From: an uncultured Clostridia bacterium
Lineage (GTDB): Bacteria > Bacillota > Clostridia > HGM11514
DNA: 64,000 nucleotides
Assembly (NCBI GenBank): GCA_934464705.1
Contig: CAKSKB010000013.1
Location: forward strand, 139-64,138
Direction of reading: 5' to 3'
Shown here: one piece after another, positions 1 to 64,000 of the stretch
Position numbering within the stretch: the first letter of the stretch is position 1
How the letters are laid out: every line of letters begins with the position of its first letter
The notes under the pieces: model-generated
What the model saw: only the letters and a program-made list of their open reading frames with translations
The model's database searches: none
What the model was told of the DNA's origin: nothing
Translations under genes and position numbers: made by a program

Positions 1-495
1 ATGAAAACGCTTTATTTGATTGGCGGTACAATGGGCGTCGGGAAAACTGCCGTTGGCTGTAGGTTAAAAGAAGTTCTGGTTAACAGCGTATTTCTTGACG
101 GTGACTGGTGCTGGGATGCAAATCCTTTTCGTATCACAGAAGAATCCAAGAAAATGGTTATTCGGAATATCATCTATTTGCTTAATAGTTTTCTTGAGTG
201 TTCTGTTTATGAAAATATAATTTTCTGCTGGGTAATGCATGAACAAAGTATAATTAACTGTATTATAGATAGTTTGAATATTGATAATTGCAGAGTTAAA
301 ATGATTTCTCTGATGGCAAGCGAAATAACGCTGCGAAAAAGGATAGAGTTTGATGTAGCAAATGGCGTCCGCACAGCGGATGTTATTAACCGTAGCCTTG
401 CACGGGCTCCGATGTATGAAATTCTCGATACTGTTAAAATTAATACCGATAATAAAACAATTACCGAAATATCTGACGAGATTATTAATCTTTGA
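1..495 (+). CDS. P-loop NTPase / nucleotide-kinase-like AAA family protein
   Basis: 164 aa ORF with a Walker A motif GGTMGVGKT near the N-terminus. It is the size of a small NMP/shikimate-kinase-like ATPase, and a hairpin terminator follows. Confidence 0.5.
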   Translation: MKTLYLIGGTMGVGKTAVGCRLKEVLVNSVFLDGDWCWDANPFRITEESKKMVIRNIIYLLNSFLECSVYENIIFCWVMHEQSIINCIIDSLNIDNCRVKMISLMASEITLRKRIEFDVANGVRTADVINRSLARAPMYEILDTVKINTDNKTITEISDEIINL

Positions 496-541
496 TATTC
501 GTTTTCATGCTTTCGGCAAAGTATAATAATATAATTTATAT

Positions 542-577
542 ACCGCTTGTATTTTTGTGCAAGCGGTATATTTTTTG
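542..577 (+). terminator. rho-independent terminator after first CDS
   Basis: Inverted repeat ACCGCTTG...CAAGCGGT (8 bp stem) followed by the T-run ATATTTTTTGG. Confidence 0.5.
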
Positions 578-803
578 GAAATATTATAAAAACTATTGAC
601 TTTTTGTCTGATTTGTGTTTTAATAAATAGTGTTTAGTATTATAAAACCTTTGGGTAAAGTTAACTTGAACTTTCAAACCGTTTATGCCGTGTCTTAATT
701 AGTGTTTAAGCGGATTTACTTGCTTATTAAGAATTTGCGGTTAATTTTAAAAATCAGGTTTGGCAAAATTAAATTTTCTGTTAAAGAGAAGAGGTGTTTC
801 GCA

Positions 804-1337
804 GTGATTAAGATTGGGGAAAAGCTGAGGAATCTTCGGCTGAGGAACAATCTGACACAGGCGGAGCTTGCGGACAGATGCGAACTGTCAAAAGGATTTA
901 TATCACAGCTGGAATCGGATCAGACTTCACCGTCGCTTTCGACTTTGGAAGACATTCTTTTGAGTCTCGGAACTAATTTCAGGGACTTTTTTAACGAAGC
1001 CACTGAGAAAATTGTTTACGGTGAGCAGGATGTATGCGTCAAGGATTTTGACGGTTACAGTATCGATTGGCTTGTGACGGATTCACAAAAAAATGATATG
1101 GAACCGATTATTGTTGAACTTGAATCCGGAAGTGAAACGGCAGAAGATAATCCTCATTCGGGCGAAGAATTCGGATATGTTCTTGCAGGAAATATTGTTC
1201 TTCTGCTCGGTGACGAGAAGTTCAGAGTGAAAAAGGGAGAAAGTTTTTATTTTAAGGCTTCAAAGCCGCACAAGATACTTAATCCCGGTAAGCTTTCAGC
1301 AAGAGTAATCTGGATTACGACTCCGCCGAACTTTTAA
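804..1337 (+). CDS. HTH XRE-family + cupin transcriptional regulator (PuuR-like)
   Basis: N-terminal IKIGEKLRNLRLRNNLTQAELADRCELSKGFISQLE is a Cro/C1-type HTH and the C-terminus is cupin-like. The likely start is GTG at 804, preceded by an AGAGAAGAGGTG RBS. The gene sits directly upstream of the pot transporter genes. Confidence 0.7.
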   Translation: MIKIGEKLRNLRLRNNLTQAELADRCELSKGFISQLESDQTSPSLSTLEDILLSLGTNFRDFFNEATEKIVYGEQDVCVKDFDGYSIDWLVTDSQKNDMEPIIVELESGSETAEDNPHSGEEFGYVLAGNIVLLLGDEKFRVKKGESFYFKASKPHKILNPGKLSARVIWITTPPNF

Positions 1338-1476
1338 AATATGAGCCGAATAGCAAAAGTGTTTTGCTGCATTTTGGTCGGCTGTCAGAAAACCGATGCA
1401 TGAATAATCTGTTTCGTTAACAGCCGGATTGACCGGGCATTTTTCGGTAAACCTTGTTAATTGGGGGGGTACACTT

Positions 1477-2301
1477 ATGAAAAAAAGCAAGGCAGTTTAT
1501 GTGCCTTTTATAATATGGCTTTTAATATTTGTTCTTGTCCCGCTGGGGTTGGTTGTTTACTACAGCCTTACCGGTCAGGACGGCAAATTTACATTTAAAA
1601 ACTTCCGTGAGCTTACGGACCCTGTATATCTCAGCTATCTTTTGAGGTCATTAAGGCTTGCGGTTATTGCGACGCTCGTTTGCCTTGCGGTTGGGTATCC
1701 CACTGCGCTTGTCCTCTCAAACGGAAATTTAAAAAACAAGGTCGTTTGGCTGGTGCTTGTTATTGCGCCTATGTGGATGAATTTTCTTCTCCGTACATAT
1801 GCGTGGCAGGTAATTCTGGAGGATTCGGGCGTTGTTAATATGATACTTGAACGCCTTGGTTTTGGGCGGCTTCACCTTATAAATACCGAAGGCGCAGTGC
1901 TTTTCGGTATGGTATATGACCTTTTGCCGTTCATGATATTTCCTGTTTTCAATACTCTTTCAAAGATTCCGAAAAATATGCTTGAAGCTTCGGCGGATCT
2001 CGGCGCAGGATGGTTTACAACCTTCAGAAGAATAATACTTCCCATGAGCGTTCCCGGAATTATTTCGGGAATAACTATGGTTTTTGTGCCCGGTGTTACA
2101 ACATTTGTTATATCGCAGTATCTCGGCGGCGGAATGTGCAGCCTTATAGGTGATGTTATCGAGAGCCTGTTCAGCGGAACCTCCGGTAACTGGCACCTTG
2201 GGTCGGCTCTTTCGGTTGTTGTTATGGCTGTAATTCTTCTGTGCATGGGGTTTGTTAACCGTGCGTCGGACGATGAGGAAGGCGGTGTTATGAACCTGTG
2301 A
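1477..2301 (+). CDS. potB: spermidine/putrescine ABC transporter permease
   Basis: Six-TM ABC permease containing the EAA-like loop region SKIPKNMLEASADLGAG. ATG at 1477 follows a GGGGGG RBS. The end overlaps potC (ATGA-type overlap at 2298). Confidence 0.8.
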   Translation: MKKSKAVYVPFIIWLLIFVLVPLGLVVYYSLTGQDGKFTFKNFRELTDPVYLSYLLRSLRLAVIATLVCLAVGYPTALVLSNGNLKNKVVWLVLVIAPMWMNFLLRTYAWQVILEDSGVVNMILERLGFGRLHLINTEGAVLFGMVYDLLPFMIFPVFNTLSKIPKNMLEASADLGAGWFTTFRRIILPMSVPGIISGITMVFVPGVTTFVISQYLGGGMCSLIGDVIESLFSGTSGNWHLGSALSVVVMAVILLCMGFVNRASDDEEGGVMNL

Positions 2302-3074
2302 AAAAATTGATTTCGCGGCTTTGGCTGTTTCTTATTCTTGCCTTTTTGTATGCGCCTATAATTGTACTTATAATTTATTCTTTCAACAGTTCTAAGACAA
2401 CCGGTCACTGGACGGGTTTTTCGCTAAATTGGTACAAGGAGCTTGTGCGTGACAGAAATATTGTGAATGCACTTATTACCACGGTTGAAGTGGCGGTTCT
2501 TGCATCATTTATATCTACGGTTATCGGTACGGTTTCGGCTATCGCACTGCACGGTTCGGGGGCGTTCTCAAAAAAATTCATGCTCGGTGCGGCGTATCTT
2601 CCGATGCTGAACCCTGATATTGTTACCGGTGTTTCGCTTATGATTCTCTTCGGAAGCATAGGTATGGGGCTTGGGTTCGGAACCATGATGCTTTCGCATA
2701 TTTCGTTTTGCGTGCCGTATGTGATACTTTCGGTGCTGCCGAAGCTTTACGGTCTTAATTCAAACACATTTGAGGCGGCGCTGGATTTGGGTTCAAGCCG
2801 TTTTAACGCTTACAGAAAAGTTGTTTTGCCCGAAATTGTTCCGGGAATAATTTCGGGATTTGTGATTTCCATGACGCTTTCGATAGATGATTTTATGATA
2901 AGCTACTTTAATACCGGCGGCGGTGTTAAAAATCTTTCCATACTTATTTACGGAAGTACCAGAACCGGTGTAAAGCCGGTTTACAATGCACTTTCTGCCA
3001 TTATGTTTCTTGCGGTGCTGATCGTGCTTGTTATCATCAATGTAAGAAAGCTCAAGGCGAGCGGTGAGGAGTAA
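2298..3074 (+). CDS. potC: spermidine/putrescine ABC transporter permease
   Basis: ABC permease with the loop LDLGSSRFNAYRKVVLPEI. Its start overlaps the potB stop. Confidence 0.8.
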   Translation: MKKLISRLWLFLILAFLYAPIIVLIIYSFNSSKTTGHWTGFSLNWYKELVRDRNIVNALITTVEVAVLASFISTVIGTVSAIALHGSGAFSKKFMLGAAYLPMLNPDIVTGVSLMILFGSIGMGLGFGTMMLSHISFCVPYVILSVLPKLYGLNSNTFEAALDLGSSRFNAYRKVVLPEIVPGIISGFVISMTLSIDDFMISYFNTGGGVKNLSILIYGSTRTGVKPVYNALSAIMFLAVLIVLVIINVRKLKASGEE

Positions 3075-3078
3075 CCGG

Positions 3079-5892
3079 ATGAAGTGGATAGGTACTGATA
3101 AAAAGACATTCGGCGAGTGGTTTGCACTGCGCGGAGATTTTGAATTTGATGGCGGTAATGCGGTTATCAGGACATCGGCAGCGGCGGAATATGCCGTATT
3201 TATAAACGGCAAACGAATTTTCTGCGGTCTTGTGAAAGCATTTGATTTTCACAGGTACTATGATGAAACCGAAATTACGGACTATCTTATTCCCGGGAAA
3301 AACATAATATGTATACTTTCTCTCGGCGGAGAAGCCGCAGCAGAGGTTGTTTGCGGCGGAAAAACGGTCTTTGAAACCGATGAATCATGGAAAATAGAAA
3401 GTTGCGCTGCGATTGAGCCTAAAACCGCACAGCTGTGCGCTCCGCTGGAGCCGCAAAAGCGGTTTGAAGAGCATTATGACGCATCAAAAAACAACGACAT
3501 TACAAGCCCGGAGTTTGACTATTCCGGAGCAGATTACGCAAAAGTTCTTTTTGAAGCCGTTGCGACCGAGAATTTCGGAGGAAAACCTTCCGGAAATACG
3601 GTTTATGTAAAAGAAACAGTTTCGGTGTTGGGTGCGGGGCTGCCGAATGGGTTCGGATTTCGCCTTTTTAACAATGAGCGGAAAGAAAACCCCGTCAGCA
3701 AGATGTGCATGGAGGTTTACGGGATTTCGGTTACGGCAGAACATGATTTCACGGCAAAGATGAAATGCATGGAAGCAAGCTTCTTTGTTAACGGGAGTAT
3801 GGTTTCCGATACGGTCAGCTTTAATAAAGGCGAGAACTTTATACTGGCTGTAAATTCCGGGTATGCGCCCGAAATGTTTATATACGGAGCCGGACTTAAA
3901 ATTTCCGATTGCGCAGTACAGTCTTTTGAAACAAGCAAAAAATGCTTCGCATGGACTTATCCTTATTCTCCTTTCGAGGGTACGGATACGGAAAGAAAAA
4001 TTTCCGAGATAAAACGTGCCGTCAGCTTTTCGGAGTTTATGAAAATCGCAGAAGCTCCGGGTTCTGCAGAAATAAGACCGATAAGCGCAAGATTTTGCGC
4101 CCGTCTTACAGAATTTAACAATATTGACGGCGGCTATTCATTGCCGGAGCTGAATTTGACGGTGAAAGGTTCATCGGGCGCAGTGGTGTGCGGTGCGCAG
4201 AATATGCTGTTTCAAAATGAAACACGCACATCTGTTTCGGGCGGCGTAAATTTTGTTCTTGATTTCGGGACCGAAGTTTTCGGATTTGTTACGCTTTCTT
4301 TAAAAGGAGAAAAGGGTGCAAAGCTTATTTTTGAGCCGTTTGAACTTGTTGGAAAGAACGGTGCCGACCTTCACGGCAGGGCAAGTTTTTCATATACATG
4401 CGGCGGAAAGATTGAAAACTACACCTCTTTTTATGCAAGGGGATTCAGATTTCTTTCCGTCACAGTGCTGGGCGGCGTGTCGATTAAATTCATCGGCGTA
4501 CAAGAGGCGCGCAGCGCCTCGGACGGCGGATATTTTCGCTGTGATGATGAAGCTGTTAACGAAATTTACGATATGTCGGTTCGCACCGCAAAGCTTTGCA
4601 TGGCGGACACTTATATTGATTGCCCGGGATACGAACAGGTATATTGGTTCGGCGATGCGAAGGTCACCCAGGAGGTTAATCTTTCAAATTTCGGGCACTA
4701 TGAATATGATTTCAGATGTCTTGAACTTATCGGGCAGAGCATTACGGACGAATATGTAAAGTGTTACAAAAAAGACGACAAACGGTTTTTAAACAGAGAG
4801 TTCCTTACAATTCCGGCGCTTGGGACATACTGCGACGGCGGTCTGCCGGAATGGTCGCTTTGGTATGTTGCATCGGTGTATGATTATTATATGTACAGCG
4901 GCAGGGATGACAGGCTTGAGGAACTTATGCCGTATGTTGAAAAGCTGCTTGAAAACTGCAAAAATATGATGAGTGGCAGAGGTCTTTATTCGCAAAACGG
5001 TGCGTGGCATCTGATAGAGTGGGCGTCAAACGACCTGCTTCCGTGCGGTGAAGTAACCGTATGCAGCTGCTATCTGTACCATGCGCTTTTGTGTGCGGAA
5101 AAGCTTGAAAAAGCCGTCGGCGGAGCGCTTGCGGCGGAATATGCGCTTCGTGCGGAAAACCTTAAATCGGCGATAAACAAGTATTGCTTTGACGAAAAAC
5201 TCGGCGGTTTTGTTGATACCGTCCGTGACGAATACGGATATGAGATTTATCGTGAATTTTTTAATGCCAATGCACTTGAAACGGTGTCTTTTGAAAAATT
5301 CAAAAAGTATGTCCGTGTAAGCGAGCAGACAAATGCGGCAGCGGTTTTCTGCGGCGCTGCCGATGAAAACCATATTAAAGCTGCGTATGATATTGTGTCG
5401 GCAATTAAAAATCCGGACTATGTGATAAAAAGTGGAACTCCGCTGAATAAATTCAGGAAACCCGATGATGAAAGCGTGCTTGTCGGAATAGGTTCTCCGT
5501 TTTATCTTTATTTCACATTCGGTGCGATGATGAAAATGGGCGACCACGCCGCTGCGCTTGATTGTATGAAACGGTTTTACGGTACTATATTCGATAACGG
5601 ATACGATACCTGTTTTGAAAGTTTCGGCGCCCCGGATGGGGTTAATCTTACACGAAGCATATGTCACGGTTGGGGAGCGTCCCCTGCGGTTTATCTGATA
5701 ACTGAGATTGCCGGCGTGAAGCCGCTTGACCCCGGTTTCAGGCGTGTTCTGTTTGAACCGCATACGAGATTTCTCAAAAAGCTTAAGGCTCATATACCGA
5801 CGCCCCTCGGCACGGTGTTTGTAAATATAGATGAAGAAAAAGGAATTAAAGAAATAACCTGCCCCGGCGGCATGGAAACAGTCAGGAGCTGA
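3079..5892 (+). CDS. cytoplasmic six-hairpin glycoside hydrolase, GH78 (alpha-L-rhamnosidase)-like
   Basis: About 937 aa with no signal peptide. YIDCPGYEQVYWFGDA resembles the GH78 DCPxRERxGWxGD motif and SICHGWGASPAVYL resembles the GH78 C-terminal HAWSxxP region. It lies between potC and potD. Confidence 0.55.
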   Translation: MKWIGTDKKTFGEWFALRGDFEFDGGNAVIRTSAAAEYAVFINGKRIFCGLVKAFDFHRYYDETEITDYLIPGKNIICILSLGGEAAAEVVCGGKTVFETDESWKIESCAAIEPKTAQLCAPLEPQKRFEEHYDASKNNDITSPEFDYSGADYAKVLFEAVATENFGGKPSGNTVYVKETVSVLGAGLPNGFGFRLFNNERKENPVSKMCMEVYGISVTAEHDFTAKMKCMEASFFVNGSMVSDTVSFNKGENFILAVNSGYAPEMFIYGAGLKISDCAVQSFETSKKCFAWTYPYSPFEGTDTERKISEIKRAVSFSEFMKIAEAPGSAEIRPISARFCARLTEFNNIDGGYSLPELNLTVKGSSGAVVCGAQNMLFQNETRTSVSGGVNFVLDFGTEVFGFVTLSLKGEKGAKLIFEPFELVGKNGADLHGRASFSYTCGGKIENYTSFYARGFRFLSVTVLGGVSIKFIGVQEARSASDGGYFRCDDEAVNEIYDMSVRTAKLCMADTYIDCPGYEQVYWFGDAKVTQEVNLSNFGHYEYDFRCLELIGQSITDEYVKCYKKDDKRFLNREFLTIPALGTYCDGGLPEWSLWYVASVYDYYMYSGRDDRLEELMPYVEKLLENCKNMMSGRGLYSQNGAWHLIEWASNDLLPCGEVTVCSCYLYHALLCAEKLEKAVGGALAAEYALRAENLKSAINKYCFDEKLGGFVDTVRDEYGYEIYREFFNANALETVSFEKFKKYVRVSEQTNAAAVFCGAADENHIKAAYDIVSAIKNPDYVIKSGTPLNKFRKPDDESVLVGIGSPFYLYFTFGAMMKMGDHAAALDCMKRFYGTIFDNGYDTCFESFGAPDGVNLTRSICHGWGASPAVYLITEIAGVKPLDPGFRRVLFEPHTRFLKKLKAHIPTPLGTVFVNIDEEKGIKEITCPGGMETVRS

Positions 5893-5897
5893 AAATT

Positions 5898-6923
5898 ATG
5901 AAGAAAATTTTATTGTTTATCATTGCGGCGATGATTGCCGTATCAACCCTCACAGCCTGCGAAAGCAAGCCTGTTTTCACGATTTACAACTGGGAACAGT
6001 ACATTGACGAAAGTGTGGTTGAGGAGTTCCGAAAAGCGCACCCCGATGTCGATGTTGTGTATGAAACATTTTCCACGAACGAAGATATGTATACAAAACT
6101 CAAAAACGGCGGCGGTGATTATGATGTTATTTTTCCGTCGGAATATGTTCTCAAAAAGCTTATCGGTGAGGGCGAGCTGGCAGAACTGAATTTTGATAAT
6201 ATTCCGAACGCAAAGTATATTGCCGAGCAGTGCAAGGGTCAGGATTATGACCCCGAAGGAAAATATACGGTGCCTTATATGTGGGGAACTCTCGGCATAA
6301 TTTATGATAAAACCAAGGTGACCGAAGATGAAATCACATGGGATGTTCTTTTCGGCACAAAGTATAAGGTTATCATGATGAAGTCGATAAGGGACGCTTT
6401 TGCCGCAGCGCTTGCGTCGAACGGCTGCTCAATTAATTCAAAAGACGAGTCTGAGGTTGTTGCCGCAAGGGAAAAACTTTCTAAACAGATGAAGCAGGAC
6501 AATTTTTACGGCTACGGTTTTGACGACATTGACGATAAGATGATAAGAGGCGAGGCGGACGCTGCGCTGATTTACTCCGGTGACGCAATTACGGCGATGA
6601 GAGAGAACAAAAATCTTGCTTACGCCGTTCCGAAAGATGGCAGCAACAAGTGGTTTGACGCTATGGCGGTTCCGAAATCGAGCAAGAACAAGGAACTTGC
6701 AGAGGAATTTATAAACTTTATGTGTGAAACCAAAAACGCAAAGCTTAATGCCGACGAAATCGGATATTATGTTGCTCAGGACGAAGCCGCTGCACTTGTT
6801 GCGGAGGAAACCGGTGTGGAATATCCGACGGTTGCCGAGCTTGAAAACTGTGAAATTTTCGAAACTTTTGACGACAAAACTCTTGAACTTTACAATAAGG
6901 AGTGGACAAAACTGTTCGCATAG
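5898..6923 (+). CDS. potD: spermidine/putrescine ABC transporter substrate-binding lipoprotein
   Basis: Lipoprotein signal MKKILLFIIAAMIAVSTLTAC followed by a PotD/PotF-family periplasmic binding fold of typical length. Confidence 0.8.
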   Translation: MKKILLFIIAAMIAVSTLTACESKPVFTIYNWEQYIDESVVEEFRKAHPDVDVVYETFSTNEDMYTKLKNGGGDYDVIFPSEYVLKKLIGEGELAELNFDNIPNAKYIAEQCKGQDYDPEGKYTVPYMWGTLGIIYDKTKVTEDEITWDVLFGTKYKVIMMKSIRDAFAAALASNGCSINSKDESEVVAAREKLSKQMKQDNFYGYGFDDIDDKMIRGEADAALIYSGDAITAMRENKNLAYAVPKDGSNKWFDAMAVPKSSKNKELAEEFINFMCETKNAKLNADEIGYYVAQDEAAALVAEETGVEYPTVAELENCEIFETFDDKTLELYNKEWTKLFA

Positions 6924-6932
6924 GAGGTCAAT

Positions 6933-7973
6933 ATGGCAGATTACGGTGCTATAGAACTGAAAAATATTACAAAATCTTATGACGGAACCGTCATTCTCGA
7001 AAATTTCAATCTCAAAATTAACAAAGGGGAGTTTGTTACGCTGCTTGGTCCGTCGGGCTGCGGCAAGACCACAACTCTCCGCCTTATCGGCGGTTTTGAA
7101 GTCCCCGATGACGGAGATATTTTGTTTGACGGAAAGCGTATAAATGATGTTCCGCCGAATAAAAGACCGCTCAATACCGTTTTTCAGAAGTATTCGCTTT
7201 TTACACATATGAATATTTTTGAGAATGTTGCATTCGGTCTTAAAATCAAGAAGATAGATAAAAAAATTATTGCCGAAAAGGTTAAGTCTGCGCTTTCTAT
7301 GGTGAATCTTGCCGGCTTTGAAAAGAGAATGCCGGATTCCTTAAGCGGCGGTCAGCAGCAGCGTGTCGCAATTGCGAGAGCGATTGTAAACGAGCCTGAA
7401 GTGCTCCTTTTTGACGAACCTCTCGGTGCGCTTGACCTCAAACTCCGCCAGGAAATGCAGCTGGAACTTAAAAAACTTCAGAAATCACTCGGGATTACCT
7501 TTGTTTATGTTACGCACGACCAGGAGGAGGCGCTCACAATGTCGGATTCCATTGTGGTTATGAGCCACGGAAAAATCCAGCAGTACGGCACCCCGATTGA
7601 TATCTATAATGAACCGGAAAACCGCTTCGTTGCCCGTTTTATAGGCGAGAGTAATATCTATGACGGCGTTATGAACAAGGACTTTGAGGTGAGCTTTTTA
7701 GGCAAAACCTTCGAGTGCGTTGATAAAGGATTTGAGCCTTCAGAAAACATAGATGTTGTTATACGCCCGGAGGATGTTAAAATTGCGGAAAAGGGCTGCG
7801 GTGCACGGGATGCGGTTGTAACATCGGTTATTTTCAAGGGCGTTCATTACGAAATGGAGCTTGACGGAGGGGATTTCAAAATGCTTGTGCATAACACGCT
7901 CTCCTTTCCGGAGGGGAAAACGGTTTCCGTTAATTTCCTTCCGGATGACATACATATTATGAAAAAAAGTTGA
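6933..7973 (+). CDS. potA: spermidine/putrescine ABC transporter ATP-binding protein
   Basis: Walker [10 protein letters not shown], signature [14 protein letters not shown], Walker [12 protein letters not shown], and a C-terminal TOBE-like domain. Confidence 0.9.
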
Positions 7974-7999
7974 CAATCTGCCTGATATTTGTTATAATT
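7971..7999 (+). promoter_or_regulatory. sigma-A type promoter (TTGACA-17-TATAAT) for lipoprotein gene
   Basis: TTGACA at 7971-7976, a 17-nt spacer, then TATAAT at 7994-7999. The RBS AAAAGGGG lies upstream of the ATG at 8023. Confidence 0.6.
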
Positions 8000-8022
8000 A
8001 AAACAGAAAAGGGGCTGTATAT

Positions 8023-8880
8023 ATGAAGAAACTTATTGTACCTGTGATTTTTGCCGCATTGGCGCTGTGTTCGTGCAGCAGTGATAAAACTCCTCCGGAG
8101 CTTGATGTGGCTGACAGAATTTATCAGGGACAGAATGAAAGATTTAACATTAAAAAGTTTTGCACTGCGGAAGACAAGGACGGCAGCGTTACTATAAAAA
8201 CAAAGGGTACGGTTGATGTTTCGGAACTCGGTGATTATCCGATTACGGTTATTGCCGAGGATGAAGCCGGGAATAAGACCGAAAAAGAAGTCACGGTTAC
8301 GGTAAGAAAGAGCAAAAAGAATCTTTCAAATGATACTATTTGCAAGCAGGTGCGTGAGTTTATATTCTCGTTTATCGCCGGGGGACATTCCAATATCGAA
8401 TTCCGCGGATATTCCGATGATATAGGCTTTTTCTCAAAGGCTTATTCCAAAGAGCCCGGTTTCAAAACCGCAAACGGCTTTGAAGGAACGCTTTCCTTCG
8501 AGGCGGTGCAGTATGAGGACTATAAGGCGTCGGTGCTTAATCTGATTTTCTCGATAGATTCCGATGCAATGTGGTATTTCCCGGAAAAAATCGAACTTTC
8601 CGGCGGCGGAGAAAAGCTGGAGTTCCCGGTCAGCGATACTTTTCAGAGCGGCAAGCATTACGGCTTTGCTGCGGCAATCGGCGAGCTTAGCGAGAAAAAG
8701 AATCAGCTTACACCGGATTATAAGCTTACCGAAAGTCTTAAAAAAATGCTTTCGTCCGGCAGCGTTACAATGCGTGCCATCGGCAAAAAGGATTCGCTTG
8801 AAATCAAGCTTACCGATAAGCAAATTACCGATTTTTCAGACATTCTTGCGGTTTATGAGGAACTTCTTACATACTATTAA
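8023..8880 (+). CDS. lipoprotein with Ig-like (DUF5011-like) domain
   Basis: Lipobox LALCSC following the signal peptide. The segment GDYPITVIAEDEAGNKTEKEVTVTV is typical of a bacterial Ig-like fold. Confidence 0.65.
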   Translation: MKKLIVPVIFAALALCSCSSDKTPPELDVADRIYQGQNERFNIKKFCTAEDKDGSVTIKTKGTVDVSELGDYPITVIAEDEAGNKTEKEVTVTVRKSKKNLSNDTICKQVREFIFSFIAGGHSNIEFRGYSDDIGFFSKAYSKEPGFKTANGFEGTLSFEAVQYEDYKASVLNLIFSIDSDAMWYFPEKIELSGGGEKLEFPVSDTFQSGKHYGFAAAIGELSEKKNQLTPDYKLTESLKKMLSSGSVTMRAIGKKDSLEIKLTDKQITDFSDILAVYEELLTYY

Positions 8881-8883
8881 TAA

Positions 8884-8913
8884 AATTACCGGGATTTTTC
8901 CCGGTAATTTTAT
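8884..8913 (+). terminator. rho-independent terminator
   Basis: AATTACCGGGA-tttt-TCCCGGTAATT perfect hairpin followed by a TTTAT run. Confidence 0.7.
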
Positions 8914-8921
8914 CTATTCAC

Positions 8922-8950
8922 TTGACATACCATGAATTTTGGTGTATAAT
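8922..8950 (+). promoter_or_regulatory. consensus sigma-A promoter for tRNA-Gly
   Basis: TTGACA at 8922-8927, a 17-nt spacer, then TATAAT at 8945-8950. The tRNA begins about 12 nt downstream. Confidence 0.65.
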
Positions 8951-8961
8951 ATTTATTGTAC

Positions 8962-9032
8962 GCAGGCATAGTTTAATGGTAAAACGATAGCTTCCCAAGC
9001 TGCAGTTGCGGGTTCGATTCCCGTTGCTTGCT
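8962..9032 (+). tRNA. tRNA-Gly (anticodon CCC)
   Basis: Hand-folded cloverleaf: acceptor GCAGGCA/TGCTTGC, D-stem GTTT/AAAC, anticodon loop TTCCCAA, T-arm GCGGG-TTCGATT-CCCGT, discriminator T. No CCA is encoded. Confidence 0.8.
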
Positions 9033-9044
9033 TTATCCGAAATT

Positions 9045-9095
9045 CCGCATAAATGCTGATTTTTCCAGTGTTTATGCGGGTTTTCTTTATTTTTC
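9045..9095 (+). terminator. putative terminator after tRNA-Gly
   Basis: CCGCATAAA ... TTTATGCGG stem with a large loop, then a TTTTCTTTATTTTTC run. Confidence 0.4.
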
Positions 9096-9139
9096 ACAAG
9101 GAAAATATTGGATGAAAAATGATGAAAATTGATATTAAA

Positions 9140-9161
9140 TGTTCGCAAAATGTTCGCAAAA
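9140..9161. repeat. exact 11-nt tandem direct repeat TGTTCGCAAAA x2 in the promoter region
   Basis: Read directly from the sequence, about 50 nt upstream of the ATG at 9210. Confidence 0.6.
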
Positions 9162-9209
9162 TATGGTTAATCAAAATCGAATTAATTGCTATATGGATAT
9201 GCTTAATAT

Positions 9210-9869
9210 ATGAATATAAAAGAAATAGTTAAAAGGTACATATTATTTATTGTAAGTTTGTTTTTTTCTGCACTCGGGGTTGCGGTTACGAAGCATGGCG
9301 AACTTGGTGTATCTCCGATTTCATCGATTGCAAATGTGATGAGCTGTAAATACGAGGCTGTTTCGCTGGGGACATGGCTTGTAATATGGAATTGTATTCT
9401 GATTTTGGGACAGGTCGTGATTCTCAAAAAAAGCTTTAGACCGATTCAGCTGCTTCAGCTGCCGCTTTCTTTGCTTTTCGGTATTTTTACGGATATCGGA
9501 ATGATTTTTGCGGATTATATATCTGTTCCGAATTACTTTGTGCGGATTTCTCTTGTTGTTTGCGGCACGGTTATACTTGCATTCGGAATAGCGCTGTCGG
9601 TCATTGCGAATGTTGTAATGAACTCAGGAGAGGCGTTTGTGAAGGCGGTTCCTGACAAATCAGGTATGAAATTCGGGAATGTAAAAATCGGGTTCGATAT
9701 ATGCTGCGTTGTGCTTTCGGTTGCTTTATCGCTGATATTTTTTGGCGGAAGCATTGTCGGAACGAGAGAGGGAACAATCCTTACCGCTCTTTTTACAGGC
9801 GTGGCGGTAAAGATTTTTATAAAGATTTTTGAGAGCCCGCTCGAAAAAATTCTTACGCAGGAGGAATAG
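9210..9869 (+). CDS. YczE/YyaS-like integral membrane protein
   Basis: 219 aa polytopic membrane protein. The N-terminal LFIVSLFFSALGVAVTKHGELGVSPISS matches the YczE family pattern. Confidence 0.55.
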   Translation: MNIKEIVKRYILFIVSLFFSALGVAVTKHGELGVSPISSIANVMSCKYEAVSLGTWLVIWNCILILGQVVILKKSFRPIQLLQLPLSLLFGIFTDIGMIFADYISVPNYFVRISLVVCGTVILAFGIALSVIANVVMNSGEAFVKAVPDKSGMKFGNVKIGFDICCVVLSVALSLIFFGGSIVGTREGTILTALFTGVAVKIFIKIFESPLEKILTQEE

Positions 9870-9872
9870 GTA

Positions 9873-11204
9873 ATGGAAAGAAATTTAACTACGGGCAGTG
9901 TATTTAAAAATATCATTTATTTTTCACTGCCGTTTTTTCTCTCATATTTTTTGCAGACTCTTTACGGAATGGCGGACCTTTTTATAATCGGTCAGTTCGG
10001 AAAAGTTGCGGATATAACGGCAGTCTCGATAGGAAGCCAGGTTATGCATATGCTCACCGTCATGATAGTGGGGCTGGCGATGGGGTCAACGGTTGTGATA
10101 AGCCGTTATGTTGGGGCTGAAAATAAAGACGGAGTTTCTGTTTCCATCGGCAATACCGTTACGCTTTTTGCGGTTGTTTCGGCGGCAGCTACGGTTTTGC
10201 TGCTTTTGTTTGTAAACTCGATAGTTTCGGTAATGTCAACCCCGATTGAGGCGGCTTCGGGTGCCCGTGAATATCTCACAATTTGCTTTATCGGTGTGCC
10301 TTTTATAACGGCATATAATATATTAAGCTCGATTTTCAGAGGGCTTGGCGATTCGAAAAGCCCCATGTATTTTATTGCCGTTTCGTGCGCTGCAAATATT
10401 GTTCTTGATTATATTTTTATCGGTGCGCTTGATATGGGACCTGCCGGGGCGGCGCTCGGCACAACGCTTTCGCAGACAATAAGCGTTATAATTGCGCTTA
10501 TTGTTATAAAAAACAGAGATATGGGTATCCGTATTTCAAAAGCAGATTTTAAACCTGTGCGAAAAATTACAGGGCAGATTATGCGCGTCGGAATCCCGAT
10601 TGCACTTCAGGACGGTTTTATACAGATTGCTTTTATTGTTATAACGGTAATTGCAAACAGACGAGGACTTACAGATTCCGCCGCTGTAGGAATAGTTGAA
10701 AAGCTTATAGGAATTTTCTTTCTTGTTCCTTCCTCCATGCTTTCGTCGGTATCTGCCCTTGCGGCCCAGAATTTCGGTGCCGGAAAGCCGGAGCGCGCAA
10801 GGCTTACTCTTAAATATGCCGCATGCCTTGCGGTTGGGTTCGGGCTTATAGTTTCGCTTATTACGCAGTTTGTTCCGGAGTTGCTTGTGTCGGCTTTTAC
10901 GGACGACGCCGCAGTTACCGTCAGCGGAGGTCAGTATCTGAAAAGTTATGTTTGGGACTGTGCTTTTGCCGGTGCGACATTTGCTTTCAGCGGATATTTC
11001 TGTGCACTTGAAAGGTCGGAAATATCGTTTATCCATAACATTATTTCAATTTTGCTTGTGCGTATTCCCGTCGCATACTTTATGTCGGCAATGTACAAAA
11101 ATTCGCTGTTTCCGATGGGGTTTGCATCACCGCTCGGGTCGCTGTTGTCGCTTTTTATATGCATAGCGGCATATATTATTTTGAATAAGAAAAAGACGGC
11201 TTAA
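9873..11204 (+). CDS. MATE family efflux transporter
   Basis: 443 aa with about 12 TM segments. The N-terminal LPFFLSYFLQTLYGMADLFIIGQ is a typical MATE/NorM signature. Confidence 0.85.
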   Translation: MERNLTTGSVFKNIIYFSLPFFLSYFLQTLYGMADLFIIGQFGKVADITAVSIGSQVMHMLTVMIVGLAMGSTVVISRYVGAENKDGVSVSIGNTVTLFAVVSAAATVLLLLFVNSIVSVMSTPIEAASGAREYLTICFIGVPFITAYNILSSIFRGLGDSKSPMYFIAVSCAANIVLDYIFIGALDMGPAGAALGTTLSQTISVIIALIVIKNRDMGIRISKADFKPVRKITGQIMRVGIPIALQDGFIQIAFIVITVIANRRGLTDSAAVGIVEKLIGIFFLVPSSMLSSVSALAAQNFGAGKPERARLTLKYAACLAVGFGLIVSLITQFVPELLVSAFTDDAAVTVSGGQYLKSYVWDCAFAGATFAFSGYFCALERSEISFIHNIISILLVRIPVAYFMSAMYKNSLFPMGFASPLGSLLSLFICIAAYIILNKKKTA

Positions 11205-11213
11205 AATTAAGGG

Positions 11214-11250
11214 GTATCTGCAGATTATTTTGCAGATACTCCTATTTTTT
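11214..11250 (+). terminator. rho-independent terminator after MATE gene
   Basis: GTATCTGCA-gattattt-TGCAGATAC hairpin followed by TCCTATTTTTT. Confidence 0.5.
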
Positions 11251-12034
11251 CGCCGTATTTTACAGGTGTTTCGATATCTTTTTTTGAATTTTCAATTATA
11301 TCCGGCCTTATTTCGGCAATTCCGTTTTCCAAAAGAAGAACAACGGTTGAACCGCCGAATTCAAACATTCCTTTTTCCTCGCCTCGTTTGAAATTACCGT
11401 TTATTATGCGGTTTGAAATTTTACCTACCATGAGTGCTCCGACTTCAATCTGGCACACATCACCGAAATTATCGGTATGCAGCACGGTTACTTCTCTTGA
11501 ATTTCTCGCAAAAACTTTATATTCTTCGGAAATCGGCATAACGGTATGAAATACGCCTCTGATTTTTTTTGTTTTCCCGATGTGCCCCGAATCTATAAAA
11601 CAGTATCTGTGATAATTGTGGACCGCAAGACGGAACACAAGGCACTTGCCGCCGCTGTAATCATCGGCGCTTTCACCTATCAGTTCCTCTGCCGTGTATA
11701 CGGAGCTTTTAATGCGGAACTGCGAGTCTTTGTTTATGTCATAAACCATCAGGGCGGAATCGCATGGGCTTATAAGTGAAGCGGGGGAAGAGTCGAACGG
11801 CCTTTTCACGGGGAGAATGGTTCTTGTAAAAAAGTCGTTAAACGAACGGTATGGCCTTTTTTCGTAGTCGGACATATCGATACGGTGGTTTTTTATAAAC
11901 CGTTTTACATACAGCGCCGATAATCGTGTACTTAAAATTAAGCCGCCCAATTTTGTTATAGGCGGCTGCACAAGCGGTTTTAATATAATTCTGCCCGGAA
12001 CTGTTTTGTATAAAAAATTCTGAATTTTTTCCAT
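11225..12034 (-). CDS. psd: phosphatidylserine decarboxylase proenzyme
   Basis: 269 aa. The C-terminal GEEKGMFEFGGSTVVLL fits the family's LGST-type self-cleavage region. Its start overlaps the pssA stop. Confidence 0.8.
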   Translation of the reverse strand: MEKIQNFLYKTVPGRIILKPLVQPPITKLGGLILSTRLSALYVKRFIKNHRIDMSDYEKRPYRSFNDFFTRTILPVKRPFDSSPASLISPCDSALMVYDINKDSQFRIKSSVYTAEELIGESADDYSGGKCLVFRLAVHNYHRYCFIDSGHIGKTKKIRGVFHTVMPISEEYKVFARNSREVTVLHTDNFGDVCQIEVGALMVGKISNRIINGNFKRGEEKGMFEFGGSTVVLLLENGIAEIRPDIIENSKKDIETPVKYGEKIGVSAK

Positions 12035-12669
12035 TATATTTTACTTCCGTATTTAATAAGGCTTAAAAACACCACAAGTCCGATAAACACCAAAACAACT
12101 TTGCCGAGCTTTGCAGGCTTTCTTATCGGGATATTAATAATAAATCCGAAGCCGAGCATGAGCATAACTATTGCCATCATGATATTGCTGTTGACAAGCC
12201 CCGTCATAACATCAATCAGCTTGAACATCGGCACAACCAGCGCGGAGGTTGTAATAGGAACACCCCGAAAGCCGTGTGATGCCGTGTTATTATCCTTATT
12301 AACTTCCTCAAGAACATTATAGTAACCAAGCCTTATAACACCTGCGAGAACATAAAAGCAGAGTATGGATATCCCGATTACGCCGAGTTCCTTAACACCT
12401 GCGCAGTACGCAAGCACGGCAGGTGCAACGCCGAAACACACGAGGTCACAAAGAGAGTCAATCTGAACACCGAAGCTTTTTGCGTACTTGTCACGCTTGA
12501 CCTTCCTTGCAATCGAGCCGTCAAACATATCGCATATACCCGAAATCATAAGACAGATAAGCGCCGCTTTAATATTTCCGCCGAAGGACTGGAATATCCC
12601 GATAACGGAAAATATCAGCCCGACATATGTTAAAATAACGGAAGGGTTGTAATAACCTACCATTCTCAT
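12034..12669 (-). CDS. pssA: CDP-diacylglycerol--serine O-phosphatidyltransferase
   Basis: CDP-alcohol phosphatidyltransferase motif DMFDGSIARK...G..D...D in a multi-TM protein. Confidence 0.8.
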   Translation of the reverse strand: MRMVGYYNPSVILTYVGLIFSVIGIFQSFGGNIKAALICLMISGICDMFDGSIARKVKRDKYAKSFGVQIDSLCDLVCFGVAPAVLAYCAGVKELGVIGISILCFYVLAGVIRLGYYNVLEEVNKDNNTASHGFRGVPITTSALVVPMFKLIDVMTGLVNSNIMMAIVMLMLGFGFIINIPIRKPAKLGKVVLVFIGLVVFLSLIKYGSKI

Positions 12670-12846
12670 TCGCTCCTAACAATTATTCTATTTATATAAT
12701 AACACACATTTCGGAATTTTGCAAGCATAAAAACATTTTTTTATAAAACATATTGAAAAATGCACCCAGTTTGTGTTAAAATAAAATCATGAAATATTCA
12801 CGCAGTGTTCACTTTTTGCATTTACAATTTAGATGGAGGTGCTTTT

Positions 12847-13527
12847 ATGTACAGCATACTTGTTGTTGACGACGAAACGCAAATCCGCAGGCTTATAAGA
12901 AAATACGCCGAGTTTGAAGGCTTTGCGGTTTTTGAGGCGGAAAACGGCATGCAGGCGATTGATATGTGCCGTGAAAGCAATTACGATATAGTTATAATGG
13001 ATGTGATGATGCCTGAACTTGACGGCTTTTCGGCATGCACGGAAATAAGAAAGTTCAGCTCGGTTCCCATGATTATGCTTTCGGCAAGGGGCGAGGAGTA
13101 CGACAGGATTCATGGTTTTGAAAACGGGGTCGACGATTATGTGGTTAAGCCGTTTTCGCCGCGCGAACTGATGATGAGGGTTAATGCAATAATAAAAAGG
13201 TACGCCGGAAAGGAAGAGGACCTTCCCGACCACGAAACCTTTACAATAGGAAAGCTGACAGTCGATTTTACGGGAAGACTTGTATATGTTGACGGTAAAA
13301 AAGTCAATCTTTCCCCAAAGGAATATGACCTCCTTTTCTATCTTGTTAAGAACCGCAATATTGCGCTTACAAGAGAAAAACTTATAACAAATGTCTGGGG
13401 CTATGATTTTTACGGAGATGACAGAACTCTCGATACCCACATAAAGCTTCTTCGCAAAAGCCTCGGAGAGTGCAGCGATTATATTGTTACTCTGAGAGGA
13501 GTTGGATACAGATTTGAAACAGCATAA
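12847..13527 (+). CDS. OmpR-family response regulator
   Basis: Receiver domain ILVVDDE...IMDVMMP with a winged-helix C-terminus (LTVDFTGRLVYVDGKKVNLSPKEYDLLFYL). The RBS GGAGGTG precedes the ATG at 12847. Confidence 0.85.
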   Translation: MYSILVVDDETQIRRLIRKYAEFEGFAVFEAENGMQAIDMCRESNYDIVIMDVMMPELDGFSACTEIRKFSSVPMIMLSARGEEYDRIHGFENGVDDYVVKPFSPRELMMRVNAIIKRYAGKEEDLPDHETFTIGKLTVDFTGRLVYVDGKKVNLSPKEYDLLFYLVKNRNIALTREKLITNVWGYDFYGDDRTLDTHIKLLRKSLGECSDYIVTLRGVGYRFETA

Positions 13528-14974
13528 AAGAAGGTCGCTTCCGGTAAATAATCTTGTTTTTCTGTACCTTATCGGGTTCGTGCTTATACTGATAATGATT
13601 CTGTGGCTGCTTCAGATTGTTTTTCTTGATTATATTTATAAGGAAATCAAGGAAACCGAAATCAAAAAGATTTCCGAAGCCGTTGCGGATAATTTTAAAA
13701 ATCCGGATATTCAGAACATACTTGATTATTCCCAAAGCCAGAGGGATGTTTCGATTTCCGCAATAGATTCTAAGGGCAGGGTCATATTGTCGAATGTTAA
13801 CTTCCCGAACGATATTCTGACTTCGAGCATTAATCCGGATACATACGCAAGGCTTTACAGCGAAGCCGAAAAACAAGACGGTGCGACATATTACATTGAC
13901 GATTCCATGGTTCACAGCTATAATACGGTTGACAGAATTGCAAAGGATAACCCCATAATGAAAAGGCGGAAAATGTCTGCGCTTGTATGCACAAGAGCCG
14001 TTACGGACAGCAGCGGACGGAGTCTTTTGCTGCTTGCCTACAGCTTTATTTCGCCCGTAAATTCCACCGTTGACACTCTTAAACACGAGTTCTTTTTTAT
14101 AACGGTTCTGCTCATTTTGCTTTCGGCGCTGATGGCGGTTATTATATCCAAAAAGGTTACTGCGCCGATTTCCGATATAAATAAGTCGGCGAAGGTTCTT
14201 GCAACCGGAAATTACGAAACGGTGTTTGACGGCAGCGGTTTCAGGGAAATTGAGGAACTTTCGGAAACGCTTAATCAGGCAACCGTTCAGCTTTCAAAGG
14301 TTGACAGGGTAAGCCGCGAACTTATTGCAAATGTGTCCCACGACCTCAGAACTCCGCTTACGATGATAACGGGTTATGCGGAGGTTATGCGCGATATTCC
14401 CGGCGAGTACACTCCCGAAAATGTTCAGATTATCATTGATGAAAGCAAAAGGCTTACAAATCTTGTAAATGATGTCATGGATGTCTCGAACCTTTCTTCG
14501 GGTGCGGTTCCGGTTTCCTGTTCAAAGGTGTGTATCACAAAGACAATTACGAGGATTCTGGAGCGTTACAAAAAGCTCTGTGATCAGCAGCATTATATTA
14601 TTGAGTTTGAACATTCCGGCAAAGTCGATGTTATTGCGGATGAGGGCAAAATTTCGCAGGTTATATACAACCTTATCAATAATGCCATTCATTACTGCGG
14701 TACGGATAGAAAAATCATAATCAGGCAGACAATCGGTGCCGATGATGTCAGAATCGATGTAATCGACCACGGAATAGGCATAAGCAAAGATGATTTGCCG
14801 TATATCTGGGACAGGTATTTTAAGTCCAAGCAAATTCATAAACGCGCGGTTGTCGGAACGGGTCTCGGACTTTCGATTGTAAAAAATATACTTGAGCTTC
14901 ACGGCTGCAGCTACGGCGCCGAAAGCCATGAGGGCGAAGGCTCCGATTTCTGGTTCATACTTAAGCAATATTGA
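13502..14974 (+). CDS. sensor histidine kinase
   Basis: Two TM segments, an H-box SHDLRTPL, and N/G boxes NLINNAIHY / GTGLGLSIV. Apparent TTG start overlaps the response-regulator stop. Confidence 0.8.
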   Translation: MDTDLKQHKRRSLPVNNLVFLYLIGFVLILIMILWLLQIVFLDYIYKEIKETEIKKISEAVADNFKNPDIQNILDYSQSQRDVSISAIDSKGRVILSNVNFPNDILTSSINPDTYARLYSEAEKQDGATYYIDDSMVHSYNTVDRIAKDNPIMKRRKMSALVCTRAVTDSSGRSLLLLAYSFISPVNSTVDTLKHEFFFITVLLILLSALMAVIISKKVTAPISDINKSAKVLATGNYETVFDGSGFREIEELSETLNQATVQLSKVDRVSRELIANVSHDLRTPLTMITGYAEVMRDIPGEYTPENVQIIIDESKRLTNLVNDVMDVSNLSSGAVPVSCSKVCITKTITRILERYKKLCDQQHYIIEFEHSGKVDVIADEGKISQVIYNLINNAIHYCGTDRKIIIRQTIGADDVRIDVIDHGIGISKDDLPYIWDRYFKSKQIHKRAVVGTGLGLSIVKNILELHGCSYGAESHEGEGSDFWFILKQY

Positions 14975-15003
14975 TAAATTACCGAAATTGTGTGATTTGA
15001 CTA

Positions 15004-15032
15004 TTGACGAACCGATTGTTTTATGGTAAAAT
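15004..15032 (+). promoter_or_regulatory. sigma-A promoter of pyr operon (TTGACG-17-TAAAAT)
   Basis: Read directly from the sequence. The leader is short, about 25-40 nt depending on which pyrC start is used (15054/15063/15075), and contains no PyrR-type attenuator hairpin. Confidence 0.5.
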
Positions 15033-15053
15033 ATTAATATAAAATATTCAGGG

Positions 15054-16322
15054 GTGATATGTTTGACATTCGTTTTGAAAAACGCTTGGGTTTATGCTGA
15101 CAATGCTTTTAAAAAACTCGATGTGTTAATTAAAGACGGTATAATTGTTGAAATTTCTCCTTCCTGCACGGGCAATTCGGTTTTTGATTTTAATAATTGT
15201 TATATTTTTCCCGGTTTCGCAGATGTTCATGTTCATCTGCGTGAGCCGGGTTTTTCTTATAAGGAAACAATCTTAACCGGTACAAAAGCCTGCGCCGCAG
15301 GAGGTTATACTCATGTTTTGACAATGCCGAATTTGAATCCGGTTCCGGATTCGTATGAGAATTTAAAGGTTCAGCTTGATATAATCAGGCGTGACGCATG
15401 TATAAGCGTTTTGCCGTTTGCATCGATAACAAAAGGGGAAAAAGGTGAGGAACTTTCTGATTTTGAGGGACTTGCGCCGTATTGTGCCGGTTTTTCGGAT
15501 GACGGCAGGGGAGTGCAGAGCGAACAGATAATGCTTGAGGCGATGAAACGGGCAAAAAAACTCGGTAAAATCATATCCGCTCACTGTGAGGACAATTCGC
15601 TTCTTTTCGGCGGATATATCCATGACGGATTATATGCAAGAGAGCACGGACATAAGGGGATTTCGTCCGAGAGCGAATGGCGGCAGATTGAACGCGACAT
15701 AGCACTGGCTGAAAAAACCGGCTGTAAGTATCATGTCTGTCATATTTCGTGCCGTGAAAGCGTTGAGCTTATAAGAAGTGCGAAAAGCAGGGGTGTTGAT
15801 ATAACATGCGAAACGGCACCGCATTATCTTGTACTTAACGATTCACAGCTTGAAGAGGACGGGAGGTTCAAAATGAATCCCCCGATAAGAAGCGAGAGCG
15901 ACCGCCTTGCGCTCATCGAGGGTATAAAAGACGGCACTCTGGATATGATAGCAACAGACCACGCCCCTCATTCTGCGGAGGAAAAATCCAAGGGGCTTTC
16001 AGGCAGTCTTATGGGGATAAGCGGTATAGAAACGGCCTTTCCGATTCTTTATACGGAACTTGTGCGTAAAAATGTTATAACGCTTGAAAAACTGATTGAA
16101 CTTTTGAATATAAATCCGCTAAGGCGCTTCGGCGCAGGCGGTGAACTGAAAACGGGAAAGCCCGCAAATCTTACTGTTTTCAATCTTGATGAACGGTATA
16201 AAATCAATTCGTCCGAATTTCTCTCGATGGGAAAGGCAACGCCGTTTGACGGGCGGGAGGTTTTCGGAAGATGTCTTTTAACCGCAGCGGACGGAAATAT
16301 TGTGTGGAGGTATAATAAATGA
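15054..16322 (+). CDS. pyrC: dihydroorotase
   Basis: Metal-binding motif DVHVHLREPG, carboxylated-lysine region and a C-terminal HAPH motif. The exact start is ambiguous among GTG 15054, TTG 15063 and TTG 15075. Confidence 0.85.
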   Translation: MICLTFVLKNAWVYADNAFKKLDVLIKDGIIVEISPSCTGNSVFDFNNCYIFPGFADVHVHLREPGFSYKETILTGTKACAAGGYTHVLTMPNLNPVPDSYENLKVQLDIIRRDACISVLPFASITKGEKGEELSDFEGLAPYCAGFSDDGRGVQSEQIMLEAMKRAKKLGKIISAHCEDNSLLFGGYIHDGLYAREHGHKGISSESEWRQIERDIALAEKTGCKYHVCHISCRESVELIRSAKSRGVDITCETAPHYLVLNDSQLEEDGRFKMNPPIRSESDRLALIEGIKDGTLDMIATDHAPHSAEEKSKGLSGSLMGISGIETAFPILYTELVRKNVITLEKLIELLNINPLRRFGAGGELKTGKPANLTVFNLDERYKINSSEFLSMGKATPFDGREVFGRCLLTAADGNIVWRYNK

Positions 16323-17041
16323 ACCAGGTGATGCTTGAAATTAAAAGCAATCGCAGAATTGCCGAGAGAACATTTGAAACGAAGCTTTTCGGGGATATTT
16401 CGGAAATTTCATATCCAGGACAGTTTGTAAACTTCAAATTGGAAGGTTTTTTCCTGAGACGACCGATTTCGGTCTGCGATTTTGAGGACGATAATCTTAC
16501 GGTTATTTATAAGGTTGTGGGGAACGGAACCGAAAAAATGAGCACAATGAAACCGGGTGAAAAACTCGACACTCTTGTGGGTCTTGGAAACGGTTACAGG
16601 GTTGAAAATGCCGGTGAAAAGCCGCTGCTTGCAGGCGGAGGAGCCGGTGTTCCGCCGCTTTATGCTCTGGCAAAACGGCTTAAAAATCCTACGGTTGTCA
16701 TGGGCTTCAACACCGCCGATGAGATTTTTTACAAAGAAGAATTTGAAAAAATCGGGGCGAAGGTTTTTGTTTCCACTGCCGACGGGAGCGTAGGGACGCG
16801 CGGCTTTGTAACCGATGTTATAAAAAACCTCGGCGAGTTTTCCCATGTGTATGCCTGCGGTCCGGAGCCTATGCTTAAGGCGGTTTACGATATATGCCCA
16901 TGCGGCGGCGAATTCAGCTTTGAAGAAAGAATGGGCTGCGGTTTCGGAGCGTGTATGGGCTGCTCGTGTAAAACCAAGTACGGTTATAAAAGAATCTGCA
17001 AAGACGGTCCGGTGCTTTCAAAGGAGGAAATAATATGGTAG
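16319..17041 (+). CDS. pyrK: dihydroorotate dehydrogenase electron-transfer subunit
   Basis: FAD/NAD-binding fold with a C-terminal 2Fe-2S cysteine cluster CPCGG...CGFGACMGC. Overlaps pyrC by ATGA. Confidence 0.85.
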   Translation: MNQVMLEIKSNRRIAERTFETKLFGDISEISYPGQFVNFKLEGFFLRRPISVCDFEDDNLTVIYKVVGNGTEKMSTMKPGEKLDTLVGLGNGYRVENAGEKPLLAGGGAGVPPLYALAKRLKNPTVVMGFNTADEIFYKEEFEKIGAKVFVSTADGSVGTRGFVTDVIKNLGEFSHVYACGPEPMLKAVYDICPCGGEFSFEERMGCGFGACMGCSCKTKYGYKRICKDGPVLSKEEIIW

Positions 17042-17946
17042 ATTTGAGCGTGGATTTAAGCGGCGTAAAGCTTTCAAACCCGATAATTCCGGCAAGCGGC
17101 ACTTTCGGGTACGGCTATGAGTTTGCACAGCTTTACGACATAAATATTCTCGGCAGCATTGCGTTTAAGGGCACGACAAAAGAACCGAGATTCGGCAATC
17201 CCACCCCGAGAATTGCGGAGTGCCGTGAGGGAATTATCAATTCTGTCGGTCTCCAGAACCCGGGAATCGAAAAGGTGATTTCGGAGGAACTTCCGAAACT
17301 TTCGCTTTTTTACAAAAAGCCCGTTATCGCAAATATAAGCGGTTTTTCGGTTGATGAATACAAGTATTGCTGCGAGAAGATAAACGCAGAAAAGCAGGTC
17401 GGGATTATCGAGGTTAACATAAGCTGCCCCAATGTTCATAACGGGGGAATGAGTTTCGGTATGCAGCCGGACGCAGCGTACGAGGTAACAAAGGCTGTGA
17501 AGTCGGTGACGGACAAGCCGGTATATATGAAATTAAGCCCGAATGTTACCGATATAACCGAAATCGCATCAGCCTGCGAGGAGGGCGGAGCGGACGGAAT
17601 TTCACTCATCAACACCCTTATGGGTATGAGGATTGATATAAAAACGAGAAAACCTGTTATCAGGAATAAAATCGGCGGATTTTCGGGTTCTGCGGTTTTT
17701 CCGGTAGCGCTTAAAATGGTGTATCAGGTTTTTGAAACTGTTGATATTCCGATTATAGGTATCGGCGGAATAACATCTGCGGAGGATGTAATCGAAATGA
17801 TGCTTGCCGGCGCTTCGGCTGTTGAAATCGGTGCCGAAAATCTTGTTAACCCCTACTGCTGCAAGGAAATAATCGAAAAGCTGCCGCAGGTTATGAAAAA
17901 GTTGAATATTAATAAGCTTAGTGATATTATAGGAGGTGCCCACTGA
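17035..17946 (+). CDS. pyrD: dihydroorotate dehydrogenase catalytic subunit (class 1B)
   Basis: TIM-barrel DHODH motifs NPIIPASGTFG and NISCPN. Confidence 0.85.
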   Translation: MVDLSVDLSGVKLSNPIIPASGTFGYGYEFAQLYDINILGSIAFKGTTKEPRFGNPTPRIAECREGIINSVGLQNPGIEKVISEELPKLSLFYKKPVIANISGFSVDEYKYCCEKINAEKQVGIIEVNISCPNVHNGGMSFGMQPDAAYEVTKAVKSVTDKPVYMKLSPNVTDITEIASACEEGGADGISLINTLMGMRIDIKTRKPVIRNKIGGFSGSAVFPVALKMVYQVFETVDIPIIGIGGITSAEDVIEMMLAGASAVEIGAENLVNPYCCKEIIEKLPQVMKKLNINKLSDIIGGAH

Positions 17947-18644
17947 TGGGAAAGGATGTTATAATTGCCTGTGATTTTTCGGGCAGAAAAGAAACACTGG
18001 AATTTTTGGATAAGTTTCAAGGCAGAAAGCCGTTTGTGAAAATCGGCATGGAACTGTTTTATTCGGCCGGCCCCGAAATTGTCAGGGAAATTAAGGCGAG
18101 AGGTCATAAAATTTTTCTTGACCTCAAGCTTTGCGATATTCCGAATACCGTCAGAAAATCAATGGCGGTGCTTTCAAAACTTGATGTTGATATGTGCAAT
18201 CTTCATGCGTTCGGCACAAAAGCGATGATGGAGGCGGCGCTTGAAGGGCTGACGAGAGATGACGGCTCAAGACCGATTTTAATCGCCGTAACTCAGCTTA
18301 CATCTACAAGCGAGGAGCGCATGAAAGATGAGCTCCTGATAAATGAACCAATAGATAGGGTGGTTATGCACTATGCAAAAAACGCTGCCGACTGCGGTCT
18401 TGACGGCGTTGTGTGCTCACCCCTTGAGGCAGCGAAGGTAAAGTCGGTATGCGGACAAAAATTTCTTACCGTTACGCCCGGTATACGCTTTGCTGACGGT
18501 GAGGTCGGTGACCAGGTGAGGGTTACAACACCCGAAGAAGCTAAGAAAATCGGCTCCGATTACATAGTTGTGGGAAGACCCGTTACCGCTGCCCCGGACC
18601 CGGTTGCGGCTTACGAAAGATGTCTTAAAGAATTTTTGGATTAA
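17946..18644 (+). CDS. pyrF: orotidine 5'-phosphate decarboxylase
   Basis: [13 protein letters not shown] matches the DxKxxDIPNT motif. Confidence 0.85.
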
Positions 18645-18657
18645 GGAGTGCAGGAAT

Positions 18658-19296
18658 ATGAAAAAGTTGATTTCAAAAGATTTATTGTCTATAGGGGCGG
18701 TGTTTTTAAGACCGGAAGAGCCTTTTACATGGGCGAGCGGAATTAAAAGTCCGGTTTACTGCGATAACCGCCTTACCCTTACTGCGCCTAAGGTTCGTTA
18801 TGATATTGAAAACGGTCTTGCGCAGCTTATAAAAGATAATTATCCCGAAACCGAGGTTATTATGGGAACAAGCACGGCAGGGATTGCTCATGCGGCGATA
18901 GTCGGGCATATTATGAAGCTGCCTATGGGTTATGTGCGCTCGGGGGCAAAAGACCACGGCAGGGGTAACCGCATAGAGGGCAAGCTCGAGAAGGGGCAGA
19001 AGGTTGTTGTGGTTGAGGACCTTATTTCAACCGGAGGGAGCGTAATCGAGGTTGTTGAAGCGCTCAGAGACGCCGGTGCGGAGGTGCTGGGAATTGTCAG
19101 CATCTATACATACGGAATGAAAAAAGGGCTTGAAAGGCTTGCTGCGGCAAATGTTAAAAATATCAGCCTTACGGATTTTGACACTACGGTTGAAGTTGCG
19201 GCAGAAACAGGTTACATTAAGCCGGAAGATAAGGAAAGGCTTATCAGATTCAGGAACAATCCTTCCGACGAAAGCTGGATAGGGGGCGTGAAATGA
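18658..19296 (+). CDS. pyrE: orotate phosphoribosyltransferase
   Basis: PRPP-binding motif [16 protein letters not shown] at 18658 with the RBS AAGGAG. Confidence 0.85.
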
Positions 19297-20201
19297 AAAA
19301 TCTTATAAGTATTGAGGATTTGTCGGTACAGGAAATTGACGGGCTTTTGAAAACCGCAGACGATATCATGAACAATCCCGGTAAATACATAGAAAAATGC
19401 CGCAATAAAAAGCTTGCAACGCTCTTTTTTGAGCCTTCTACAAGAACAAGACTGAGCTTTGAGGCGGCGATGTATGAACTTGGCGGAAATGTTGTAAGCG
19501 TTGCCTCCGCCGACAGCAGTTCGGCTTCAAAAGGAGAAAGCGTTTCGGATACAGTCCGTGTGGTGAGCTGCTATGCGGATATCATAGCAATGCGCCACCC
19601 CAAAGAGGGCGCTCCGCTTATTGCGTCGATGAAGTCCGGGGTTCCGATTATAAATGCCGGTGACGGCGGTCATAATCACCCGACTCAGACGCTTGCAGAT
19701 ATTATGACGATTTACAAGGAAAAGGGACGGCTTGACAATCTCACAATCGGTCTTTGCGGCGACCTTAAATTCGGCAGAACCGTTCATTCGCTGATACAGG
19801 CGATGTCAAGATATGGGAACAACCGATTTGTGCTTGTTTCGCCGAATGAACTCAAAGTGCCTGACTACATTAAAAACGGCTATCTTACGGAAACAAATTC
19901 CTATGAAACCGAAAATCTCGATGAGGTTATGCCGGAACTTGATATTCTTTATATGACGAGGGTTCAGCGCGAGAGATTTTTTAACGAAGCGGATTATATA
20001 AGACTTAAAGACAGCTTTATTCTGACACCGGAGAAGCTGGAAAATGCAAAATCCGATTTGGCAATTCTGCATCCGTTGCCGAGGGTGAACGAGATTTCAG
20101 TGAGGGTTGACGACGACCCGAGAGCATGTTACTTCAAACAGGTACTTTACGGGAAATTCATGCGTATGGCGCTGATTATTGCGCTTCTGGAGGTGAAATA
20201 A
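19293..20201 (+). CDS. pyrB: aspartate carbamoyltransferase catalytic subunit
   Basis: Motifs STRTR and HPTQ, plus the HPLP region. Confidence 0.9.
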
Positions 20202-20636
20202 TTGACTGTAGATACGATAAAAAACGGTATTGTTCTTGACCACATAACAGCCGGGCGCGGCATGGAGATTTATAAGTTTCTAAACCTCGAAGGCTTGGGC
20301 TGTACGGTTGCGCTGCTTCAGAATGTGCCGAGCGGGCTGCTTGGGCGTAAGGATATTATAAAAATAGATACCGAACTTGATTTTGACATTGATATGCTCG
20401 GCTACATAGACCCCGGTGCTACGGTAAATATTGTGAAGGACGGAAAGGTTACGGAGAAAAAACATCTGGAACTTCCGGAAAGAATAGTGAATGTGCTGAA
20501 GTGCAGAAACCCGAGGTGTATAACAACCACGGAGCAGGGCATCGACCATATCTTCAAGCTGACAGATAAGCAAAGCGGCACATACAGGTGTATATACTGC
20601 GAATCAAAAGCAAAAAAAGAGAATATATTTATTTGA
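20202..20636 (+). CDS. pyrI: aspartate carbamoyltransferase regulatory subunit
   Basis: 144 aa with a C-terminal Zn-binding cluster CRNPRCIT...CIYCE. Confidence 0.8.
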   Translation: MTVDTIKNGIVLDHITAGRGMEIYKFLNLEGLGCTVALLQNVPSGLLGRKDIIKIDTELDFDIDMLGYIDPGATVNIVKDGKVTEKKHLELPERIVNVLKCRNPRCITTTEQGIDHIFKLTDKQSGTYRCIYCESKAKKENIFI

Positions 20637-20703
20637 AAGCATTGATTTTTTCAGCGTACTGTGATATACTTATCAATGCAATATGTTTTTGAGGAGGATT
20701 TAT

Positions 20704-21588
20704 ATGAAAAAAACATTGTTTACAGGTGCCGGTACGGCTCTTGTTACGCCTATGAATGAAAACGGCGTGGACTTTGACGCGTACGGCAAAATTATTGATT
20801 TTCAGATAGAAAACGGTGCGGACGCACTCATCGTATGCGCTACCACCGGCGAAGCACCTACTCTTGATGATGACGAGCATCTTGAAGCAATTTCGTATGC
20901 GGTTGACAGGGTTAAAAAGAGAATCCCGGTTATTGCCGGAACCGGCAGCAATAACACCGCTCATGCAATTATGATGAATAAAGAAGCCGAAAAAAGGGGA
21001 GCTGACGGGCTTTTGTGGGTTTCCCCCTATTACAACAAGGCAACGCAGAAGGGGCTTTTGCTGCACTATAAAGCGCTTGCGGCGTCTACCTCTCTCCCGG
21101 CGATTCTTTATAATGTTCCGTCAAGAACCGGTGTTAATATTAAACCCGAAACAATCGAGGAACTTTCTTACATAGATAACATCTGCGGCGTTAAGGAAGC
21201 GTCGGGCGATGTTTCGGTTGCGGTTGATATTTTAAGACGCTGCGGCGACAGAATTGATTTGTATTCGGGAAATGACGATATAATCGTTCCGCTTATGAGT
21301 ATAGGTGCAAAGGGCGTTATATCTGTAATTTCCAATGTTATGCCGAAGGAAACTCACGATATGTGCAAGCTGTGCTTTGACGGCGATTTCCGTGCGGCTG
21401 CTCAGAAGCAGATGGAATATTTTCCGTTTATAAAGGCGCTTTTCTGTGAGGTGAACCCTATTCCGATAAAGACGGCAATGAACCTTATGGGGCTTAATGC
21501 AGGAAAGCTGAGGCTTCCTCTTTGCGATATGAGCGATACGAATCTGGAACTTTTAAAATCTGAAATGAAAAAACTTTCCCTTATCTGA
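20704..21588 (+). CDS. dapA: 4-hydroxy-tetrahydrodipicolinate synthase
   Basis: Motifs GTTGE and the Schiff-base lysine region ICGVKEASGD. The RBS GAGGAGGA precedes the ATG. Confidence 0.9.
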   Translation: MKKTLFTGAGTALVTPMNENGVDFDAYGKIIDFQIENGADALIVCATTGEAPTLDDDEHLEAISYAVDRVKKRIPVIAGTGSNNTAHAIMMNKEAEKRGADGLLWVSPYYNKATQKGLLLHYKALAASTSLPAILYNVPSRTGVNIKPETIEELSYIDNICGVKEASGDVSVAVDILRRCGDRIDLYSGNDDIIVPLMSIGAKGVISVISNVMPKETHDMCKLCFDGDFRAAAQKQMEYFPFIKALFCEVNPIPIKTAMNLMGLNAGKLRLPLCDMSDTNLELLKSEMKKLSLI

Positions 21589-21601
21589 ACGGAGGCTAAT
21601 A

Positions 21602-22453
21602 ATGACAAAAGAAAATAAAGCGGCAGACTTTTTATGGATGAATCTCGGTGTGCTGCTGCTTTCTGTCGGTGTGTACTTCTTCAAAATTCCGAACGGTTTT
21701 TCACCCGGAGGGGTAAGCGGTATCGGTACGATTTTGGGTAAAATTACGCCGAATGTGTCCCCGTCCGTGTGGATTATGATAATCAATATACTGCTGCTGT
21801 TTGTCGGATTCATCGTTTTGGGAAAAGGCACCGGCGGCAAAACGGTTTACTGCAGCATGATGTTTTCGCTGCTTACGGTGCTTTTTGAAAGATTTATTCC
21901 GCTTTCGCACCCTATCAGCAATCAGCCGTTTCTGGAACTTTGCTACGCAATGCTTCTGTCGGCTTTGGGTTCTGCGCTGATGTTTGACAAGGGCGCTTCG
22001 TCGGGCGGCACGGATATAGTTGCGCTTATCTTAAAAAAACACACGAGCATGAATGTAGGAAAAGCGCTGCTTGCGGTTGACTCGTTAATTGCGGTAAGTT
22101 CGTTTTTTGTATTTGATATACAAACCGGTCTTTTTTCGCTTCTCGGGCTTTTTGCCAAAGCGTTTTTGGTTGACAGTATTATCGAAAGCATCAACAGCTT
22201 TAAGTATTTTGTCGTGATAACCGAAAAAGGCGATGAGGTGTCGGAATATATAATAAAAACGCTTCATCACGGTGTGACCGTTAATGAAGCTGTCGGGGCG
22301 TTTACTCACACGCAGAAGTATATGATTCATACGGTTTGCAGGAGAATTGAAGCAATTCGCCTGAAAAAAGAGATTAAAAAAATTGATGAACATTCGTTTG
22401 TTATCATAACAACTACAAGTGAAATTGTAGGCAGAGGATTCAGAGGCGTTTAA
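21602..22453 (+). CDS. YitT-family membrane protein (DUF161 + DUF2179)
   Basis: Multi-TM N-terminus with GG motifs and a C-terminal soluble DUF2179-like domain. Confidence 0.6.
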   Translation: MTKENKAADFLWMNLGVLLLSVGVYFFKIPNGFSPGGVSGIGTILGKITPNVSPSVWIMIINILLLFVGFIVLGKGTGGKTVYCSMMFSLLTVLFERFIPLSHPISNQPFLELCYAMLLSALGSALMFDKGASSGGTDIVALILKKHTSMNVGKALLAVDSLIAVSSFFVFDIQTGLFSLLGLFAKAFLVDSIIESINSFKYFVVITEKGDEVSEYIIKTLHHGVTVNEAVGAFTHTQKYMIHTVCRRIEAIRLKKEIKKIDEHSFVIITTTSEIVGRGFRGV

Positions 22454-22806
22454 AAAAACATTCTGATTGCTCCCAAGGCCATAAGTGCGCCGAATATTTT
22501 TGTTATATATTTTGGCTTTAGCTTTTTTAAAAGAACGGCTCCCGTGAGCCCTCCCAAAATTCCCCCTATGCTTGTGAAAACAGCGGGCATAAGGGGGATT
22601 TTTCCGTGCATTAGGTAAATTATAATGCTTACGGCGGACAGAGGGAGTATAACCATGATTGCGGTTGCGTGGGCGATTTTGGTATCACACCCGAACATCT
22701 TTTTCAAAAGAAGAACAGCCGCAACGCCGCCGCCCGAACCGAAAAATCCGTTCAGACTTCCTGTGATTGCGCCTGCCGCACAATATTTTATCCATTTATT
22801 TTTCAT
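22450..22806 (-). CDS. TSUP (TauE/SafE) family permease, C-terminal 4-TM half
   Basis: 118 aa containing the GSGGGVAAVLLL motif. Its ATG lies inside the last codons of the upstream half-gene. Confidence 0.55.
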   Translation of the reverse strand: MKNKWIKYCAAGAITGSLNGFFGSGGGVAAVLLLKKMFGCDTKIAHATAIMVILPLSAVSIIIYLMHGKIPLMPAVFTSIGGILGGLTGAVLLKKLKPKYITKIFGALMALGAIRMFF

Positions 22807-23158
22807 TGCTTTGCTCCTTGGAAAAAATCTGATAAATACCGGTTATGAACAGAAATACGGCAAAAATTTTGCGGAGAATTCCGGATTTCAGCGTTACGGA
22901 AAGCCAGCTTGCTGCAATTGCCCATGGCAGAGAAAACATAATGAGCTTCAGGGCATATGAAAACTTGATTTTTTTATTTTTGATATGGATAATAAGCGCC
23001 GCTGCTGCCGTCGGCAGAAAATACAGCAGATTAATGCCCTGCGCTTCATGCTGACCGAGAGATGTGAAAATTGCCAGCAGCGGTATCAGAATAACTCCGC
23101 CGCCTATTCCCATTCCGCTTATTATTCCCGAAATAAATCCGAATACAGCGTTTAGCAT
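22796..23158 (-). CDS. TSUP (TauE/SafE) family permease, N-terminal 4-TM half
   Basis: 120 aa containing the GMGIGGGVILIPLL motif. Confidence 0.55.
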   Translation of the reverse strand: MLNAVFGFISGIISGMGIGGGVILIPLLAIFTSLGQHEAQGINLLYFLPTAAAALIIHIKNKKIKFSYALKLIMFSLPWAIAASWLSVTLKSGILRKIFAVFLFITGIYQIFSKEQSNEK

Positions 23159-23198
23159 AAATTCTCACCTTTTATGTAGCGGCATATGCCGCTTTTAA

Positions 23199-23744
23199 TC
23201 AGTCTTCCATTTGTTTCCCGAGGAATGCTGCCGCGCTCTGCGCAAGCTTTTCTTCGACATCAGAGCATGACGGCGTTTCGTCCGACCCGAAAAATACTAC
23301 CGAACCTATCGTGTCGCCGGCGGAGATTATAGGCGCTATGACACCGGCAAGATATTTATCGTTGCCGTCAACCACGCTGAGGCGTTTTGAACTTTCGGGC
23401 TTATAAACCACAGAAGTTTTTTCCTCAATGATTTTTTCAAGGTCCTGTGATATTCTTTTTTCGTTAAAGTCACGCTTAGGAACTCCGCTTACGGCAATTA
23501 CAGTGTCCATATCCGTTATGCACGCAGGGCAGCCGCTTGTTTTTGAAAGAGTTTCGGCATACTGCGAAGCGAAAAGTCCAAGCTCGCCGATAGGGGAATA
23601 CTTTTTAAAAATAACCTCCCCGTCCTTTTCCGTAAAAATCTCAAGCGGGTCGCCTTCGCGTATTCTCAGGGTTCTTCGGATTTCCTTGGGGATAACAACT
23701 CTTCCGAGGTCATCGATTCTTCTGACAATTCCGGTTGCTTTCAT
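23199..23744 (-). CDS. spoVT: stage V sporulation protein T (AbrB-type swapped-hairpin + GAF)
   Basis: MKATGIVRRIDDLGRVVIPKEIRRTLRIREGDPLEIF is the AbrB/SpoVT N-domain, followed by a GAF-like C-domain. The RBS AAGGAG precedes the start. Confidence 0.8.
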   Translation of the reverse strand: MKATGIVRRIDDLGRVVIPKEIRRTLRIREGDPLEIFTEKDGEVIFKKYSPIGELGLFASQYAETLSKTSGCPACITDMDTVIAVSGVPKRDFNEKRISQDLEKIIEEKTSVVYKPESSKRLSVVDGNDKYLAGVIAPIISAGDTIGSVVFFGSDETPSCSDVEEKLAQSAAAFLGKQMED

Positions 23745-23838
23745 ATATAAAAAACTCCTTTTGTATTTTAGTAACAAAGCTATTGTTTGCATACAAAAGG
23801 AGTTTTATGTAATTTTATTGTTGGAAAAATTTTAATGT

Positions 23839-24672
23839 TCAGGCATTCTGTGCATAATATGCAGCTTCTTCGGCTTTAACTGCCTTGTGGTGAATAATTC
23901 TGAAATAAACCGAAGCTGCAAATGCGATTATCGTGAGTATAACAAACACAAACTGAACGGTAAATACAGTTGAATTCATGTCCTTAAAAATACTGTAAAT
24001 AAACATCTGCGGTGTTGTAGAACCCATAAATCCGTTTATGTGAGCAATAAGACCTGTTACGATAAAAGCAAACGGGAACACAAGGAAAAAGCCTCTCTTG
24101 CTGAATACAACTACAAGAACCGCACCTGCAATACCGAGAACAAACATAAGAACCGGGAAGAGAACAACATCGTTAATGTCATACTCAACATCCTGAACTC
24201 TGTAATACTTGCTCTTCATTTCGGAAATGAAATCCTTCGCTGTGGGGTGCTGCGGGAACCAGATAAGCTTTGCGGGAGAGTTATATGCAGTCCACTCAAC
24301 ATCAAACGAAGGGTCGGAATCCGCCGTTATATTATATGTAGTGCTGCCTCTTTTATCCTTGTCGGTTGAAATGAGTTTATATCCCATTTCATCGATAAGA
24401 GTCTGTTTGATTTCGTTATCAGAGCCTTTAAGCGCTTTAAGGTCAATTTCCTTACCGCCGCTTACGCATTTAACATCTTTGATATCATAGCTTTCGTTGT
24501 TTAATTTAACATTGCCGCTGTTTATAGCATTGATAAACTCGGATGACGATTGCGTTTCCGCATAATCATGCTTGTTGATAGCAACAAACATCAAAGCCAC
24601 ATAAACAATCATAATTGCAGCCATAATGACGGATGTCAGTGTAATAAATTTTTGACTTGTTTTCTTTCCCAT
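23839..24672 (-). CDS. hypothetical membrane protein
   Basis: 277 aa with an N-terminal TM helix, an extracytoplasmic middle domain and about four C-terminal TM helices. Confidence 0.5.
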   Translation of the reverse strand: MGKKTSQKFITLTSVIMAAIMIVYVALMFVAINKHDYAETQSSSEFINAINSGNVKLNNESYDIKDVKCVSGGKEIDLKALKGSDNEIKQTLIDEMGYKLISTDKDKRGSTTYNITADSDPSFDVEWTAYNSPAKLIWFPQHPTAKDFISEMKSKYYRVQDVEYDINDVVLFPVLMFVLGIAGAVLVVVFSKRGFFLVFPFAFIVTGLIAHINGFMGSTTPQMFIYSIFKDMNSTVFTVQFVFVILTIIAFAASVYFRIIHHKAVKAEEAAYYAQNA

Positions 24673-24763
24673 TTCAAAAATCCTTTCGAGAATAGTTTAT
24701 TAATATACATTATATACTCTTTTTGGAATATTGTCAATACCAAATAGAGTATTTTTTAAAAAA

Positions 24764-25246
24764 TTATCCGTGAAAAACAATGTCCGCAAAGCGCATGGAG
24801 ATAAGCTTTGCAAGATCAGCCGGGGAAAGCTTTACCTGAAGCCCGATCCGCCCTCCGCTGACATAAAAATAAGGAAGGTTTTCTGCCGAAGCGTCGGCAA
24901 CGGTCACAAACTGCTTTTTCATGCCGACCGGAGAGCAGCCGCCCCTTATATAGCCCGTAAGCTTATTTATTTCGGCAACATGAATCATCTCAACGCTTTT
25001 TTCGCCGACTGCTTTTGCCGCAGCCTTGAGATTAAGTTCTTTTGCAACCGGGATTACAAAAACATAGTGATTTTTGCTGTGCCCGACCGTTACAAGCGTT
25101 TTGTATACAAAATCGGGGTTCTGATTCATTTTTTCGGCAACCGAAATGCCGTCTATATGCCCGTCGGACGCATCGTAAGTGAAATATTCATAATTGATTT
25201 TTGCGCGGTCCAGAATACGCATTGCGTTGGTCTTGTCGAATTTCAT
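24764..25246 (-). CDS. ybaK: Cys-tRNA(Pro)/Cys-tRNA(Cys) deacylase YbaK
   Basis: MKFDKTNAMRILD...GYIRGGCSPVGMKK matches the YbaK/EbsC family. The start is taken at the internal ATG with the RBS AAGAGG. Confidence 0.75.
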   Translation of the reverse strand: MKFDKTNAMRILDRAKINYEYFTYDASDGHIDGISVAEKMNQNPDFVYKTLVTVGHSKNHYVFVIPVAKELNLKAAAKAVGEKSVEMIHVAEINKLTGYIRGGCSPVGMKKQFVTVADASAENLPYFYVSGGRIGLQVKLSPADLAKLISMRFADIVFHG

Positions 25247-25256
25247 ATTTCGCCTC

Positions 25257-25763
25257 TTATTCGATAATTTCGGGTTCGTCAATCGGTTCATCGTCGGATA
25301 CCGTGACGGATTTTATAACGATGTCATCAACCGGTCTGTCGCCGAAGGAGGTTCTTGTTTCCGCAATTTCATCTACTACCTCCATGCCGGATGTAACTTC
25401 GCCGAATGCCGCATACTGACCGTCAAGGTGGGGTGCGTCCTTATGCATGATAAAGAACTGCGAGCCGGCGCTGTTGGGGTCCATTGCCCTTGCCATGGAG
25501 ATTACGCCGCGCTTGTGCGCAAGGGAATTAGGTACGCCGTTTGCAAGAAATTCGCCTTTTATCGAATATCCCGGACCGCCCATTCCGGTTCCGTCGGGGC
25601 AGCCGCCCTGTATCATAAAACCTTCTATTACCCTATGAAAAATAAGCCCGTCATAAAAGCCGTGCCTTGCCAGCGAAATAAAATTCTTCACCGTGTTCGG
25701 CGCAGCCTCTCTGTTCATTTTAAGCTCAATTTTGCCGCCGTTTTCCATTTCGATTGTTACCAT
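25257..25763 (-). CDS. ppiB: cyclophilin-type peptidyl-prolyl cis-trans isomerase
   Basis: FHRVIEGFMIQGGCPDGTGMGGPGY cyclophilin signature. Confidence 0.85.
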   Translation of the reverse strand: MVTIEMENGGKIELKMNREAAPNTVKNFISLARHGFYDGLIFHRVIEGFMIQGGCPDGTGMGGPGYSIKGEFLANGVPNSLAHKRGVISMARAMDPNSAGSQFFIMHKDAPHLDGQYAAFGEVTSGMEVVDEIAETRTSFGDRPVDDIVIKSVTVSDDEPIDEPEIIE

Positions 25764-25788
25764 TTTGTCAAATCCTTTCTGATGTACA

Positions 25789-25962
25789 TTATTGTTTGTC
25801 AACGATTTCTATATCGTTAAGCATTTCCTTTACCTGCGATTTTATTTCGGCTAAATATTCCGCACGGAGCAGCCGGCGTTCTTCTTTTTCGCCGGCCGTC
25901 AGCACCCTTTTTCTCGAAATTGCCGTAAGCTCGCTTATTCTATCAAGCTTAATTCTGTCCAT
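25789..25962 (-). CDS. small UPF0291/DUF896 (YnzC-like) protein, 57 aa
   Basis: Manual translation gives MDRIKLDRISELTAISRKRVLTAGEKEERRLLRAEYLAEIKSQVKEMLNDIEIVDKQ*. It is absent from the ORF track because the track has a 60-aa cutoff. Confidence 0.55.
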   Translation of the reverse strand: MDRIKLDRISELTAISRKRVLTAGEKEERRLLRAEYLAEIKSQVKEMLNDIEIVDKQ

Positions 25963-26094
25963 TAAATCACATCCCTAAAACAATTATATAGGTAAATTTG
26001 CAATATGTCAATAATTTTTTTGCAAAAACAGTTGATTTATCGGACGGAATCTGTTATAATATTGAATGAAATATTTTACAGAGGTGAATTTTTT

Positions 26095-26820
26095 ATGTCA
26101 GGACATTCCAAGTGGAATAATATTAAGAACAAAAAAGAAAAGACCGATGCTGCGCGCGGTAAGATTTTTACCAAAATAGGCAGAGAAATTGCCGTTGCCG
26201 TCAAGGCGGGAGGACCTGACCCTGCCTCAAATTCAAAGCTCAAGGATATAATTGCGAAGGCAAAGGCAAACAATATGCCCAATGATAATATCGAAAGAAG
26301 TATCAAAAAGGCTTCGGGTGAGCTTGGCGCTACCGAATTTTTTGAGTTTTCTTACGAAGGCTACGGTCCTTCGGGCGTTGCGGTAATCGTCGATATAATG
26401 ACCGATAACAAAAACCGTATTGCAAGCGAGGTTCGCCATGCCTTTGATAAATTCGGCGGCAATCTCGGGCAGACGGGCTGCGTTGGTTTTATGTTTGATA
26501 AAAAAGGCGTTATCGCCATTGAGGAACAGGACGGCGTTGATGAGGACACCGTTACAATGGCTGCTCTGGAAGCCGGTGCGGACGATGTTTCGTACGATGA
26601 CGGCGTGTTTGAGGTGCTTACGGATCCGGAGGATTTTTCCGCAGTGCGTGAAGCCCTGGAGGCCGACGGCTATGAATTTATAAGCGCCGAGGTCGAGATG
26701 GTTCCGCAGACCTATGTTAAGCTTGATGACGAAAAGGATGCGGCAAACATGGAAAAAATGATTGATATGCTGGAAGACAACGATGATGTTCAGCATGTTT
26801 GGCACAACTGGGAAGAATAA
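26095..26820 (+). CDS. YebC/PmpR family DNA-binding transcriptional regulator
   Basis: [14 protein letters not shown] start and a length of about 241 aa. Confidence 0.85.
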
Positions 26821-26830
26821 TTTTACTTTG

Positions 26831-26874
26831 AAAATCTCCGAAAATAACCATGCATTATTTTTGGAGATTTTTTA
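26831..26874 (+). terminator. strong rho-independent terminator
   Basis: 17-bp stem AAAATCTCCGAAAATAA / TTATTTTTGGAGATTTT with a 7-nt loop, followed by a T-run. Confidence 0.7.
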
Positions 26875-26889
26875 TATAGGTGATTAATT

Positions 26890-27576
26890 TTGAACATTAC
26901 AGACGAGCTTTTTAGACTGAGGGACGAAAAATACAAGGAGTTTCACTCGAAACTGATACCGAATATTCCTCCCGAAACCATTATCGGGGTGAGAACGCCC
27001 GTTTTGAGGAAGTTTTCCAAGGAGATTTTCGGTACGCCCGAGGCGGAGGCGTTTGTGTCGGTTCCCGAAAAACACAGATACTATGATGAAAAGAATCTGC
27101 ATGCCATGCTGATTGAGCCGATTAAGGATTTTGATACCGCTATGGATTTCTGCGAAAAGTTTTTGGGGATTATCGACAACTGGGCGACCTGCGATATGTA
27201 TTCGCCGAAGGCTTTCGGGAAAAACACATCAAGGCTTGAACCTAAAATCCGCGAGTGGATGAAATCAGACAAGGTATATACCGTCAGATTTTCAATGAAC
27301 ATGGCTATGCGGTATTTTCTCGGTGATAATTTCAGTCCTGAATTTATGCGTATGATTGCCGCAATCCGCTCCGATGAGTACTATATTAATATGATGATTG
27401 CGTGGTATTTTGCCACGGCGCTTGCAAAGCAGTATGACGCTGCGGAAAAGTATATTTCGGGGCGCCGCCTTTCGCCGTGGGTGCATAACAAGGCAATTCA
27501 AAAGGCGATTGAAAGCAGACGGATTACCGGTGAGCAAAAATCATATCTCAGAACGCTTAAAGTTAAGGACAGGTGA
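26890..27576 (+). CDS. DNA alkylation repair protein (AlkD/AlkC-like HEAT-repeat)
   Basis: 228 aa helical-repeat protein. TTG start preceded by the RBS AGGTGA. Confidence 0.6.
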   Translation: MNITDELFRLRDEKYKEFHSKLIPNIPPETIIGVRTPVLRKFSKEIFGTPEAEAFVSVPEKHRYYDEKNLHAMLIEPIKDFDTAMDFCEKFLGIIDNWATCDMYSPKAFGKNTSRLEPKIREWMKSDKVYTVRFSMNMAMRYFLGDNFSPEFMRMIAAIRSDEYYINMMIAWYFATALAKQYDAAEKYISGRRLSPWVHNKAIQKAIESRRITGEQKSYLRTLKVKDR

Positions 27577-27580
27577 GTTT

Positions 27581-28204
27581 ATGACCGCTAAAAAAAGATT
27601 TGAAAATTTTTGGTATTATCATAAAAATCATGTTATTATAGTGTGTGTTTTGGCCGTATTTGTAATTATAATTTCGTATCAGATGTTTTCTAAAACGAAT
27701 TATGACAATACGGTTGTGGTTGCCGGGAATATCCCTGCGACGCTGGCGGATGATACGCAGTTTGTGAAAGATATTTCGCCTGTGTTCAAAGATGTCAACG
27801 GTGACGGTGAGGTAAACATCAATACCACATTTATTCCGTTCGGCGGTGAAATTGGCTCGACAACCGATGCGGAAATGGCTCTTGCGTATCCGCAGCAGCT
27901 GCAGGCGGTTCTGGCGGCGGACGATGCAAATATTTTCATCGTGACAGAGGATATTCTCATAAGCTACGGCCGTGACAAGGCTTTTGCCGATGTATCGGAT
28001 ATTCAGAGGGAACTCGGATTGACGGACTGCAAATACCAAAACGGTATACTTATAAAAAACCGTGAGCTCATTTCGGCACTTTCGCTTTATGACGATGTGG
28101 ATTATTATATTGCGGTAAGGGTGAATGACGGGCTTTCAAAGCTTACGGGCAGCAAAAAAATAAAATATATAAATGCATATAATTTTATGCGCGAGCTTGC
28201 ATAA
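27581..28204 (+). CDS. membrane-anchored hypothetical protein
   Basis: N-terminal TM helix VIIVCVLAVFVIIISY followed by a soluble domain. It is the first gene of a tightly spaced four-gene cluster. Confidence 0.5.
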   Translation: MTAKKRFENFWYYHKNHVIIVCVLAVFVIIISYQMFSKTNYDNTVVVAGNIPATLADDTQFVKDISPVFKDVNGDGEVNINTTFIPFGGEIGSTTDAEMALAYPQQLQAVLAADDANIFIVTEDILISYGRDKAFADVSDIQRELGLTDCKYQNGILIKNRELISALSLYDDVDYYIAVRVNDGLSKLTGSKKIKYINAYNFMRELA

Positions 28205-28222
28205 TAACGGGAGGGGATAAAA

Positions 28223-30211
28223 ATGGTTGATTTTTTTAAGCGGCTCAATATTTATTCGGAAGGGCTTGAAAATGTAAAAAAGCTGTATGAAAACGGAAAT
28301 CCCGACGCGGCATTTTCGGAATACAGGAAAGTTCTTGCAAAGAGGTTTTCCGCCTATCCTGCAGATTATTTTAAGATATACGACTATCCCGCTGAAGAAC
28401 CCAAGCTTTTGCTCAGCAACAAGATTTCGCTTTTGGGGTATGAACCGATTGATTTGGGGAAGCCGATAAACTGGCTTGCACAGCCGCACGGAGATAAGCA
28501 GTGGCAGTCGCATCTCGGGTATATGCGCTGGGTGCTGCCGCTTATTGCCGAGTACAAAAAAACGGGAGATAAAAGATACGCCGATAAATGGTCTGAGATT
28601 ATGAATGATTTTCTCGATAATCATCCGTGGGGCGTTAAGGGTCTTGAATATCACATTTCAAGACCGATGTATCTTAACGAATACAAATTCAAATGCGGTG
28701 GAGAAGGGCAGACACCCGGGTATCTCGGAGGAAGCTGGATTGGACTTGCGGCATCCGCAAGAATTTCGAATTTTACGGTTTGCCTGGCGCATATTATGGA
28801 TGATGAGTATATTTCCGACAAGCTTATTTCAAAAATACTGCTTTCGCTTGCCGTTGACCACTGCGACGTTATATTTAACAATGCAAGACGGTATACGCCA
28901 AATCAGTTTGCGGACGGTGCGTGTGCCCTGCTTAAGTTTTCCATACTTTTTTGGGAGATGAAGGAGGCTCCGGCAGCATATCTTGTCGGCATGCAAAGGT
29001 TTGAGGAAGCGGTCAAAGCCGTGCTTTTGCCGGACGGCTCCGACCTTGAACAGAGTTTTAATTACAATATGGGGCTTCCCAGGATATTTTACGATATATA
29101 CGGGCTTTTCGGAGATTCGCCGAATGAAAGAATAAAGAAGCTGAGAGCCGATATTGACAAAAGATGTAAATTTTTGTTTGATATTTCAAACGAAAACTTT
29201 GAGATTCCTTCAATTGCCAAGACGCATGCATGCTGCGAAAAGGCGTATTTTTCTGAGCTTGAGCAAAAATACGGATTAAATCTTTTCGGAAGAGAATACA
29301 AGTCGGCAGCTTTTCCTTACGGCGGATATTATGTGTCAAAAACGGACGGCAGATATTTGTTTTTCAAGGCATCCAGAGAATCAGTAGGACATTCGCATGA
29401 GGACTGCAATTCGATTATACTTCGGGCGGACGGAATGCCGCTGCTTATTGACTGCTCAAATTATAATTACTCCGATGATGACGACTCTATGGCAATTAAT
29501 AATTACATGTATTCGACCCTTGCGCACAACAGTGTGAGTGTTGACGGTCTTTCGCAGATTACAGTACCTTTTAAAAATGCGCTTTCAAAGGAATATCTTA
29601 AAGAATTAGCCGAAAAGCCGATTGATACTCTCTGCGTCGTTTCTTCCGAATACGATGCGTTTGAAGGTGTTTATGACGGTGTTTACGGTGATGCTTCGTG
29701 GTACAGCAACAACCGCATTTCGGAAGGTATTCCGAAACTGAAGGTTGTGAGAGCAAAACATAACAGAAAGGTTGTTTATTTAAAGACGGCGGATGTGTAT
29801 ATCGTAATTGACCGAGTTTTTGCGGATAAACAGCATAAGTACACGGTTTCATGGAATTTAGCTCCCGAGTATCTGCCTGAGAATGTTCTGACCGACGGTG
29901 AAATAAGAATACGGAAAACCGGCATGCCGTCGCTTTTGATAAAAAGCTTTTCCGACATTCCGGCGGTTTTTGAAAAGTTTTACGGTGACAAGCTTAAGGG
30001 AAGGTATTGCGTCAGCTACGGCAAAACCGAAAAATGTGTTCATGTTGAACAGTCTTACACCGCGAAAAATCTCACTGCGGTGCACATTCTGGCGCCTGAT
30101 TTCAGTGAAAGTTTCGAAAGCTCGAAACTTTCGGGAGATATATTTGAATTTAACTGTGATGGCAAAAAATACAGATTAAATATAAATACATTGAAATATG
30201 AGGTGAATTGA
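28223..30211 (+). CDS. heparinase II/III-like protein (alginate-lyase-like N-domain + heparinase II/III C-domain), cytoplasmic
   Basis: 662 aa with no signal peptide. The N-terminal alpha/alpha-toroid region contains the HPWG and H..GYMRW motifs. The C-terminal beta-sandwich contains HSHEDCNS and NSVSVDG regions, consistent with the heparinase II/III fold. Confidence 0.6.
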   Translation: MVDFFKRLNIYSEGLENVKKLYENGNPDAAFSEYRKVLAKRFSAYPADYFKIYDYPAEEPKLLLSNKISLLGYEPIDLGKPINWLAQPHGDKQWQSHLGYMRWVLPLIAEYKKTGDKRYADKWSEIMNDFLDNHPWGVKGLEYHISRPMYLNEYKFKCGGEGQTPGYLGGSWIGLAASARISNFTVCLAHIMDDEYISDKLISKILLSLAVDHCDVIFNNARRYTPNQFADGACALLKFSILFWEMKEAPAAYLVGMQRFEEAVKAVLLPDGSDLEQSFNYNMGLPRIFYDIYGLFGDSPNERIKKLRADIDKRCKFLFDISNENFEIPSIAKTHACCEKAYFSELEQKYGLNLFGREYKSAAFPYGGYYVSKTDGRYLFFKASRESVGHSHEDCNSIILRADGMPLLIDCSNYNYSDDDDSMAINNYMYSTLAHNSVSVDGLSQITVPFKNALSKEYLKELAEKPIDTLCVVSSEYDAFEGVYDGVYGDASWYSNNRISEGIPKLKVVRAKHNRKVVYLKTADVYIVIDRVFADKQHKYTVSWNLAPEYLPENVLTDGEIRIRKTGMPSLLIKSFSDIPAVFEKFYGDKLKGRYCVSYGKTEKCVHVEQSYTAKNLTAVHILAPDFSESFESSKLSGDIFEFNCDGKKYRLNINTLKYEVN

Positions 30212-32013
30212 AAATGCATTACAGTGTACATGACGGGCAAGAACTTACGGAGGCGTTTGCGGAGTTCAAAGACGGCGACAGCATAAGTCTTAAAACAGGG
30301 ATTTATGAAATTTCAAAAACACTTGAGTTCGGTGCTGACAACATTACCGTTGACGGAAACGGCTCTGCCCTGAAGGGGAGCGTACGGATACCGGTAAGCG
30401 GCAGCGGAGTTGTTGAAATCGACCTCAGGGAGCACGGAATAACCGATTTCGGCAGCTTCGGCGGAGGTCCGTACGAGGATTTCTGGAAAGGCGAGGTCAG
30501 TATTCCTAAGCCGCACCTTACGGACCTCGGTCCGGGGCTTGAACTGTATTTTGACGGCAAGCTTATGCCGATTTCAAGATATCCGAAAGAGGGATTCCTC
30601 AAAATAACAGAGGCGCTCGGTGAAACACCACTGATGTTCAAGGGCAAGCGCAACGGTTCGGTTGAGGGTGTATTCAGATGCAATGACGATAAAATCAAGG
30701 ACTTTAAGGATACCGACCAGCTCCTGCTTGTGGGGTACTGGAATGCCGACTGGGCAACACAGCGCCACACCGTAAAATCAATCGGTTCTGACGGCGTTAT
30801 TGAGGTAAACAAGCCATGGCACACCTTCGGATACCGTGACGGGGAATGCTTTACGGACGAGATAGGCGGAAAGTTTTGCGTTTTAAATGCCGCAGAGGCG
30901 GTGACGGCTCCCGGGGATTGGTGCATAAATCGCAGAACGGGGAAGCTTTATGTTTATCTTTTTGAGGGACAGGATTATGTTGAAGTTTCTGTTGCCGGGG
31001 ATTTGTTTTACGGCGACGGAAGAAGAAATATTAAAATTTCGGACCTCAATCTTTCGCAGTGCAGAAAAAGCGGCATATGCTTTGAAAATTCGCACGGAAT
31101 AACAATTGAAAACTGCAATGTAAAAAACAGCGGAGCGTGGGGTATTCTGGGTGAAAACTGCATGCATATGAGCGTCCGTGACTGTAGTGTTTCGGAAACC
31201 GGAGGCGGAGGAATTGCCCTTTGGGGAGGCGACAGAAACACGCTTACGCCTTCGGGAAATGTCATTTCACGCTGCGAGATTACAAAAATTGCCCGCTGGC
31301 ACAAAACATATATGGCGGCAATCGAAATCGGCGGTGTGGGCGGCTGTGTATCGGAAAATAAAATTCATGATGTTCCGCATTTCGGGATAGTGTTCAGCGG
31401 AAACAATCAAATTATCGAGAAAAACGATATAGGCAATGCCTGCTATGAATCGAACGATGCAGGGGCAATCTATACCGGGCGGGATTATTCCTACAGAGGG
31501 CATATAATAAGGTATAATTACCTTCACGATATGTACGGTTTTGAAAACAGAGGATGCATTGGCTTGTATTTTGACGATGCAATGTCTTCTGCGGAAGTGT
31601 ACGGCAATGTGTTTGCGAATATGCCGTATATTGCGCTGCTTCTCGGCGGCGGAAGGGATTTTGATATTCACGACAATATGTTTTACGGCTGCAAAATGGC
31701 GGTTATGGTTGACGCAAGAGCGTCAAGGTGGAAGAATTTCAGCGAAAATATCATGAAGGTTCTGGGGAAAGTCGATTATAAAGGCGAAATATGGAAAAAC
31801 GCATATCCTAAGCTTTATGATTTTCTCGATAATGACCCTCTTATGCCGCTCGGAAACAAACTTTACGGCAACTGTGTTGTCGGCGGTGACGGTTTCTGCA
31901 TAGAGTCAAAAGAGGTTGCGGATTTAATAGATATGAAAGGCAACAAATTTGTTCATCAGTCAAAGCCCGGTGAACACGAAATCAATCATTATAATTGGTA
32001 CTACGTCAATTAA
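30208..32013 (+). CDS. right-handed parallel beta-helix repeat protein (pectin-lyase fold)
   Basis: 601 aa with repeated NC/GI coils (ENSHGITIENCNVKNSGAWGI, GNVISRCEI, GNNQIIEKNDIG). ATGA overlap with the upstream gene, and no signal peptide. Confidence 0.6.
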   Translation: MKMHYSVHDGQELTEAFAEFKDGDSISLKTGIYEISKTLEFGADNITVDGNGSALKGSVRIPVSGSGVVEIDLREHGITDFGSFGGGPYEDFWKGEVSIPKPHLTDLGPGLELYFDGKLMPISRYPKEGFLKITEALGETPLMFKGKRNGSVEGVFRCNDDKIKDFKDTDQLLLVGYWNADWATQRHTVKSIGSDGVIEVNKPWHTFGYRDGECFTDEIGGKFCVLNAAEAVTAPGDWCINRRTGKLYVYLFEGQDYVEVSVAGDLFYGDGRRNIKISDLNLSQCRKSGICFENSHGITIENCNVKNSGAWGILGENCMHMSVRDCSVSETGGGGIALWGGDRNTLTPSGNVISRCEITKIARWHKTYMAAIEIGGVGGCVSENKIHDVPHFGIVFSGNNQIIEKNDIGNACYESNDAGAIYTGRDYSYRGHIIRYNYLHDMYGFENRGCIGLYFDDAMSSAEVYGNVFANMPYIALLLGGGRDFDIHDNMFYGCKMAVMVDARASRWKNFSENIMKVLGKVDYKGEIWKNAYPKLYDFLDNDPLMPLGNKLYGNCVVGGDGFCIESKEVADLIDMKGNKFVHQSKPGEHEINHYNWYYVN

Positions 32014-32027
32014 AGGAGAATTTTTCA

Positions 32028-32863
32028 TGAAACTTAAGTATTTGGGGACCGCTGCTGCGGAAGGTATTCCGGCGGTTTTCTGCGATTGTGAGAATTGCGT
32101 AAAGTCAAAAAAACTCGGCGGAAAAAACATAAGAACGAGAAGCCAGGCGCTGGTCGACGATACACTCCTTATTGATTTCCCGGCGGATACATATATGCAT
32201 TATCTGAGAGAAAACTTTGAGCTCAGCAAAATCAGGTCCTGTCTTATAACTCATTCGCACTGCGACCATCTTTATGCAGATGAAATCGAGAACCGCAAGG
32301 ACGGTTTTGCGAATCTTTCCGATAAGCAGCCGCTTACATTTTATTCATGGGACAGCGGATATAAAATGATTATGACGGAAAAAATAAATGGATATGTTCC
32401 CGATAGCTATGTCAAGGCGGTTAACATTAAACCGTCCGTTGATTTTGAGGTTGAAGGGTATAATGTTACGCCGATAAGGGCGGCTCATGATCCTAAGTCC
32501 GACCCGGTGGTTTATGCTATTGAAAAGGACGGCAAAAGACTTTTGTATTTTAACGATTCGAGCGAGCTTCATGAGGACGGCATGGAAGCGCTGCGGAGAT
32601 TCAGGAATAAACCGTTTGACCTTATTTCCCTCGACTGCACAATGGGCTGCAACGAATTTGAATGGGAAGGTCATATGGGGCTTTCAAGATGCGCCGGCTT
32701 TCGCGATACCCTCAAAGCCGAAGGCGTTGCGGATGAACATACAATTTTCATTCTTAATCATTTTTCACATAACGGAAAAAGCGTTGTATATGATGATTTT
32801 GTGAAGATTGCCGCCGAAAATGATTTTCTTGTGTCGTATGACGGTATGGAAATTGAATTTTAG
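32028..32863 (+). CDS. PhnP-like MBL-fold phosphodiesterase
   Basis: N-terminal CDCENC zinc-knuckle and the HSHCDH metallo-beta-lactamase motif. The size and layout are PhnP-like. Confidence 0.6.
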
Positions 32864-32884
32864 CATTTTATTTGCCTAAACCTC

Positions 32885-32913
32885 TTGAATTAACAGAAAA
32901 ATTGTGCTATACT
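32885..32913 (+). promoter_or_regulatory. sigma-A promoter for ilvE (TTGAAT-17-TATACT)
   Basis: Read directly from the sequence. Confidence 0.5.
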
Positions 32914-32950
32914 GTAATTATTAAACATACTGCGAAAGGATGATGTAACA

Positions 32951-33976
32951 ATGGAAAAGAAAAATATCGATTGGGGCAGTCTCGGATTTGCTTATATGAA
33001 GACTGACAAAAGATATGTCTCCGACTATAAAGACGGCGCATGGGACGAAGGCCGCCTTATGGAGGATAATACAATTGTTTTGAACGAGTGTGCCTGCGTT
33101 TTGCAGTATGCCCAGACCTGCTTCGAAGGTCTTAAAGCATATACAACCGAAAAGGGCAATATAGTTGTTTTTCGCCCCGACTTAAACGGCGAAAGACTTG
33201 AAAATTCCGCAAAAAGGCTTGAAATGCCTGTTTTTCCGAAAGAAAGATTTGTTGATGCGGTGGTAAAAACCGTTGAAGCAAATGCGGCTTATGTTCCGCC
33301 TTACGGAAGCGGTGCAACTCTTTATTTAAGACCGTATATGTTCGGTACAAATGCTGTTATCGGCGTTAAACCGGCAACGGAATTCCAGTTCAGGCTTTTC
33401 GGAACGCCTGTAGGTCCGTACTTCAAAGGCGGCGTTAAGCCCCTTACAATCAGAGTATGCGATTTTGACAGGGCTGCTCCGAACGGTACCGGTCATGTAA
33501 AGGCAGGGCTTAACTATGCAATGAGTCTTCATGCCATCGTTGACGCACACAATCAGGGCTTTGACGAAAATATGTATCTTGACGCAAAAACCAGAACCTT
33601 CGTTGAAGAAACCGGCGGTGCTAACTTTATATTTGTAACCAAGGATAACAAGGTTGTAACGCCTAAGTCAAACAGTATTCTTCCTTCGATTACAAGGCGC
33701 TCGCTTATGTATGTTGCAAAGGAATATCTCGGTCTTGAAGCCGAAGAAAGAGAAATCAGGTTCGATGAGGTTAAGGACTTCGCCGAATGCGGACTTTGCG
33801 GAACAGCGGCTGTTATTTCTCCTGTCGGAAAAATCGTTGACCACGGCAAGGAAATATGCATGCCGAGCGGCATGACGGAAATGGGACCGATTACAAAGAA
33901 GCTTTACGATACTCTTACGGGTATTCAGATGGGCAGAATTGAGGCTCCGGAAGGCTGGATTAAGGTTATTAAATAA
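32951..33976 (+). CDS. ilvE: branched-chain amino acid aminotransferase
   Basis: 341 aa class IV PLP fold with the ETGGANFIFV and GTAAVISPVG regions. Confidence 0.85.
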   Translation: MEKKNIDWGSLGFAYMKTDKRYVSDYKDGAWDEGRLMEDNTIVLNECACVLQYAQTCFEGLKAYTTEKGNIVVFRPDLNGERLENSAKRLEMPVFPKERFVDAVVKTVEANAAYVPPYGSGATLYLRPYMFGTNAVIGVKPATEFQFRLFGTPVGPYFKGGVKPLTIRVCDFDRAAPNGTGHVKAGLNYAMSLHAIVDAHNQGFDENMYLDAKTRTFVEETGGANFIFVTKDNKVVTPKSNSILPSITRRSLMYVAKEYLGLEAEEREIRFDEVKDFAECGLCGTAAVISPVGKIVDHGKEICMPSGMTEMGPITKKLYDTLTGIQMGRIEAPEGWIKVIK

Positions 33977-33984
33977 AAAATCAG

Positions 33985-34028
33985 CGCAGGTTGTATGCCG
34001 ATATGCGGCCTATAACCTGCGTATTTTA
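33985..34028 (+). terminator. rho-independent terminator after ilvE
   Basis: CGCAGGTT ... AACCTGCG stem followed by TATTTTAT. Confidence 0.5.
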
Positions 34029-34057
34029 TCAGCTTGTTTTGTTTATACTAAACCGGG

Positions 34058-35023
34058 GTGATAAACTTGAAAAAATGTGTAAAAGGTATGGTATTCGGCG
34101 CTGCTGCGGCTACGGCGGTACTTGGTTCTTATGCTGCTGCAAGACTTATGGTAAAAGTCGCATTTGACAGAAAGCTGCCGGAGGTTACGAAATTTGCATC
34201 GGGGCGTATTTCCGGAGGAGGAAAAAATCCCGAGTTTGAAACTGTCCGCGACAATGCTGCCGAAGCGCTTGAAAACACGGTGCACGAAACGGTTCAAATT
34301 TTTGCACATGACGGCGTAAAGCTTGCCGGCAGGCTTTTTCCGTGCGAAAATGCAGAGAGGATTATAATCGCTTTTCACGGCTGGCGTTCTTCATGGAACC
34401 GTGATTTCGGAATGATTTCGGATTTCTGGCATAAGGCTCACTGCAGCGTTCTTTATGTTGAGCAGAGAGGGCAGAACGGAAGCGGCGGAGAATATATGGG
34501 CTTCGGGCTTACCGAAAGGCTTGACTGCAGGGACTGGGTAAAATGGACGGCGCAGCGCTTCGGAAATGATATTCCGCTCTATCTTGCAGGCGTATCAATG
34601 GGTGCGGCGACTGTGCTTATGGCGTCCAACCTTGATTTTTGCAGAAAAATTAACGGAATTATTGCCGACTGCGGTTTTACTTCTCCCAAGGCGATATGCA
34701 GTTATGTTTCAAACAACAATCTGCATATTCCGTATAAGCTTCACGGAGCCGCTATTGACTCTGTAAGCAAAAGGAAAATTCATATGAAACTGGGCGATTT
34801 TTCGGCGCCCGAGGCTCTTTCCGAAACGAGTATTCCGGTGCTATTTATCCACGGAACCGACGATAAGTTTGTTCCGGTGGAAATGTCATATGAAAATTAC
34901 AAAGCATGTGCTTCCGAAAAGCGGCTTGTTATAGTTCCGGGTGCGGATCATACGATGAGTTTTTATGTTGAGCCGGAAGTTTGCAAAAAGGCTATTTTGG
35001 ATTTCTGGAAGGATTTTGATTAA
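34058..35023 (+). CDS. alpha/beta hydrolase family protein
   Basis: GVSMGAA nucleophile elbow with a C-terminal Asp/His region. The start may instead be the ATG at 34088, which has an AAAGGT RBS. Confidence 0.65.
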   Translation: MINLKKCVKGMVFGAAAATAVLGSYAAARLMVKVAFDRKLPEVTKFASGRISGGGKNPEFETVRDNAAEALENTVHETVQIFAHDGVKLAGRLFPCENAERIIIAFHGWRSSWNRDFGMISDFWHKAHCSVLYVEQRGQNGSGGEYMGFGLTERLDCRDWVKWTAQRFGNDIPLYLAGVSMGAATVLMASNLDFCRKINGIIADCGFTSPKAICSYVSNNNLHIPYKLHGAAIDSVSKRKIHMKLGDFSAPEALSETSIPVLFIHGTDDKFVPVEMSYENYKACASEKRLVIVPGADHTMSFYVEPEVCKKAILDFWKDFD

Positions 35024-35026
35024 TTT

Positions 35027-37411
35027 ATGGCTGAAACGGCAGAGAATCATAGATATAACACCGCCCCCGCAGAGGGGCTTTCGGGCGCTGAGGTTAAGGA
35101 GCGTATAAAAAGCGGGCTTACAAACAAAAAGTCTTCCGACAATGAATATACAACCGCAGCAATTGTGCGCAAAAATGTCTTGACATATTTTAACTTTATA
35201 TTTTTTGCTTTTGCGGCTGTTTTGATTATTGAAGGCTCATTTAATCAGCTTGCGTTTCTCGGTGTTATTTTTACAAACACGGTTATAGGGATAATTCAGG
35301 AAATCAGGTCAAGGCGCGCTCTCAATAAACTTAATCTTATGACCGAGCATAAATCTAAGGTTATAAGAAGCGGCATAGCAATGGATATAAACAGCGATGA
35401 CCTGGTTCTTGACGATATTGTTGAGCTTGAAAGCGGATGTCAGATTCCGGCGGACGCCACGATTTGTACGGGAGAGGTTTTTGTTAACGAATCACTCCTC
35501 ACCGGCGAGGCGGACGAAATCAAAAAAGGCATGGGCGATAAGCTTTTGTCCGGCAGTTTCGTGGTTTCGGGAAAGTGCCGCGCAAGGCTGGACGCTGTCG
35601 GAAAAGACTCCTTTGCCGCAAAGCTTATGACAGACGCAAAGCGTGCGAAAAGACGGCAAAGACCCGGTATGATGAAATCGCTTAACATACTTATTATTGC
35701 AATCGGTGTTATAATAGTTCCGTTTTCTGCAATTATGTTTTGGAATCAGCATATGACGCTGGGGCTTTCGGTTAAGGAAAGCGTTGAAAATACGGTTGCA
35801 TCGTCTATCGGGATGATTCCCGAGGGGCTTTATCTTCTGACAAGCATTGCGCTTGCGGCAAGCACGGTAAGGCTTGCAAGATCAAAAACTATTGTTCACG
35901 ATATGAAATGCATAGAAAGTCTTGCAAGAGCCGATATTCTGTGCGTTGACAAAACAGGAACGATTACCGAGCCGGATATGAAGCTCCGTAAAATTTCGGT
36001 TTTGTCAAATGACGGATATACGGACGAAAAGCTTGCGGCATTTGTTTTCGGAATGGAAACAGAGAATATCACACTTTGCGCTGTTAAAGATTATTTTAAT
36101 GAAAATAATCTTCAAATTCACGAAAGCGTTGTAAGGAAAAAGGAGTTTTCGTCTGTTTTTAAATACAGTGCTGCGCAGCTGTCGGACGGCAGGGTTTACC
36201 TTCTCGGTGCTCCTGAAATCCTTCTTGGTGACGGGTATGATAAATACAAGCCGGAGACGGACGGGTACCTCAGCGCCGGCGAAAGGGTTCTGCTTTTTGC
36301 CGCAGCTGTAAGCGGCGGCGAAACTGCATTGGGTGACGGACGGTTTTCCGGACAAATTAAACCGCTTGCATTTTTGGTGCTTTCAAATCCGATAAGAGAA
36401 AATGCAAAAAAAACATTTGAGTATTTTGCCGCACAGGGCGTTGCGGTTAAGGTTATTTCGGGAGATAATCCGAAGGCTGTTGCCGCAGTTTCAAAAACGG
36501 CAGGTATTGAAAATGCGGAAAAATATATTGATTTATCGCACCTTTCGGACGATGAAGCAGCTTCTCCCAAAATGCTTGACTATACGGTTTTCGGAAGGGT
36601 AAGCCCGTCGCAGAAACGCCTGCTTGTTAAAAATTTCAAGTCACACGGTCATACGGTTGCTATGACGGGGGACGGCGTAAATGATGTTCTTGCGCTGAAG
36701 GACGCCGATTGCAGTATTGCTATGGCAAGCGGCAGCGAGGCGGCGGCGAGTGTTGCGGATTTGGTGCTTGTCAATTCCGATTTTGCCAATATGCCGAAGG
36801 TTGTCGATGAAGGGCGCAGGGTAATCAATAATATAGAAAGAGCGGCGTCGCTGTTTCTGGTTAAAAACATTTTTTCTTTTATTCTGACCGTTATCGCAAT
36901 TCTGAGCGTTTCGGTTTACCCGTTAAAGCCGATTCAAATTTCGCTTGCGTCTGCGATGATGATTGGCATACCGTCGTTTTTTCTCGCACTTGAACCGAAT
37001 CATAGTCTTGTAAAGGGCAGATTTTTAAGAAATGTACTTTATAATGCGCTTCCGGCCGGCATAACGGCGGCGGTTCTCGTAGAATTTGCAATGCTGATTG
37101 CAAATGAATTTAATATAGAATATTCAATGCTTTCAACCATTTCTTGCTTTGTGTATTCGTTTGCTGGGTATATGATGCTTCTTAAGGTGTGCAGACCGTT
37201 TAACCTTTGGCACGGAATCCTTTTTGCAATGATGGGAATTTGCTATATTGCCTGTGTTGCGGCATTTCCGTGGTTTTTCGATATATCGGCTCTTAACACC
37301 GGCTGCATACTTATTGCGGTTTTGCTGATATTTCCGATTTACCCGATGCAAAGAGGTATAGAAATGCTGTTTGATTTATCAAGAAAAATATTTACCAAGG
37401 AGAATAAATAA
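35027..37411 (+). CDS. cation-translocating P-type ATPase (Ca2+-type, PEGL motif)
   Basis: DKTGTIT phosphorylation site, TGDGVNDVLAL hinge, IPEGL in TM4 and TGEAD in the A-domain. Confidence 0.85.
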   Translation: MAETAENHRYNTAPAEGLSGAEVKERIKSGLTNKKSSDNEYTTAAIVRKNVLTYFNFIFFAFAAVLIIEGSFNQLAFLGVIFTNTVIGIIQEIRSRRALNKLNLMTEHKSKVIRSGIAMDINSDDLVLDDIVELESGCQIPADATICTGEVFVNESLLTGEADEIKKGMGDKLLSGSFVVSGKCRARLDAVGKDSFAAKLMTDAKRAKRRQRPGMMKSLNILIIAIGVIIVPFSAIMFWNQHMTLGLSVKESVENTVASSIGMIPEGLYLLTSIALAASTVRLARSKTIVHDMKCIESLARADILCVDKTGTITEPDMKLRKISVLSNDGYTDEKLAAFVFGMETENITLCAVKDYFNENNLQIHESVVRKKEFSSVFKYSAAQLSDGRVYLLGAPEILLGDGYDKYKPETDGYLSAGERVLLFAAAVSGGETALGDGRFSGQIKPLAFLVLSNPIRENAKKTFEYFAAQGVAVKVISGDNPKAVAAVSKTAGIENAEKYIDLSHLSDDEAASPKMLDYTVFGRVSPSQKRLLVKNFKSHGHTVAMTGDGVNDVLALKDADCSIAMASGSEAAASVADLVLVNSDFANMPKVVDEGRRVINNIERAASLFLVKNIFSFILTVIAILSVSVYPLKPIQISLASAMMIGIPSFFLALEPNHSLVKGRFLRNVLYNALPAGITAAVLVEFAMLIANEFNIEYSMLSTISCFVYSFAGYMMLLKVCRPFNLWHGILFAMMGICYIACVAAFPWFFDISALNTGCILIAVLLIFPIYPMQRGIEMLFDLSRKIFTKENK

Positions 37412-38115
37412 TGGAATTTCCGCTTTTTTACGATGAAAAACATCTTTCCAAGCTGCTTGTTTCCACTCTTTCGGAAAAAAATGTGCAGCAATGGATTCAG
37501 ACATATGCAAACCCATATAAGCAGCTTATGGCTTATTATCAGTGCGCTATCATGGAGGTTGAAACCAAGTTCAATGTTATGAACGAGGAAATGTCGCTTA
37601 TGTATGACAGAAACCCGATTGAAACAATTAAAAGCCGCCTGAAATCTCCCGAAAGCATCATCGATAAAGTTAACAGAAAGAATATTCCTTTTACTGTTGA
37701 GGATATTGAAAAAAATCTTAACGATATTGCCGGGGTAAGGGTAATTTGCTCCTTTCAGTCAGATATTTATATGCTTGCGGAGGCGCTTCTGAAGCAGGAC
37801 GATATTACGCTTATTGAAAAGAAAGATTACATACAGTCGCCTAAACCCAACGGTTACAGAAGCCTTCACCTTATAATCGAAACTCCGATTTTTCTGCATG
37901 ATAAGAAGAAAATGATGAAGGTTGAGGTTCAGCTCAGAACCATTTCTATGGACTGGTGGGCAAGCCTTGAGCATAAAATCTGCTACAAAAAGGACCTTGA
38001 CTGCTATGACCTTATAAGAAAAGAACTTCGCGAGTGCTCGGATATTGCATCGTGTCTTGACGAACGTATGGAGGGCATTCAGCGATATGCCGATAAGGGC
38101 AGCGAAATGGCATAG
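37411..38115 (+). CDS. RelA/SpoT-domain small alarmone synthetase (RelQ/YjbM-like GTP pyrophosphokinase)
   Basis: 234 aa with the synthetase-domain motifs RVICSF and GYRSLHLII. A TAATG overlap joins it to the ATPase gene. Confidence 0.75.
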   Translation: MEFPLFYDEKHLSKLLVSTLSEKNVQQWIQTYANPYKQLMAYYQCAIMEVETKFNVMNEEMSLMYDRNPIETIKSRLKSPESIIDKVNRKNIPFTVEDIEKNLNDIAGVRVICSFQSDIYMLAEALLKQDDITLIEKKDYIQSPKPNGYRSLHLIIETPIFLHDKKKMMKVEVQLRTISMDWWASLEHKICYKKDLDCYDLIRKELRECSDIASCLDERMEGIQRYADKGSEMA

Positions 38116-38194
38116 AATTAAAAAATGTCAACCGAATATATAGTTTTGGTTGACATTTTTCTTTTTTTATGTTAAAATAATTTAGGTGATGCTT

Positions 38195-39124
38195 ATGACG
38201 GTTAAAGAAAATATTCTTAGGATTCTGATGAATTCAAAGGGAGCAGTATCGGGAGAAGCTTTGGCGAAAGAGTGCGGAGTTTCGAGAAATGCCGTGTGGA
38301 AAGCGATTAATTCGCTTAAGGACGATGGGTACGGGATATCCGGTGTAAATAAAATCGGTTACAGTTTTGCCGGTGGCGATGTTCTGTCGGCGGCGGAGCT
38401 TAAATGCCTTCTCGGTGACAGAATGATTGAGGTTTATGATTCTATCGGTTCAACCAACACAAGGGCTAAAGAGCTGGCGGCTCTCGGTGCGCCGGACGGA
38501 AGTTTGGTTGCGGCAAGCGGGCAAACACAGGGACGGGGGAGGTTTAACCGTCCGTTTGTGAGCAAAAACGGCACCGGATTATATATGAGTCTTATTTTAA
38601 GACCTGATATTCCGATGTCCGAATGCATGAAACTGACCGCATATGCTGCGGTTGCGGCTTCGGACGCACTTGAAAGCTTTGGTGTAGATGATGTTAAAAT
38701 CAAGTGGGTAAACGACCTTTATCTGAACGGCAAAAAAATATGCGGTATTCTGACAGAAGGCTCTGCGGATTTTGAAAGCGGCGGTCTTGAATATGCGGTT
38801 GTCGGGATTGGCATAAATTTGGGTGAAATTGAGTTTTCTGACGAACTTAAGGATAAAGCGACATCTGTTTATAATGAAACGGGAATTAAAATTCCGAGGT
38901 GTGCCCTGGCGGCGGAAATCATAAAACGAATTGAAAATGCCAAACCTGATTACATGGAAAAATACCGAGGCAGGTCGTGTGTAATCGGTAAACATGTAAA
39001 GGTCAGCAACGGTATCGACAGCTTTGAAGGGCTGATAACAGATATTGATAAAAACGGTTTTCTGATTGTTGAAAGGAACGGCGCTGAAGTCAGCGTGAAC
39101 GCAGGGGAGGTTATTATGAAATGA
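38195..39124 (+). CDS. birA: bifunctional biotin--[acetyl-CoA-carboxylase] ligase / transcriptional repressor
   Basis: N-terminal HTH GEALAKECGVSRNAVWKAI, catalytic GRGRFNRPFVS, and a C-terminal SH3-like domain. Confidence 0.85.
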   Translation: MTVKENILRILMNSKGAVSGEALAKECGVSRNAVWKAINSLKDDGYGISGVNKIGYSFAGGDVLSAAELKCLLGDRMIEVYDSIGSTNTRAKELAALGAPDGSLVAASGQTQGRGRFNRPFVSKNGTGLYMSLILRPDIPMSECMKLTAYAAVAASDALESFGVDDVKIKWVNDLYLNGKKICGILTEGSADFESGGLEYAVVGIGINLGEIEFSDELKDKATSVYNETGIKIPRCALAAEIIKRIENAKPDYMEKYRGRSCVIGKHVKVSNGIDSFEGLITDIDKNGFLIVERNGAEVSVNAGEVIMK

Positions 39125-39645
39125 AATTAAATGTGAAAAACATGACAAGAATTGCAGTGATAAGTGCGGTTTTGTGTGTTATATCACCGTTTACGATCCC
39201 GATTGGTCCGATACCGCTTTCGCTTGCGACCCTTGGAGTATACATAGCTTCGGCAATTCTTGAACCGATTTCGGCAACTGTATCTGTCGGTATTTATATT
39301 CTTCTGGGGGCGTTCGGGCTTCCGGTATTTTCGGGCGTAAGAGGCGGTTTTTCGGTTATTGCAGGGCCTACGGGCGGATACATAATAGGGTATATTATTT
39401 GCGCAGCGGCAGCTTCATATCTTTTGCACAAATTTCCCAAAAAAGCGCTTGCGCCGATTTGGTATGTTATTTCAACCGCTGTATTGTATCTTTTCGGTAC
39501 ACTTTGGTATATGGCGGTGACGGAAACCCATTTTTCGGCAGCGGTTTCCGTCTGTGTCGTTCCATTTCTCGCAGGCGATGCAATAAAAATTGCTGCGGCA
39601 ATGCTGTTCTCAAGCAAGCTCAGCCGCATCGCACAACGGCTTTAA
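39121..39645 (+). CDS. bioY: biotin transporter BioY
   Basis: 174 aa 5-6 TM S-component of the ECF family. Overlaps the birA stop. Confidence 0.8.
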   Translation: MKLNVKNMTRIAVISAVLCVISPFTIPIGPIPLSLATLGVYIASAILEPISATVSVGIYILLGAFGLPVFSGVRGGFSVIAGPTGGYIIGYIICAAAASYLLHKFPKKALAPIWYVISTAVLYLFGTLWYMAVTETHFSAAVSVCVVPFLAGDAIKIAAAMLFSSKLSRIAQRL

Positions 39646-41175
39646 ATTATTCAGGCTATCCCATAAAAAGGCCTTATATACCGTATTTTCCGTGCGTTTC
39701 CACTCAATCGGAAGAGCTATTGTTTTTTCGTTGGCAGCATCAAAATCAATCGTTTCGATATGAATATCTTTTAAAATGCCGCTCTCGCAGCGCAGCAACA
39801 CAAGCTGTCTTACACCGCTGCCGGCAGCGGCTTTTACTTGATAATCACTTATAAATTCCACATAGTTTTCAATCTTGTTCTTGATTTTTGTAAATGCTTT
39901 TATACGCGGAACTGCGTCAAGCGGCATCCAAGCTCCTCTGTTTGCATATGATTTGCCCGAAGCTTCGTTAAGCGTTATGTATCCGTTTTGAACTTTGGCA
40001 ACTACAGCAAAGTTGGTGCCGTTTTCAATTTTCACGGGCGTGTCAAGCTCTATACAATTGAAGCCTCCGTATTCCAAATTAACAGTCTTTGATGCCGCAG
40101 GTGCGGCATTTTCGGGATTGAAGTCACCCTTGGGGACATCTGTATATATTTCAACGGTGCAAACAGTGTTTTCGCCCGAAATTCCAACGCTGACGGCTTT
40201 AATTTCCTCGGGTTTTTCTGCCGTTCCCTTTTTAGCCTTAAAAATATTGGCTGCATTTGTGATTTTTATCAGACTTCCTATTCCAAAATCCTCAGCCTTT
40301 TCGTCATAAAAATAATTATAGTCATACTTGTCGTCAGGTGCATAGTCAAAAGCATAAATCTGTTCACAGGTGACTTCGTAGGAGATATAAAAATACTGCA
40401 ACGAATTATAGCTGTTTTTAACCAGCCAGCCTCCGTTTAGCTTTGCGCCGCCGGGGATAAAGGTTTCTGCGGGGAGAGTATCGTCCCAACCGATAACCGT
40501 ACATGCGTGCGGCTGTCCGCTTTTGTCATTATTCGGGTTATATCGTTCGGTTTCCCTTGCGTTGTTATACGAAAATGTTACAGCACCGTATTTTACAATG
40601 GCGCGTTTCATCTTTTCTCTTGCTTCTGCGCTTTCGGCAAGCTTGCTGCCGTTTATCGCAACGGCGCTTTCAAGCTTGTATGCAGCATTCTCCCAACCGT
40701 TTACGTCATGCGGCAAGTCCTTGCCGACAGGTCCGCACCAGGTCGACAGCAGCCCTGCGGCATATTTGGTTCCGCTGCCGGCATATGCCCATTCGTCGGC
40801 TTGCGCAGTTATTTCTCCTTTGGTATTGCCAAGAGGGTCAGAGCCTCGGTTGTGTCTCGCATAACCAATCTGCTGCGGCGATAAAAATACGCTTTTGGCC
40901 GTCGCTGTTGGATCAATACCTTTTCTGAGTATGGATGTTTCGGAGGCGCTTGCCGTTGAATAAGCCCAGCACAGCGAGGTGTTTCCTTGATCTTTCACCG
41001 GCGTTACAATACCGTATTCGCGGCTGTCGAACCTTGGCTGTGCCGCAAGTGTTTCAATATCGGCATTTCGTAAGTCGTCAGGCGTTTTTGCGTTGTCTGC
41101 ATATGCGGTAGTCTGTACAAAGAGCATTGATATCAACAAAGCACCCGAAAATATACGTATAAAATTAGCTTTCAT
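39610..41175 (-). CDS. secreted papain-like (C1 family) cysteine peptidase with C-terminal beta-sandwich domains
   Basis: Signal peptide MKANFIRIFSGALLISMLFVQTTAYA and the catalytic QGNTSLCWAYS motif. Its 3' end overlaps bioY by 36 nt (convergent). Confidence 0.65.
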   Translation of the reverse strand: MKANFIRIFSGALLISMLFVQTTAYADNAKTPDDLRNADIETLAAQPRFDSREYGIVTPVKDQGNTSLCWAYSTASASETSILRKGIDPTATAKSVFLSPQQIGYARHNRGSDPLGNTKGEITAQADEWAYAGSGTKYAAGLLSTWCGPVGKDLPHDVNGWENAAYKLESAVAINGSKLAESAEAREKMKRAIVKYGAVTFSYNNARETERYNPNNDKSGQPHACTVIGWDDTLPAETFIPGGAKLNGGWLVKNSYNSLQYFYISYEVTCEQIYAFDYAPDDKYDYNYFYDEKAEDFGIGSLIKITNAANIFKAKKGTAEKPEEIKAVSVGISGENTVCTVEIYTDVPKGDFNPENAAPAASKTVNLEYGGFNCIELDTPVKIENGTNFAVVAKVQNGYITLNEASGKSYANRGAWMPLDAVPRIKAFTKIKNKIENYVEFISDYQVKAAAGSGVRQLVLLRCESGILKDIHIETIDFDAANEKTIALPIEWKRTENTVYKAFLWDSLNNLKPLCDAAELA

Positions 41176-41449
41176 CAGACGATATCCTTTCCGTGTAGTT
41201 TGTTTTATCTGAATTTGTTTCCGTTTCATAAAGCTCAAATCTGTATTTTTGTTCGGCATCAGGATACTTCTCATGGTCAACCTCTTCTAAAAACATATCA
41301 ATGGGTCGTATCCATAACCTTCTATCGCCATACATTTGTCTGTACACCACATAGGTTTCACCGGTTTCCGAATGCTTTGCAACATCCTCCGCTCGATATA
41401 AATTACCTTTAAAATGCCTGTAAACGGCGCCGATTTCCAATTTTCTCAT
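41165..41449 (-). CDS. DUF1653 domain protein
   Basis: 94 aa whose N-terminus AVYRHFKGNLYRAEDVAKHSETGETYVVYR matches DUF1653. Confidence 0.55.
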   Translation of the reverse strand: MRKLEIGAVYRHFKGNLYRAEDVAKHSETGETYVVYRQMYGDRRLWIRPIDMFLEEVDHEKYPDAEQKYRFELYETETNSDKTNYTERISSDES

Positions 41450-41571
41450 AATAATTTCACCTCATCTGTACAGATTTCATTGCTTCAAGAGCACTCCGCT
41501 GATTAAATCATTCATCATATCTGCAACAATTAAATATTTTATGGTTCATTCTGTGGGGTTGGGAAATAATT

Positions 41572-42720
41572 TCAGCCAACATAGCCCGTTTCGTTAATAA
41601 TATTTTTTCCTTCGTCCGACAATATCCATTCAAGCAATTTATGCACATTGTCGTTCTGATTTTCCTTGTAAGTAACGGCATAAATCGGTGTCAAAATCGG
41701 GTAACTTCCGTTCCTGATGTTATCGGCTGTCGGGGCTGCGCCGTCAATAGAAATCATTTTTATATTCGGGTTCTTAATTATACCCTCGACATAGTATCTG
41801 AAGGAAAAGCCTATTGAATTTGTTTTGCTTTTATAATCTGCCACCTGCTCTATAATACCGGACATTAAATTCGTTACCTTTTCTGTGGGCGCTTCCATAA
41901 TCGGCGTATCGCCCATAAACCGCTTCAGCATACTCTGGCTGCCGCTGCCCTCATTGCGCTGAAATGCTGCAATTTTTTCGTTTTTACCACCGACTTCTTT
42001 CCAATTTGTGATTTTGCCGGAGTAAATATCTTTAATCTGTTCGGTTGTAAGATTTGTAACGGGGTTGTCTTTATGGACGAAGAAAACAAACGCCTCCGTT
42101 CCGATAGGGGAGTATTCAAACGTTGTATGGTTTTCCTCGGCGTATTTCTTTTGTTCATCCGACGGATATACGCCAATAAAAATATCAGTTTGTTTTTCCG
42201 CTAAAAGTCGGTAACCTTCGGGTGTGTTGTTGTATACAAATGCCCCGTCGTTCAGTTTTGTCGTGTTCGGATAAACGGCGTTTACAAATGCCGAATACAC
42301 CGGGAACAATGCCGCCGCACCGTCAATTCTCGGCAGATTTTCGGTAAGCTTTAATGTTTTGCTGTCAGTCTTTACGATTTTTGAATTTTCCTCAAAAGGC
42401 AAATATTCGTGAACGTTGATGTTCGGGGAGGTGTTGACGGTAATACTTTCGTTATACTTGACTATTGCGTAGTCTGTGCCGATTGCAACTGCGTAAACAA
42501 CGGCGCAGATACACCAGATTATTAAGAATTTTTTCCTCTTTTTAAGCCAGATTAACGGCAGCAGCAGAGACGGCAGAATAGCAACACCGATATATGCTAT
42601 AATATGATTTATGCCGCTTGCAAGCAATATGAAAGCAGTTAAAACCGCAGCACACCAGCTGAGGAATAAAACCGCTGCCGTAAGTACAATTTTTACCAGC
42701 ACAATTGTTGCTTTATTCAT
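41572..42720 (-). CDS. PstS-like phosphate-binding domain fused to N-terminal polytopic membrane region
   Basis: About 3-4 N-terminal TM helices followed by a type-2 PBP fold (TEAFVFFVHKDNPVTNLTTEQIKDIYSGKITNWKEVGG). No pstCAB genes lie nearby. Confidence 0.6.
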   Translation of the reverse strand: MNKATIVLVKIVLTAAVLFLSWCAAVLTAFILLASGINHIIAYIGVAILPSLLLPLIWLKKRKKFLIIWCICAVVYAVAIGTDYAIVKYNESITVNTSPNINVHEYLPFEENSKIVKTDSKTLKLTENLPRIDGAAALFPVYSAFVNAVYPNTTKLNDGAFVYNNTPEGYRLLAEKQTDIFIGVYPSDEQKKYAEENHTTFEYSPIGTEAFVFFVHKDNPVTNLTTEQIKDIYSGKITNWKEVGGKNEKIAAFQRNEGSGSQSMLKRFMGDTPIMEAPTEKVTNLMSGIIEQVADYKSKTNSIGFSFRYYVEGIIKNPNIKMISIDGAAPTADNIRNGSYPILTPIYAVTYKENQNDNVHKLLEWILSDEGKNIINETGYVG

Positions 42721-43113
42721 CGTTTTTGCTCCTTTCTGTACACGGAGGTAGTATTACGGGAAACAAAAAAGCACGCACACTTTTAAAACATCAAAAGCGA
42801 ACGCGCCTCAAAACAGCTGCTGAAACGGTAATAAAAAACGGCAGACCTATACCTGTGTAGGTGAAAAAAGATTTTATACGGAACGGTCAGCATTTTCATA
42901 TCGCCTCAAGTCCTTTCCCAAAAGTATCATACCTTATTGTAACATATATTTAAGTGTTCGTCAACCATTATCCGCAAAAAAGCCGTATCAAAGGAAATTA
43001 ACCTAAGATACGGCATTATGCACTGCATTCCGAAAATATCCGACGGAACACCTTATAGGGTTTACAGATCCGCGGTTTTTATAATCTTCGGTGCGGTTAT
43101 TTTGAGATTAAAA

Positions 43114-44127
43114 CTATTTGAGTTCTGCGAAGTACTTGATTGTTCTAACCATCTGGCTGGTGTATGAGTTTTCGTTATCATACCAGGAAACAACCTGTAC
43201 AAGGCTTGTTCCGTCTCCGTTGTCAACAACCATTGTCTGTGTTGAATCGAAGAGAGAACCGAATCTCATTCCTACGATATCGGAAGAAACGATTTCGTCC
43301 TCATTGTATCCGTAGGATTCGTTTGCAGCAGCCTTCATAGCAGCGTTGATGCCGTCAACCGTAGCTGCGCCTTCAACTGTTGCGATAAGGATTGTTGTGG
43401 AACCGGTAGGTGTGGGAACACGCTGTGCGGAACCGATGAGCTTACCGTTAAGCTCAGGAATTACAAGACCGATTGCCTTTGCAGCACCTGTGGAGTTAGG
43501 AACGATGTTAACCGCTGCTGCACGCGAACGGCGGAGGTCACCCTTTCTCTGAGGACCGTCAAGAGTCATCTGGTCGCCTGTGTAAGCGTGAATTGTGCTC
43601 ATGATACCGCTCTTGATGGGCATATAGTCGTTAAGAGCCTTTGCCATAGGTGCAAGGCAGTTTGTTGTGCAGGATGCAGCGGAAATAACTGTATCCGATG
43701 CCTTAAGAGTGTCATGGTTTACATTGTAAACGATTGTGGGAAGGTCTTTTCCTGCGGGAGCGGAAATTACAACCTTCTTAGCGCCTGCTTCGATATGAGC
43801 GGAAGCCTTTTCTTTAGATGTATAGAAACCTGTGCATTCAAGAACAACATCTACATCAAGTGCGCCCCAGGGAAGATCCTTAGCGTCCTTTTCTGCATAG
43901 ATTTTGATTGTCTTGCCGTCAACGGTGATGGAATCTTCACCTGCGGAAACTGTGCTTGCGAGAGCATATGTTCCCTGAGAAGAATCGTACTTTAAGAGAT
44001 GTGCAAGCATTTTAGGGCTTGTCAAATCATTGATAGCTACTACTTCGTAACCTTCTGCGCCGAACATCTGTCTGAATGCCAGACGACCGATACGGCCAAA
44101 TCCGTTAATTGCAACTTTTACTGCCAT
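43114..44127 (-). CDS. gap: type I glyceraldehyde-3-phosphate dehydrogenase
   Basis: Rossmann start INGFGRIGR and the catalytic [10 protein letters not shown] motif. Confidence 0.95.
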
Positions 44128-44287
44128 TGGTAATTACCTCCTAAGATATTTAATATAAAAATTATTTTTATATGCTTCTATTTTACATCAAAAACCAAAA
44201 TTTTTCAATAGCGTTTGTTAAAAAATTAACCGAAAATTAAAATTCTGTTACATTTCAACAAAAAAACAACCCTTTATGTTGCTTGTT

Positions 44288-44338
44288 TGTAAAATATTCT
44301 TTCCGAATATTTACAAAATATGCGTTTGGTGTTATAAT
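44288..44338 (+). promoter_or_regulatory. promoter with overlapping palindromic operator upstream of pfkB-family kinase
   Basis: TGTAAAATATTC-tttcc-GAATATTTACA dyad at 44288..44315. Its right arm overlaps a TTTACA -35 element, and TATAAT follows at 44333-44338 after a 17-nt spacer. Confidence 0.45.
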
Positions 44339-44357
44339 TATATTGGAGGTGAGCGGT

Positions 44358-45266
44358 TTGGCTGTTTTAACTGTTACATTGAATCCGTGTATTGATAAAA
44401 CGATTACGGTTGAAAGATTTCAATACGGTGGTCTTAACCGTGCGGAAAGGGTATCCTCGGCTTTGGCGGGAAAGGGAATAAATGTGTCCCGTGTTCTGGA
44501 AGCGTCCGGAATTGAACAGACGGCAACAGGATTTATGGGTGACTGTTTTGAAAAAGCAGATATAAATGCAAGGTTTGTCAGGGCGGCGGGGAGCGTGAGA
44601 ACGAACATCAAGCTTTTTGATGCCGAAAGTCACATTACGACCGAAATAAACGAGAAAGGTTTTGAGGTTTCAGAAGATAAGCTTTCGGAATTCGAGATCC
44701 TTTACGGAGAACTGCTCAATTCATGCAGAATTGCCGTTATATCGGGGAGTATGCCGAAGGGTGTTCCTTCCGGTTTTTATGCAAGATTGATTTCCGCAGC
44801 GCACGAAAAACACATAAAAACCATACTTGACTGCTCCGGGGAACCGTTTGCCCTGGGGCTTGAGGCTATACCCTATGCCGTAAAGCCGAACATTTGCGAG
44901 CTTGAAGAATATTTCGGCGAAGAACTGGATTCCGATGACAAAATAATAAGCGCCGCACAAAGGCTTTGCGCTATCGGCATAAGGCTTGCGGCGGTTTCAA
45001 TGGGGAGCGGCGGAGCGGTTTTTTGCAGCGGCGGCGAGGTTATTCGTGTAAAGCCATTTGAGGCGGACATAAAAAGCACGGTCGGTGCTGGAGATTCGAT
45101 GGTTGCCGCAATTGCGTACTGTATAAACAGCGGGTTTGACCTTTATCATACCGCTACGCTTGCGACCGCAATGGGTACGCTTACCGCCACTCTTGAGGGA
45201 ACGGCATTTACAAGCATAGCCGAAGCCGAAAAGATGAGAAGCCGTCTTATATGTGATATTTTATAA
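44358..45266 (+). CDS. 1-phosphofructokinase / tagatose-6-phosphate kinase (PfkB family)
   Basis: LAVLTVTLNPCIDKT N-terminus and the C-terminal GAGDSMVAA anion hole. TTG start preceded by the RBS GGAGGTGAG. Confidence 0.75.
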   Translation: MAVLTVTLNPCIDKTITVERFQYGGLNRAERVSSALAGKGINVSRVLEASGIEQTATGFMGDCFEKADINARFVRAAGSVRTNIKLFDAESHITTEINEKGFEVSEDKLSEFEILYGELLNSCRIAVISGSMPKGVPSGFYARLISAAHEKHIKTILDCSGEPFALGLEAIPYAVKPNICELEEYFGEELDSDDKIISAAQRLCAIGIRLAAVSMGSGGAVFCSGGEVIRVKPFEADIKSTVGAGDSMVAAIAYCINSGFDLYHTATLATAMGTLTATLEGTAFTSIAEAEKMRSRLICDIL

Positions 45267-45279
45267 GGAAGTGATTTTT

Positions 45280-46050
45280 ATGAAAGGTGATTGGAATTCA
45301 AAGCAATATATGAAATTCGGAAACGAAAGAACGCAGCCGTCGGTTGATTTGATAAACCGAATCGGGATTGAAGCAAAAAATGTTTTGGACATCGGCTGCG
45401 GTCCGGGCAACAGCACGAATGCGCTTGCGGAAAGGTTTCCGGGGGCGGAAGTAACGGGCGTCGATTCGTCCGATGACATGCTTGCAAGCGCAAGAAAAAA
45501 ATATCCGGAGCTGACATTCAAAAAATGCACTGTACCGGACGGGCTTGATATGGAGGACGAGTCCTTGGATTTGATTTTTTCAAATGCCTGTCTGCACTGG
45601 ATTCCGCAGCATGAAAAGCTTTTGCCGGCGCTTATGAAAAAGCTTAAACCCGGCGGTTGGCTTGCGGTGCAGATTCCGCTTACCGATGAGGCGGAGTTTT
45701 ACAGGCTGCTTTACCGCACTCTTGATGAGAAAAGGTGGGAAAAGATAAGAAATATCAAGAATTTTCACAGCCTTACACCCGAAAAGTATTATGATTTGCT
45801 TTCCGGAATATCTTCTGTTTTCGATATGTGGCAGACGGTATATTACCACACAGCAGAAGATTTTACCGGTGTGCTTGACTGGTACAGGGGCAGCGGCTTA
45901 AGACCGTATCTTGAGGCGCTTTCGGAAGACGGTCAAAAAGAGCTTTGCGCGGAACTGCTTGAAAAGATTCCGAAGCATTATTATACTGCCGCAAACGGTA
46001 AAGTTATACTCAAAATGCCGAGATTGTTTTTTGTTGCCGAGAGAGATTAA
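45280..46050 (+). CDS. class I SAM-dependent methyltransferase (trans-aconitate methyltransferase-like)
   Basis: VLDIGCGPGNST motif I. The N-terminus W..K.Y..F...R is Tam-like. Confidence 0.7.
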   Translation: MKGDWNSKQYMKFGNERTQPSVDLINRIGIEAKNVLDIGCGPGNSTNALAERFPGAEVTGVDSSDDMLASARKKYPELTFKKCTVPDGLDMEDESLDLIFSNACLHWIPQHEKLLPALMKKLKPGGWLAVQIPLTDEAEFYRLLYRTLDEKRWEKIRNIKNFHSLTPEKYYDLLSGISSVFDMWQTVYYHTAEDFTGVLDWYRGSGLRPYLEALSEDGQKELCAELLEKIPKHYYTAANGKVILKMPRLFFVAERD

Positions 46051-46306
46051 AACTCTCTCTCAGACTGTCGAAAAAGTCCAGATAATACTGGGCATTTTCT
46101 TTGTTTTGTGGTATAATATTGATATTTGAGATATATTCCTTGCCGTTCGATTTATAGCGTGTTTCGCCTTCATATTTTATCACCAAAGCCCATAACGGTC
46201 TTTTTTTTCGTTTTGAGCCTGTGCCTTTTTCTGTATACATTGTCGAAACAGAATGTATTTTTGTTATAATCAAGTTTGATAAAATTTCTTTATTCAACTC
46301 AAACAC
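46010..46306 (-). other. 98-aa ORF, possible gene fragment (AraC-type cupin-like?)
   Basis: Open frame with weak resemblance to an AraC N-terminal cupin and no HTH. It overlaps the 3' end of the methyltransferase gene and may be spurious. Confidence 0.2.
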
Positions 46307-46515
46307 TCCTTTGATTAAATTGTAGCATACTGCTTTATCTTTGTCAAATATTTTGTATCAGAAATGATAAAAATACCACTTTTGATATTTACTTATCATG
46401 CGTTTTGTGGTTTAATTTTTGCAGAGGTGACTAACTATAAAAAGTCAAGAGTTTTTTAAAAAGTTTTTCAAAATTTTTTAAGAAACTAAAAAAGTGCATG
46501 GCAAATAAGCCTTAG

Positions 46516-46644
46516 CTTGAAAGCGGTGAAATAAAGCCGTCTGTATATAAGGTTTTGCCTATCGAAAATGCGGCGGAAGCTCATGAAATTCTGGAAAATG
46601 GCGAGAATGTGGGAAAGGTAGTATTAAGAGTTTGCGAAGATTAA
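46516..46644 (+). pseudogene. C-terminal remnant of zinc-dependent alcohol dehydrogenase / quinone oxidoreductase (MDR family)
   Basis: In-frame translation LESGEIKPSVYKVLPIENAAEAHEILENGENVGKVVLRVCED* is the canonical MDR C-terminal tail. Nothing upstream of it encodes the rest of the enzyme. Confidence 0.55.
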
Positions 46645-46708
46645 AGACAGACGGGAATGCACTTGCAAGCACGCTTCTTCCGCAGCCGAAGAATATTTTG
46701 GATAACAA

Positions 46709-46748
46709 GAACTCAGTGTGATAAAAATCACACTGAGTTCTTGTATTA
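46709..46748. terminator. perfect 14-bp hairpin (bidirectional terminator candidate)
   Basis: GAACTCAGTGTGAT-aaaa-ATCACACTGAGTTC followed by TTGTATTA. It lies between the MDR remnant and the convergent deacetylase gene. Confidence 0.55.
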
Positions 46749-46757
46749 CAGCACAAT

Positions 46758-47546
46758 CTAAGCGACAAGGTTTTGCAGCGGCTTTATTTCGTAGCCCATT
46801 TCCTCCCATTTTGTGAGAAGGCCGTCAAGAATCTCGGCATTTGTTGACGATGTGCTGTGCAGAAGCACAATCGCTCCGTTATGTATTCTTGATGTGAGTT
46901 TTTGCATGGCTTCTTCCTTTGACGGCTGGCTGTCTTGGTTCCAGTCAACATATGCAAGACTCCAGAAAAATGTTTTGTAGCCGAGTTCCTGTGCCATTTT
47001 CAGGTTGTTTTCGCTGTATTTTCCCTGCGGCGGACGGTAAAACTTCGTCATGTCGCAGCCGGTAACCTTTTTATATTCTTCTTCGAGAGATTTAATTTCC
47101 TTTTCAAATGCTGACTTTTCCGAAATCGATGACATATCCGGATGATGATATGTGTGATTGCCTACGGTGTGTCCTTCGTCATTCATACGCTTTACAAGGT
47201 CGGGCGCCGATGTGATATAGTTTCCGACAACAAAAAAAGTCGCTTTGACATTGTGCTTTTTGAGTGCGTCCAGAATCGCCGGGGTGTTGCCGTTTTCGTA
47301 GCCTGCGTCAAATGTGAGGTAAATTGTGTTTTTGGAAGTATCGCCTATATAATATGTATCGTATTTTTTGAGATTTTCAGAGGTATCGTTTCCTTTCGGC
47401 GGCGCATTTTCCTCCGAAAAACTAAGCCCCCAGTCGGTGTTTGCAACGGTTACGCTTTTGAAACCCGCCGTTATAATTCCGGCTGCAACCGCCAGCGCAA
47501 GCGCAAGCAGCGGTATTGCTTTTTTTGCCCTGATTGCTAAAATCAT
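46758..47546 (-). CDS. polysaccharide deacetylase (NodB domain, PdaA/PdaB-like)
   Basis: Signal/TM segment IPLLALALAVAAGII, the NodB motifs TFDAGYENGNT and HTVGNHTYHHP, and the RBS GGAGGAAAAG. Confidence 0.75.
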   Translation of the reverse strand: MILAIRAKKAIPLLALALAVAAGIITAGFKSVTVANTDWGLSFSEENAPPKGNDTSENLKKYDTYYIGDTSKNTIYLTFDAGYENGNTPAILDALKKHNVKATFFVVGNYITSAPDLVKRMNDEGHTVGNHTYHHPDMSSISEKSAFEKEIKSLEEEYKKVTGCDMTKFYRPPQGKYSENNLKMAQELGYKTFFWSLAYVDWNQDSQPSKEEAMQKLTSRIHNGAIVLLHSTSSTNAEILDGLLTKWEEMGYEIKPLQNLVA

Positions 47547-47646
47547 AACTTTTCCTCCAATTTTTAATGTTATTGTAAAAATAAACAGTTGAAATTTTTG
47601 CGTATTTGTATTATAATAGTATATTATATGTGTCAAGGAGGATGTT

Positions 47647-48510
47647 ATGAAGAAAATCATATTATTTGTTTTGACTTTAACGGTGGCGGTTTCCGCCTTT
47701 ACTGCGGTTTATGCAAAAGATGAAATTACGGTAAGGCTTAACGGCGAAACCCTTAGCTTTGCCGATCAGGAACCGGTTATTCTGAATGACCGCACTATGG
47801 TTCCGTTCCGTGCGATTGCCGAAGCGCTCGGCTGCATAGTCGAATGGTACCCAGAAATGCAGGAAGTCTATGTTGCTTTCGGCATGAATCAAAAGGTGAA
47901 AATCGTTGTGTTTGCGGTTGAGCAGCAGCAGATAAGGCTTATTGATTACTTCAACGGTGAGAAGGGTATGGAACAGGAAATCAACTCCATAAGGGGTGAT
48001 GTTCCGCCGACGATTATAAATGACAGAACAATGATTCCGCTGCGCAGCCTTGCCGATTCGATGGGTGCTGATGTTTCGTGGGACGGTGCGTCAAAAACCG
48101 TTGACATAAACCTTGACAATTCGGGGTTTGTTTCCGTGACCGACGATGACTGCATAAATTATCTTGCGGAAAGATATTACAAAGTGAATTATATTTTTAC
48201 CAAAGATGAGGATAAGGCAAATACCGCTGCTGAAAAAGCGGCTTCGGGCAGTAATTTTGACGAACTCATAAACGAGTACACGGAAGATGAAAACTATACT
48301 TATGTTTACACCGAAGGCGAGATGATTCCGGCTTTTTCGGATACTGTTAAGAATCTGTCTTTGGGCGAGGTTACACAAACGCCAATTAAGACGGATGACG
48401 GGTATTTTATAGTAAAAAGGCTCGGGTTTGACAAGTCTGCGGACGAATCGGTTATAGACGATATAAGATTAAGCGTACTTTTTGTTAATTCCGGATTGGA
48501 TGTTGAATAA
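47647..48510 (+). CDS. secreted copper-amine-oxidase-N-like (stalk) repeat + PpiC/parvulin-type PPIase protein
   Basis: Signal peptide, two NDRTM(V/I)P(F/L)R stalk-domain repeats, and a C-terminal parvulin-like region (GEVTQTPIKTDDGYFIVKRL). Confidence 0.6.
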   Translation: MKKIILFVLTLTVAVSAFTAVYAKDEITVRLNGETLSFADQEPVILNDRTMVPFRAIAEALGCIVEWYPEMQEVYVAFGMNQKVKIVVFAVEQQQIRLIDYFNGEKGMEQEINSIRGDVPPTIINDRTMIPLRSLADSMGADVSWDGASKTVDINLDNSGFVSVTDDDCINYLAERYYKVNYIFTKDEDKANTAAEKAASGSNFDELINEYTEDENYTYVYTEGEMIPAFSDTVKNLSLGEVTQTPIKTDDGYFIVKRLGFDKSADESVIDDIRLSVLFVNSGLDVE

Positions 48511-50402
48511 TGGCGTTAATTTCAGTTAGCAGTCTGTCCAAATCCTTCGGTGCGGATGAGCTTTTCAGCGGCGTTACATTTGGGATTGAGGACAGGGACA
48601 AGGTCGGGCTTGTGGGCGTTAACGGCTGCGGCAAGACCACACTCATGAAAATTCTTCTCGGGCTGGAGCCTTCCGACTCGGGAGAAATATATATAAGAAA
48701 GAACTGCCGGATTTCATATCTTGAGCAGCAGACCTCGTCGGTTTCGCTGAAGCCGCTTTATGATGAGGTCTTGTCGGTGTATTCAGACCTTATTGAGCTT
48801 GAAAAAAAGATTGAGGAAATGAACGGAAAAACCGATATGACCGAGGAGGATGCAAGCCTTGCGGCGAAGCTTCACGAAACTTATGTCAGCGGCGGAGGGC
48901 TTGAATTCAGAAGCCGTGTTTCGTCGGCACTGAAAGGTCTTGGCTTTTCGGAAAATGATTTTTCGCTTTCGGTTTCAAAACTCAGCGGAGGGCAGATTAC
49001 AAGGCTTTTGCTTTGTAAAACGCTTCTTTCGGGTGCGGATATGATTTTTCTGGACGAACCTACGAACCATCTGGATATCGAATCTGTGCAGTGGCTCGAA
49101 AAGTTTCTTATTGATTATAAAGGGGCGTTTTTGGTTATATCGCATGACCGTTATTTCCTTGACCGCGTCACAAATAAAACCTTCGGTATGGGGCACGGGA
49201 AGTTTGCGGTTTACCCCGGGAATTATTCGGTTTATGTCAAACTGAAAGAAGAGCGGGAACTTACGGTTAAAAGAAATTACGATAACACAATGCGTGAGGT
49301 TAAACGCATTGAGGGTATTATCGAACAGCAGCGCCGCTGGAACCGTGAGAGAAACATCAGAACCGCTGAAAGCAAACAGAAAATGATTGACCGCATGACG
49401 GAAAATCTTGAAGCTCCCGAGGCGGCGGAAAAACATATCAGATTTAAGTTTGGCATTAACAAAGCAAGCGCAAACGATGTATTGAAGGTCAGCGGTGTTT
49501 CAAAGTCTTTTGGGGATAAGACGGTTTTTTCTGATGTCAATATGGATGTTAAAAAGTCCGACCGTGTATTTCTGCTCGGCAGCAACGGCTGCGGAAAATC
49601 AACGCTGTTTAAAATAATTATGAAGCGTCTTACCGCAAACGAGGGGACGGTTTCCGTCGGCACGGGCGTGGAAATAGGGTATTATGACCAGATGCAGAGC
49701 AACCTCAGCGAAAGCAAGGATGTGTTTACGGAAATATATGATGCATACCCGAAAATGCTTGAATCCGAGGTGAGAAACGCTCTTGCGGCATTCCTTTTCA
49801 GAGGGGACGATGTGTTCAAAACCATTTCTGATTTGAGCGGCGGCGAACGTGCAAGGGTACTTTTGTGTAAGCTGATGCTTTCCGGTGCAAACTTTCTGAT
49901 TCTCGACGAGCCGACCAACCATCTCGATATTGAATCATGCGAGGCGCTGGAATCCGCACTTTCGGATTACGAAGGCACGCTGCTTGTTGTTTCGCATGAC
50001 AGATATTTTATAAATAAGCTTGCCGAAAAAATATATTACCTTGACGGAAGCGTCAGGTTCTATGACGGCAATTACGATTATTTTATTGAAAAGTCCGCTA
50101 TGTTTGAAGAAACGAAACCAGCGGTTTGCAAAAAGGCGGAAAAGGTTAACGATTACAAACTTGAAAAACAAAAAAAATCGCAGTTTAACCGTCTGAACGG
50201 TCAGCTTTCACGCTGCGAGCAGAGTATTTCGGAACTTGAAGCGGAGATTGCAGAAAACAACAATCTGCTTTGCGACCCCGAAATTGCAGGGGATTATGTT
50301 AAAACGATGGAAATAACCGAACAGGTGAATGCGCTTTCCGCACAGCTTGATGAATTAATGGAAAAGTGGCAGGAACTAAGCGAACAATTGGAGGAATTTT
50401 AG
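48510..50402 (+). CDS. ABC-F family ATPase (tandem ABC domains, C-terminal coiled coil; Uup/YfmR-like)
   Basis: Two Walker A motifs (GVNGCGKTT, GSNGCGKST), two LSGG signatures, no TM domain, and an interdomain linker of about 65 aa. Confidence 0.8.
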   Translation: MALISVSSLSKSFGADELFSGVTFGIEDRDKVGLVGVNGCGKTTLMKILLGLEPSDSGEIYIRKNCRISYLEQQTSSVSLKPLYDEVLSVYSDLIELEKKIEEMNGKTDMTEEDASLAAKLHETYVSGGGLEFRSRVSSALKGLGFSENDFSLSVSKLSGGQITRLLLCKTLLSGADMIFLDEPTNHLDIESVQWLEKFLIDYKGAFLVISHDRYFLDRVTNKTFGMGHGKFAVYPGNYSVYVKLKEERELTVKRNYDNTMREVKRIEGIIEQQRRWNRERNIRTAESKQKMIDRMTENLEAPEAAEKHIRFKFGINKASANDVLKVSGVSKSFGDKTVFSDVNMDVKKSDRVFLLGSNGCGKSTLFKIIMKRLTANEGTVSVGTGVEIGYYDQMQSNLSESKDVFTEIYDAYPKMLESEVRNALAAFLFRGDDVFKTISDLSGGERARVLLCKLMLSGANFLILDEPTNHLDIESCEALESALSDYEGTLLVVSHDRYFINKLAEKIYYLDGSVRFYDGNYDYFIEKSAMFEETKPAVCKKAEKVNDYKLEKQKKSQFNRLNGQLSRCEQSISELEAEIAENNNLLCDPEIAGDYVKTMEITEQVNALSAQLDELMEKWQELSEQLEEF

Positions 50403-50929
50403 TGTATACCGAAAAATTATTGGAAGAAAACTGCATTTTTGATGGCAGGGTAATAAAGGTTTATAATAATAAAGTTGAACTTGAGAACGGCAGAACGGTC
50501 ACAAGAGAAGTTGTTAAGCATAACGGCGGCGTCGGAGTGCTTCCTGTTGATTCGGAAGAAAATGTTTATCTTGTAAGACAATACAGGGCAGGGGCGTCGG
50601 GCGAACTTCTTGAAATTCCGGCGGGCAAGCTTGAATCGGGTGAAGACCCCGTTAAATGCGGACTTCGCGAGCTTTCGGAGGAAACAGGTTTTTCGGCTTC
50701 CGGGATAGTTTCACTCGGGTATATTTATCCCACGCCCGGGTACGATACCGAAAAAATCCATATTTTTATTGCAAAAAACCTTAAGCCCGGGCAGCAGCAC
50801 ATGGATGAGGACGAGTTTCTGGATGTTGTGAAAATTCCGTATTACAAAGCCGTTATGATGATTGAAAACGGCGAAATTACCGATGCAAAAACTATAATTG
50901 CGCTGCTTCGGGCAGAGAAATGGATGTAA
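50402..50929 (+). CDS. NUDIX hydrolase (ADP-ribose pyrophosphatase-like)
   Basis: Nudix box GKLESGEDPVKCGLRELSEETG. The likely GTG start overlaps the ABC-F stop (TAGTG). Confidence 0.75.
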   Translation: MYTEKLLEENCIFDGRVIKVYNNKVELENGRTVTREVVKHNGGVGVLPVDSEENVYLVRQYRAGASGELLEIPAGKLESGEDPVKCGLRELSEETGFSASGIVSLGYIYPTPGYDTEKIHIFIAKNLKPGQQHMDEDEFLDVVKIPYYKAVMMIENGEITDAKTIIALLRAEKWM

Positions 50930-50932
50930 TTT

Positions 50933-52069
50933 ATGATAAATGAGCTTGAAATTGTGGTTCCGACGCTGTTCGGAATTGAGGCGATAACCGCAAGAGAAAT
51001 ACGAAGCCTGGGGTATGAAACAACCTCCGTGACCGACGGGAGAATTACTTTCAAAGGCGATCCGGAGGCGGTTTGCAGAGCCAATGTAAATCTTAGAACC
51101 GGTGAGAGAGTGCTTGTCAAGATCGGCGAATTCAAGGCAACTACTTTTGAAGAACTTTTTGAGAAAACCAAGCAGCTTCCGTGGGACAGGTGGATTACAA
51201 AGCATGTTGCATTCCCGGTTAAGGGATTCAGCATAAAGTCTAAGCTTTTTAGCGTTTCGGACTGTCAGGCAATCATAAAAAAGAGTATCGTTGAGTCGCT
51301 CAAGCAAAAGTATAAGGTTGATTGGTTTGACGAAAACGGTGCTGTCTATCAGGTGCAGTTCGGCATTATCAGAGATGCCGTAACGCTAATGATTGATACC
51401 AGCGGAAACGGGCTTCATAAAAGGGGCTACAGGCGGCAGTCAAACCTCGCGCCGCTTAGGGAAACCGTTGCGGCGGCGCTGATTATGCTTAGTTTCTGGC
51501 ATGAAAACCGAATTTTTGCCGACCCGTTCTGCGGTTCGGGTACCATACCGATTGAAGCGGCAATGATTGGGAAAAACATTGCTCCCGGGATTTCAAGGAG
51601 CTTCTCCGGAGAGAAGTTTTCGCAGATTGATAAAGCGCTTTGGAACAGGGCAAGGGAAGAGGCTAAAGACAGAGAATTTTCCGGGCGGCAGCTTGAAATT
51701 TATGCTTCCGATATTGATATGGACTGCGCTGCGCTCACAAAGCAGAATGCCGCAATAGCCGGCGTCGGCGATGACATAAGGGTTAAAAAAGCGGATGCGC
51801 GTGATTTTAAGCCTATGGGCGAATACGGCGTTATGGTATGCAATCCGCCGTACGGCGAGCGGCTCGGCGATATAAAAGAAGCCGAAAATCTTTACCGTGA
51901 TTTGGGAAAGGTTATGAAAAACTGCACTACATGGTCTTATTATATGCTTACTTCCGATGAGAATTTTGAAAGATGCTTCGGAAAAAAGGCAGATAAAAAG
52001 CGTAAAATTTACAACGGCATGATGAAATGCGATTATTATCAGTATTTCGGCCCGAAAATGAGGAGATGA
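50933..52069 (+). CDS. THUMP-domain class I SAM-dependent RNA methyltransferase (COG0116, RlmL/YpsC-like)
   Basis: N-terminal THUMP domain, DPFCGSGT motif I and the NPPYGERLG catalytic motif. Confidence 0.8.
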   Translation: MINELEIVVPTLFGIEAITAREIRSLGYETTSVTDGRITFKGDPEAVCRANVNLRTGERVLVKIGEFKATTFEELFEKTKQLPWDRWITKHVAFPVKGFSIKSKLFSVSDCQAIIKKSIVESLKQKYKVDWFDENGAVYQVQFGIIRDAVTLMIDTSGNGLHKRGYRRQSNLAPLRETVAAALIMLSFWHENRIFADPFCGSGTIPIEAAMIGKNIAPGISRSFSGEKFSQIDKALWNRAREEAKDREFSGRQLEIYASDIDMDCAALTKQNAAIAGVGDDIRVKKADARDFKPMGEYGVMVCNPPYGERLGDIKEAENLYRDLGKVMKNCTTWSYYMLTSDENFERCFGKKADKKRKIYNGMMKCDYYQYFGPKMRR

Positions 52070-52075
52070 TATAAT

Positions 52076-53146
52076 ATGACTTTTAACGGAAAATCAATGA
52101 TTTCATGCGGTCATACCGGCGGTGACGGTTTTAGAAAGCATTATTTCGAAGCGCTTGAAAAATACATATCCGATGCTGAAAATTCTTCTTACAGCAAAAG
52201 AGAAGTGTTCATGTCTTGCGAAAAACTAAAGTCTGATCCGGAATATTATCGTAAAAAATATATTGAAATGATAGGACAGCCGGTTTCGGAATATCCGTCG
52301 GACATACCGATTGCAACGGTTGAAAAATTCGGCGAAGATGATTTTGGGGAATACAGTTATGTTTCGGTTGAAGTTCTCAAATCATTGCCGTTTTTCGGTA
52401 TTTTGCATATGCCTAAAATGAGAGCTGATAGCGGAAAGCTTCCTTTGATTATAGCTCAGCATGGCGGCGGAGGGCTTGCAGAGTCTTGCAGTGATATGTG
52501 CGGCGAAAATAACTACAGTCATTTTACCAAGCGTATTCTTGAAAAGGGCATTGCGGTTTTTACACCGCAGCTTATGTTATGGAATTTTGATACTGTAACA
52601 CTTGATGAAAAATTTCCGGCGATTGATATGCCCAACAAGAGAAAAGAATTTGACGGTCGCCTGCGAAGCCTCGGCTTAACAATGACCGGATTGGAAGTGT
52701 TTAGCATAAGGCGCTGTCTGGATTATCTTTTAAGTTCGGACTTGTTCGATGATAATCGTGTTGGAATGTTAGGGCTTTCATACGGAGGATATTTTTCGCT
52801 TTATACCGCAGCGGCGGATCTTAGGATTAAGGCGGCGTATGATGCGGCGGCTTTCAATGACCGAAATGCCGAGTGCTTTTATGATTGGGCTTATAATGAT
52901 ATGCACAACAGATTCCATGATGCCGAAGTTGCGGGTTTGGTTGCTCCCAGACCGCTGTTTATTGATGTGGGTAAGGACGACGCCGTGTTCCACTATGAAA
53001 CTGCATTGCAGGAAGCCGAGCGTGTGAAGAAATACTATAAAGCATATGACAAAGATAATAATTTTAGCTTTAATCTTTGGGACGGCGGACATAAATTTGA
53101 TGTCGAAGGCATTAATTTTAATAGTTTTTTAGAATTATTTAAGTAA
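52076..53146 (+). CDS. alpha/beta hydrolase (esterase-like)
   Basis: Nucleophile elbow GLSYGG, with acid and His residues downstream. No signal peptide. Confidence 0.6.
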   Translation: MTFNGKSMISCGHTGGDGFRKHYFEALEKYISDAENSSYSKREVFMSCEKLKSDPEYYRKKYIEMIGQPVSEYPSDIPIATVEKFGEDDFGEYSYVSVEVLKSLPFFGILHMPKMRADSGKLPLIIAQHGGGGLAESCSDMCGENNYSHFTKRILEKGIAVFTPQLMLWNFDTVTLDEKFPAIDMPNKRKEFDGRLRSLGLTMTGLEVFSIRRCLDYLLSSDLFDDNRVGMLGLSYGGYFSLYTAAADLRIKAAYDAAAFNDRNAECFYDWAYNDMHNRFHDAEVAGLVAPRPLFIDVGKDDAVFHYETALQEAERVKKYYKAYDKDNNFSFNLWDGGHKFDVEGINFNSFLELFK

Positions 53147-53163
53147 TAACATTACGGTGTAGG

Positions 53164-53988
53164 GTGATTGTTTTGAGTAAAATTCCGACAGTGCTTGCAA
53201 TACATGATATGTCCGGCTTCGGCAGGTGCGCATTAACGGTTGTTGTGCCGGTTTTGTCTTCTTTCGGGATACAGGCTGTTCCGGTACCGACCGCGGTTTT
53301 ATCAACTCATACGGGTGGATTTACCGGTTTTTCAAGTGTTGACCTGACGGAATATATGAGCGGTACACTGCGTCATTATAAGACTCTCGGTTTGGATTTT
53401 GACTGCATTTACAGCGGATATCTTGCAAATGCTCAACAGGCAGAGATTGTGCGCAGCTTTATCGGTGCATTCGGGACAGGAAAACGGGTTGTTGTTGACC
53501 CGGCATTTGCCGACGACGGCGAGCTTTATTCCACAGTGACCGACGAACTTGTTGACGGCATGAGGGGGCTTGTTTCTTCGGCGGAGATTATTACGCCGAA
53601 TTATACGGAAGCGTCCATGATATTAAAGCGCGGAATCAAACAGTCTTTGACGGAAGAAGAAGCGGTTTCCCTCGGGCAGGATTTGCTTGGACTCGGCTGC
53701 AATACCGCTGTTGTAACGGGTGTTCCGTCCGGAGAAAAAATTCTTACAGCAGTTGTTTCAAAAACCGAAAATGAGATTATTTCGCAAAAAAGAATACATG
53801 TATCATATCCCGGCTGCGGCGATTTGTTTGCAAGCGCAATGACCGGCTCTATCATGCAGGGCAGAGGGATTGTCGATTCGGTGTGCTTTTCGGCGGAATT
53901 GGTTGAAAAATCAATAATCGAGGCGGAAAAACTCGGCGACCCGGTTAGAAACGGTCTGCCGTTTGAAAAATTCTTAAAGAAATTTTGA
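53164..53988 (+). CDS. pdxK: pyridoxal/pyridoxamine kinase (PdxK/PdxY ribokinase-like)
   Basis: N-terminus LAIHDMSGFGRCALTVVVPVLSSFGIQAVPVPTAVLSTHTGGF and a C-terminal GCGDLF anion hole. Confidence 0.75.
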   Translation: MIVLSKIPTVLAIHDMSGFGRCALTVVVPVLSSFGIQAVPVPTAVLSTHTGGFTGFSSVDLTEYMSGTLRHYKTLGLDFDCIYSGYLANAQQAEIVRSFIGAFGTGKRVVVDPAFADDGELYSTVTDELVDGMRGLVSSAEIITPNYTEASMILKRGIKQSLTEEEAVSLGQDLLGLGCNTAVVTGVPSGEKILTAVVSKTENEIISQKRIHVSYPGCGDLFASAMTGSIMQGRGIVDSVCFSAELVEKSIIEAEKLGDPVRNGLPFEKFLKKF

Positions 53989-54006
53989 AATTTTTATAAA
54001 AAACAC

Positions 54007-54035
54007 TTGACAAATTAATGCATTTGCGCTATAAT
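54007..54035 (+). promoter_or_regulatory. consensus sigma-A promoter for tRNA-Gln
   Basis: TTGACA at 54007-54012, a 17-nt spacer, then TATAAT at 54030-54035. Confidence 0.65.
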
Positions 54036-54054
54036 ATATAAGTCAGTTGAACAT

Positions 54055-54125
54055 AGCGAGATTGTGTAAAGGTAGCACGATTGACTCTGACTCAATTTGT
54101 GAGGGTTCGAATCCTTCTCTCGCTG
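54055..54125 (+). tRNA. tRNA-Gln (anticodon CTG)
   Basis: Hand fold: acceptor AGCGAGA/TCTCGCT, D-stem GTGT/GCAC, anticodon stem ATTGA/TCAAT with loop CTCTGAC, T-arm GAGGG-TTCGAAT-CCTTC, discriminator G. Confidence 0.75.
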
Positions 54126-54131
54126 CTTGAA

Positions 54132-54162
54132 AACCTACTCAGACGAGTAGGTTTTTTGTTTT
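54132..54162 (+). terminator. rho-independent terminator after tRNA-Gln
   Basis: AACCTACTC-agac-GAGTAGGTT followed by TTTTTTGTTTT. Confidence 0.7.
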
Positions 54163-54165
54163 GAA

Positions 54166-55441
54166 AATATTGCCGCAGCAGTATCGGCGTGGTACCCGGG
54201 TATGGAAGCCGGCAATGCGATTGCGGATGTTCTTTGCGGCAAGGTGAATCCTTCCGCGAAACTTACGATTACAATGGCGTCAAGTCTGGATGATTATTTG
54301 TCTACGAATAATTTCGGATCACAGGATACTGTATATAAGGAAGATATTTTTGTAGGCTACAGGCAGTTTGAAACATTTGACCCGACCTACAGCAAGGTTA
54401 ATTATCCCTTCGGGCACGGTCTGTCGTATACAAGCTTTTCGATTACTCCTTCCGTGACTGCCGCAAACGGCATATTAATGTCAGTGCTACGGTCAAAAAT
54501 ACAGGAAGCGTTGCCGGAAAAGAGGTTGCACAGGTCTATTTTTCAGCGCCGCAGAGAAATGCGTCTGATGTAAAACTTTCAAAGCCCGGCAAAGAGCTTG
54601 CGGTTTTCGGAAAAACCAAAACCCTTGCCCCCGGTGAATCGCAGACGCTGGAACTTTCGTTCCCGATAAGCGATATGGCAAGCTATGATGATATGGGAAA
54701 AGCCGGGCACAAGTCGGCTTATGTTCCGGAAACCGGAGATTATAAAATTTATGTCGGCAACTCTATAAAAAATACCGGCGAAAACGGCGTTCATGCTTCT
54801 GAGCGTTATGACCTTCTTACAACCGTTGCAAGGGGCGAGTGGGGCTTTGACGGATACTTCACTACCAACCGGGGCGGTTACACCGATGTGCCTTGCAAGA
54901 TTATTATAAAAGCAGGTAACGGCCTTATTCTTGGACACAATACCTATGGGGCGCCGGATCAGCTTAAGACAGCCCTTAAAGACGGGACACTCAAACGCGG
55001 TGAAATTGAAGTTTGCATAAAGCGTGTTCTTGAAATGATGCTTAAAACAACTGCTCCCGATAAGTTAAAAGACGACGCAGTTAAAATCAGCTCTATAGGC
55101 AGAATCAGAATCCCGGCTGTTGAGTATGTAAGTGCTTCATCGGGAGTCGGCACGGAAGCCGTTAAGACTCAGGACAGCTCCGGGAATTCCTTGAAAGACC
55201 CCGCAAACAACTATTTCAAGTCGGTTATGGAATGAAGATTTGGATAAAGGGCGATGCCGCACATTCTCTGACATTGCCTGTAATGATTGACGCACAGACA
55301 GCAGCTGCTGCGTCACCGAATACCGCATTTTCAGTCAAGGTGTTCGGATCTGCAATTACTTCCGATAATACTTATGTATTTAAGCATTATGTCGGCTCAA
55401 GCGAGGGCGAAGAAATGGAAGTAACCTATAAAGATGAATAA
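54166..55441 (+). pseudogene. 5'-truncated, frameshifted GH3 beta-glucosidase remnant
   Basis: Coding similarity begins at 54166 with AAVSAWYPGMEAGNAIADVLCGKVNPS...YPFGHGLSYTSF, which is the C-terminal domain of a GH3. A -1 frameshift falls near 54470. The GH3 FnIII-like domain continues in another frame (NVSATVKNTGSVAGKEVAQVYF...GDYKIYVGNS) to 55235. A further small ORF follows to 55441. The roughly 400-aa N-terminal catalytic domain is absent. Confidence 0.6.
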
Positions 55442-55524
55442 CTTACAGTAAAAACTGCTGTGAAAATTTCGGCTTGCTTTAGGCGAGTCGGAATTTTTTT
55501 GTTTTTAAAAATTAAAAAAACTAT

Positions 55525-55553
55525 TGACAAAAATGTAAAATTATGTTATAAAT
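55525..55553 (+). promoter_or_regulatory. sigma-A promoter (TTGACA-16/17-TATAAAT) with about 110-nt leader
   Basis: TTGACA at 55525-55530. The leader contains a 14-codon uORF (55565..55609, MSKYVKRGVVPLVM*) and a GTGATTT-cggca-AAATCAC hairpin. Confidence 0.45.
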
Positions 55554-55668
55554 AAAAAGGGAACAATGTCAAAATATGTAAAAAGAGGGGTGGTTCCGTT
55601 GGTAATGTGATTTCGGCAAAATCACGACGGTCTGTTTTAATAATATTATTTGGAAAGAAGGACAATAA

Positions 55669-58600
55669 ATGAAAAAACTGAGAGCAATACTGTCGGTATT
55701 TTTAGTTCTGATAATAGTTTTTGGAATGCTGAAAACCGGCGTCTTTGCAGAAGAAACCGCCGCTGAAACCGCAGTTTCGGAAGAAATTTACGAAACTGAC
55801 GAAACGGCAGCTGAAGAAACAACGGAACAAGAAACAGAGATGCAGCCGCAGGGGGAAGAAATCGAACAAGCGGCAGATTACAGCGAAGAGGAAAATACAG
55901 CGCATTCCAAAGTTGAAGGCGTTGATTATTCAACAGAATATTGCGAATCCAAAATGACAGACGATGAAATTTCGGTGCTTGAAAAAGCATACGGATTTCA
56001 TGCGTCGGATACACCTTATGATGAAGAAATTATAGGGGAAGCATATAATCAGTACCAGATTTCCGTGCCGGGCGGTACAGTTTCGGTTAACGCTGCACCG
56101 AGCAGCTACACCGAGCTGGCAATTCCGTCAACGACAACGGTAACCACAACATCTGCATCGCAGAAGATTTATTACAAAATTGTGCCGTCCGCAACCGGCA
56201 GATACTGCTTTAAATCAGACTCGGGAAGCGGCGGTGATACATATGCAAGGCTGCTTAATTCTTCGGGAAGCCAGCTGGCATACTGCGATTCCGGACTTAT
56301 GCAGCCCAATGTTGAAGACTTTCACATAAATGAAATTCTGACAAAGAACACTACATATTATCTTGAGGTTCAGAACAAAAAGGGTGCCGGCAGTTTCAAA
56401 ATGTATGTGTTTTCGGATGATTACCTTGACGGAACATATAAGCCCGCAGAACTGACATTCGGCGAAAACAAATCGGGAACAATCAACTACGCTTATGACC
56501 ATGATATGTTCAAATTTGTGCCGACCGAAAGCGGAACTTATTCGTTTTTCACTACCGGCAGCATGGATACTTACGGTTACCTTGTCAACTCATCGCATAC
56601 TGTTCTTGCGTCAAATGATGACAGCGGAGCAGGCAGTAACTTTAAAATTGATTACGCACTCACAAAGGGGCAGGCGTATTATGTAAGCGTTCAGGGGTAT
56701 GGCAACAGTGCCACCGGAAATTACACTATATGTGTAGGTATGGCCGAATCCACTATGACAACCCTTAGCAATAATTCATCGGTGAATGTGTCGTTTTCAT
56801 CCGGGGCAGCGGATAAGTGGTATAAATTCACACCTCCGTCAAGCGGAAGATATTGCTTTAAATCCTGCTCGGATAATCTGGATACCTCGGCGGTTCTTTA
56901 TGATAATCAGTTTGTGGAGGTTGCGCACTGTGATATCGGTTATGTCCGTCCCAACTGGGATGATTTTCACATAAATGAAGTTCTGACCGGCGGAAAGGCT
57001 TATTATCTCAAAGTCAAGATGAAAACGGAAGCCGGCGGCAGCTTCAGCCTTGTCAGCTTTGCCGACGATTATCTTGACGGCAGCTTCGCTTCGGCAGTAG
57101 TTGAAAACGGTGTTGAAAAAAGCGGAACAATCAACCATGCCAGCGACCACGATATGTTTAAGTACACGCCGTCGGGCAGTGAAAACAACATTATAACGCT
57201 GGAGTCATCGGCTGATTTGAAGGTTGATATTTATGCTTCAAATGACGCCTATGTAAAATCGGCTACGGGTAAAAATATATCGCTTCCTCATAATTCAAGC
57301 GGCGCATTCTATTATATTGATGTATATAAAAACACCGGAATCGGCAGCTATAAGCTTAAGGTTTCAAGTGCGGATACCGATGTGTCGTCTGCAGAAACGG
57401 TTAGCTTTCCTGCGGCAAAAACTGTGTCAAGTGGTAAAGTATTCAAAATAATTCCGTCGGTCAGCGGTAAATATTCTATGAAATCCGTAACAACAGATAA
57501 CACTACATACGGTGCTTTGTATGATAATTGCGGAAAACTTTTGTTCCGCTATACAGATGGCAGAAGCGGTGACAATCTTCATGATTTTCACATAATGGAA
57601 ACACTTGAAAAGGACAAAATTTATTACTTTAAAGTTACTTCTTCGGCAAGCGGAAATATTCCTGTATATTTTTATGCCGATGATTATACCGACGGAACAA
57701 ATAATGCAAACGGTACACCGCTTCAGCAGGAGGTTTTTGCCGGTGAATCGTGGGCATCGGTTATAAATTACACTTCTGACAGAGATGTATTCATATTTAA
57801 GCCGATTATCAGCGGGGAATATGAAATTGCGGCAGACAAGCCTCAAATCTCATTTGAAGTTTACAGTGACCGTGACCATAAAAAAGTAACCGCCAATTCG
57901 GACGGCAATTACGACCTTGTTGACGGACAAACTTATTTTATTGATTTTTATGCTTCGAGCGCATTTACAGGAAGCTTTAATTTCGATATAAACATGATTA
58001 AAGCGGCACATAGCTATAATGTTGCGTCATCCAATGAACTTTTTGATATAAAAGTAAAACAGGGAGAAAGTGCATTTTATGAGCTTGGCAGCGGAATTTC
58101 AGGTTTCAAAACCGTTTCGGCAAAATCGTCAAAAGATGAACTGAGTCTTTGTATTGTTGATGATGAAGGACGAAACTGCTCGAGTGTTGAGTATGAACCC
58201 CGTACGGCACGGTTCTCAACTTATTACAACTTTGAAAGCGATAAAAAATATTATCTTAAAGTGTCAAACAATGATACTGCAGATGCAACAGTATATGCTG
58301 CGATTTACAGTGATGATTATCCGAACCGCAAACAGGATCTGATAACTTATGAGTTTGGTGAAACGAACGGCAAAATAGATTTCGACGGTGATGTTGATGT
58401 TTATAAATTTGCTTGCGAAAGCAACAGTGTCATCAATATACGCTATGAGGGCGAAAATGATTTGACCTTTAAGGTTTTCAGCGGCGAAGTCTGGATCGGC
58501 TCTGAGCAAAGCGGCAAAAATGTTAACCTTAATCTTAGCACCGGAAGCAACAATGTTTGCTATGTGTATGTATATCATACATCCGAAATCGGTATATGCA

Positions 58601-59607
58601 GTTACAAGTTTACGGCGGATGTGCTTGATTTTTCGGACAGCAACTGCACCGTGCTGACGCTTGATGTTCCGGCTTATGCAAACCTTACTTCAACCGATGA
58701 TTACAAGCTGTTTTCGTTTGTTCCCGAAAAAACGGCTATGTACAGAATAGACACGGGAAACGAAGCTAAAATCGAGATATATGATTATTACCTCAATCTT
58801 AAGGAAACAACATATTACTATGACCTGGATTGTACCTATTTAAGCTGTGATATGAAAAAAGGAAAAACATATTACATAAAAATAAGCTGCTTTAACGGTG
58901 ATGAAAATTATCTCGGCAATATTTCGGTTACCGCAACAATGGACGATTATCCGGGCGGTGTTCCTTATAATGTTCCTACAATCGGCAGCGGCGATGTTCA
59001 GAAGGGCTGCATAGAAATACCGGGTGATGAGGACAGCTATTGGGTTCAGGTTGAAAACGACGGAACATATAACATTGTTTCGCTCGGAGGAACCGATGTG
59101 AAAGCTGAACTCTATGACGGAAGCACTGTTATTGCAAGTGATGATAACAGCGGTGACGGTATGAATTTCAAAATGACCGCAGAGCTTGCCGGAGAAACTC
59201 CATACAGGCTGCGTATAACCGGAGGAACCGCAGCGGCTGTCGGCGGATACAGGATTTATGTCAGCCCGGCGTCCGCATTGAATACGGTTTACGGTTATGC
59301 TGCAAGAAATGATATAGTCAATGTTGAATTTGCAAAGAAGGGCAGCGGAAATTCAGCGGTATATACTTTTAATTATGACAGTGAAGCATTTGAAATTTAC
59401 GATTTGTGCGGTCTGACATTTGCGCTGGAACTTGAAGCGGCGGCAATAGGAAATGTAACAATAAACAGTGTTACACCGGGAACGGTTGTGTTTACGGTTT
59501 CCGGAAACGGTGCGGACGCTTTCGCAGATAGGGTAGAAAATATTATAAGACTCAAGGCAAAAAGAGACGGAGCGTTTCTTTGCACCTGGAGCTGCACAAA
59601 CAGCTGA
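55669..59607 (+). CDS. giant secreted modular protein with ~10 PPC-like (pre-peptidase C-terminal-type) beta-sandwich repeats
   Basis: Signal peptide MKKLRAILSVFLVLIIVFGMLKTGVFA, then an acidic E/T/A-rich linker. Two module types alternate. Type A carries SG(R/K)Y(C/S)FKS...DFHI(N/M)E...YY(L/F)(K/E)V, and type B carries GTINYA(Y/S)DHDMFK(F/Y)...Y.(I/V). The C-terminal ~110 aa may be Ig/cohesin-like. Confidence 0.7.
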   Translation: MKKLRAILSVFLVLIIVFGMLKTGVFAEETAAETAVSEEIYETDETAAEETTEQETEMQPQGEEIEQAADYSEEENTAHSKVEGVDYSTEYCESKMTDDEISVLEKAYGFHASDTPYDEEIIGEAYNQYQISVPGGTVSVNAAPSSYTELAIPSTTTVTTTSASQKIYYKIVPSATGRYCFKSDSGSGGDTYARLLNSSGSQLAYCDSGLMQPNVEDFHINEILTKNTTYYLEVQNKKGAGSFKMYVFSDDYLDGTYKPAELTFGENKSGTINYAYDHDMFKFVPTESGTYSFFTTGSMDTYGYLVNSSHTVLASNDDSGAGSNFKIDYALTKGQAYYVSVQGYGNSATGNYTICVGMAESTMTTLSNNSSVNVSFSSGAADKWYKFTPPSSGRYCFKSCSDNLDTSAVLYDNQFVEVAHCDIGYVRPNWDDFHINEVLTGGKAYYLKVKMKTEAGGSFSLVSFADDYLDGSFASAVVENGVEKSGTINHASDHDMFKYTPSGSENNIITLESSADLKVDIYASNDAYVKSATGKNISLPHNSSGAFYYIDVYKNTGIGSYKLKVSSADTDVSSAETVSFPAAKTVSSGKVFKIIPSVSGKYSMKSVTTDNTTYGALYDNCGKLLFRYTDGRSGDNLHDFHIMETLEKDKIYYFKVTSSASGNIPVYFYADDYTDGTNNANGTPLQQEVFAGESWASVINYTSDRDVFIFKPIISGEYEIAADKPQISFEVYSDRDHKKVTANSDGNYDLVDGQTYFIDFYASSAFTGSFNFDINMIKAAHSYNVASSNELFDIKVKQGESAFYELGSGISGFKTVSAKSSKDELSLCIVDDEGRNCSSVEYEPRTARFSTYYNFESDKKYYLKVSNNDTADATVYAAIYSDDYPNRKQDLITYEFGETNGKIDFDGDVDVYKFACESNSVINIRYEGENDLTFKVFSGEVWIGSEQSGKNVNLNLSTGSNNVCYVYVYHTSEIGICSYKFTADVLDFSDSNCTVLTLDVPAYANLTSTDDYKLFSFVPEKTAMYRIDTGNEAKIEIYDYYLNLKETTYYYDLDCTYLSCDMKKGKTYYIKISCFNGDENYLGNISVTATMDDYPGGVPYNVPTIGSGDVQKGCIEIPGDEDSYWVQVENDGTYNIVSLGGTDVKAELYDGSTVIASDDNSGDGMNFKMTAELAGETPYRLRITGGTAAAVGGYRIYVSPASALNTVYGYAARNDIVNVEFAKKGSGNSAVYTFNYDSEAFEIYDLCGLTFALELEAAAIGNVTINSVTPGTVVFTVSGNGADAFADRVENIIRLKAKRDGAFLCTWSCTNS

Positions 59608-59618
59608 GGAGGATAAAA

Positions 59619-60596
59619 ATGAAAAGAATAATACTTATTACAATAGGTCTTATAGCAGCATTGGCGATAGGTGTATTTGCGGCGGACGGAATCACCGGCG
59701 GGGATATTATCGGTGTTTTTGAGCCGGAAGTTACAGAAGTTGCCGAAGAGACCGAGGAAATCGCCGCAGAACCCGACGGCACGGTTTATGTAACCGAAAA
59801 CGCCCTGACGGCGCTGCTGAACTCAGATAAAACCCGAAGCGAAGCAACAGGGGAGCTTGAGGCGGTTTACTCTATGACGGCTGAATACGGAATGACAGAT
59901 GAAGAAGCGGCGTATATTGCAAATCTGGTTAATAATGGCTATGACCTTTCGTGGCTTCTTGATATTTATGTATTCTGGACAACCTGCGATGATGATATAA
60001 GCATAATAAAGAGCATGTACGATTCTGCCGTAAATAATGATATTAACGGCAGGTACTGGGAGGAGGACGCTTATAACATCGTAACAAACCGTAAACACGG
60101 CGAGCTGAGCGTTGATGAAATTATGGCGTATCTCGATAAAGGTCTTAGCATTGATGATGTAAGGCAGGCGAATGTACTTTCGAGAAACAAGGATTATACA
60201 ATCAGCGAGATTCTTGACGAAGTTGTCGGCGGAAAAAGTATGGACGAAATGAAAAAGGATGTATTCGGAAGCAACGAAGATAAGCCGGCAGAGAGTCTGG
60301 CGCTTGAGCAAAGACACGGCGTAACTGCGGTTGATACAAATAAAGAGGTTTATGTAAAATCGGCTTCCGCAGCGGTTTCCGCAGAAACCAATAAGAATAA
60401 AGTCAGGGCGTATTTGAATGAAAAGCTCGGGGAGGAACGCACAAATGAGCTTCTCTCAAAGTATTCTTATATCATTGTATATAATGCTGCCGAGGCAGCT
60501 GAAAGCGAGAATACAGATATAGAACAAATTCTCAATGAATACGAAACACTCGGAAACAGAACAAGAACACTTGAAAGGAGTGTGTATTTAGGATGA
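59619..60596 (+). CDS. hypothetical exported/membrane-anchored protein
   Basis: RBS AGGAGG precedes the start. N-terminal TM/signal MKRIILITIGLIAALAIGVFA, followed by an acidic region. Its stop overlaps the RHS gene start. Confidence 0.55.
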   Translation: MKRIILITIGLIAALAIGVFAADGITGGDIIGVFEPEVTEVAEETEEIAAEPDGTVYVTENALTALLNSDKTRSEATGELEAVYSMTAEYGMTDEEAAYIANLVNNGYDLSWLLDIYVFWTTCDDDISIIKSMYDSAVNNDINGRYWEEDAYNIVTNRKHGELSVDEIMAYLDKGLSIDDVRQANVLSRNKDYTISEILDEVVGGKSMDEMKKDVFGSNEDKPAESLALEQRHGVTAVDTNKEVYVKSASAAVSAETNKNKVRAYLNEKLGEERTNELLSKYSYIIVYNAAEAAESENTDIEQILNEYETLGNRTRTLERSVYLG

Positions 60597-63500
60597 AAAA
60601 ACTTATAATAGGTTTGAGCCTGCTTGCTGTGCTGCTTTGTTTCGGAGCGGCAGCGTATGCGTCAACCGAAGGCTCTGCCGACATTGCGGCGCAGATAAGT
60701 TATAATCAAAAAATATCAGGTTCGGAATATAAATCACCGCTTAATACTGATGATGAACAAAGGGTTGATGTGCGTTCGCAGAGCCTCATAATCAATAGTA
60801 CCGATATAAGCCTTCCGGGTAAAAACGGTATGGATTTGAATATTATGAGAGCATATAGGAGCGCATCTGAAAAGATGATCAGCATATCAGCACCCGGTAA
60901 AACAGCGGATTACATATCGAAAAAGTATGCTTATAAATATAATTACAGTTATAATAATACAGATTACAGCTGTTATATAATATTTGACGGCGAAGAGGAT
61001 ATGTTTTCAAAGGGCGTAAATGTCCAGATAAAAAATATATACCGTGCTGGTGGTGCGAAACCGGGCGCGGACCCGGTTACGACTGTTAACGGTTTAAATG
61101 CCTATTATTACACAGCTCTTAAAAAAGATACCTATAGCGGCTTAACGCTGCTGAGAGATGCAGCTCAGGCTGCTGTTGAGGTAGATGTGGCAGTTAAATC
61201 GACATCGGTGGACAGTGATGTTTTCAGCGACCTTAAGGAAAAGGATAAGATCTGTGATGGCTGGTATCTGAGAATGCCGTATTTGCGGTTTTATTCCGAA
61301 ACAAGAAATGATTATTATGTTGATAGAAATGCAGTAGTATTTAACGGAACAGCCTATAACAATTTATCATATACCGTACAAAATTGTCTGTTTAGCAACG
61401 AGAACGGACAGCTTATATGGGGCGAATACAGAAGGTATTATATAGAACGCACTGAAAAGGAAATGATACAGGATCCCGAAAGCGGAAGAGGCGTGTGGGT
61501 AGATAAAAAGGTATATGATTATGTCGGCAGTCGCTTGTGGATAAATGAAGCCTATGCGAGCGTCAGCGAAGGTGATGACGGTTACGGCGGTGAAATTGAC
61601 GGAATCGGTTATTCTTTTTACTTTGTAGATAAGGGAACCGGTTACGGGTATTATTTCAGTAACGGAAGGCTTAGGGTTAAGGAAGATAAATACGGAAACA
61701 AAATCAAGTATTACTATACTTCCGACAACAGATTAAGTTATATAACCGATACCTATGGGAGAACAGTGAATTTCACATGGGGTGCAAATGGTTATGCCCT
61801 TGATATAGGCTACGGAAACCGCCATGTTAAGTATAAAACATACAGTAGCGAGGGCGACTCTCCGCTTGACCGCGATGATACTTGTACAATGGAATATATT
61901 AATGAGGCTAATGAAAAGACTGTATATACCTCATCAAGAATAGGTTCTGTAGTAAGAAATGAAAGGATAGCTCCAAATGTTTCGTATTATGATTATATAA
62001 ATTATATTACTGATATTGAATATGCGAGTGGCGGACACAAAAAGTATGATTATGGCTACCTTAAAACTAAGGATTGGGAATGCAGTCCGATGGTGGTCAA
62101 ACAGGAAAAAACACAAACCAACGGTGAGGTTAAAGAGGTTGTCAACTACAAAGGCGAACATACTCTGACTGATGCAGAAACGGAAGATTTTGCGTTGAAC
62201 ACATATCTTGCACACGCTGCAGCCGGGTACACAACACCGGATGATTTTACGAAGGTTACCACAGAGAACAGTGCCGATGACGGCAGTACAAGCACGGTCA
62301 TTTACGGTTACAGCAACGGCACACTGAAAGCGGTGCTTAGCTATGACGGTAAAGGCAATGTAAACCGAAAATTCAGCTACTACAGTAAAAAAGACGGTTA
62401 CGATATAATATCTGAGGAAACAACTGTGCAGTATAATAAAAACAATGCTTCCGATGTTGTGACCAAAACCGATACCTATGATTACGAACAGCCGTATAAC
62501 AATCTTACATACAGCTATGACGGGCGTGTGACCGTGCGTAATAAGTATTATGAGAAGGCTGCAAATCCGGCAATCTATCCGAGATACCTCGTGGAAAAGG
62601 ATCAGCGCGTGATGGACGGAACAGACAGCGAATATCCGTATATTCATAGGGTTGAAAGGTATAAATATGAAAGCTATGCAAGCGGAAACGAACAGTTTGA
62701 GGCAACCAACCCATCGTATCTTCTCGTGTGGGAAAACGAAGAAAAAGAGGACGGTACAATAAAAGGCGGAGCCGGTACACTGAAAGAGAGAATCGAGTAT
62801 GAGTATGATTCCTGCGGAAGAGTAATTAAGGTAAAAAAGCTTGAAACGCCGCATACCGGTGCCAGAAACGAAAATTCTCCCGGCGAGATTACAACATATT
62901 CTTACGAAGATACCGGCTACGGTACGGATGTGAGCGCACTGAAAACCGTAACCGAAAGCAAAACCCTTACGGACGGTACCGTCGCTTCCGTTGTAACGAA
63001 ATATGATTACTATGGAAATAAAGTTTCGGTTTCCGGTTACGGCACCGATAGCGTAACCTATACCTACGATGCGAAAAACCGCGTAACACGCGAACAGTAT
63101 GCAGACGGTACGGCAAAAACATATTCTTATATCGTAACACCCGCCGCTTGCAAAACGGAAGTTACCGACCAGAGCGGCAAGAAAATCAGAATCGTTTATG
63201 ACGATCTGGGAAGACAAATTAAAACCCTCGTCAACCCCGGAGAGCCTTCCGAAACTGCTGTTGAGGAAATAAATTACAATAATTTGGGACAAATTAGTAA
63301 AAAAACTCTTGACAGCGGTGATAATTCATGTTATAATGTGGAATATAAATACAATTGCTTTGGCGAGGTAATTGAGGAAAAGGCAACGGATAATACCGGA
63401 AAGGTTTACCGTCAGAATAATTATGATTATTCTTTCGGGCAGGCTGAAGGTAAAATGTGCCGCGTAACAACCACAACATCAAAGGTAAGGAATGAACATG

Positions 63501-64000
63501 ACAGGGTTGTTACAAAGTATGCCGATGCCTGGGGGCTTTTGGTCAAGGCAACCGCAAAAGGCGGAAATGATGAGTATTCCGTTAAGAATACCTATGACAG
63601 CTGCGGCGTGCTTAAATCATCAACCGATGCAAACGGCAATGTTACAAGCTTTGGCTATGACTATAACAGCAGGCAGATTTCCGAAACCAATGCCGCAGGC
63701 AAAACCAAGAGCTGTACCTATAATATTTATGGGTATATGACAACCTCAACGGATTTCATGGGCAATGTTACAAATTATTCCTATGATAATCTCGGGAGAG
63801 TGACGGAGACCATAGCACCTATGTCCGATTCCGAAAATATGAAAACCCAAACCTTTTATAACGCTGCCGGCGATAAGGCAAAGGATAGGGTTTATACCTC
63901 CGCATCGGAGTTCAGGGATACAGACTATACCTACGATAACCGCCATAGAGTAACTACCGTAACAAGCGACGGCGTAAGCTATACAAAGTATTTCTATGAT
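60593..64000 (+). CDS. WapA-like RHS/YD-repeat polymorphic toxin precursor (5' partial, runs off window)
   Basis: ATG at 60593 is embedded in GGATGA, overlapping the upstream stop. Sec signal MKKLIIGLSLLAVLLCFGAAAYA. The frame was translated by hand and stays open for more than 1135 codons to the window end. It contains many YD repeats (YEYDSCGRVIKV, YTYDAKNRVTRE, YDDLGRQIKT, YSYDNLGRVTET, YTYDNRHRVTTV). Confidence 0.8.
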   Translation, partial: MKKLIIGLSLLAVLLCFGAAAYASTEGSADIAAQISYNQKISGSEYKSPLNTDDEQRVDVRSQSLIINSTDISLPGKNGMDLNIMRAYRSASEKMISISAPGKTADYISKKYAYKYNYSYNNTDYSCYIIFDGEEDMFSKGVNVQIKNIYRAGGAKPGADPVTTVNGLNAYYYTALKKDTYSGLTLLRDAAQAAVEVDVAVKSTSVDSDVFSDLKEKDKICDGWYLRMPYLRFYSETRNDYYVDRNAVVFNGTAYNNLSYTVQNCLFSNENGQLIWGEYRRYYIERTEKEMIQDPESGRGVWVDKKVYDYVGSRLWINEAYASVSEGDDGYGGEIDGIGYSFYFVDKGTGYGYYFSNGRLRVKEDKYGNKIKYYYTSDNRLSYITDTYGRTVNFTWGANGYALDIGYGNRHVKYKTYSSEGDSPLDRDDTCTMEYINEANEKTVYTSSRIGSVVRNERIAPNVSYYDYINYITDIEYASGGHKKYDYGYLKTKDWECSPMVVKQEKTQTNGEVKEVVNYKGEHTLTDAETEDFALNTYLAHAAAGYTTPDDFTKVTTENSADDGSTSTVIYGYSNGTLKAVLSYDGKGNVNRKFSYYSKKDGYDIISEETTVQYNKNNASDVVTKTDTYDYEQPYNNLTYSYDGRVTVRNKYYEKAANPAIYPRYLVEKDQRVMDGTDSEYPYIHRVERYKYESYASGNEQFEATNPSYLLVWENEEKEDGTIKGGAGTLKERIEYEYDSCGRVIKVKKLETPHTGARNENSPGEITTYSYEDTGYGTDVSALKTVTESKTLTDGTVASVVTKYDYYGNKVSVSGYGTDSVTYTYDAKNRVTREQYADGTAKTYSYIVTPAACKTEVTDQSGKKIRIVYDDLGRQIKTLVNPGEPSETAVEEINYNNLGQISKKTLDSGDNSCYNVEYKYNCFGEVIEEKATDNTGKVYRQNNYDYSFGQAEGKMCRVTTTTSKVRNEHDRVVTKYADAWGLLVKATAKGGNDEYSVKNTYDSCGVLKSSTDANGNVTSFGYDYNSRQISETNAAGKTKSCTYNIYGYMTTSTDFMGNVTNYSYDNLGRVTETIAPMSDSENMKTQTFYNAAGDKAKDRVYTSASEFRDTDYTYDNRHRVTTVTSDGVSYTKYFYD

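Follow-up and report, generated by a model that had tools for sequence, protein, structure and literature searches.

Results and Discussion

Four closely spaced genes at positions 27581-32863 of a 64,000-nt stretch of DNA from an uncultured gut Clostridia bacterium (hereafter, the window) raise the question of whether their products, a membrane-anchored protein, a heparinase II/III-like protein, a beta-helix protein and a PhnP-like metallo-beta-lactamase (MBL)-fold protein, work together in one pathway or whether the string holds a smaller functional unit among unrelated neighbours. All four genes were found to be real and to lie on the + strand in one co-directional run, and the folds assigned to the three enzymes in the original prediction were borne out by Pfam, profile and structure matches. 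The features of the region are as follows.

26890..27576, + strand: DNA-alkylation-repair-like gene, 228 aa (Pfam DNA_alkylation, 2.2e-13)
27581..28204, + strand: N-terminally membrane-anchored protein, 207 aa (transmembrane helix at about residues 18-35; no Pfam model)
28223..30211, + strand: PL12 (heparinase III)-related lyase, 662 aa (Hepar_II_III_N and Hepar_II_III_C)
30214 (or 30208)..32013, + strand: beta-helix protein, 599 aa (601 aa from TTG 30208; Pfam Beta_helix)
32027..32863, + strand: PhnP-like MBL-fold protein, 278 aa (Pfam Lactamase_B_2)
32885..32913, + strand: promoter-like site, TTGAAT-17-TATACT, TG-extended (a consensus match alone)

Organization of the gene string

The gaps separating the genes of the membrane protein, the lyase, the beta-helix protein and the MBL protein were measured as 18, 2 and 13 nt, instead of the 15-19 nt given initially, and the ATGA overlap reported at 30208 was not found, the sequence there reading TTGA. 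The likelier start of the beta-helix gene is the ATG at 30214, which follows the lyase stop codon by 2 nt, rather than the TTG at 30208: this ATG is located 7 nt 3' of GAGGTG, the database entry for the identical protein (599 aa) begins with it, and its Met is invariant in 18 homologues. On the left, the stop codon (TGA, 27574-27576) of the DNA_alkylation gene lies 4 nt upstream of the membrane-protein ATG at 27581; this gene, which is functionally unrelated, precedes the four in the same co-directional string, and the left boundary of the proposed four-gene module is hence arbitrary. On the right, the promoter-like site lies inside the 87-nt gap 5' of ilvE, and this gap is, as read from the sequence, likely to be the end of the co-transcribed string. 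No promoter or terminator was seen inside the four-gene string. The MBL gene is preceded by a ribosome-binding site of its own, and it is likely to be co-expressed with the lyase/beta-helix pair because it follows the beta-helix gene after 13 nt with no terminator between them.

The close spacing had been taken as a sign of a tightly coupled four-gene module. However, 28 of the 48 same-strand adjacent gene pairs in the 64-kb window (58%) are separated by 20 nt or less, with a median of 13 nt, as counted from heuristic start calls, and clearly unrelated genes are among them. Tight spacing is the background state of the window and is not distinctive, and in a Firmicute genome packed this tightly, a pathway cannot be defined from short intergenic distances alone. 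Horizontal insertion of the lyase/beta-helix pair was also considered, and no obvious GC or skew anomaly was seen at 28-32 kb in a coarse 2-kb profile.

A putative cytoplasmic lyase related to PL12

The 662-aa protein matched Hepar_II_III_N (9.4e-24, residues 4-295) and Hepar_II_III_C (2e-19, residues 359-550), in agreement with the alpha-toroid N-domain and heparinase II/III C-domain originally proposed. The profile of its family matched 4mmi (1.3e-50), 4mmh (1.6e-50) and 5jmd (1.7e-49) over the full length, the alignment to 4mmi consisting of three segments that span chain residues 8-616, whereas the lyase as a single sequence gave a weak match to 5jmd (E 2.6e-12). The protein was thus found to have an N-terminal (alpha/alpha) toroid and a C-terminal antiparallel beta-sandwich with full-length PL12 homology, the two-domain architecture of the PL12 heparinase III enzymes of Pedobacter heparinus (HepC, 4MMH/4MMI) and Bacteroides thetaiotaomicron (BT4657, 5JMD). 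A match of its C-domain to the PL15 structure 3a0o was weak (E 2.3e-05), and the sequence is far nearer to PL12 than to PL15, PL17 or PL39. By the measure of sequence models, the lyase is not an orthologue of the characterised HepC enzymes, because it scored 37-43 bits with the NCBIfam HepC equivalog models, for which the cut-offs are 600-700.

Three residues of the lyase, N227, Y281 and H390, do not vary among 21 homologues and align to chain positions N216, Y270 and H400 of 4mmi/4mmh. In heparinase III (4MMH), Tyr294 and His424 are catalytic and Asn240 neutralises the carboxylate (PMC12088678), and the aligned chain positions would be these published residues if the chain numbering is offset by 24 residues, as we infer. 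N227, Y281 and H390 are the predicted catalytic residues of the lyase, in which the Asn/Tyr/His set of PL12 heparinase III is kept.

The lyase, the beta-helix protein and the MBL protein all lack a signal peptide and are cytoplasmic, as had been proposed, none of them having a hydrophobic N-terminus: the top 15-residue Kyte-Doolittle value within the first 60 aa was 0.16, 0.29 and 1.14, respectively, compared with 3.57 for the membrane protein. The PL12 enzymes characterised to date are, to our knowledge, secreted or periplasmic, and the window lyase differs from them in this respect and in belonging to a small separate subfamily, which comprises 41 clusters mainly from Clostridia and Paenibacillus. 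The missing signal peptide, described at first as unexpected for a polysaccharide lyase, is in fact shared by all of the 32 close homologues, and cytoplasmic exo-lyases are established in PL15, PL17 and PL22. PL15 Atu3025 (3A0O) and the PL17/PL22 oligo-lyases are comparable as toroid-plus-sandwich lyases without a signal peptide for imported oligosaccharides, and by this analogy, the window lyase may also be exo-acting. We regard it as a putative cytoplasmic poly- or oligosaccharide lyase related to PL12.

A beta-helix protein with GH141-like architecture

The 599-aa protein matched Pfam Beta_helix (4.8e-17), and in its AF2 model (pLDDT 88.7, pTM 0.90), residues 1-72 and those from 267 on form coils of the helix, and a sheet domain is inserted at about 100-260. 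The top Foldseek match of the model was BT_1002 of GH141 (5mqp; E 1.8e-15, TM 0.53), followed by GH120 XylC and GH110. BT_1002 has its helix at residues 1-108 and 296-619 and its insert at 109-295 (PMC10154630), and the likeness to GH141 (BT_1002, 5MQP; C. thermocellum XynE) and GH120 XylC (3VST) lies in a beta-helix of about 600 aa into which a beta-sandwich is inserted. The differences from GH141 are the TM score of only 0.53 with an identity of 13-14%, the cytoplasmic location and the lack of a match to GH141_M (Pfam PF21231), which was not found in the window protein at E<=1, although two homologues fell just below its cut-off of 27 (P0008, 25.7; P0113, 23.2). In a profile search of the PDB, the closest relative was 9rx2 (4.1e-14), which is labelled solely "Parallel beta-helix repeat protein" and for which our literature search found no paper, and 5mqp was matched at 9.2e-07. 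The alignment to 5mqp stops before D564 of BT_1002 and places D523 opposite a non-acidic position (WHKTY); the acidic residues invariant in the family of the window protein are E404, D417, D456, D457 and D502. A reading as a mannuronan C5-epimerase was considered, and no epimerase-labelled entry was present among the top 50 structural matches.

A signal peptide was absent from all 112 Clostridial homologues of the beta-helix protein, and the family is large, with several copies per genome. On the basis of the model, the protein is a putative cytoplasmic glycosidase of the GH141/GH120 type, lyase or epimerase activity being the alternatives.

The MBL and membrane proteins have independent distributions

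The MBL protein matched Pfam Lactamase_B_2 (1.6e-11) and, by profile, PhnP 3g1p (3.4e-12), followed by 6b9v and PqqB. The predicted N-terminal CxC..C knuckle was recovered as C19/C21/C24 (FCDCENC), which aligns with CECAAC of 3g1p and, like the motif THSHCDH, is invariant in 16 homologues. The protein shares the MBL fold, HxHxDH and the N-terminal Cys3 zinc knuckle with PhnP, the phosphodiesterase of the E. coli C-P lyase pathway (3G1P), and enzymes of the PhnP family hydrolyse cyclic phosphodiesters. Unlike PhnP, however, it scored 63.6 bits with the TIGR03307 PhnP equivalog model, the cut-off of which is 272.25, and it has no phn operon: no phn genes were recognised among the window ORFs inspected, and its neighbours are the beta-helix gene and ilvE. 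It also belongs to a very large Clostridial family, with at least 6302 clusters at about 60% identity versus 41 for the lyase subfamily (at least about 150-fold more), which occurs in varied contexts; in four unrelated ones, a homologue follows HtrA, lies opposite AraC and ahead of an MFS transporter, follows sensor kinases, or is placed between FtsH and a uracil-DNA glycosylase. The MBL gene is a widely conserved stand-alone gene of Clostridia that is here probably just co-transcribed. As for its substrate, Anti-Pycsar_Apyc1 (PF23023) is a precomputed Pfam match for close homologues, which was not reproduced with a local Pfam copy and gives at most a hint of a cyclic-nucleotide-type compound. 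The paper containing 6B9V deals with RNA hydrolysis by the MBL IMP-1.

The 207-aa membrane protein has one transmembrane helix and the motifs ENYWYYYKWH and DxNGDG, and 579 relatives were found at E<=1e-3, indicating a widespread family; no Pfam match was obtained in 27 of its members. Its AF2 model had a pLDDT of 85.5, and its Foldseek matches, to one lobe of sugar-binding proteins, were non-significant (E>=0.012, TM about 0.3) and were given no weight. A 35%-identical homologue is located directly 3' of lysS with no carbohydrate-active enzyme nearby, and the membrane protein is probably not part of a glycan unit.

The conservation of the gene order was examined from the side of each family. 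The lyase, the beta-helix protein and the MBL protein, together with the membrane protein, were found side by side only in L001, L002 and L097, which represent two to three close relatives (69-96% identical) whose gene order is collinear all the way from YebC to IlvE. The other 78 beta-helix loci had neither an MBL nor a lyase homologue within 10 kb, and no MBL was present in any other lyase locus (about 45). Thus, of the two signs that the original prediction named as refuting the module, one was found, the triad not appearing in lineages without wider collinearity, in these loci or in the four MBL contexts; the other, independent promoters and terminators, was not seen. The membrane and MBL proteins, as members of large and independently distributed families, are probably in the string through tight packing and not through a common pathway. 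The arrangement is ordinary, and it reveals no new pathway involving a phosphodiesterase.

A proposed two-enzyme unit for imported uronic-acid oligosaccharides

Homologues of both remaining enzymes are found in Gram-positive polysaccharide-utilisation operons (ABC importer, AraC, GH3/GH2, GH88). The nearest lyases outside the close relatives (44-47% identity; L081, L083 and L098) have directly 3' a GH88 unsaturated glucuronyl hydrolase, an enzyme that consumes lyase products, and upstream a GH3 in all three and a GH2 in two of the three, and a Paenibacillus lyase homologue adjoins CUT1 ABC permeases, a DUF3502 binding protein and AraC. Similarly, the neighbours at 25 other Clostridia beta-helix loci were AraC (9 loci), CUT1 ABC permeases with a DUF3502 binding protein, GH3, GH2 and GH94, and beta-helix paralogues in the L001 and L002 assemblies are directly upstream of sugar ABC permeases (L014 and L013). 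Furthermore, accessory genes of the L081 and L083 lyase operons are homologous to neighbours of the beta-helix gene in L026, L016, L009, L010 and L008, the matches including a secreted protein of about 955 aa (E 1.5e-60) and GH3 (9e-75). Adjacent lyase/beta-helix pairs also recur in two distant lineages: in L087, the lyase is followed by a GH141_M-positive beta-helix protein that is 24% identical to that of the window (E 2e-16), both being cytoplasmic, and in L114 by one that is 25% identical (E 6e-38), both being secreted.

We consider it somewhat probable (roughly 0.55) that the lyase and the beta-helix protein work as a unit of two cytoplasmic enzymes on imported uronic-acid oligosaccharides, with the MBL and membrane proteins as unrelated neighbours. 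The 662-aa lyase would cleave the imported oligosaccharide by beta-elimination at a 4-linked uronic acid, in which, by analogy with PL12, Asn227 would neutralise the carboxylate and Tyr281 and His390 would serve as base and acid, and the 599-aa putative glycosidase would remove from these oligosaccharides a sugar that is adjacent or forms the cap. The domains and folds, the conservation of the catalytic residues in the lyase, the cytoplasmic location and the synteny patterns are observed, whereas the lyase and hydrolase activities, the common substrate and the co-transcription of the two genes are what these observations suggest. The processing of an imported acidic oligosaccharide, one of the possibilities raised originally, fits the evidence for these two enzymes. 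Unlike the utilisation operons above, the window pair stands among housekeeping genes; import and the downstream steps are unaccounted for, because no transporter, regulator, GH88/GH105 or uronate-catabolism gene is near the pair. A search with the GH88 proteins of L081 and L083 found no GH88 in the window, and the large secreted proteins encoded at 55.7-64 kb, considered as extracellular partners of the L081/L026 type, showed no similarity.

The pair might instead be accessory enzymes that are merely adjacent, acting on separate glycans with partners elsewhere in the genome, in a string of unrelated genes. We think this unlikely, yet there is evidence in its favour: from the beta-helix side, pairing with a lyase is rare (seen in 2 of 80 loci, both from close relatives, with no lyase within 10 kb of the other 78), the nearest outside lyases are paired with GH88 and not with a beta-helix protein, the proportion of closely spaced pairs in the window holds regardless of function, and another carbohydrate-active enzyme, GH78-like, also occurs among unrelated genes, its own gene being embedded in a Pot-type ABC operon. 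The stop-to-start gap of just 2 nt, the recurrence of the pair in L087 and L114 and the homologous accessories common to the loci of both families argue against mere adjacency. Alternatively, the pair could act from the cytoplasm on a polymer of the cell itself (capsule, exopolysaccharide or teichuronic acid), trimming it or turning it over, for which the cytoplasmic location of both enzymes, the lack of a nearby transporter or regulator, the membrane-anchored protein upstream and a 40%-identical lyase (L086) that has glycosyltransferase, epimerase and Polysacc_synt_2 genes at a distance of 4-8 kb could be cited. However, those biosynthesis genes are on the opposite strand to the L086 lyase, which is in a hydrogenase/NADH-dehydrogenase-type gene run, and both families occur predominantly in catabolic contexts (GH88, GH3, GH2, GH94, AraC and sugar ABC importers), making an endogenous polymer improbable as the substrate.

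The idea that all four proteins act in a single cytoplasmic pathway on a phosphodiester-linked glycan, such as fragments of teichoic acid or of a phosphoglycan, where the role of the MBL protein would be to open a phosphodiester or cyclic phosphate or to remove it, is very improbable. It draws on the PhnP-like character and closely following position of the MBL gene and on the arrangement kept in L001, L002 and L097, but the triad is limited to wholly collinear neighbourhoods, the MBL and membrane proteins occur in the unrelated contexts described above, and no teichoic-acid or phosphoglycan gene is nearby; nothing points to such a substrate.

Returning to the two-enzyme unit, both of its members belong to uncharacterised cytoplasmic subfamilies of gut Clostridia, a small PL12-related lyase group and a large beta-helix family of GH141-like architecture, which are candidates for enzyme discovery directed at acidic glycans from hosts, plants or microbes. 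A bolder version, to which we assign little probability, is that the beta-helix enzyme functionally replaces GH88 and acts on the 4,5-unsaturated uronate termini that the lyase would produce; a weaker variant, in which the MBL protein has been recruited to the pair in the close relatives, is likewise doubtful. If true, the replacement of GH88 would add a new activity to the GH141-like fold and make the pair a new route of two enzymes. In the window, L087 and L114, which have no GH88 within 8 kb, the slot after the lyase is occupied by the beta-helix protein, and in L081, L083 and L098, it is occupied by GH88.

Gene layout and spacing

The original prediction had joined four genes at 27581-32863 into a tightly coupled module, namely those for a membrane-anchored protein, a lyase, a beta-helix protein, and a metallo-beta-lactamase-fold (MBL) protein. 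The genes of this region were located as follows.

Genes in and around the predicted module
26095-26820, +, YebC-like protein
26890-27576, +, DNA-alkylation-repair protein (Pfam DNA_alkylation)
27581-28204, +, membrane-anchored protein, 207 aa
28223-30211, +, lyase, 662 aa (Hepar_II_III_N and Hepar_II_III_C)
30214-32013, +, beta-helix protein, 599 aa (start at ATG 30214)
32027-32863, +, MBL-fold, PhnP-like protein, 278 aa
32951-33976, +, ilvE, downstream of an 87-nt gap

The gaps within the module were 18, 2, and 13 nt. An ATGA overlap claimed at 30208 was not found, the sequence there being TTGA, and ATG 30214 is the better start for the beta-helix gene: GAGGTG lies 7 nt upstream, the identical database protein (599 aa) is annotated from this start, and the Met is conserved without exception in 18 homologues. 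The left edge of the module at 27581 proved arbitrary, as a mere 4 nt separate the end of the DNA-alkylation-repair gene from the membrane-protein gene. Within the gene string, no internal promoter or terminator signal exceeded the shuffle background (11 terminator-like sites against 10.2 expected), and a promoter-like TTGAAT-17-TATACT was present inside the 87-nt gap 5' of ilvE. By heuristic start calls, 28 of the 48 same-strand adjacent pairs in the window were at most 20 nt apart (median, 13 nt), including plainly unrelated genes such as those for an alpha/beta hydrolase, a P-type ATPase, and a small alarmone synthetase. Tight spacing is thus the background state of the window and gives no evidence for a shared function.

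Between the YebC-like and DNA-alkylation-repair genes, the 69-nt gap at 26820-26889 contains an inverted repeat rich in A/T (AAAATCTCC ... GGAGATTTT) with a T run after it. This may be a weak terminator, in which case the string would begin with the DNA-alkylation gene; the terminator scan made no call there.

Conservation of the gene neighborhood

Conservation of the lyase, beta-helix, and MBL triad in other genomes was examined from both sides. For the beta-helix side, 80 loci encoding homologues were searched, with 10-kb flanks, using all window proteins. The lyase, MBL, and membrane protein accompanied the beta-helix gene only in two of them, L001 (94% identity) and L002 (76%), in which the YebC, DNA-alkylation, and IlvE genes were collinear as well, indicating that these are close relatives of the source organism. 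None of the three was found in the other 78 loci, at 57% identity or less. For the lyase side, 9 loci obtained by exact-protein look-up and 41 metagenome loci were covered, and the MBL was present only in L097, which matches the window as closely as L002 does and is probably the same species. Because the triad was limited to L001, L002, and L097, it is not a conserved module. The proposed pathway of lyase, beta-helix protein, and phosphodiesterase is not supported.

The lyase and the beta-helix protein

A lyase family profile built from 21 sequences matched heparinase III structures of family PL12 over the whole length (4mmi, 1.3e-50; 4mmh, 1.6e-50; 5jmd, 1.7e-49), whereas its matches to PL15 and PL39 were only weak. 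Chain positions N216, Y270, and H400 of 4mmi/4mmh were aligned with N227, Y281, and H390 of the window protein, all three of which are invariant across the lyase subfamily. Given a 24-residue chain offset, we infer that these chain positions are Asn240, Tyr294, and His424, the PL12 catalytic set in 4MMH (PMC12088678). The score was far under the HepC equivalog cut-offs, and the protein therefore counts as a PL12 relative rather than as an orthologue. With 41 clusters, the subfamily is small; signal peptides were absent from all of its 32 closer members and present in more distant relatives.

The AF2 model of the beta-helix protein (pLDDT, 88.7; pTM, 0.90) shows a beta-helix interrupted by a sheet domain. 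The top Foldseek match was BT_1002, a GH141 glycosidase of B. thetaiotaomicron (E, 1.8e-15; TM, 0.53), followed by GH120 XylC and GH110, with capsule lyases, tailspikes, and GH28 lower. BT_1002 has a split-helix architecture with an inserted sandwich (PMC10154630), so that the split helix with an insert is common to both proteins. By sequence profile, the nearest solved protein was 9rx2 (717 aa; E, 4.1e-14), followed by 5mqp, the BT_1002 structure (9.2e-07). The 9rx2 entry, labeled merely 'Parallel beta-helix repeat protein' and with no paper found in a literature search, has the IIExNEI...nDaGaIY and IIRxNYxH motifs in common with the window family. The Pfam GH141 insertion domain was absent from the window protein and sub-threshold in its homologues, and the catalytic Asp pair was unmapped; hence, we describe its architecture as GH141-like but do not assign the protein to GH141. 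Relatives are encoded by 429 genome loci, so the family is large, and it has several copies per genome (L001 and L014 in one assembly, L002 and L013 in another); a signal peptide was found in none of 112 Clostridial homologues.

The membrane protein and the MBL protein

The MBL protein resembles PhnP in its motifs (THSHCDH and the FCDCENC knuckle) and profile, PhnP being its best solved relative (3.4e-12), followed by 6b9v and PqqB. It differs in that it scored 63.6 bits with the PhnP model (cut-off, 272) and had no phn genes among its neighbors. It is PhnP-like and belongs to a large family, with at least 6302 homologue clusters at ~60% identity. Four of these homologues were looked up, and their contexts all differed: one gene follows that for an HtrA-type protease, a second is divergent from AraC with an MFS transporter downstream, a third comes behind sensor kinases, and the fourth is flanked by FtsH and a uracil-DNA glycosylase. 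No lyase or beta-helix gene was near the MBL homologue in any of the four. In L090-L093, loci of one lineage, the gene right after the MBL homologue encodes a small protein that matches Hydrolase_4 (alpha/beta hydrolase) faintly, and the window has an alpha/beta hydrolase at 34058-35023, two genes downstream of the MBL, which may be a coincidence.

Relatives of the membrane protein number 579, and an ENYWYYYKWH-TM-DxNGDG layout is conserved among them. There is no Pfam model for this family, and the confident AF2 model gave no significant structural match. A 35%-identical homologue lies directly after lysS.

Partners of the lyase and beta-helix genes

In the loci of the closest outside lyases (L081, L083, and L098; 44-47% identity), the gene for GH88, which consumes unsaturated lyase products, is directly downstream, and GH3 precedes the lyase, with GH2 also at two of these loci. 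Upstream are genes for SLH proteins and a very large secreted beta-helix protein. A Paenibacillus lyase homologue adjoins CUT1 ABC permeases, a DUF3502 binding protein, and AraC. Beta-helix homologues of other Clostridia have similar neighbors: AraC (9 of 25 loci), a CUT1/DUF3502-type ABC importer, GH3, GH2, GH94, and tandem giant secreted beta-helix paralogues. Furthermore, beta-helix genes in L026, L016, L009, L010, and L008 have flanking genes whose products are homologues of two L081/L083 lyase-operon proteins, the ~955-aa secreted protein (E, 1.5e-60) and the GH3 (E, 9e-75). Thus, the lyase and beta-helix families are alternative cytoplasmic components of one locus type.

A lyase gene with a beta-helix gene directly after it was seen twice outside the close relatives of the window. 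In L087, neither protein has a signal peptide and the beta-helix partner is positive for GH141_M, the Pfam insertion-domain model; in L114, both have signal peptides and the beta-helix protein carries the family motifs of the window protein. By our rough estimate, which assumes 5-20 such beta-helix genes among 4000-6000 genes per genome, ~0.1-0.25 chance adjacencies are expected in ~36 independent lyase loci.

The best-supported reading is that a PL12-like beta-eliminase and a GH141/GH120-like glycosidase would form a predicted cytoplasmic two-enzyme unit that finishes the breakdown of imported uronic-acid oligosaccharides, with the membrane protein and the MBL as unrelated neighbors, probably co-transcribed with the pair in one string. 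No GH88 was found within the 64-kb window, and the unsaturated product would be accounted for either by an exo-acting lyase or by a GH88/GH105 elsewhere in the genome; that the beta-helix enzyme takes over the GH88 role is least likely. Cytoplasmic oligosaccharide lyases are well known in PL15, PL17, and PL22, and the missing signal peptide, regarded as unexpected for polysaccharide lyases, is therefore not anomalous. The observation is real and the biology ordinary: both enzymes are distant and uncharacterized but belong to known kinds, one to the PL12-related lyases and the other to the GH141-like beta-helix enzymes.

Additional observations

Upstream of the cytoplasmic beta-helix homologue, L005, L008, L016, and L026 (about 2000-10000 in each) encode one or two giant beta-helix paralogues of 1100-1436 aa, of which one has Cu_amine_oxidN1 and a weak GH141_M match, together with a ~900-aa secreted protein for which Pfam gave no match. 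This arrangement, seen in several Clostridia, is a recurrent, undescribed locus type.

In the window, short ORFs at 54202-54573 and 54675-55235 (+) encode GH3 fragments, the C-terminal domain piece before the N-terminal piece, an order that suggests decay or rearrangement of a GH3 gene. The closest match of both (47% and 33%) is the L005 GH3, encoded directly downstream of a 55%-identical beta-helix homologue. Three consecutive genes for large proteins with signal-peptide-like N-termini follow.

Consecutive genes at 55669-64000
55669-59607, +, 1312 aa
59619-60596, +, about 325 aa
60593-64000, +, >1136 aa, running off the window

A Pfam scan of the first two products gave no significant match, and none of the three was similar to the secreted partners of the lyase or beta-helix loci.

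A GH78-like protein (Bac_rhamnosid6H, 3e-25) is encoded at 3079-5892 (+), within 1477-7973; the longest ORF, from 3064, has 942 aa, and that from ATG 3079 has ~937 aa. The gene sits in an apparent PotABCD-type ABC transporter operon with gaps of 4-9 nt, two permeases being encoded upstream and a lipoprotein binding protein and an ATPase downstream. The protein is another cytoplasmic carbohydrate-active enzyme amid apparently unrelated genes.

Follow-up and report, generated by a model that had tools for sequence, protein, structure and literature searches.

One question raised by this locus is what a 1312-aa secreted protein built from repeated modules does ahead of an RHS gene in an uncultured gut Clostridia bacterium. 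The protein is encoded by gene 1, which starts with ATG and covers positions 55669..59607 of the window, i.e. the whole stretch of 64,000 nucleotides that was analysed; all features described here lie on its forward strand, and the exact gene 1 sequence is contained in public assemblies. A first-pass annotation of this DNA proposed an adhesin or scaffold that positions the toxin or the cell on a target surface. From the domain types and the gene order we likewise infer an adhesin or scaffold role, and within a three-gene operon for a Sec-secreted RHS polymorphic toxin the protein would specifically supply the variable subunit that binds surfaces, a reading to which we give about an even chance of being correct.

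The gene 1 product consists, in this order, of a signal peptide, an acidic linker, ten homologous modules of about 105 aa forming five A-B pairs, and a tail of about 112 aa. The signal peptide (aa 1-27, 55669..55749) reads MKKLRAILSVFLVLIIVFGMLKTGVFA and is followed by EE; its basic residues, hydrophobic core and AxA-like site were read from the sequence, and NCBIfam returned only weak matches, to leader regions of surface proteins. Next come the acidic linker, rich in E/T/A (aa 28-80), and a short N-terminal region (aa 81-145; together 55750..56103), the latter matching no family in a family search. Signal peptide and linker had already been annotated correctly. The annotation had also seen no catalytic domain, and Pfam and NCBIfam searches detected neither such a domain nor, specifically, a peptidase; the whole protein gave no Pfam hit at E<=1. 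The anchoring motifs that the annotation had proposed to look for (sortase, SLH and dockerin) are all absent from gene 1.

The claimed array of about ten modules of two alternating types was borne out by iterated HMMs. Seeded with either module A1 or module B1, they converged on the identical ten modules, bounded at aa 155-245, 267-354, 371-461, 483-563, 582-665, 694-772, 798-877, 898-981, 1001-1081 and 1110-1196. The domain E-values range from 1e-34 to 1e-11, hence the repeat structure is far beyond chance. Odd modules belong to the A subtype and even modules to the B subtype, and the two subtypes are homologous (hhalign probability 98.9%, E=2.7e-17). The A modules are A1 (aa 146-250, 56104..56418), A2 (aa 359-465, 56743..57063), A3 (aa 568-670, 57370..57678), the strongly diverged A4 (aa 778-883, 58000..58317) and the diverged A5 (aa 989-1094, 58633..58950). 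They alternate with B1 (aa 251-358, 56419..56742), which starts with DDYLDG and carries a D.D at aligned positions 28 and 30, B2 (aa 466-567, 57064..57369), B3 (aa 671-777, 57679..57999), B4 (aa 884-988, 58318..58632), a hot spot of strain-level recombination, and B5 (aa 1095-1200, 58951..59268), modelled as a beta-sandwich resembling PPC/CBD-type folds. The two motifs by which the module types had been defined are present, but only in some of the modules: SG(R/K)Y(C/S)FKS...DFHI(N/M)E is restricted to A1-A3, with A4 and A5 diverged, and GTIN.A.DHDMFK(F/Y) is found in B1 and B2, with weaker forms in B3-B5. No tandem repeat at the DNA level was found in gene 1, and therefore the module duplications are old. 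Adjoining modules abut without linkers, which suggests a rod.

The profile searches and a structural model place the modules, although divergent, in the PPC / collagenase collagen-binding-domain superfamily, in agreement with the PPC-like fold proposed before. A B-module profile aligned over its full length (positions 5-108 of 109) with the solved collagen-binding domains of ColG (s3a-s3b, 5iku, E=3.1e-7) and ColH (s3, 3jqw, E=1.6e-6), and further matches were 1nqd, 1nqj and 4hpk (about 7e-5) as well as the PPC domain of a Bacillus anthracis collagenase (5sv5, E=4.7e-3). Distant phmmer matches mostly bear PF04151. When scanned singly against Pfam PPC (PF04151), 4 of 11 B modules and 2 of 11 A modules gave hits (best E=2e-4), all under the gathering score of 25.9 bits; the best known score of a B module is that of B1 (20.2 bits, E=1.1e-3). 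An AF2 model of B5 plus tail is of moderate quality (mean pLDDT 70), and in Foldseek its B5 part matched 5sv5 with probability 0.99 (target-normalised TM 0.54, rmsd 4.9 A, 113 columns) and chains of the C. perfringens enterotoxin C-terminal domain (C-CPE) with probability 0.98-0.99. As in ColG and ColH, a module is an all-beta sandwich of about 105-110 aa, and the tandem arrangement recalls ColG s3a-s3b. In contrast to these enzymes, the ten modules here alternate between two subtypes, and they do not lie C-terminal to a secreted peptidase, since Pfam and NCBIfam find none in the window protein.

Since the B modules have collagen-binding domains as their nearest solved relatives, the array might anchor the bacterium or its products on collagen or the gut mucosal matrix. 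In this regard, D1, D28 and D30 are invariant and D2 is nearly so among the B modules, which keep N-terminal and internal acidic residues. D28-D30 align with the DDSRD segment of ColG s3b, a region where we take the calcium-chelating aspartates of the collagenase domain to be located. However, little identity is shared with the collagenase domains, many functions in the PPC superfamily have nothing to do with collagen, and the A subtype has its own motifs (GRYCFKS, DFHINE) and lacks the acidic cluster. Moreover, sibling operons carry lectin-type or protease plus propeller bodies in place of the array, which argues for a generic, swappable targeting role rather than for collagen binding. We therefore regard a host-matrix adhesin as very improbable.

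The C-terminal tail (aa 1201-1312, 59269..59604) had been thought to be possibly Ig- or cohesin-like, and the cohesin-like option was strengthened: by its sequence relationships the tail is placed in a cohesin-like family. The tail itself gave no hit to Pfam Cohesin (PF00963, gathering score 24.1 bits). It is, however, 39% identical to the tail of protein P0003 (BLAST E=3e-15), which scores 22.3 bits against the same profile and is in turn related to the homologous tail of locus L004 (E=3e-4), and the latter exceeds the cut-off with 26.1 bits (E=1.1e-5, profile positions 12-113 of 139). Tail profiles matched almost only cohesins in the PDB, among them CipA cohesin-2 and ScaB, at weak E-values of 0.08-0.5. 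The tail model is all-beta with about 8 strands and one short helix, at modest confidence (pLDDT 56-86), and cohesins were absent from the best 50 Foldseek hits of the two-domain model of B5 and tail. The tail resembles the cohesin modules of scaffoldins in its size of about 110-125 aa, in the all-beta prediction and in a block TYT(L/V)(D/E)YD...L similar to the cohesin core. It differs from them by its single copy at the extreme C-terminus, by the motifs IYDLCG(F/L)T and N(I/V)(I/V)R(L/F)KAK, and by the lack of a dockerin partner within the operon. The calcium-loop motif D.[DN].[DN]G.{2,6}[DN] occurs in none of the mid (gene 2) or RHS proteins examined, and Pfam Dockerin gave no hit in those scanned; hence, a canonical cohesin-dockerin pair within the operon is excluded, and a partner of the tail there may be of a non-canonical kind.

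Gene 1 forms one tight operon with two further genes. Upstream, a terminator-like hairpin (55462..55498; 17 pairs followed by a T run) ends a unit of GH3 gene remnants. Behind it lies a promoter-like site (55524..55552; TTGACA, 17 nt, TATAAA, and a TG two bases upstream of the -10 element), a candidate by consensus match that is overlapped by a weaker site at 55512-55541, and the ATG at 55669 is preceded by the RBS GAAGG. The first-pass annotation had placed the RHS gene immediately downstream of the array gene and thereby missed gene 2, here called mid (59619..60596; 325 aa), which intervenes. It starts 11 nt past the gene 1 stop behind a GGAGG RBS and encodes a Sec-type leader, an acidic linker and a body predicted to be all-helical; the searches yielded no known family, no solved fold and no relatives of known function. 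The mid stop overlaps the ATG of gene 3 (ATGA), which encodes an RHS/YD-repeat protein with a signal peptide (60593..64000; PF05593, E=8e-18, and TIGR01643). Thus, all three products have secretion leaders. The window ends within gene 3, and the toxin tip and the immunity gene of this locus lie beyond it. The complete RHS protein of L004 has 1905 aa with the Rhs-associated core TIGR03696 at aa 1608-1707 (E=4.4e-17), with small ORFs and orphan RHS-tip cassettes downstream of its gene. Judged by such features, the RHS protein of this operon family is probably a polymorphic toxin.

The comparison with related loci suggests that gene 1 is the interchangeable targeting part of this operon. The annotation had tied the array gene to RHS and had named relatives carrying it apart from any RHS gene as evidence against its reading. 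The loci compared speak for the link instead: array, mid and, where the contig reaches it, RHS follow each other in the window, in the closely related L009 and in L001, which is only about 30% identical. In L001, an array of 12 modules precedes mid (35% identity, E=5e-44) and RHS (30% identity, E=6e-96) in a genomic neighbourhood that differs from that of the window. A scan of all fetched loci found a gene ending with the tail directly before mid in nine lineages whose sequence extends far enough upstream (the window group, L001, L004-7, L014-16, L017, L018, L020, L021 and L022), with RHS following mid wherever the contig extends and with intergenic gaps of about 11-25 nt. The bodies of these first genes vary from PPC arrays to S8 peptidase plus RCC1 propellers (L004 and L015, the latter also with a PPC-like module) and to ConA-like and other lectin-type modules, such as three ConA-like PF06439 domains with Golvesin_C and F5/8C in L020 or Golvesin_C in L021. 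Three lineages (L011, L012 and L024-26) have mid and RHS alone, and therefore gene 1 is dispensable for the core. The constant core is mid plus RHS; the first gene is optional and its body interchangeable, and its C-terminus is always the cohesin-like domain. Because PPC-module arrays without the tail exist away from RHS genes (P0004/L013), it is this C-terminal domain and not the PPC array that tracks the RHS operon.

The same tail also opens another explanation, namely that gene 1 encodes a general cell-surface adhesin or mini-scaffoldin within a non-cellulosomal network of cohesins and dockerins. Its tail would then bind a protein with a dockerin whose gene lies elsewhere in the genome, such as an anchoring protein, and the co-transcription with mid and RHS would be incidental or regulatory. 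The tail family is large, with 665 representatives at E<=1e-3, and among the matches listed 139 of 146 representatives have the tail at the extreme C-terminus. The attached bodies comprise fn3, LRR/internalin, Big_2, ConA-like and similar modules, and many are adhesin-like. Hence, the tail may be a general anchor that has nothing to do with RHS, and both the missing dockerin in mid and RHS and the Dockerin_1 proteins encoded in a related organism (L013) would fit. Nevertheless, all nine lineages with a large first gene before mid carry this tail despite unrelated bodies, the genes are tightly spaced with mid and RHS overlapping in the window, and strains recombine the body but keep the tail unchanged. 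Such a network therefore appears rather unlikely to us.

The variation among near-identical strains also bears on the function of the array. The tail shows 0 nt differences to L002 and is invariant across these strains, and gene 1 varies most in the linker and N-terminal region (55750..56103). In module B4, dS reaches 0.48 and dN 0.18, compared with 0.038 and 0.003 for aa 1-883, which corresponds to dN/dS ratios of 0.36 and 0.09, respectively. With at least two allele types and one recombinant found among the strains, recombination swaps B4 between them. This pattern is relevant for the alternative that the protein is a passive stalk spacing RHS from the producer cell, or an aid for export or folding, acting without target recognition. 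An accessory role in secreted peptidases is the classical one for PPC domains, an S8 peptidase is indeed encoded by some sibling first genes, and the rod suggested by the abutting modules would suit a spacer. However, a passive spacer is not expected to show allelic exchange focused on one module with raised dN/dS; in addition, many sibling bodies are lectin-type and the window protein has no peptidase, so that we consider this alternative quite unlikely.

If gene 1 indeed encodes the surface-binding subunit of the toxin operon, its cohesin-like tail would, after export, dock the protein onto mid, onto the conserved N-terminal part of RHS, or onto both. Built from the chain of PPC modules, a long stalk would make multivalent contact with a surface ligand of the target cell or substrate, and the RHS toxin shell could in this way reach its target. 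Target specificity might be retuned when lineages exchange whole bodies or strains exchange B4.

Known toxin systems share parts of this scheme. WapA of Bacillus subtilis and Streptococcus suis represents the Sec-dependent RHS toxins of Gram-positive bacteria and is likewise an RHS/YD-repeat toxin with an N-terminal signal peptide; to our knowledge, it is encoded with an immunity gene only. In Tc (ABC) toxins a separate large subunit supplies target binding, as gene 1 would do in the similar multi-gene layout found here. Their TcA assembles into a pentamer that has a helical shell and forms pores, and nothing similar was detected here. Neither the WapA nor the Tc systems known to us include a mid protein or a cohesin-like tail.

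A closer likeness of logic exists to the umbrella toxin particles of Streptomyces, which consist of UmbA, UmbB and UmbC (PMC11062931). These are secreted polymorphic toxins as well, in which all three components have secretion signals, one subunit joins a conserved docking domain to highly variable lectin-type domains, and a small protein of unknown fold family is the candidate adaptor; some sibling first genes of our operon even combine a serine-protease domain with beta-propellers. In contrast, the toxin here is an RHS protein instead of UmbC with its ALF repeats and coiled-coil stalk, the docking domain is cohesin-like and not trypsin-like as in UmbA, mid is predicted to be all-helical whereas the UmbB adaptor is a beta-sandwich, and the complex is a putative one here. 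No homology was detected between the operon and UmbA, UmbB or UmbC, and we infer a resemblance to umbrella or Tc toxins in logic, not in ancestry.

Finally, peptidase, PPC, cohesin and Rhs domains are known to occur together in single polypeptides of cellulolytic clostridia, the unconventional scaffoldins ScaO/ScaP of Acetivibrio cellulolyticus and Clostridium alkalicellulosi, with the order Peptidase-PPC-Coh1-Doc1-Coh2-RhsA in ScaO1 (PMC3413522, PMC6780208). Their parts are fused and include dockerins, whereas our operon distributes them over three genes, lacks a dockerin and has the extra helical mid protein. Compared by domain description, the same combination of S8 peptidase, PPC, cohesin and Rhs-repeat parts thus co-occurs in Clostridia in both arrangements.

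The 1312-aa array protein that the first-pass annotation placed at 55669..59607 on the forward strand (gene 1) is encoded by a real open reading frame, and several public assemblies, with contigs of up to 78 kb, hold the identical protein. Its N-terminus, MKKLRAILSVFLVLIIVFGMLKTGVFA followed by EE, has the features of a putative Sec signal peptide, as read from the sequence, and precedes an acidic E/T/A-rich stretch (aa 28-80) and a small region (aa 81-145) whose fold is of no assigned type. BLAST self-comparison of the protein returned the trivial self-hit alone, and the modules were instead defined by iterated HMMs, which reached the same ten modules whether seeded with A1 or with B1 (domain E-values 1e-34 to 1e-11). 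Ten modules are likewise present in the close relative P0002, while the distant relative P0003 (29% identity, 1573 aa) has twelve. The two interleaved module types that had been proposed could be confirmed, since odd modules belong to subtype A and even modules to subtype B, and the two subtypes are mutually homologous (hhalign probability 98.9%, E=2.7e-17). The motifs quoted for them hold in A1-A3 and in B1-B2, whereas A4 and A5 have diverged. Recent tandem duplication of the modules can be ruled out, because no repeat was found at the DNA level in the array; hence, the duplications are ancient. In the A modules (A1 and A2 at 56104-57063, and those of P0003), two conserved cysteines are frequent, GRYCFKS ... 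A(Y/H)CD; they are absent from the B modules and may form a disulfide specific to the A subtype.

Scanning of the whole gene 1 protein gave no match in Pfam, leader and low-complexity matches only in NCBIfam, and, with phmmer against PDB sequences, no relative among the solved structures. Scanned singly, four of the eleven B and two of the eleven A modules matched PPC (PF04151), every score being below the gathering threshold (best E-value 2e-4; B1 with 20.2 bits against a cut-off of 25.9). A profile built from the eleven B modules aligned over essentially the full domain with the collagen-binding domains of the clostridial collagenases ColG (5iku, E=3.1e-7) and ColH (3jqw, E=1.6e-6) and with the PPC domain of the Bacillus anthracis collagenase (5sv5, E=4.7e-3). 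Foldseek with an AF2 model of B5 plus the C-terminal tail (mean pLDDT 70) returned 5sv5 and the C-terminal domain of the C. perfringens enterotoxin, both with a probability of 0.99, and PF04151 is also carried by most of the remote homologs of the full-length sequence. The PPC-like assignment of the first-pass annotation thus stands at the superfamily level, although the modules are not members by the threshold of Pfam. The B modules open with DD(Y/H).(D/N/G)G, and a D.D is invariant among them (aligned positions 28 and 30). This D.D aligns with the DDSRD region of ColG s3b, where the calcium ligands of the collagenase domain are located; the A subtype is without these N-terminal DD and D.D residues. 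The likeness to collagenase domains could also be read, with low probability, as indicating a collagen or matrix adhesin. Gene 1 is without an attached peptidase. Anchoring to the cell by a sortase, SLH or dockerin motif was not borne out: LPxTG and NPxTG are absent from the protein, and neither SLH nor dockerin was matched by Pfam.

The RHS gene does not follow immediately, as had been stated, because another gene intervenes. This gene, here called mid (59619..60596, 325 aa), starts 11 nt after the end of gene 1 at 59607, with GGAGG in the gap, and its stop codon is overlapped by the ATG of the RHS/YD-repeat gene, which runs from 60593 past the end of the window and encodes its own signal peptide. 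Upstream of gene 1 lie a strong terminator-like hairpin (55462-55498) and, after it, a promoter-like site, TTGACA-17-TATAAA; gene 1, mid and RHS look like one operon. The hairpin follows three short ORFs (123, 186 and 69 aa; 54202-55441), the first of which matches the GH3 C-terminal domain (PF01915); they can be read as the remains of a GH3 glycosidase gene that has decayed, and the same arrangement occurs in L002, an allele of the locus. The GC content showed no island signature.

The mid protein combines a Sec-type leader with an acidic linker and a body predicted to be all-helical, and it matched no family in Pfam or NCBIfam and no entry among the PDB sequences; confidence in its AF2 model is low (pLDDT 56), and Foldseek gave no meaningful fold match. 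Homologs in L001, L004, L011, L012, L014 and L017-L026 are of about 325-380 aa and predicted to be secreted and all-helical. They are found directly upstream of an RHS gene wherever the contig extends, usually overlapping it, and share conserved blocks including GYD..W...IY.FW.TC.(D/E)DI and GRYW.E(D/E).(Y/F)N; several pairs of short helices resemble an internal repeat. The N-terminal 520 aa of the RHS protein (60593-62152) matched no Pfam family. About 500 aa of it, ahead of the recognisable YD repeats, are conserved with the RHS proteins of L001 and L004, and either mid or the tail of gene 1 may dock onto this region.

The arrangement was followed by using mid as search anchor and by scanning every fetched locus with custom HMMs. 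The neighbourhood of P0003, the array protein of L001, differs from the window (fucose isomerase, GH95), and downstream of it come a mid homolog (35% identity, E=5e-44) and then an RHS homolog (30% identity, E=6e-96). Altogether, a first gene bearing the tail precedes mid in nine lineages (the window group, L001, L004-7, L014-16, L017, L018, L020, L021 and L022), and RHS comes after mid wherever the contig extends. The bodies of these first genes vary: PPC arrays in the window and L001; a PPC module plus tail in L022, the contig of which is cut; S8 peptidase with RCC1 propellers in L004; S8 peptidase, RCC1 repeats and a PPC module in L015; three ConA-like PF06439 domains with Golvesin_C and F5/8C in L020; Golvesin_C in L021; and a beta-rich region without Pfam match in L017. 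Three lineages have mid and RHS alone; in L011 and L012 the pair lies behind housekeeping genes, and in L024-26 the fetched flank held no tail-bearing gene. Since the bodies vary before mid, and since a PPC array without tail (P0004 in L013) does not adjoin an RHS gene, it is the tail and not the PPC array that tracks the operon.

The tail, the last approximately 112 aa of gene 1 (aa 1201-1312), is conserved in P0003 (39% identity, BLAST E=3e-15). It had been suggested to be Ig or cohesin-like, and the latter is supported: the window tail itself gave no Pfam match and that of P0003 scored 22.3 bits on Pfam Cohesin, and the homologous tail of L004 exceeded the cut-off (26.1 versus 24.1 bits; profile positions 12-113 of 139). 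A word-indexed homolog search found four fragments only, and a full HMMER scan was needed to reveal a family of 665 cluster representatives at E<=1e-3. The domain forms the extreme C-terminus in 139 of the 146 listed representatives, in proteins of up to 2412 aa, and the sampled bodies include fn3 arrays, LRR/internalin repeats, Big_2, ConA-like and galactose-binding-like modules. A minority (P0053, P0089, P0113, P0120 and P0148) carries it directly after the signal peptide, ahead of Cys-rich or chitobiase/Fn3-associated repeats; hence, the domain is not strictly a C-terminal tag. Given such a family, gene 1 might also be an adhesin of a general cohesin network that shares no more than a transcript with mid and RHS, a rival to be weighed against the recurrence of the tail before mid in nine lineages. 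If the association is one of co-transcription only, the protein would be an ordinary repetitive adhesin.

Variation among strains was assessed by comparing the window with L002, a 96%-identical allele. The tail shows no nucleotide difference, residues 1-883 have a dS of 0.038 and a dN of 0.003, and module B4 (58318-58632, aa 884-988) has a dS of 0.48 and a dN of 0.18. Among the cluster members P0243-P0254, B4 exists as two allele types and one recombinant (P0243), i.e. as a recombination mosaic among otherwise about 99%-identical strains. The substitutions are transition-dominated without adenine bias and dS has risen no less than dN, a pattern that points to recombination and rules out a diversity-generating retroelement. 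A targeting role would be consistent with a docking end that stays constant and a binding module that can be exchanged.

To our knowledge, target recognition and reach of Sec-exported Gram-positive RHS toxins are poorly understood. The sequences show how the protein is built and how the three genes are organised, that mid and RHS form a conserved core, and that the first gene is optional, with a body that varies and a tail that does not. These features point to modular targeting, in which a variable binding subunit with the same cohesin-like tail would be combined with a constant partner and an RHS toxin. After export via Sec, the tail would attach the array to mid, to the conserved N-terminal part of RHS or to both, and the chain of beta-sandwich modules, possibly stiffened by calcium, would bind a surface ligand and thereby bring the toxin to its target. 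A canonical dockerin is absent from the mid and RHS proteins examined and can be ruled out as the partner there. We tentatively propose, as a possibility of rather low probability, that gut Clostridia form an undescribed Sec-secreted three-component particle of an RHS shell, the helical adaptor mid, which would represent a new family, and an interchangeable lectin-like targeting subunit attached by a dockerin-independent cohesin-like tail, whose target range would be reprogrammed by body swaps between lineages and by B4 swaps between strains. Alternatively, gene 1 might act as a passive stalk or maturation factor, a reading to be set against the variable bodies and the exchangeable B4. The observation of the first-pass annotation is confirmed, and its interpretation is supported in part; an adhesin or scaffold that positions the toxin would be a putative role.

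By sequence, the closest known systems are collagenase PPC/collagen-binding domains and cohesins. By composition, they are the "unconventional scaffoldins" ScaO/ScaP of cellulolytic clostridia, in which peptidase, PPC, cohesin, dockerin and Rhs domains are fused in one chain (PMC3413522, PMC6780208). By logic, they are the umbrella toxin particles of Streptomyces, which combine a conserved docking domain and variable lectins with an adaptor and a polymorphic toxin, with secretion signals on every component (PMC11062931); no homology between them and the present operon was detected. The literature searched, with its incomplete journal coverage, yielded no description of the operon. Gene 1 is a new form within kinds that are already known, as its modules are of PPC type, its tail is cohesin-like and its locus is that of an RHS polymorphic toxin; the modular three-gene arrangement is the interesting part. 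The particle proposed above, if real, would place a counterpart of the umbrella and Tc toxins in Firmicutes and give a testable answer to how Gram-positive Sec-exported RHS toxins find their targets, in organisms that are abundant, uncultured human-gut Clostridia. The finding also suggests a function for the puzzling peptidase-PPC-cohesin-Rhs scaffoldins, and with mid and the cohesin-like domain at the C-terminus it delimits two families that are as yet uncharacterised.

An Rhs core followed by small ORFs and orphan RHS-tip cassettes is a hallmark of polymorphic toxin loci. The complete RHS protein of L004 has 1905 aa with an Rhs-associated core, and at L004:16769-20771 (also in L005 and L006) small ORFs are followed by two orphan RHS-tip genes, one a TEN_YD-shell with DUF4329 and the other with SH3_3, each with further small ORFs; spare toxin tips accompanied by candidate immunity genes typically form arrays of this kind. 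Upstream in the L004 region lie genes for AgrB, a LytTR regulator and a histidine kinase, which make up an agr-like quorum-sensing set. Finally, a sibling first gene of S8 peptidase, RCC1 repeats, PPC module and tail is broken by an in-frame TAG within the PPC module (L014:246-749, L015:1-3858, L016:1-1974). The three contigs come from one study and thus probably represent one strain; the TAG could be a pseudogene mutation, a recoding site or a sequencing artefact.

Follow-up and report, generated by a model that had tools for sequence, protein, structure and literature searches.

Conserved candidate accessory genes precede a Sec-exported RHS toxin gene in an uncultured gut Clostridia bacterium

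The 3′ end of the window (the whole stretch of 64,000 nucleotides that was analysed, from an uncultured gut Clostridia bacterium) carries an RHS/YD-repeat polymorphic toxin gene that, judged from its sequence, is real and intact and encodes a giant secreted 'cocoon' toxin of a well-known kind. This ordinary toxin class appears here inside a conserved accessory cassette not described before: the genes A, B, RHS and immunity probably constitute a four-gene operon for an envelope-acting polymorphic RHS toxin with two dedicated accessory proteins (A and B). Placement of the host, a monoderm, in the uncultured Clostridia supports the Gram-positive setting assumed in the preliminary description of this DNA. 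The relatives that served for comparison are from animal gut sources, and Spo0A adjoins the cassette of one of them.

The RHS gene and the layout of its product

The plus strand had been read as open from the ATG at 60593 to the window end, over at least 1135 codons; translation of 60593..64000 (+) gave 1136 codons without a stop, a length that makes a chance origin implausible in DNA of 43% GC. The start lies in TTAGGATGAAAA (GGATGA); the overlap with the upstream gene, already described, comes to 4 nt and includes its TGA stop. The gene is missing from the list of open reading frames (ORFs) because the frame runs past the window end. The list does hold a 452-aa ORF at 61934..63292 (−), already taken for a low-complexity shadow ORF; it is not a gene, since it is fully antisense to the RHS frame, has a low-complexity translation and is not called on the source contig. 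Downstream sequence was obtained by an exact-sequence match to the same contig (locus L001; 0 mismatches over an overlap of 14,382 nt; window position = L001 locus position + 49618), which places the end of the gene at window-equivalent position 66334, so that the window holds the first 1136 of 1913 codons.

All five YD motifs quoted earlier were found in the translated frame, and the suggested profile search matched the part within the window to Pfam RHS_repeat (7.8e-18) and NCBIfam YD_repeat_2x (2.4e-6). Over the full 1913 aa, RHS_repeat (PF05593) reached 1.6e-36 in six stretches and YD_repeat_2x (TIGR01643) 3.4e-23, while Rhs_assc_core (TIGR03696; 4.5e-23) aligned at full model length to aa 1588-1662. 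This match ends in PVNRTDPFGL (aa 1653-1662), the PxxxxDPxGL boundary that extension of the contig had been expected to reveal. Residues ~970-1662, comprising cocoon and aspartyl-protease core, matched the solved Rhs cocoons 8h8a (5e-29) and 7q97 (3.8e-24), and further those of Tse5 (8cp6) and S. bongori Rhs (8qja); the N-terminal half found no match among solved structures, and an AF2 model of the N-terminal part (pLDDT 33.1) was unusable. The homology to solved cocoons lends support to a closed beta-cocoon fold with self-cleavage. Decay of the gene to a pseudogene, or its origin as an assembly artefact, deserves next to no credence: the RHS gene of one relative (L003) does carry a deletion and a frameshift, and the operon here is immediately preceded by remnants of a GH3 gene, but the 1913-codon frame and all its core and toxin motifs are intact, and several independent metagenomes hold orthologues of 1869-1965 aa that are likewise intact.

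The predicted Sec-type signal peptide (aa 1-23, MKKLIIGLSLLAVLLCFGAAAYA followed by S; 60593..60661 (+)) was again evident in the translation as a single hydrophobic segment with an AxA-type cleavage site (AYA/S, cleavage at the slash); signal peptide and YA/STS motif are common to all related RHS partners. The ~400-aa N-terminal region, earlier put forward as possibly serving in delivery or anchoring, does not constitute a delivery domain of its own. It holds the start motifs of the RHS shell (a DUF6531-like LPGKNGMD...R.Y.S, then GW..P), broken up by hypervariable stretches. In alignments of relatives, a conserved N-terminal module (aa 24-90, 60662..60862 (+)) with the DUF6531-like motif TDISLPGKNGMDLNIMRAYRS is 87-100% identical among close relatives; on distant relatives the DUF6531 profile scores near threshold. 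Comparison with relatives then delimited hypervariable region 1 (aa ~91-330, 60863..61582 (+)), where identity falls to 20-60% between relatives with flanking genes at 86-99% identity, and hypervariable region 2 (aa ~450-630, 61940..62482 (+)), both in the N-terminal third of the protein. No CW_binding_2, LysM, SLH or other Pfam match (E≤0.05) was found for wall-binding domains before the RHS core.

Cargo, immunity candidates and the orphan cassette

Beyond the core boundary lie 251 aa of cargo, in which the C-terminal toxin module predicted to lie outside the window was found: PG_binding_1 (aa 1676-1737; 3.2e-7; 30.9 bits, above the Pfam cut-off) and Ntox44 (PF15607; aa 1794-1908; 6.2e-23; 81.6 bits, cut-off 24; the whole model, positions 1-104). 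The PG-binding domain sits past the cleavage motif and thus belongs to the cargo. The three signature motifs listed for Ntox44 (DxK, GNxxxG and DxxxD; PMC3482391) are all intact, as DIK, GNITYG and DSEED. When C-termini were compared among relatives, as had been proposed, unrelated cargos were seen, including a HExxH metallopeptidase-like one and a Peptidase_C39_2 (2.8e-8).

Small ORFs at the immunity position, also anticipated, follow on the same contig. The first candidate, I1 (180/185 aa; L001 16703/16718-17260), is directly 3′ of the RHS gene, overlaps or abuts its stop and is followed by a terminator (L001 17491-17522); its putative immunity role is read from position and topology, since profile searches gave no family match for the 180-aa ORF. 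Next come an orphan core tip plus CT2 (L001 17722/17837-19048), the immunity candidate I2 of this orphan cassette (L001 19045-19527) and a lone immunity-like ORF, I3 (L001 19912-20298). The orphan tip keeps 89% identity across 185 aa as far as DPxGL; divergence sets in exactly after this motif, and the remainder is unrelated. DNA repeats D1 and D2 are present at the locus, with a promoter-like site in both D2 copies, and a cassette of core tip, other toxin and immunity candidate behind its own promoter-like repeat marks a classical recombining polymorphic toxin locus. Each of I1, I2 and I3 has a basic N-terminus and a single transmembrane (TM) segment, so that an N-in topology with an outward-facing domain is predicted. 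In relatives, the immunity-position genes encode surface proteins that are exported and carry WG_beta_rep and Cu_amine_oxidN1 (1e-34 to 1e-38).

Against cytoplasmic nucleases, immunity normally comes from a soluble protein in the cytoplasm. The topology of all three candidates thus speaks against a classical WapA-type contact-dependent system, in which the Ntox44 domain would enter the target cytoplasm as an RNase, the PG-binding domain would dock on the wall and A and B would be dispensable. Such a system is in keeping with the label of the domain, which Pfam and Zhang et al. 2012 (PMC3482391) place among predicted nuclease toxins (predicted RNase), implying cytoplasmic action, and with the delivery of tRNases by B. 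subtilis WapA, as stated in the discussion of PMC12704120. It is improbable nonetheless, as relatives pair peptidase-type cargos with exported partners and as B is strictly linked to the RHS gene (below), which argues against its being dispensable. No demonstrated RNase activity for any Ntox44 member was found in the literature searched. Nor was a paper linking Ntox44 to TelC (Lipocone lipid II phosphatase toxins), and the 251-aa cargo had no phmmer match to TelC in all PDB sequences at E≤1. Together, the cargo and immunity features argue for, but do not prove, a cargo that acts on the cell envelope, which conflicts with the RNase label of Ntox44.

Genes B and A

The exported protein coupled to the RHS gene had been given as 338 aa, a length that corresponds to a TTG start at 59580. 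Most likely it is instead 325 aa (gene B, 59619..60596 (+)), starting at an ATG at 59619 with GAGGAGG 7 nt upstream, the form used by the gene callers on the source contig and by all close homologues. Its N-terminal segment would be either a cleaved signal peptide or a membrane anchor, and is followed by an acidic linker, four helical hairpins (core residues ~85-225) and a C-terminus with weak UBA-like character; AF2 modelled the protein as all-alpha, with a pLDDT (50.6) that makes the model unusable as a structure. The family numbers ~225 clusters at E≤1e-3 and is unannotated. Among the 31 loci with downstream sequence (~21 non-redundant, including sequences outside the HMM training set, mostly on short metagenome contigs and from a limited set of lineages), all 31 have a B member directly 5′ of a signal-peptide ORF with the RHS N-terminal module. 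The junction is an overlap of 4-17 nt or a gap of ≤25 nt, with a 4-nt overlap in most. This strict, conserved linkage strengthens the earlier idea of B as a candidate delivery or anchoring component.

Upstream of gene A, a strong terminator-like hairpin with a 17-bp stem (55462..55498 (+)) and then a promoter-like site (55512..55541 (+)), each a consensus match only, form the putative operon boundary. Remnants of the GH3 gene are situated just 5′ of the operon. The product of gene A (55669..59607 (+)) is secreted and 1312 aa long; behind a signal peptide it has five modules of ~210 aa, all of which end in DDYxxG, and the body had no Pfam or PDB match. The last ~100 aa form a conserved cohesin-like domain (59300..59604 (+); alignment A5). 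Pfam Cohesin (PF00963) matched four of 11 members of this tail family (best 7e-5), this locus's own copy not among them, and the tail profile matched the solved cohesin 4ums_A across the domain (9.4e-4) and, with weaker scores, other cohesins. Neither B nor the RHS protein yielded a dockerin, and B does not resemble one. Gene A is upstream of B in most lineages, and its C-terminal domain was found in ~15; equivalents in relatives share this domain behind other bodies (an RCC1 beta-propeller; proteins of 1025, 1255 and 585 aa); it is absent in three lineages and therefore cannot be essential.

A large variable binding protein beside a cocoon protein superficially resembles Tc loci, and the organism lives in an animal gut, so that an RHS protein aimed at a eukaryotic host or prey, Tc/ABC-toxin-like and with gene A as the TcA-like binding and translocation subunit, was considered. 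This is very unlikely: Pfam searches of A, B and the RHS protein found no SpvB, TcdB_mid or TcA-type domains, the A proteins reach only 585-1400 aa and some lineages lack them, and the PG-binding cargo, immunity-position genes and orphan cassette are hallmarks of interbacterial polymorphic toxins.

B might otherwise be a dedicated extracytoplasmic folding chaperone instead of an anchor or adaptor, required for the folding of a ~210-kDa beta-cocoon once Sec has translocated it, with A an independent adhesin in the same operon. The small size, export and helical make-up of B and its translational coupling to the RHS gene would suit that role, as would its conservation while cargo and A body vary, and the SecF-like protein of S. 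suis sets a precedent for an export helper (PMC12704120). However, B matched none of the known chaperone, anchor or secretion families and shows no similarity to PrsA, SurA or other foldases, and A's conserved cohesin-like tail is always adjacent to B, which suggests that A belongs to the same complex. We regard the chaperone role as rather unlikely.

In the operon favoured here, the RHS protein would be exported unfolded via Sec, fold outside the membrane as a cocoon around its cargo and cleave itself at the core boundary. The cargo would then act on the envelope of neighbouring Gram-positive competitors and not on cytoplasmic RNA, while the outward-facing, membrane-anchored immunity protein would protect sibling cells. 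B, and usually A, would be accessory proteins dedicated to this RHS clade; their most likely task would be to hold, assemble or display the cocoon on the producer surface by way of the conserved N-terminal module of the RHS protein. Recognition of the target may come from the variable body of A and from the two hypervariable regions of the RHS protein. A more specific reading can be offered tentatively, in which A and B would form an unrecognised Clostridia deployment apparatus for Sec-exported RHS proteins. B would be the obligate adaptor, binding the conserved N-terminal module of the RHS protein, A would use its cohesin-like tail to bring a variable adhesin body for target recognition to the complex, the hypervariable regions would add specificity, and Ntox44 would be an envelope enzyme rather than an RNase. 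If true, the A/B apparatus would be the Gram-positive functional counterpart of VgrG/Eag or TcA.

Comparison with known systems

The best sequence matches among solved structures are T6SS Rhs effectors (RhsA 7q97, Tse5 8cp6, 8h8a and S. bongori Rhs 8qja). These belong to diderms and have PAAR/VgrG-binding N-termini and Eag chaperones, whereas the protein here has a signal peptide instead. Ntox44 likewise matches its domain model at full length, but shares an RHS cargo with a fused PG_binding_1 domain and has a TM-anchored immunity candidate as its partner, a context that sits badly with its 'predicted RNase' label.

With B. subtilis WapA the locus shares a monoderm host, a Sec signal peptide, a YD-repeat cocoon, a DPxGL-bearing RHS core, a C-terminal toxin that is polymorphic, an immunity gene downstream (a candidate here) and orphan cassettes. 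It differs in its PG_binding_1 plus Ntox44 cargo, the lack of CWB2 repeats, membrane-anchored immunity candidates and two dedicated upstream partner genes. The earlier description as WapA-type therefore stands in the functional sense only, since wall-binding repeats (CWB2/LysM) are absent; the cargo, too, is not the tRNase reported for WapA in the discussion cited above.

Neisseria MafA/MafB (PMC3482391) has no sequence relationship to the present proteins, MafB is not an RHS protein, and MafA is a lipoprotein whereas B has no lipobox. The organization is similar in that the polymorphic toxin is exported by Sec, has an N-terminal module conserved within its lineage and always follows a conserved, non-polymorphic exported partner; MafA has been proposed as an anchor. 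Together with the S. suis cassette (below), this pair is a precedent for accessory genes that accompany Sec-exported polymorphic toxins.

In the srtB-secF-like-wapA cassette of S. suis, two conserved accessory genes are needed for deployment (PMC12704120). The S. suis WapA exceeds 300 kDa and belongs to the Lactobacillales, whereas the protein here is ~210 kDa, comes from Clostridia and lacks a wall-anchoring region of the LysM or DNRLRE type; nor are the accessory proteins related, as genes A and B had no Sortase or SecD/SecF Pfam matches. Both are nevertheless Sec-exported Gram-positive RHS toxins with a DUF6531-type shell start, encoded behind two conserved accessory genes, and a cassette of toxin, helper B and usually surface protein A may show how Gram-positive bacteria deploy RHS toxins.

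The complete RHS gene and its cargo

Translation bears out the open frame of the preliminary description: from the ATG at 60593 to the window end, the plus strand carries 1136 codons with no stop. The gene is absent from the mechanical ORF list because it runs off the window, and the only call listed there is, as described, an antisense shadow ORF of 452 aa (61934..63292). The start codon lies within TTAGGATGAAAA and does overlap the upstream stop, sharing 4 nt with the TGA of gene B; the N-terminus of the product, MKKLIIGLSLLAVLLCFGAAAYA with cleavage before S, is a typical signal peptide, in line with the proposed Sec export, and all five quoted YD motifs were found in the translation. The in-window part matches Pfam RHS_repeat (7.8e-18) and NCBIfam YD_repeat_2x (2.4e-6). 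For gene B itself, which had been given as 338 aa (from TTG 59580), a start at ATG 59619 (325 aa; GAGGAGG 7 nt upstream) fits better, and this form is used by the source-contig gene callers and all close homologues.

An exact-sequence look-up of the 325-aa protein B retrieved a 78-kb ENA metagenome scaffold (L001) that is identical to the window across all 14,382 shared bases (window position = locus position + 49618). On it, the complete RHS gene has 1913 codons, and the full protein matches RHS_repeat at 1.6e-36, YD_repeat_2x at 3.4e-23 and, over residues 1588-1662, Rhs_assc_core (TIGR03696; 4.5e-23). The expected PxxxxDPxGL core boundary is present as PVNRTDPFGL (residues 1653-1662). Beyond it lies a 251-aa cargo consisting of PG_binding_1 (1676-1737; 30.9 bits, cut-off 23) and Ntox44 (1794-1908; 81.6 bits, cut-off 24, full model length), the latter being the C-terminal toxin domain that had been anticipated past the window. 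The three Ntox44 signatures DxK, GNxxxG and DxxxD (Zhang et al. 2012, PMC3482391) were all found, as DIK, GNITYG and DSEED. Among solved structures, the nearest are Rhs cocoons associated with T6SS and teneurin-like proteins of bacteria (8h8a, 5e-29; 7q97, 3.8e-24; Tse5, 8qja and 9pt5), with matches confined to residues ~970-1662.

A 180/185-aa ORF overlaps or abuts the RHS stop, followed by a terminator with a 13-bp stem; by position it is a candidate for the small immunity gene that had been sought there. Further downstream is a 174-nt direct repeat, D2, whose two copies are 94% identical (L001 17541-17714 and 19686-19859; window-equivalent 67159-67332 and 69304-69477, outside the window). 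Both copies carry a promoter-like TTGACA-17-TAATAT with TG upstream, one being located 5' of an orphan toxin cassette and the other 5' of a lone 128-aa immunity-like ORF. The first is followed by a copy of the RHS core tip truncated at the 5' end (95% DNA identity over 300 nt; 89% identity to the RHS protein over 185 aa), which stops exactly at DPxGL and is fused to an unrelated 219-aa C-terminus; then come, in order, a 160-aa ORF, a terminator, the second D2 and the 128-aa ORF. All three small immunity-position ORFs have a basic N-terminus followed by one hydrophobic segment, which the orphan toxin fragment lacks. Downstream, the arrangement follows the classical pattern of polymorphic toxin loci: an orphan toxin/immunity cassette comes first and a lone immunity-like gene after it. 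D2 resembles a leader that cassettes could reuse, and it would allow orphan immunity genes to be expressed independently. With its repeats, core, Ntox44 cargo and downstream small ORFs, the gene bears out both the original observation and its main interpretation: judged by sequence, its product is a bona fide RHS polymorphic toxin, and in itself a further member of a well-known toxin class.

The premise of a Gram-positive host holds because of the taxonomic placement: the ABC-F protein of the window shares 94% identity with its counterpart in 'Clostridia bacterium CON6 bin1', 80% with that of a human-gut Clostridiales MAG and ~50% with those of animal-gut Acutalibacteraceae/Oscillospiraceae MAGs. 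Strong Shine-Dalgarno sites agree with such a host. The window is ordinary chromosome (pyr operon, glycoside hydrolases, P-type ATPase, ABC-F ATPase and RlmL). Its polysaccharide-degradation genes (3064-5892 and 28223-32013; alpha-L-rhamnosidase, heparinase II/III-like and beta-helix protein) fit a glycan-foraging gut anaerobe, and a 556-aa ORF at 39610-41280 on the minus strand encodes a papain-family cysteine protease (Peptidase_C1) with a lectin-like domain. Upstream of the toxin operon, tRNA-Gln(CTG) (54055-54126) is followed by three short ORFs, pieces of a single GH3 beta-glucosidase gene that has decayed (a 123-aa piece matches GH3_C at 4.4e-13, and a 186-aa piece weakly matches the GH3 N-domain). 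Past this stretch of tRNA and remnants (54055-55441) come a strong terminator and then the operon, which may be an insertion beside tRNA-Gln.

Gene B, gene A and the A-B-RHS cassette

A word-index search with B returned only four close relatives (4 clusters); when 1.84 billion representatives were searched with a full HMMER profile, the family grew to 225 clusters at E<=1e-3, of which 186 reach E<=1e-10. Family members are all 230-400 aa long, 144 of 153 begin with MKK and a hydrophobic segment, and a common core at residues ~85-225 aligns cleanly as YI..L...G.D...L..IY.FW..T.EDI...W.E.AFN..T...HGVL...AN.LSRKGV.TI.EILD. Apart from a weak UBA-like signal at the C-terminus, B has no Pfam, NCBIfam or PDB match. 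AlphaFold2 (five family sequences) modelled B as all-alpha, made up of short helical hairpins, but the low confidence (pLDDT 50.6) is too poor for a fold search.

The genomic contexts of B were examined in four close relatives, in seven distant family members spread over the E-value range and in 19 loci from a metagenome scan, whose profile was a 12-sequence subset of the 65-sequence B alignment. Linkage was scored by ORF annotation plus local HMMs wherever the sequence runs on for ~70 codons or more downstream of B. In 31 of 31 such loci, representing about 21 non-redundant lineages, the next ORF encodes a signal peptide and the RHS N-terminal module; it either overlaps B by 4-17 nt or is separated from it by no more than 25 nt. 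The HMM of this module also matches sequences outside its training set (L088, 5e-48; L089, 2e-51; and L073, L078, L081 and L087), and on long enough contigs the B-adjacent ORFs are RHS proteins of 1869-1965 aa with DPxGL near residue 1640-1690. B is thus a candidate helper family, unannotated and RHS-obligate, within a conserved A-B-RHS cassette, a role suggested by gene linkage, topology and analogy. Two other roles were discarded: B is not the immunity protein, since it is kept though the cargo differs, and it is not an anti-sigma factor or other regulator, as it has essentially no cytoplasmic part.

Gene A (55669..59607, plus strand) encodes a secreted protein of 1312 aa containing five modules of ~210 aa that all close with DDYxxG. 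Its body matched nothing in Pfam or the PDB; a by-eye resemblance to PPC domains had no support from either, so that just the five-fold DDYxxG periodicity stands. Its equivalents elsewhere have other bodies (an RCC1 beta-propeller; unrelated proteins of 585, 1025 and 1255 aa) and the same ~100-aa terminal domain. Pfam Cohesin is matched by 4 of 11 members of this tail family (best 7e-5), and the tail profile matches the solved cohesin 4ums_A across its length (9.4e-4), which gives moderate sequence support for a cohesin-like tail. Gene A adjoins B in about 15 lineages and is missing in three. No dockerin turned up in either B or the RHS protein. Compared as a possible dockerin-like partner of the tail, B scored an hhalign probability of 0.09% against a C. 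thermocellum-type dockerin sequence, and it has no Dockerin Pfam match.

Individual loci show further features. In L089 (4931-9967), a 253-aa ORF of its own carries the cohesin-like tail, after a 1400-aa RCC1-repeat protein, gene A there being either split or modular, and the RHS toxin gene is followed by one for an SLH-domain protein. In a distant relative (L065 1200-4110; NCBI MAG GCA_944388555.1), an agr-type quorum-sensing set of LytTR response regulator, histidine kinase, AgrB and a 49-aa peptide ORF lies directly upstream of A-B-RHS, which hints at density-dependent control of the cassette in that lineage; L089 has an ECF sigma/anti-sigma pair nearby instead. The RHS gene of one close relative (L003 4600-5130) has a ~11-codon deletion and a frameshift after ...YSYEDAGYGT, reflecting a pseudogene or an assembly error.

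N-terminal hypervariability and the site of cargo action

The consensus of the RHS N-terminal module comprises a signal peptide, YA|STS..L, G..Y..P, tD.sLPGkNGmD.ni.R.y.s, ig.GWy...P and DryGN.i.Y...i.Dt.GR. The ~400-aa N-terminal region had been considered a possible delivery or anchoring part. We read it rather as the start of the RHS shell in a divergent form, because its LPG...R.Y.S element scores near the DUF6531 threshold in distant relatives. AlphaFold2 of residues 24-600 (two sequences; pLDDT 33.1) was too poor for a fold search. A word-index search with the RHS N-terminus found one relative; the N-terminal 342 aa alone returned nothing in an index search insensitive enough to miss even a known 67% relative, and a GTDB genome scan found no relative, a weak negative given that it used two peptide patterns only.

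RHS proteins are usually described as variable at the C-terminus only. Among the close relatives, residues 1-90 are 87-100% identical, while identity falls to 20-60% over residues ~91-330 and ~450-630 (60863-61582 and 61940-62482 in the window), in the N-terminal third of the protein; A and B of the same loci stay 86-99% identical. These two hypervariable stretches appear, from the alignments, on top of the expected C-terminal polymorphism. One reasonable guess is that they are exposed target-binding inserts, and N-terminal hypervariability in an RHS protein may mark its targeting region.

The C-termini, for which a comparison among strains had been proposed, do differ, as relatives carry unrelated cargos that are HExxH metallopeptidase-like or Peptidase_C39_2. 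Ntox44 has been labelled a predicted RNase (Zhang et al. 2012, PMC3482391), and no experimental characterisation of it was found in the literature searched. Here it is fused to a peptidoglycan-binding domain, which belongs to the cargo as it is placed after the cleavage motif. The immunity-position ORFs are predicted to be N-in membrane-anchored, and in relatives the downstream partners are exported and contain WG_beta_rep and Cu_amine_oxidN1 domains. Together, the peptidoglycan-binding fusion, the anchored ORFs, the peptidase-type cargos and the exported partners are contextual evidence that argues for action of this clade, the Ntox44 cargo included, on the cell envelope, outside the cytoplasm. 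The acquisition of Ntox44 by scleractinian corals as a secreted protein (PMC8162421) would also fit extracellular action. The idea that Ntox44 is a lipid II phosphatase like TelC gained no support from sequence. The locus offers a clean test case for the true activity of a domain that has also reached T6SS and T7SS effectors, and corals as well.

Comparison with known systems

To our knowledge, how a Gram-positive bacterium exports a ~200-kDa RHS cocoon through its own thick wall onto a competitor is largely unexplained, and the sole mechanistic clues on such delivery that we know of come from Bacillus subtilis WapA and a recent Streptococcus suis study. The assignment as WapA-type holds in part: like WapA, the toxin is Sec-exported from a monoderm; the architecture differs, since the protein lacks CWB2/LysM repeats for wall binding and carries a cargo other than a tRNase.

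The locus stands out for three features: the conserved A-B-RHS cassette, for which no describing paper was found in the literature searched, the N-terminal hypervariable regions and the envelope-action context. Gut Clostridia are abundant in animal microbiomes and their interbacterial weapons are poorly charted; the B family (~225 clusters, strictly RHS-linked) and its partner with the cohesin-like tail are concrete candidates for delivery machinery in these bacteria. All mechanistic roles proposed here draw on linkage of genes, protein topology and likeness to other systems. Among the latter, the closest parallels for the accessory genes, though unrelated in sequence to A and B, are the srtB-secF-like-wapA cassette of S. 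suis and other Lactobacillales (PMC12704120) and MafA/MafB of Neisseria, in which a conserved exported upstream partner has been proposed to anchor the toxin via a lineage-specific N-terminal domain (Zhang et al., PMC3482391).
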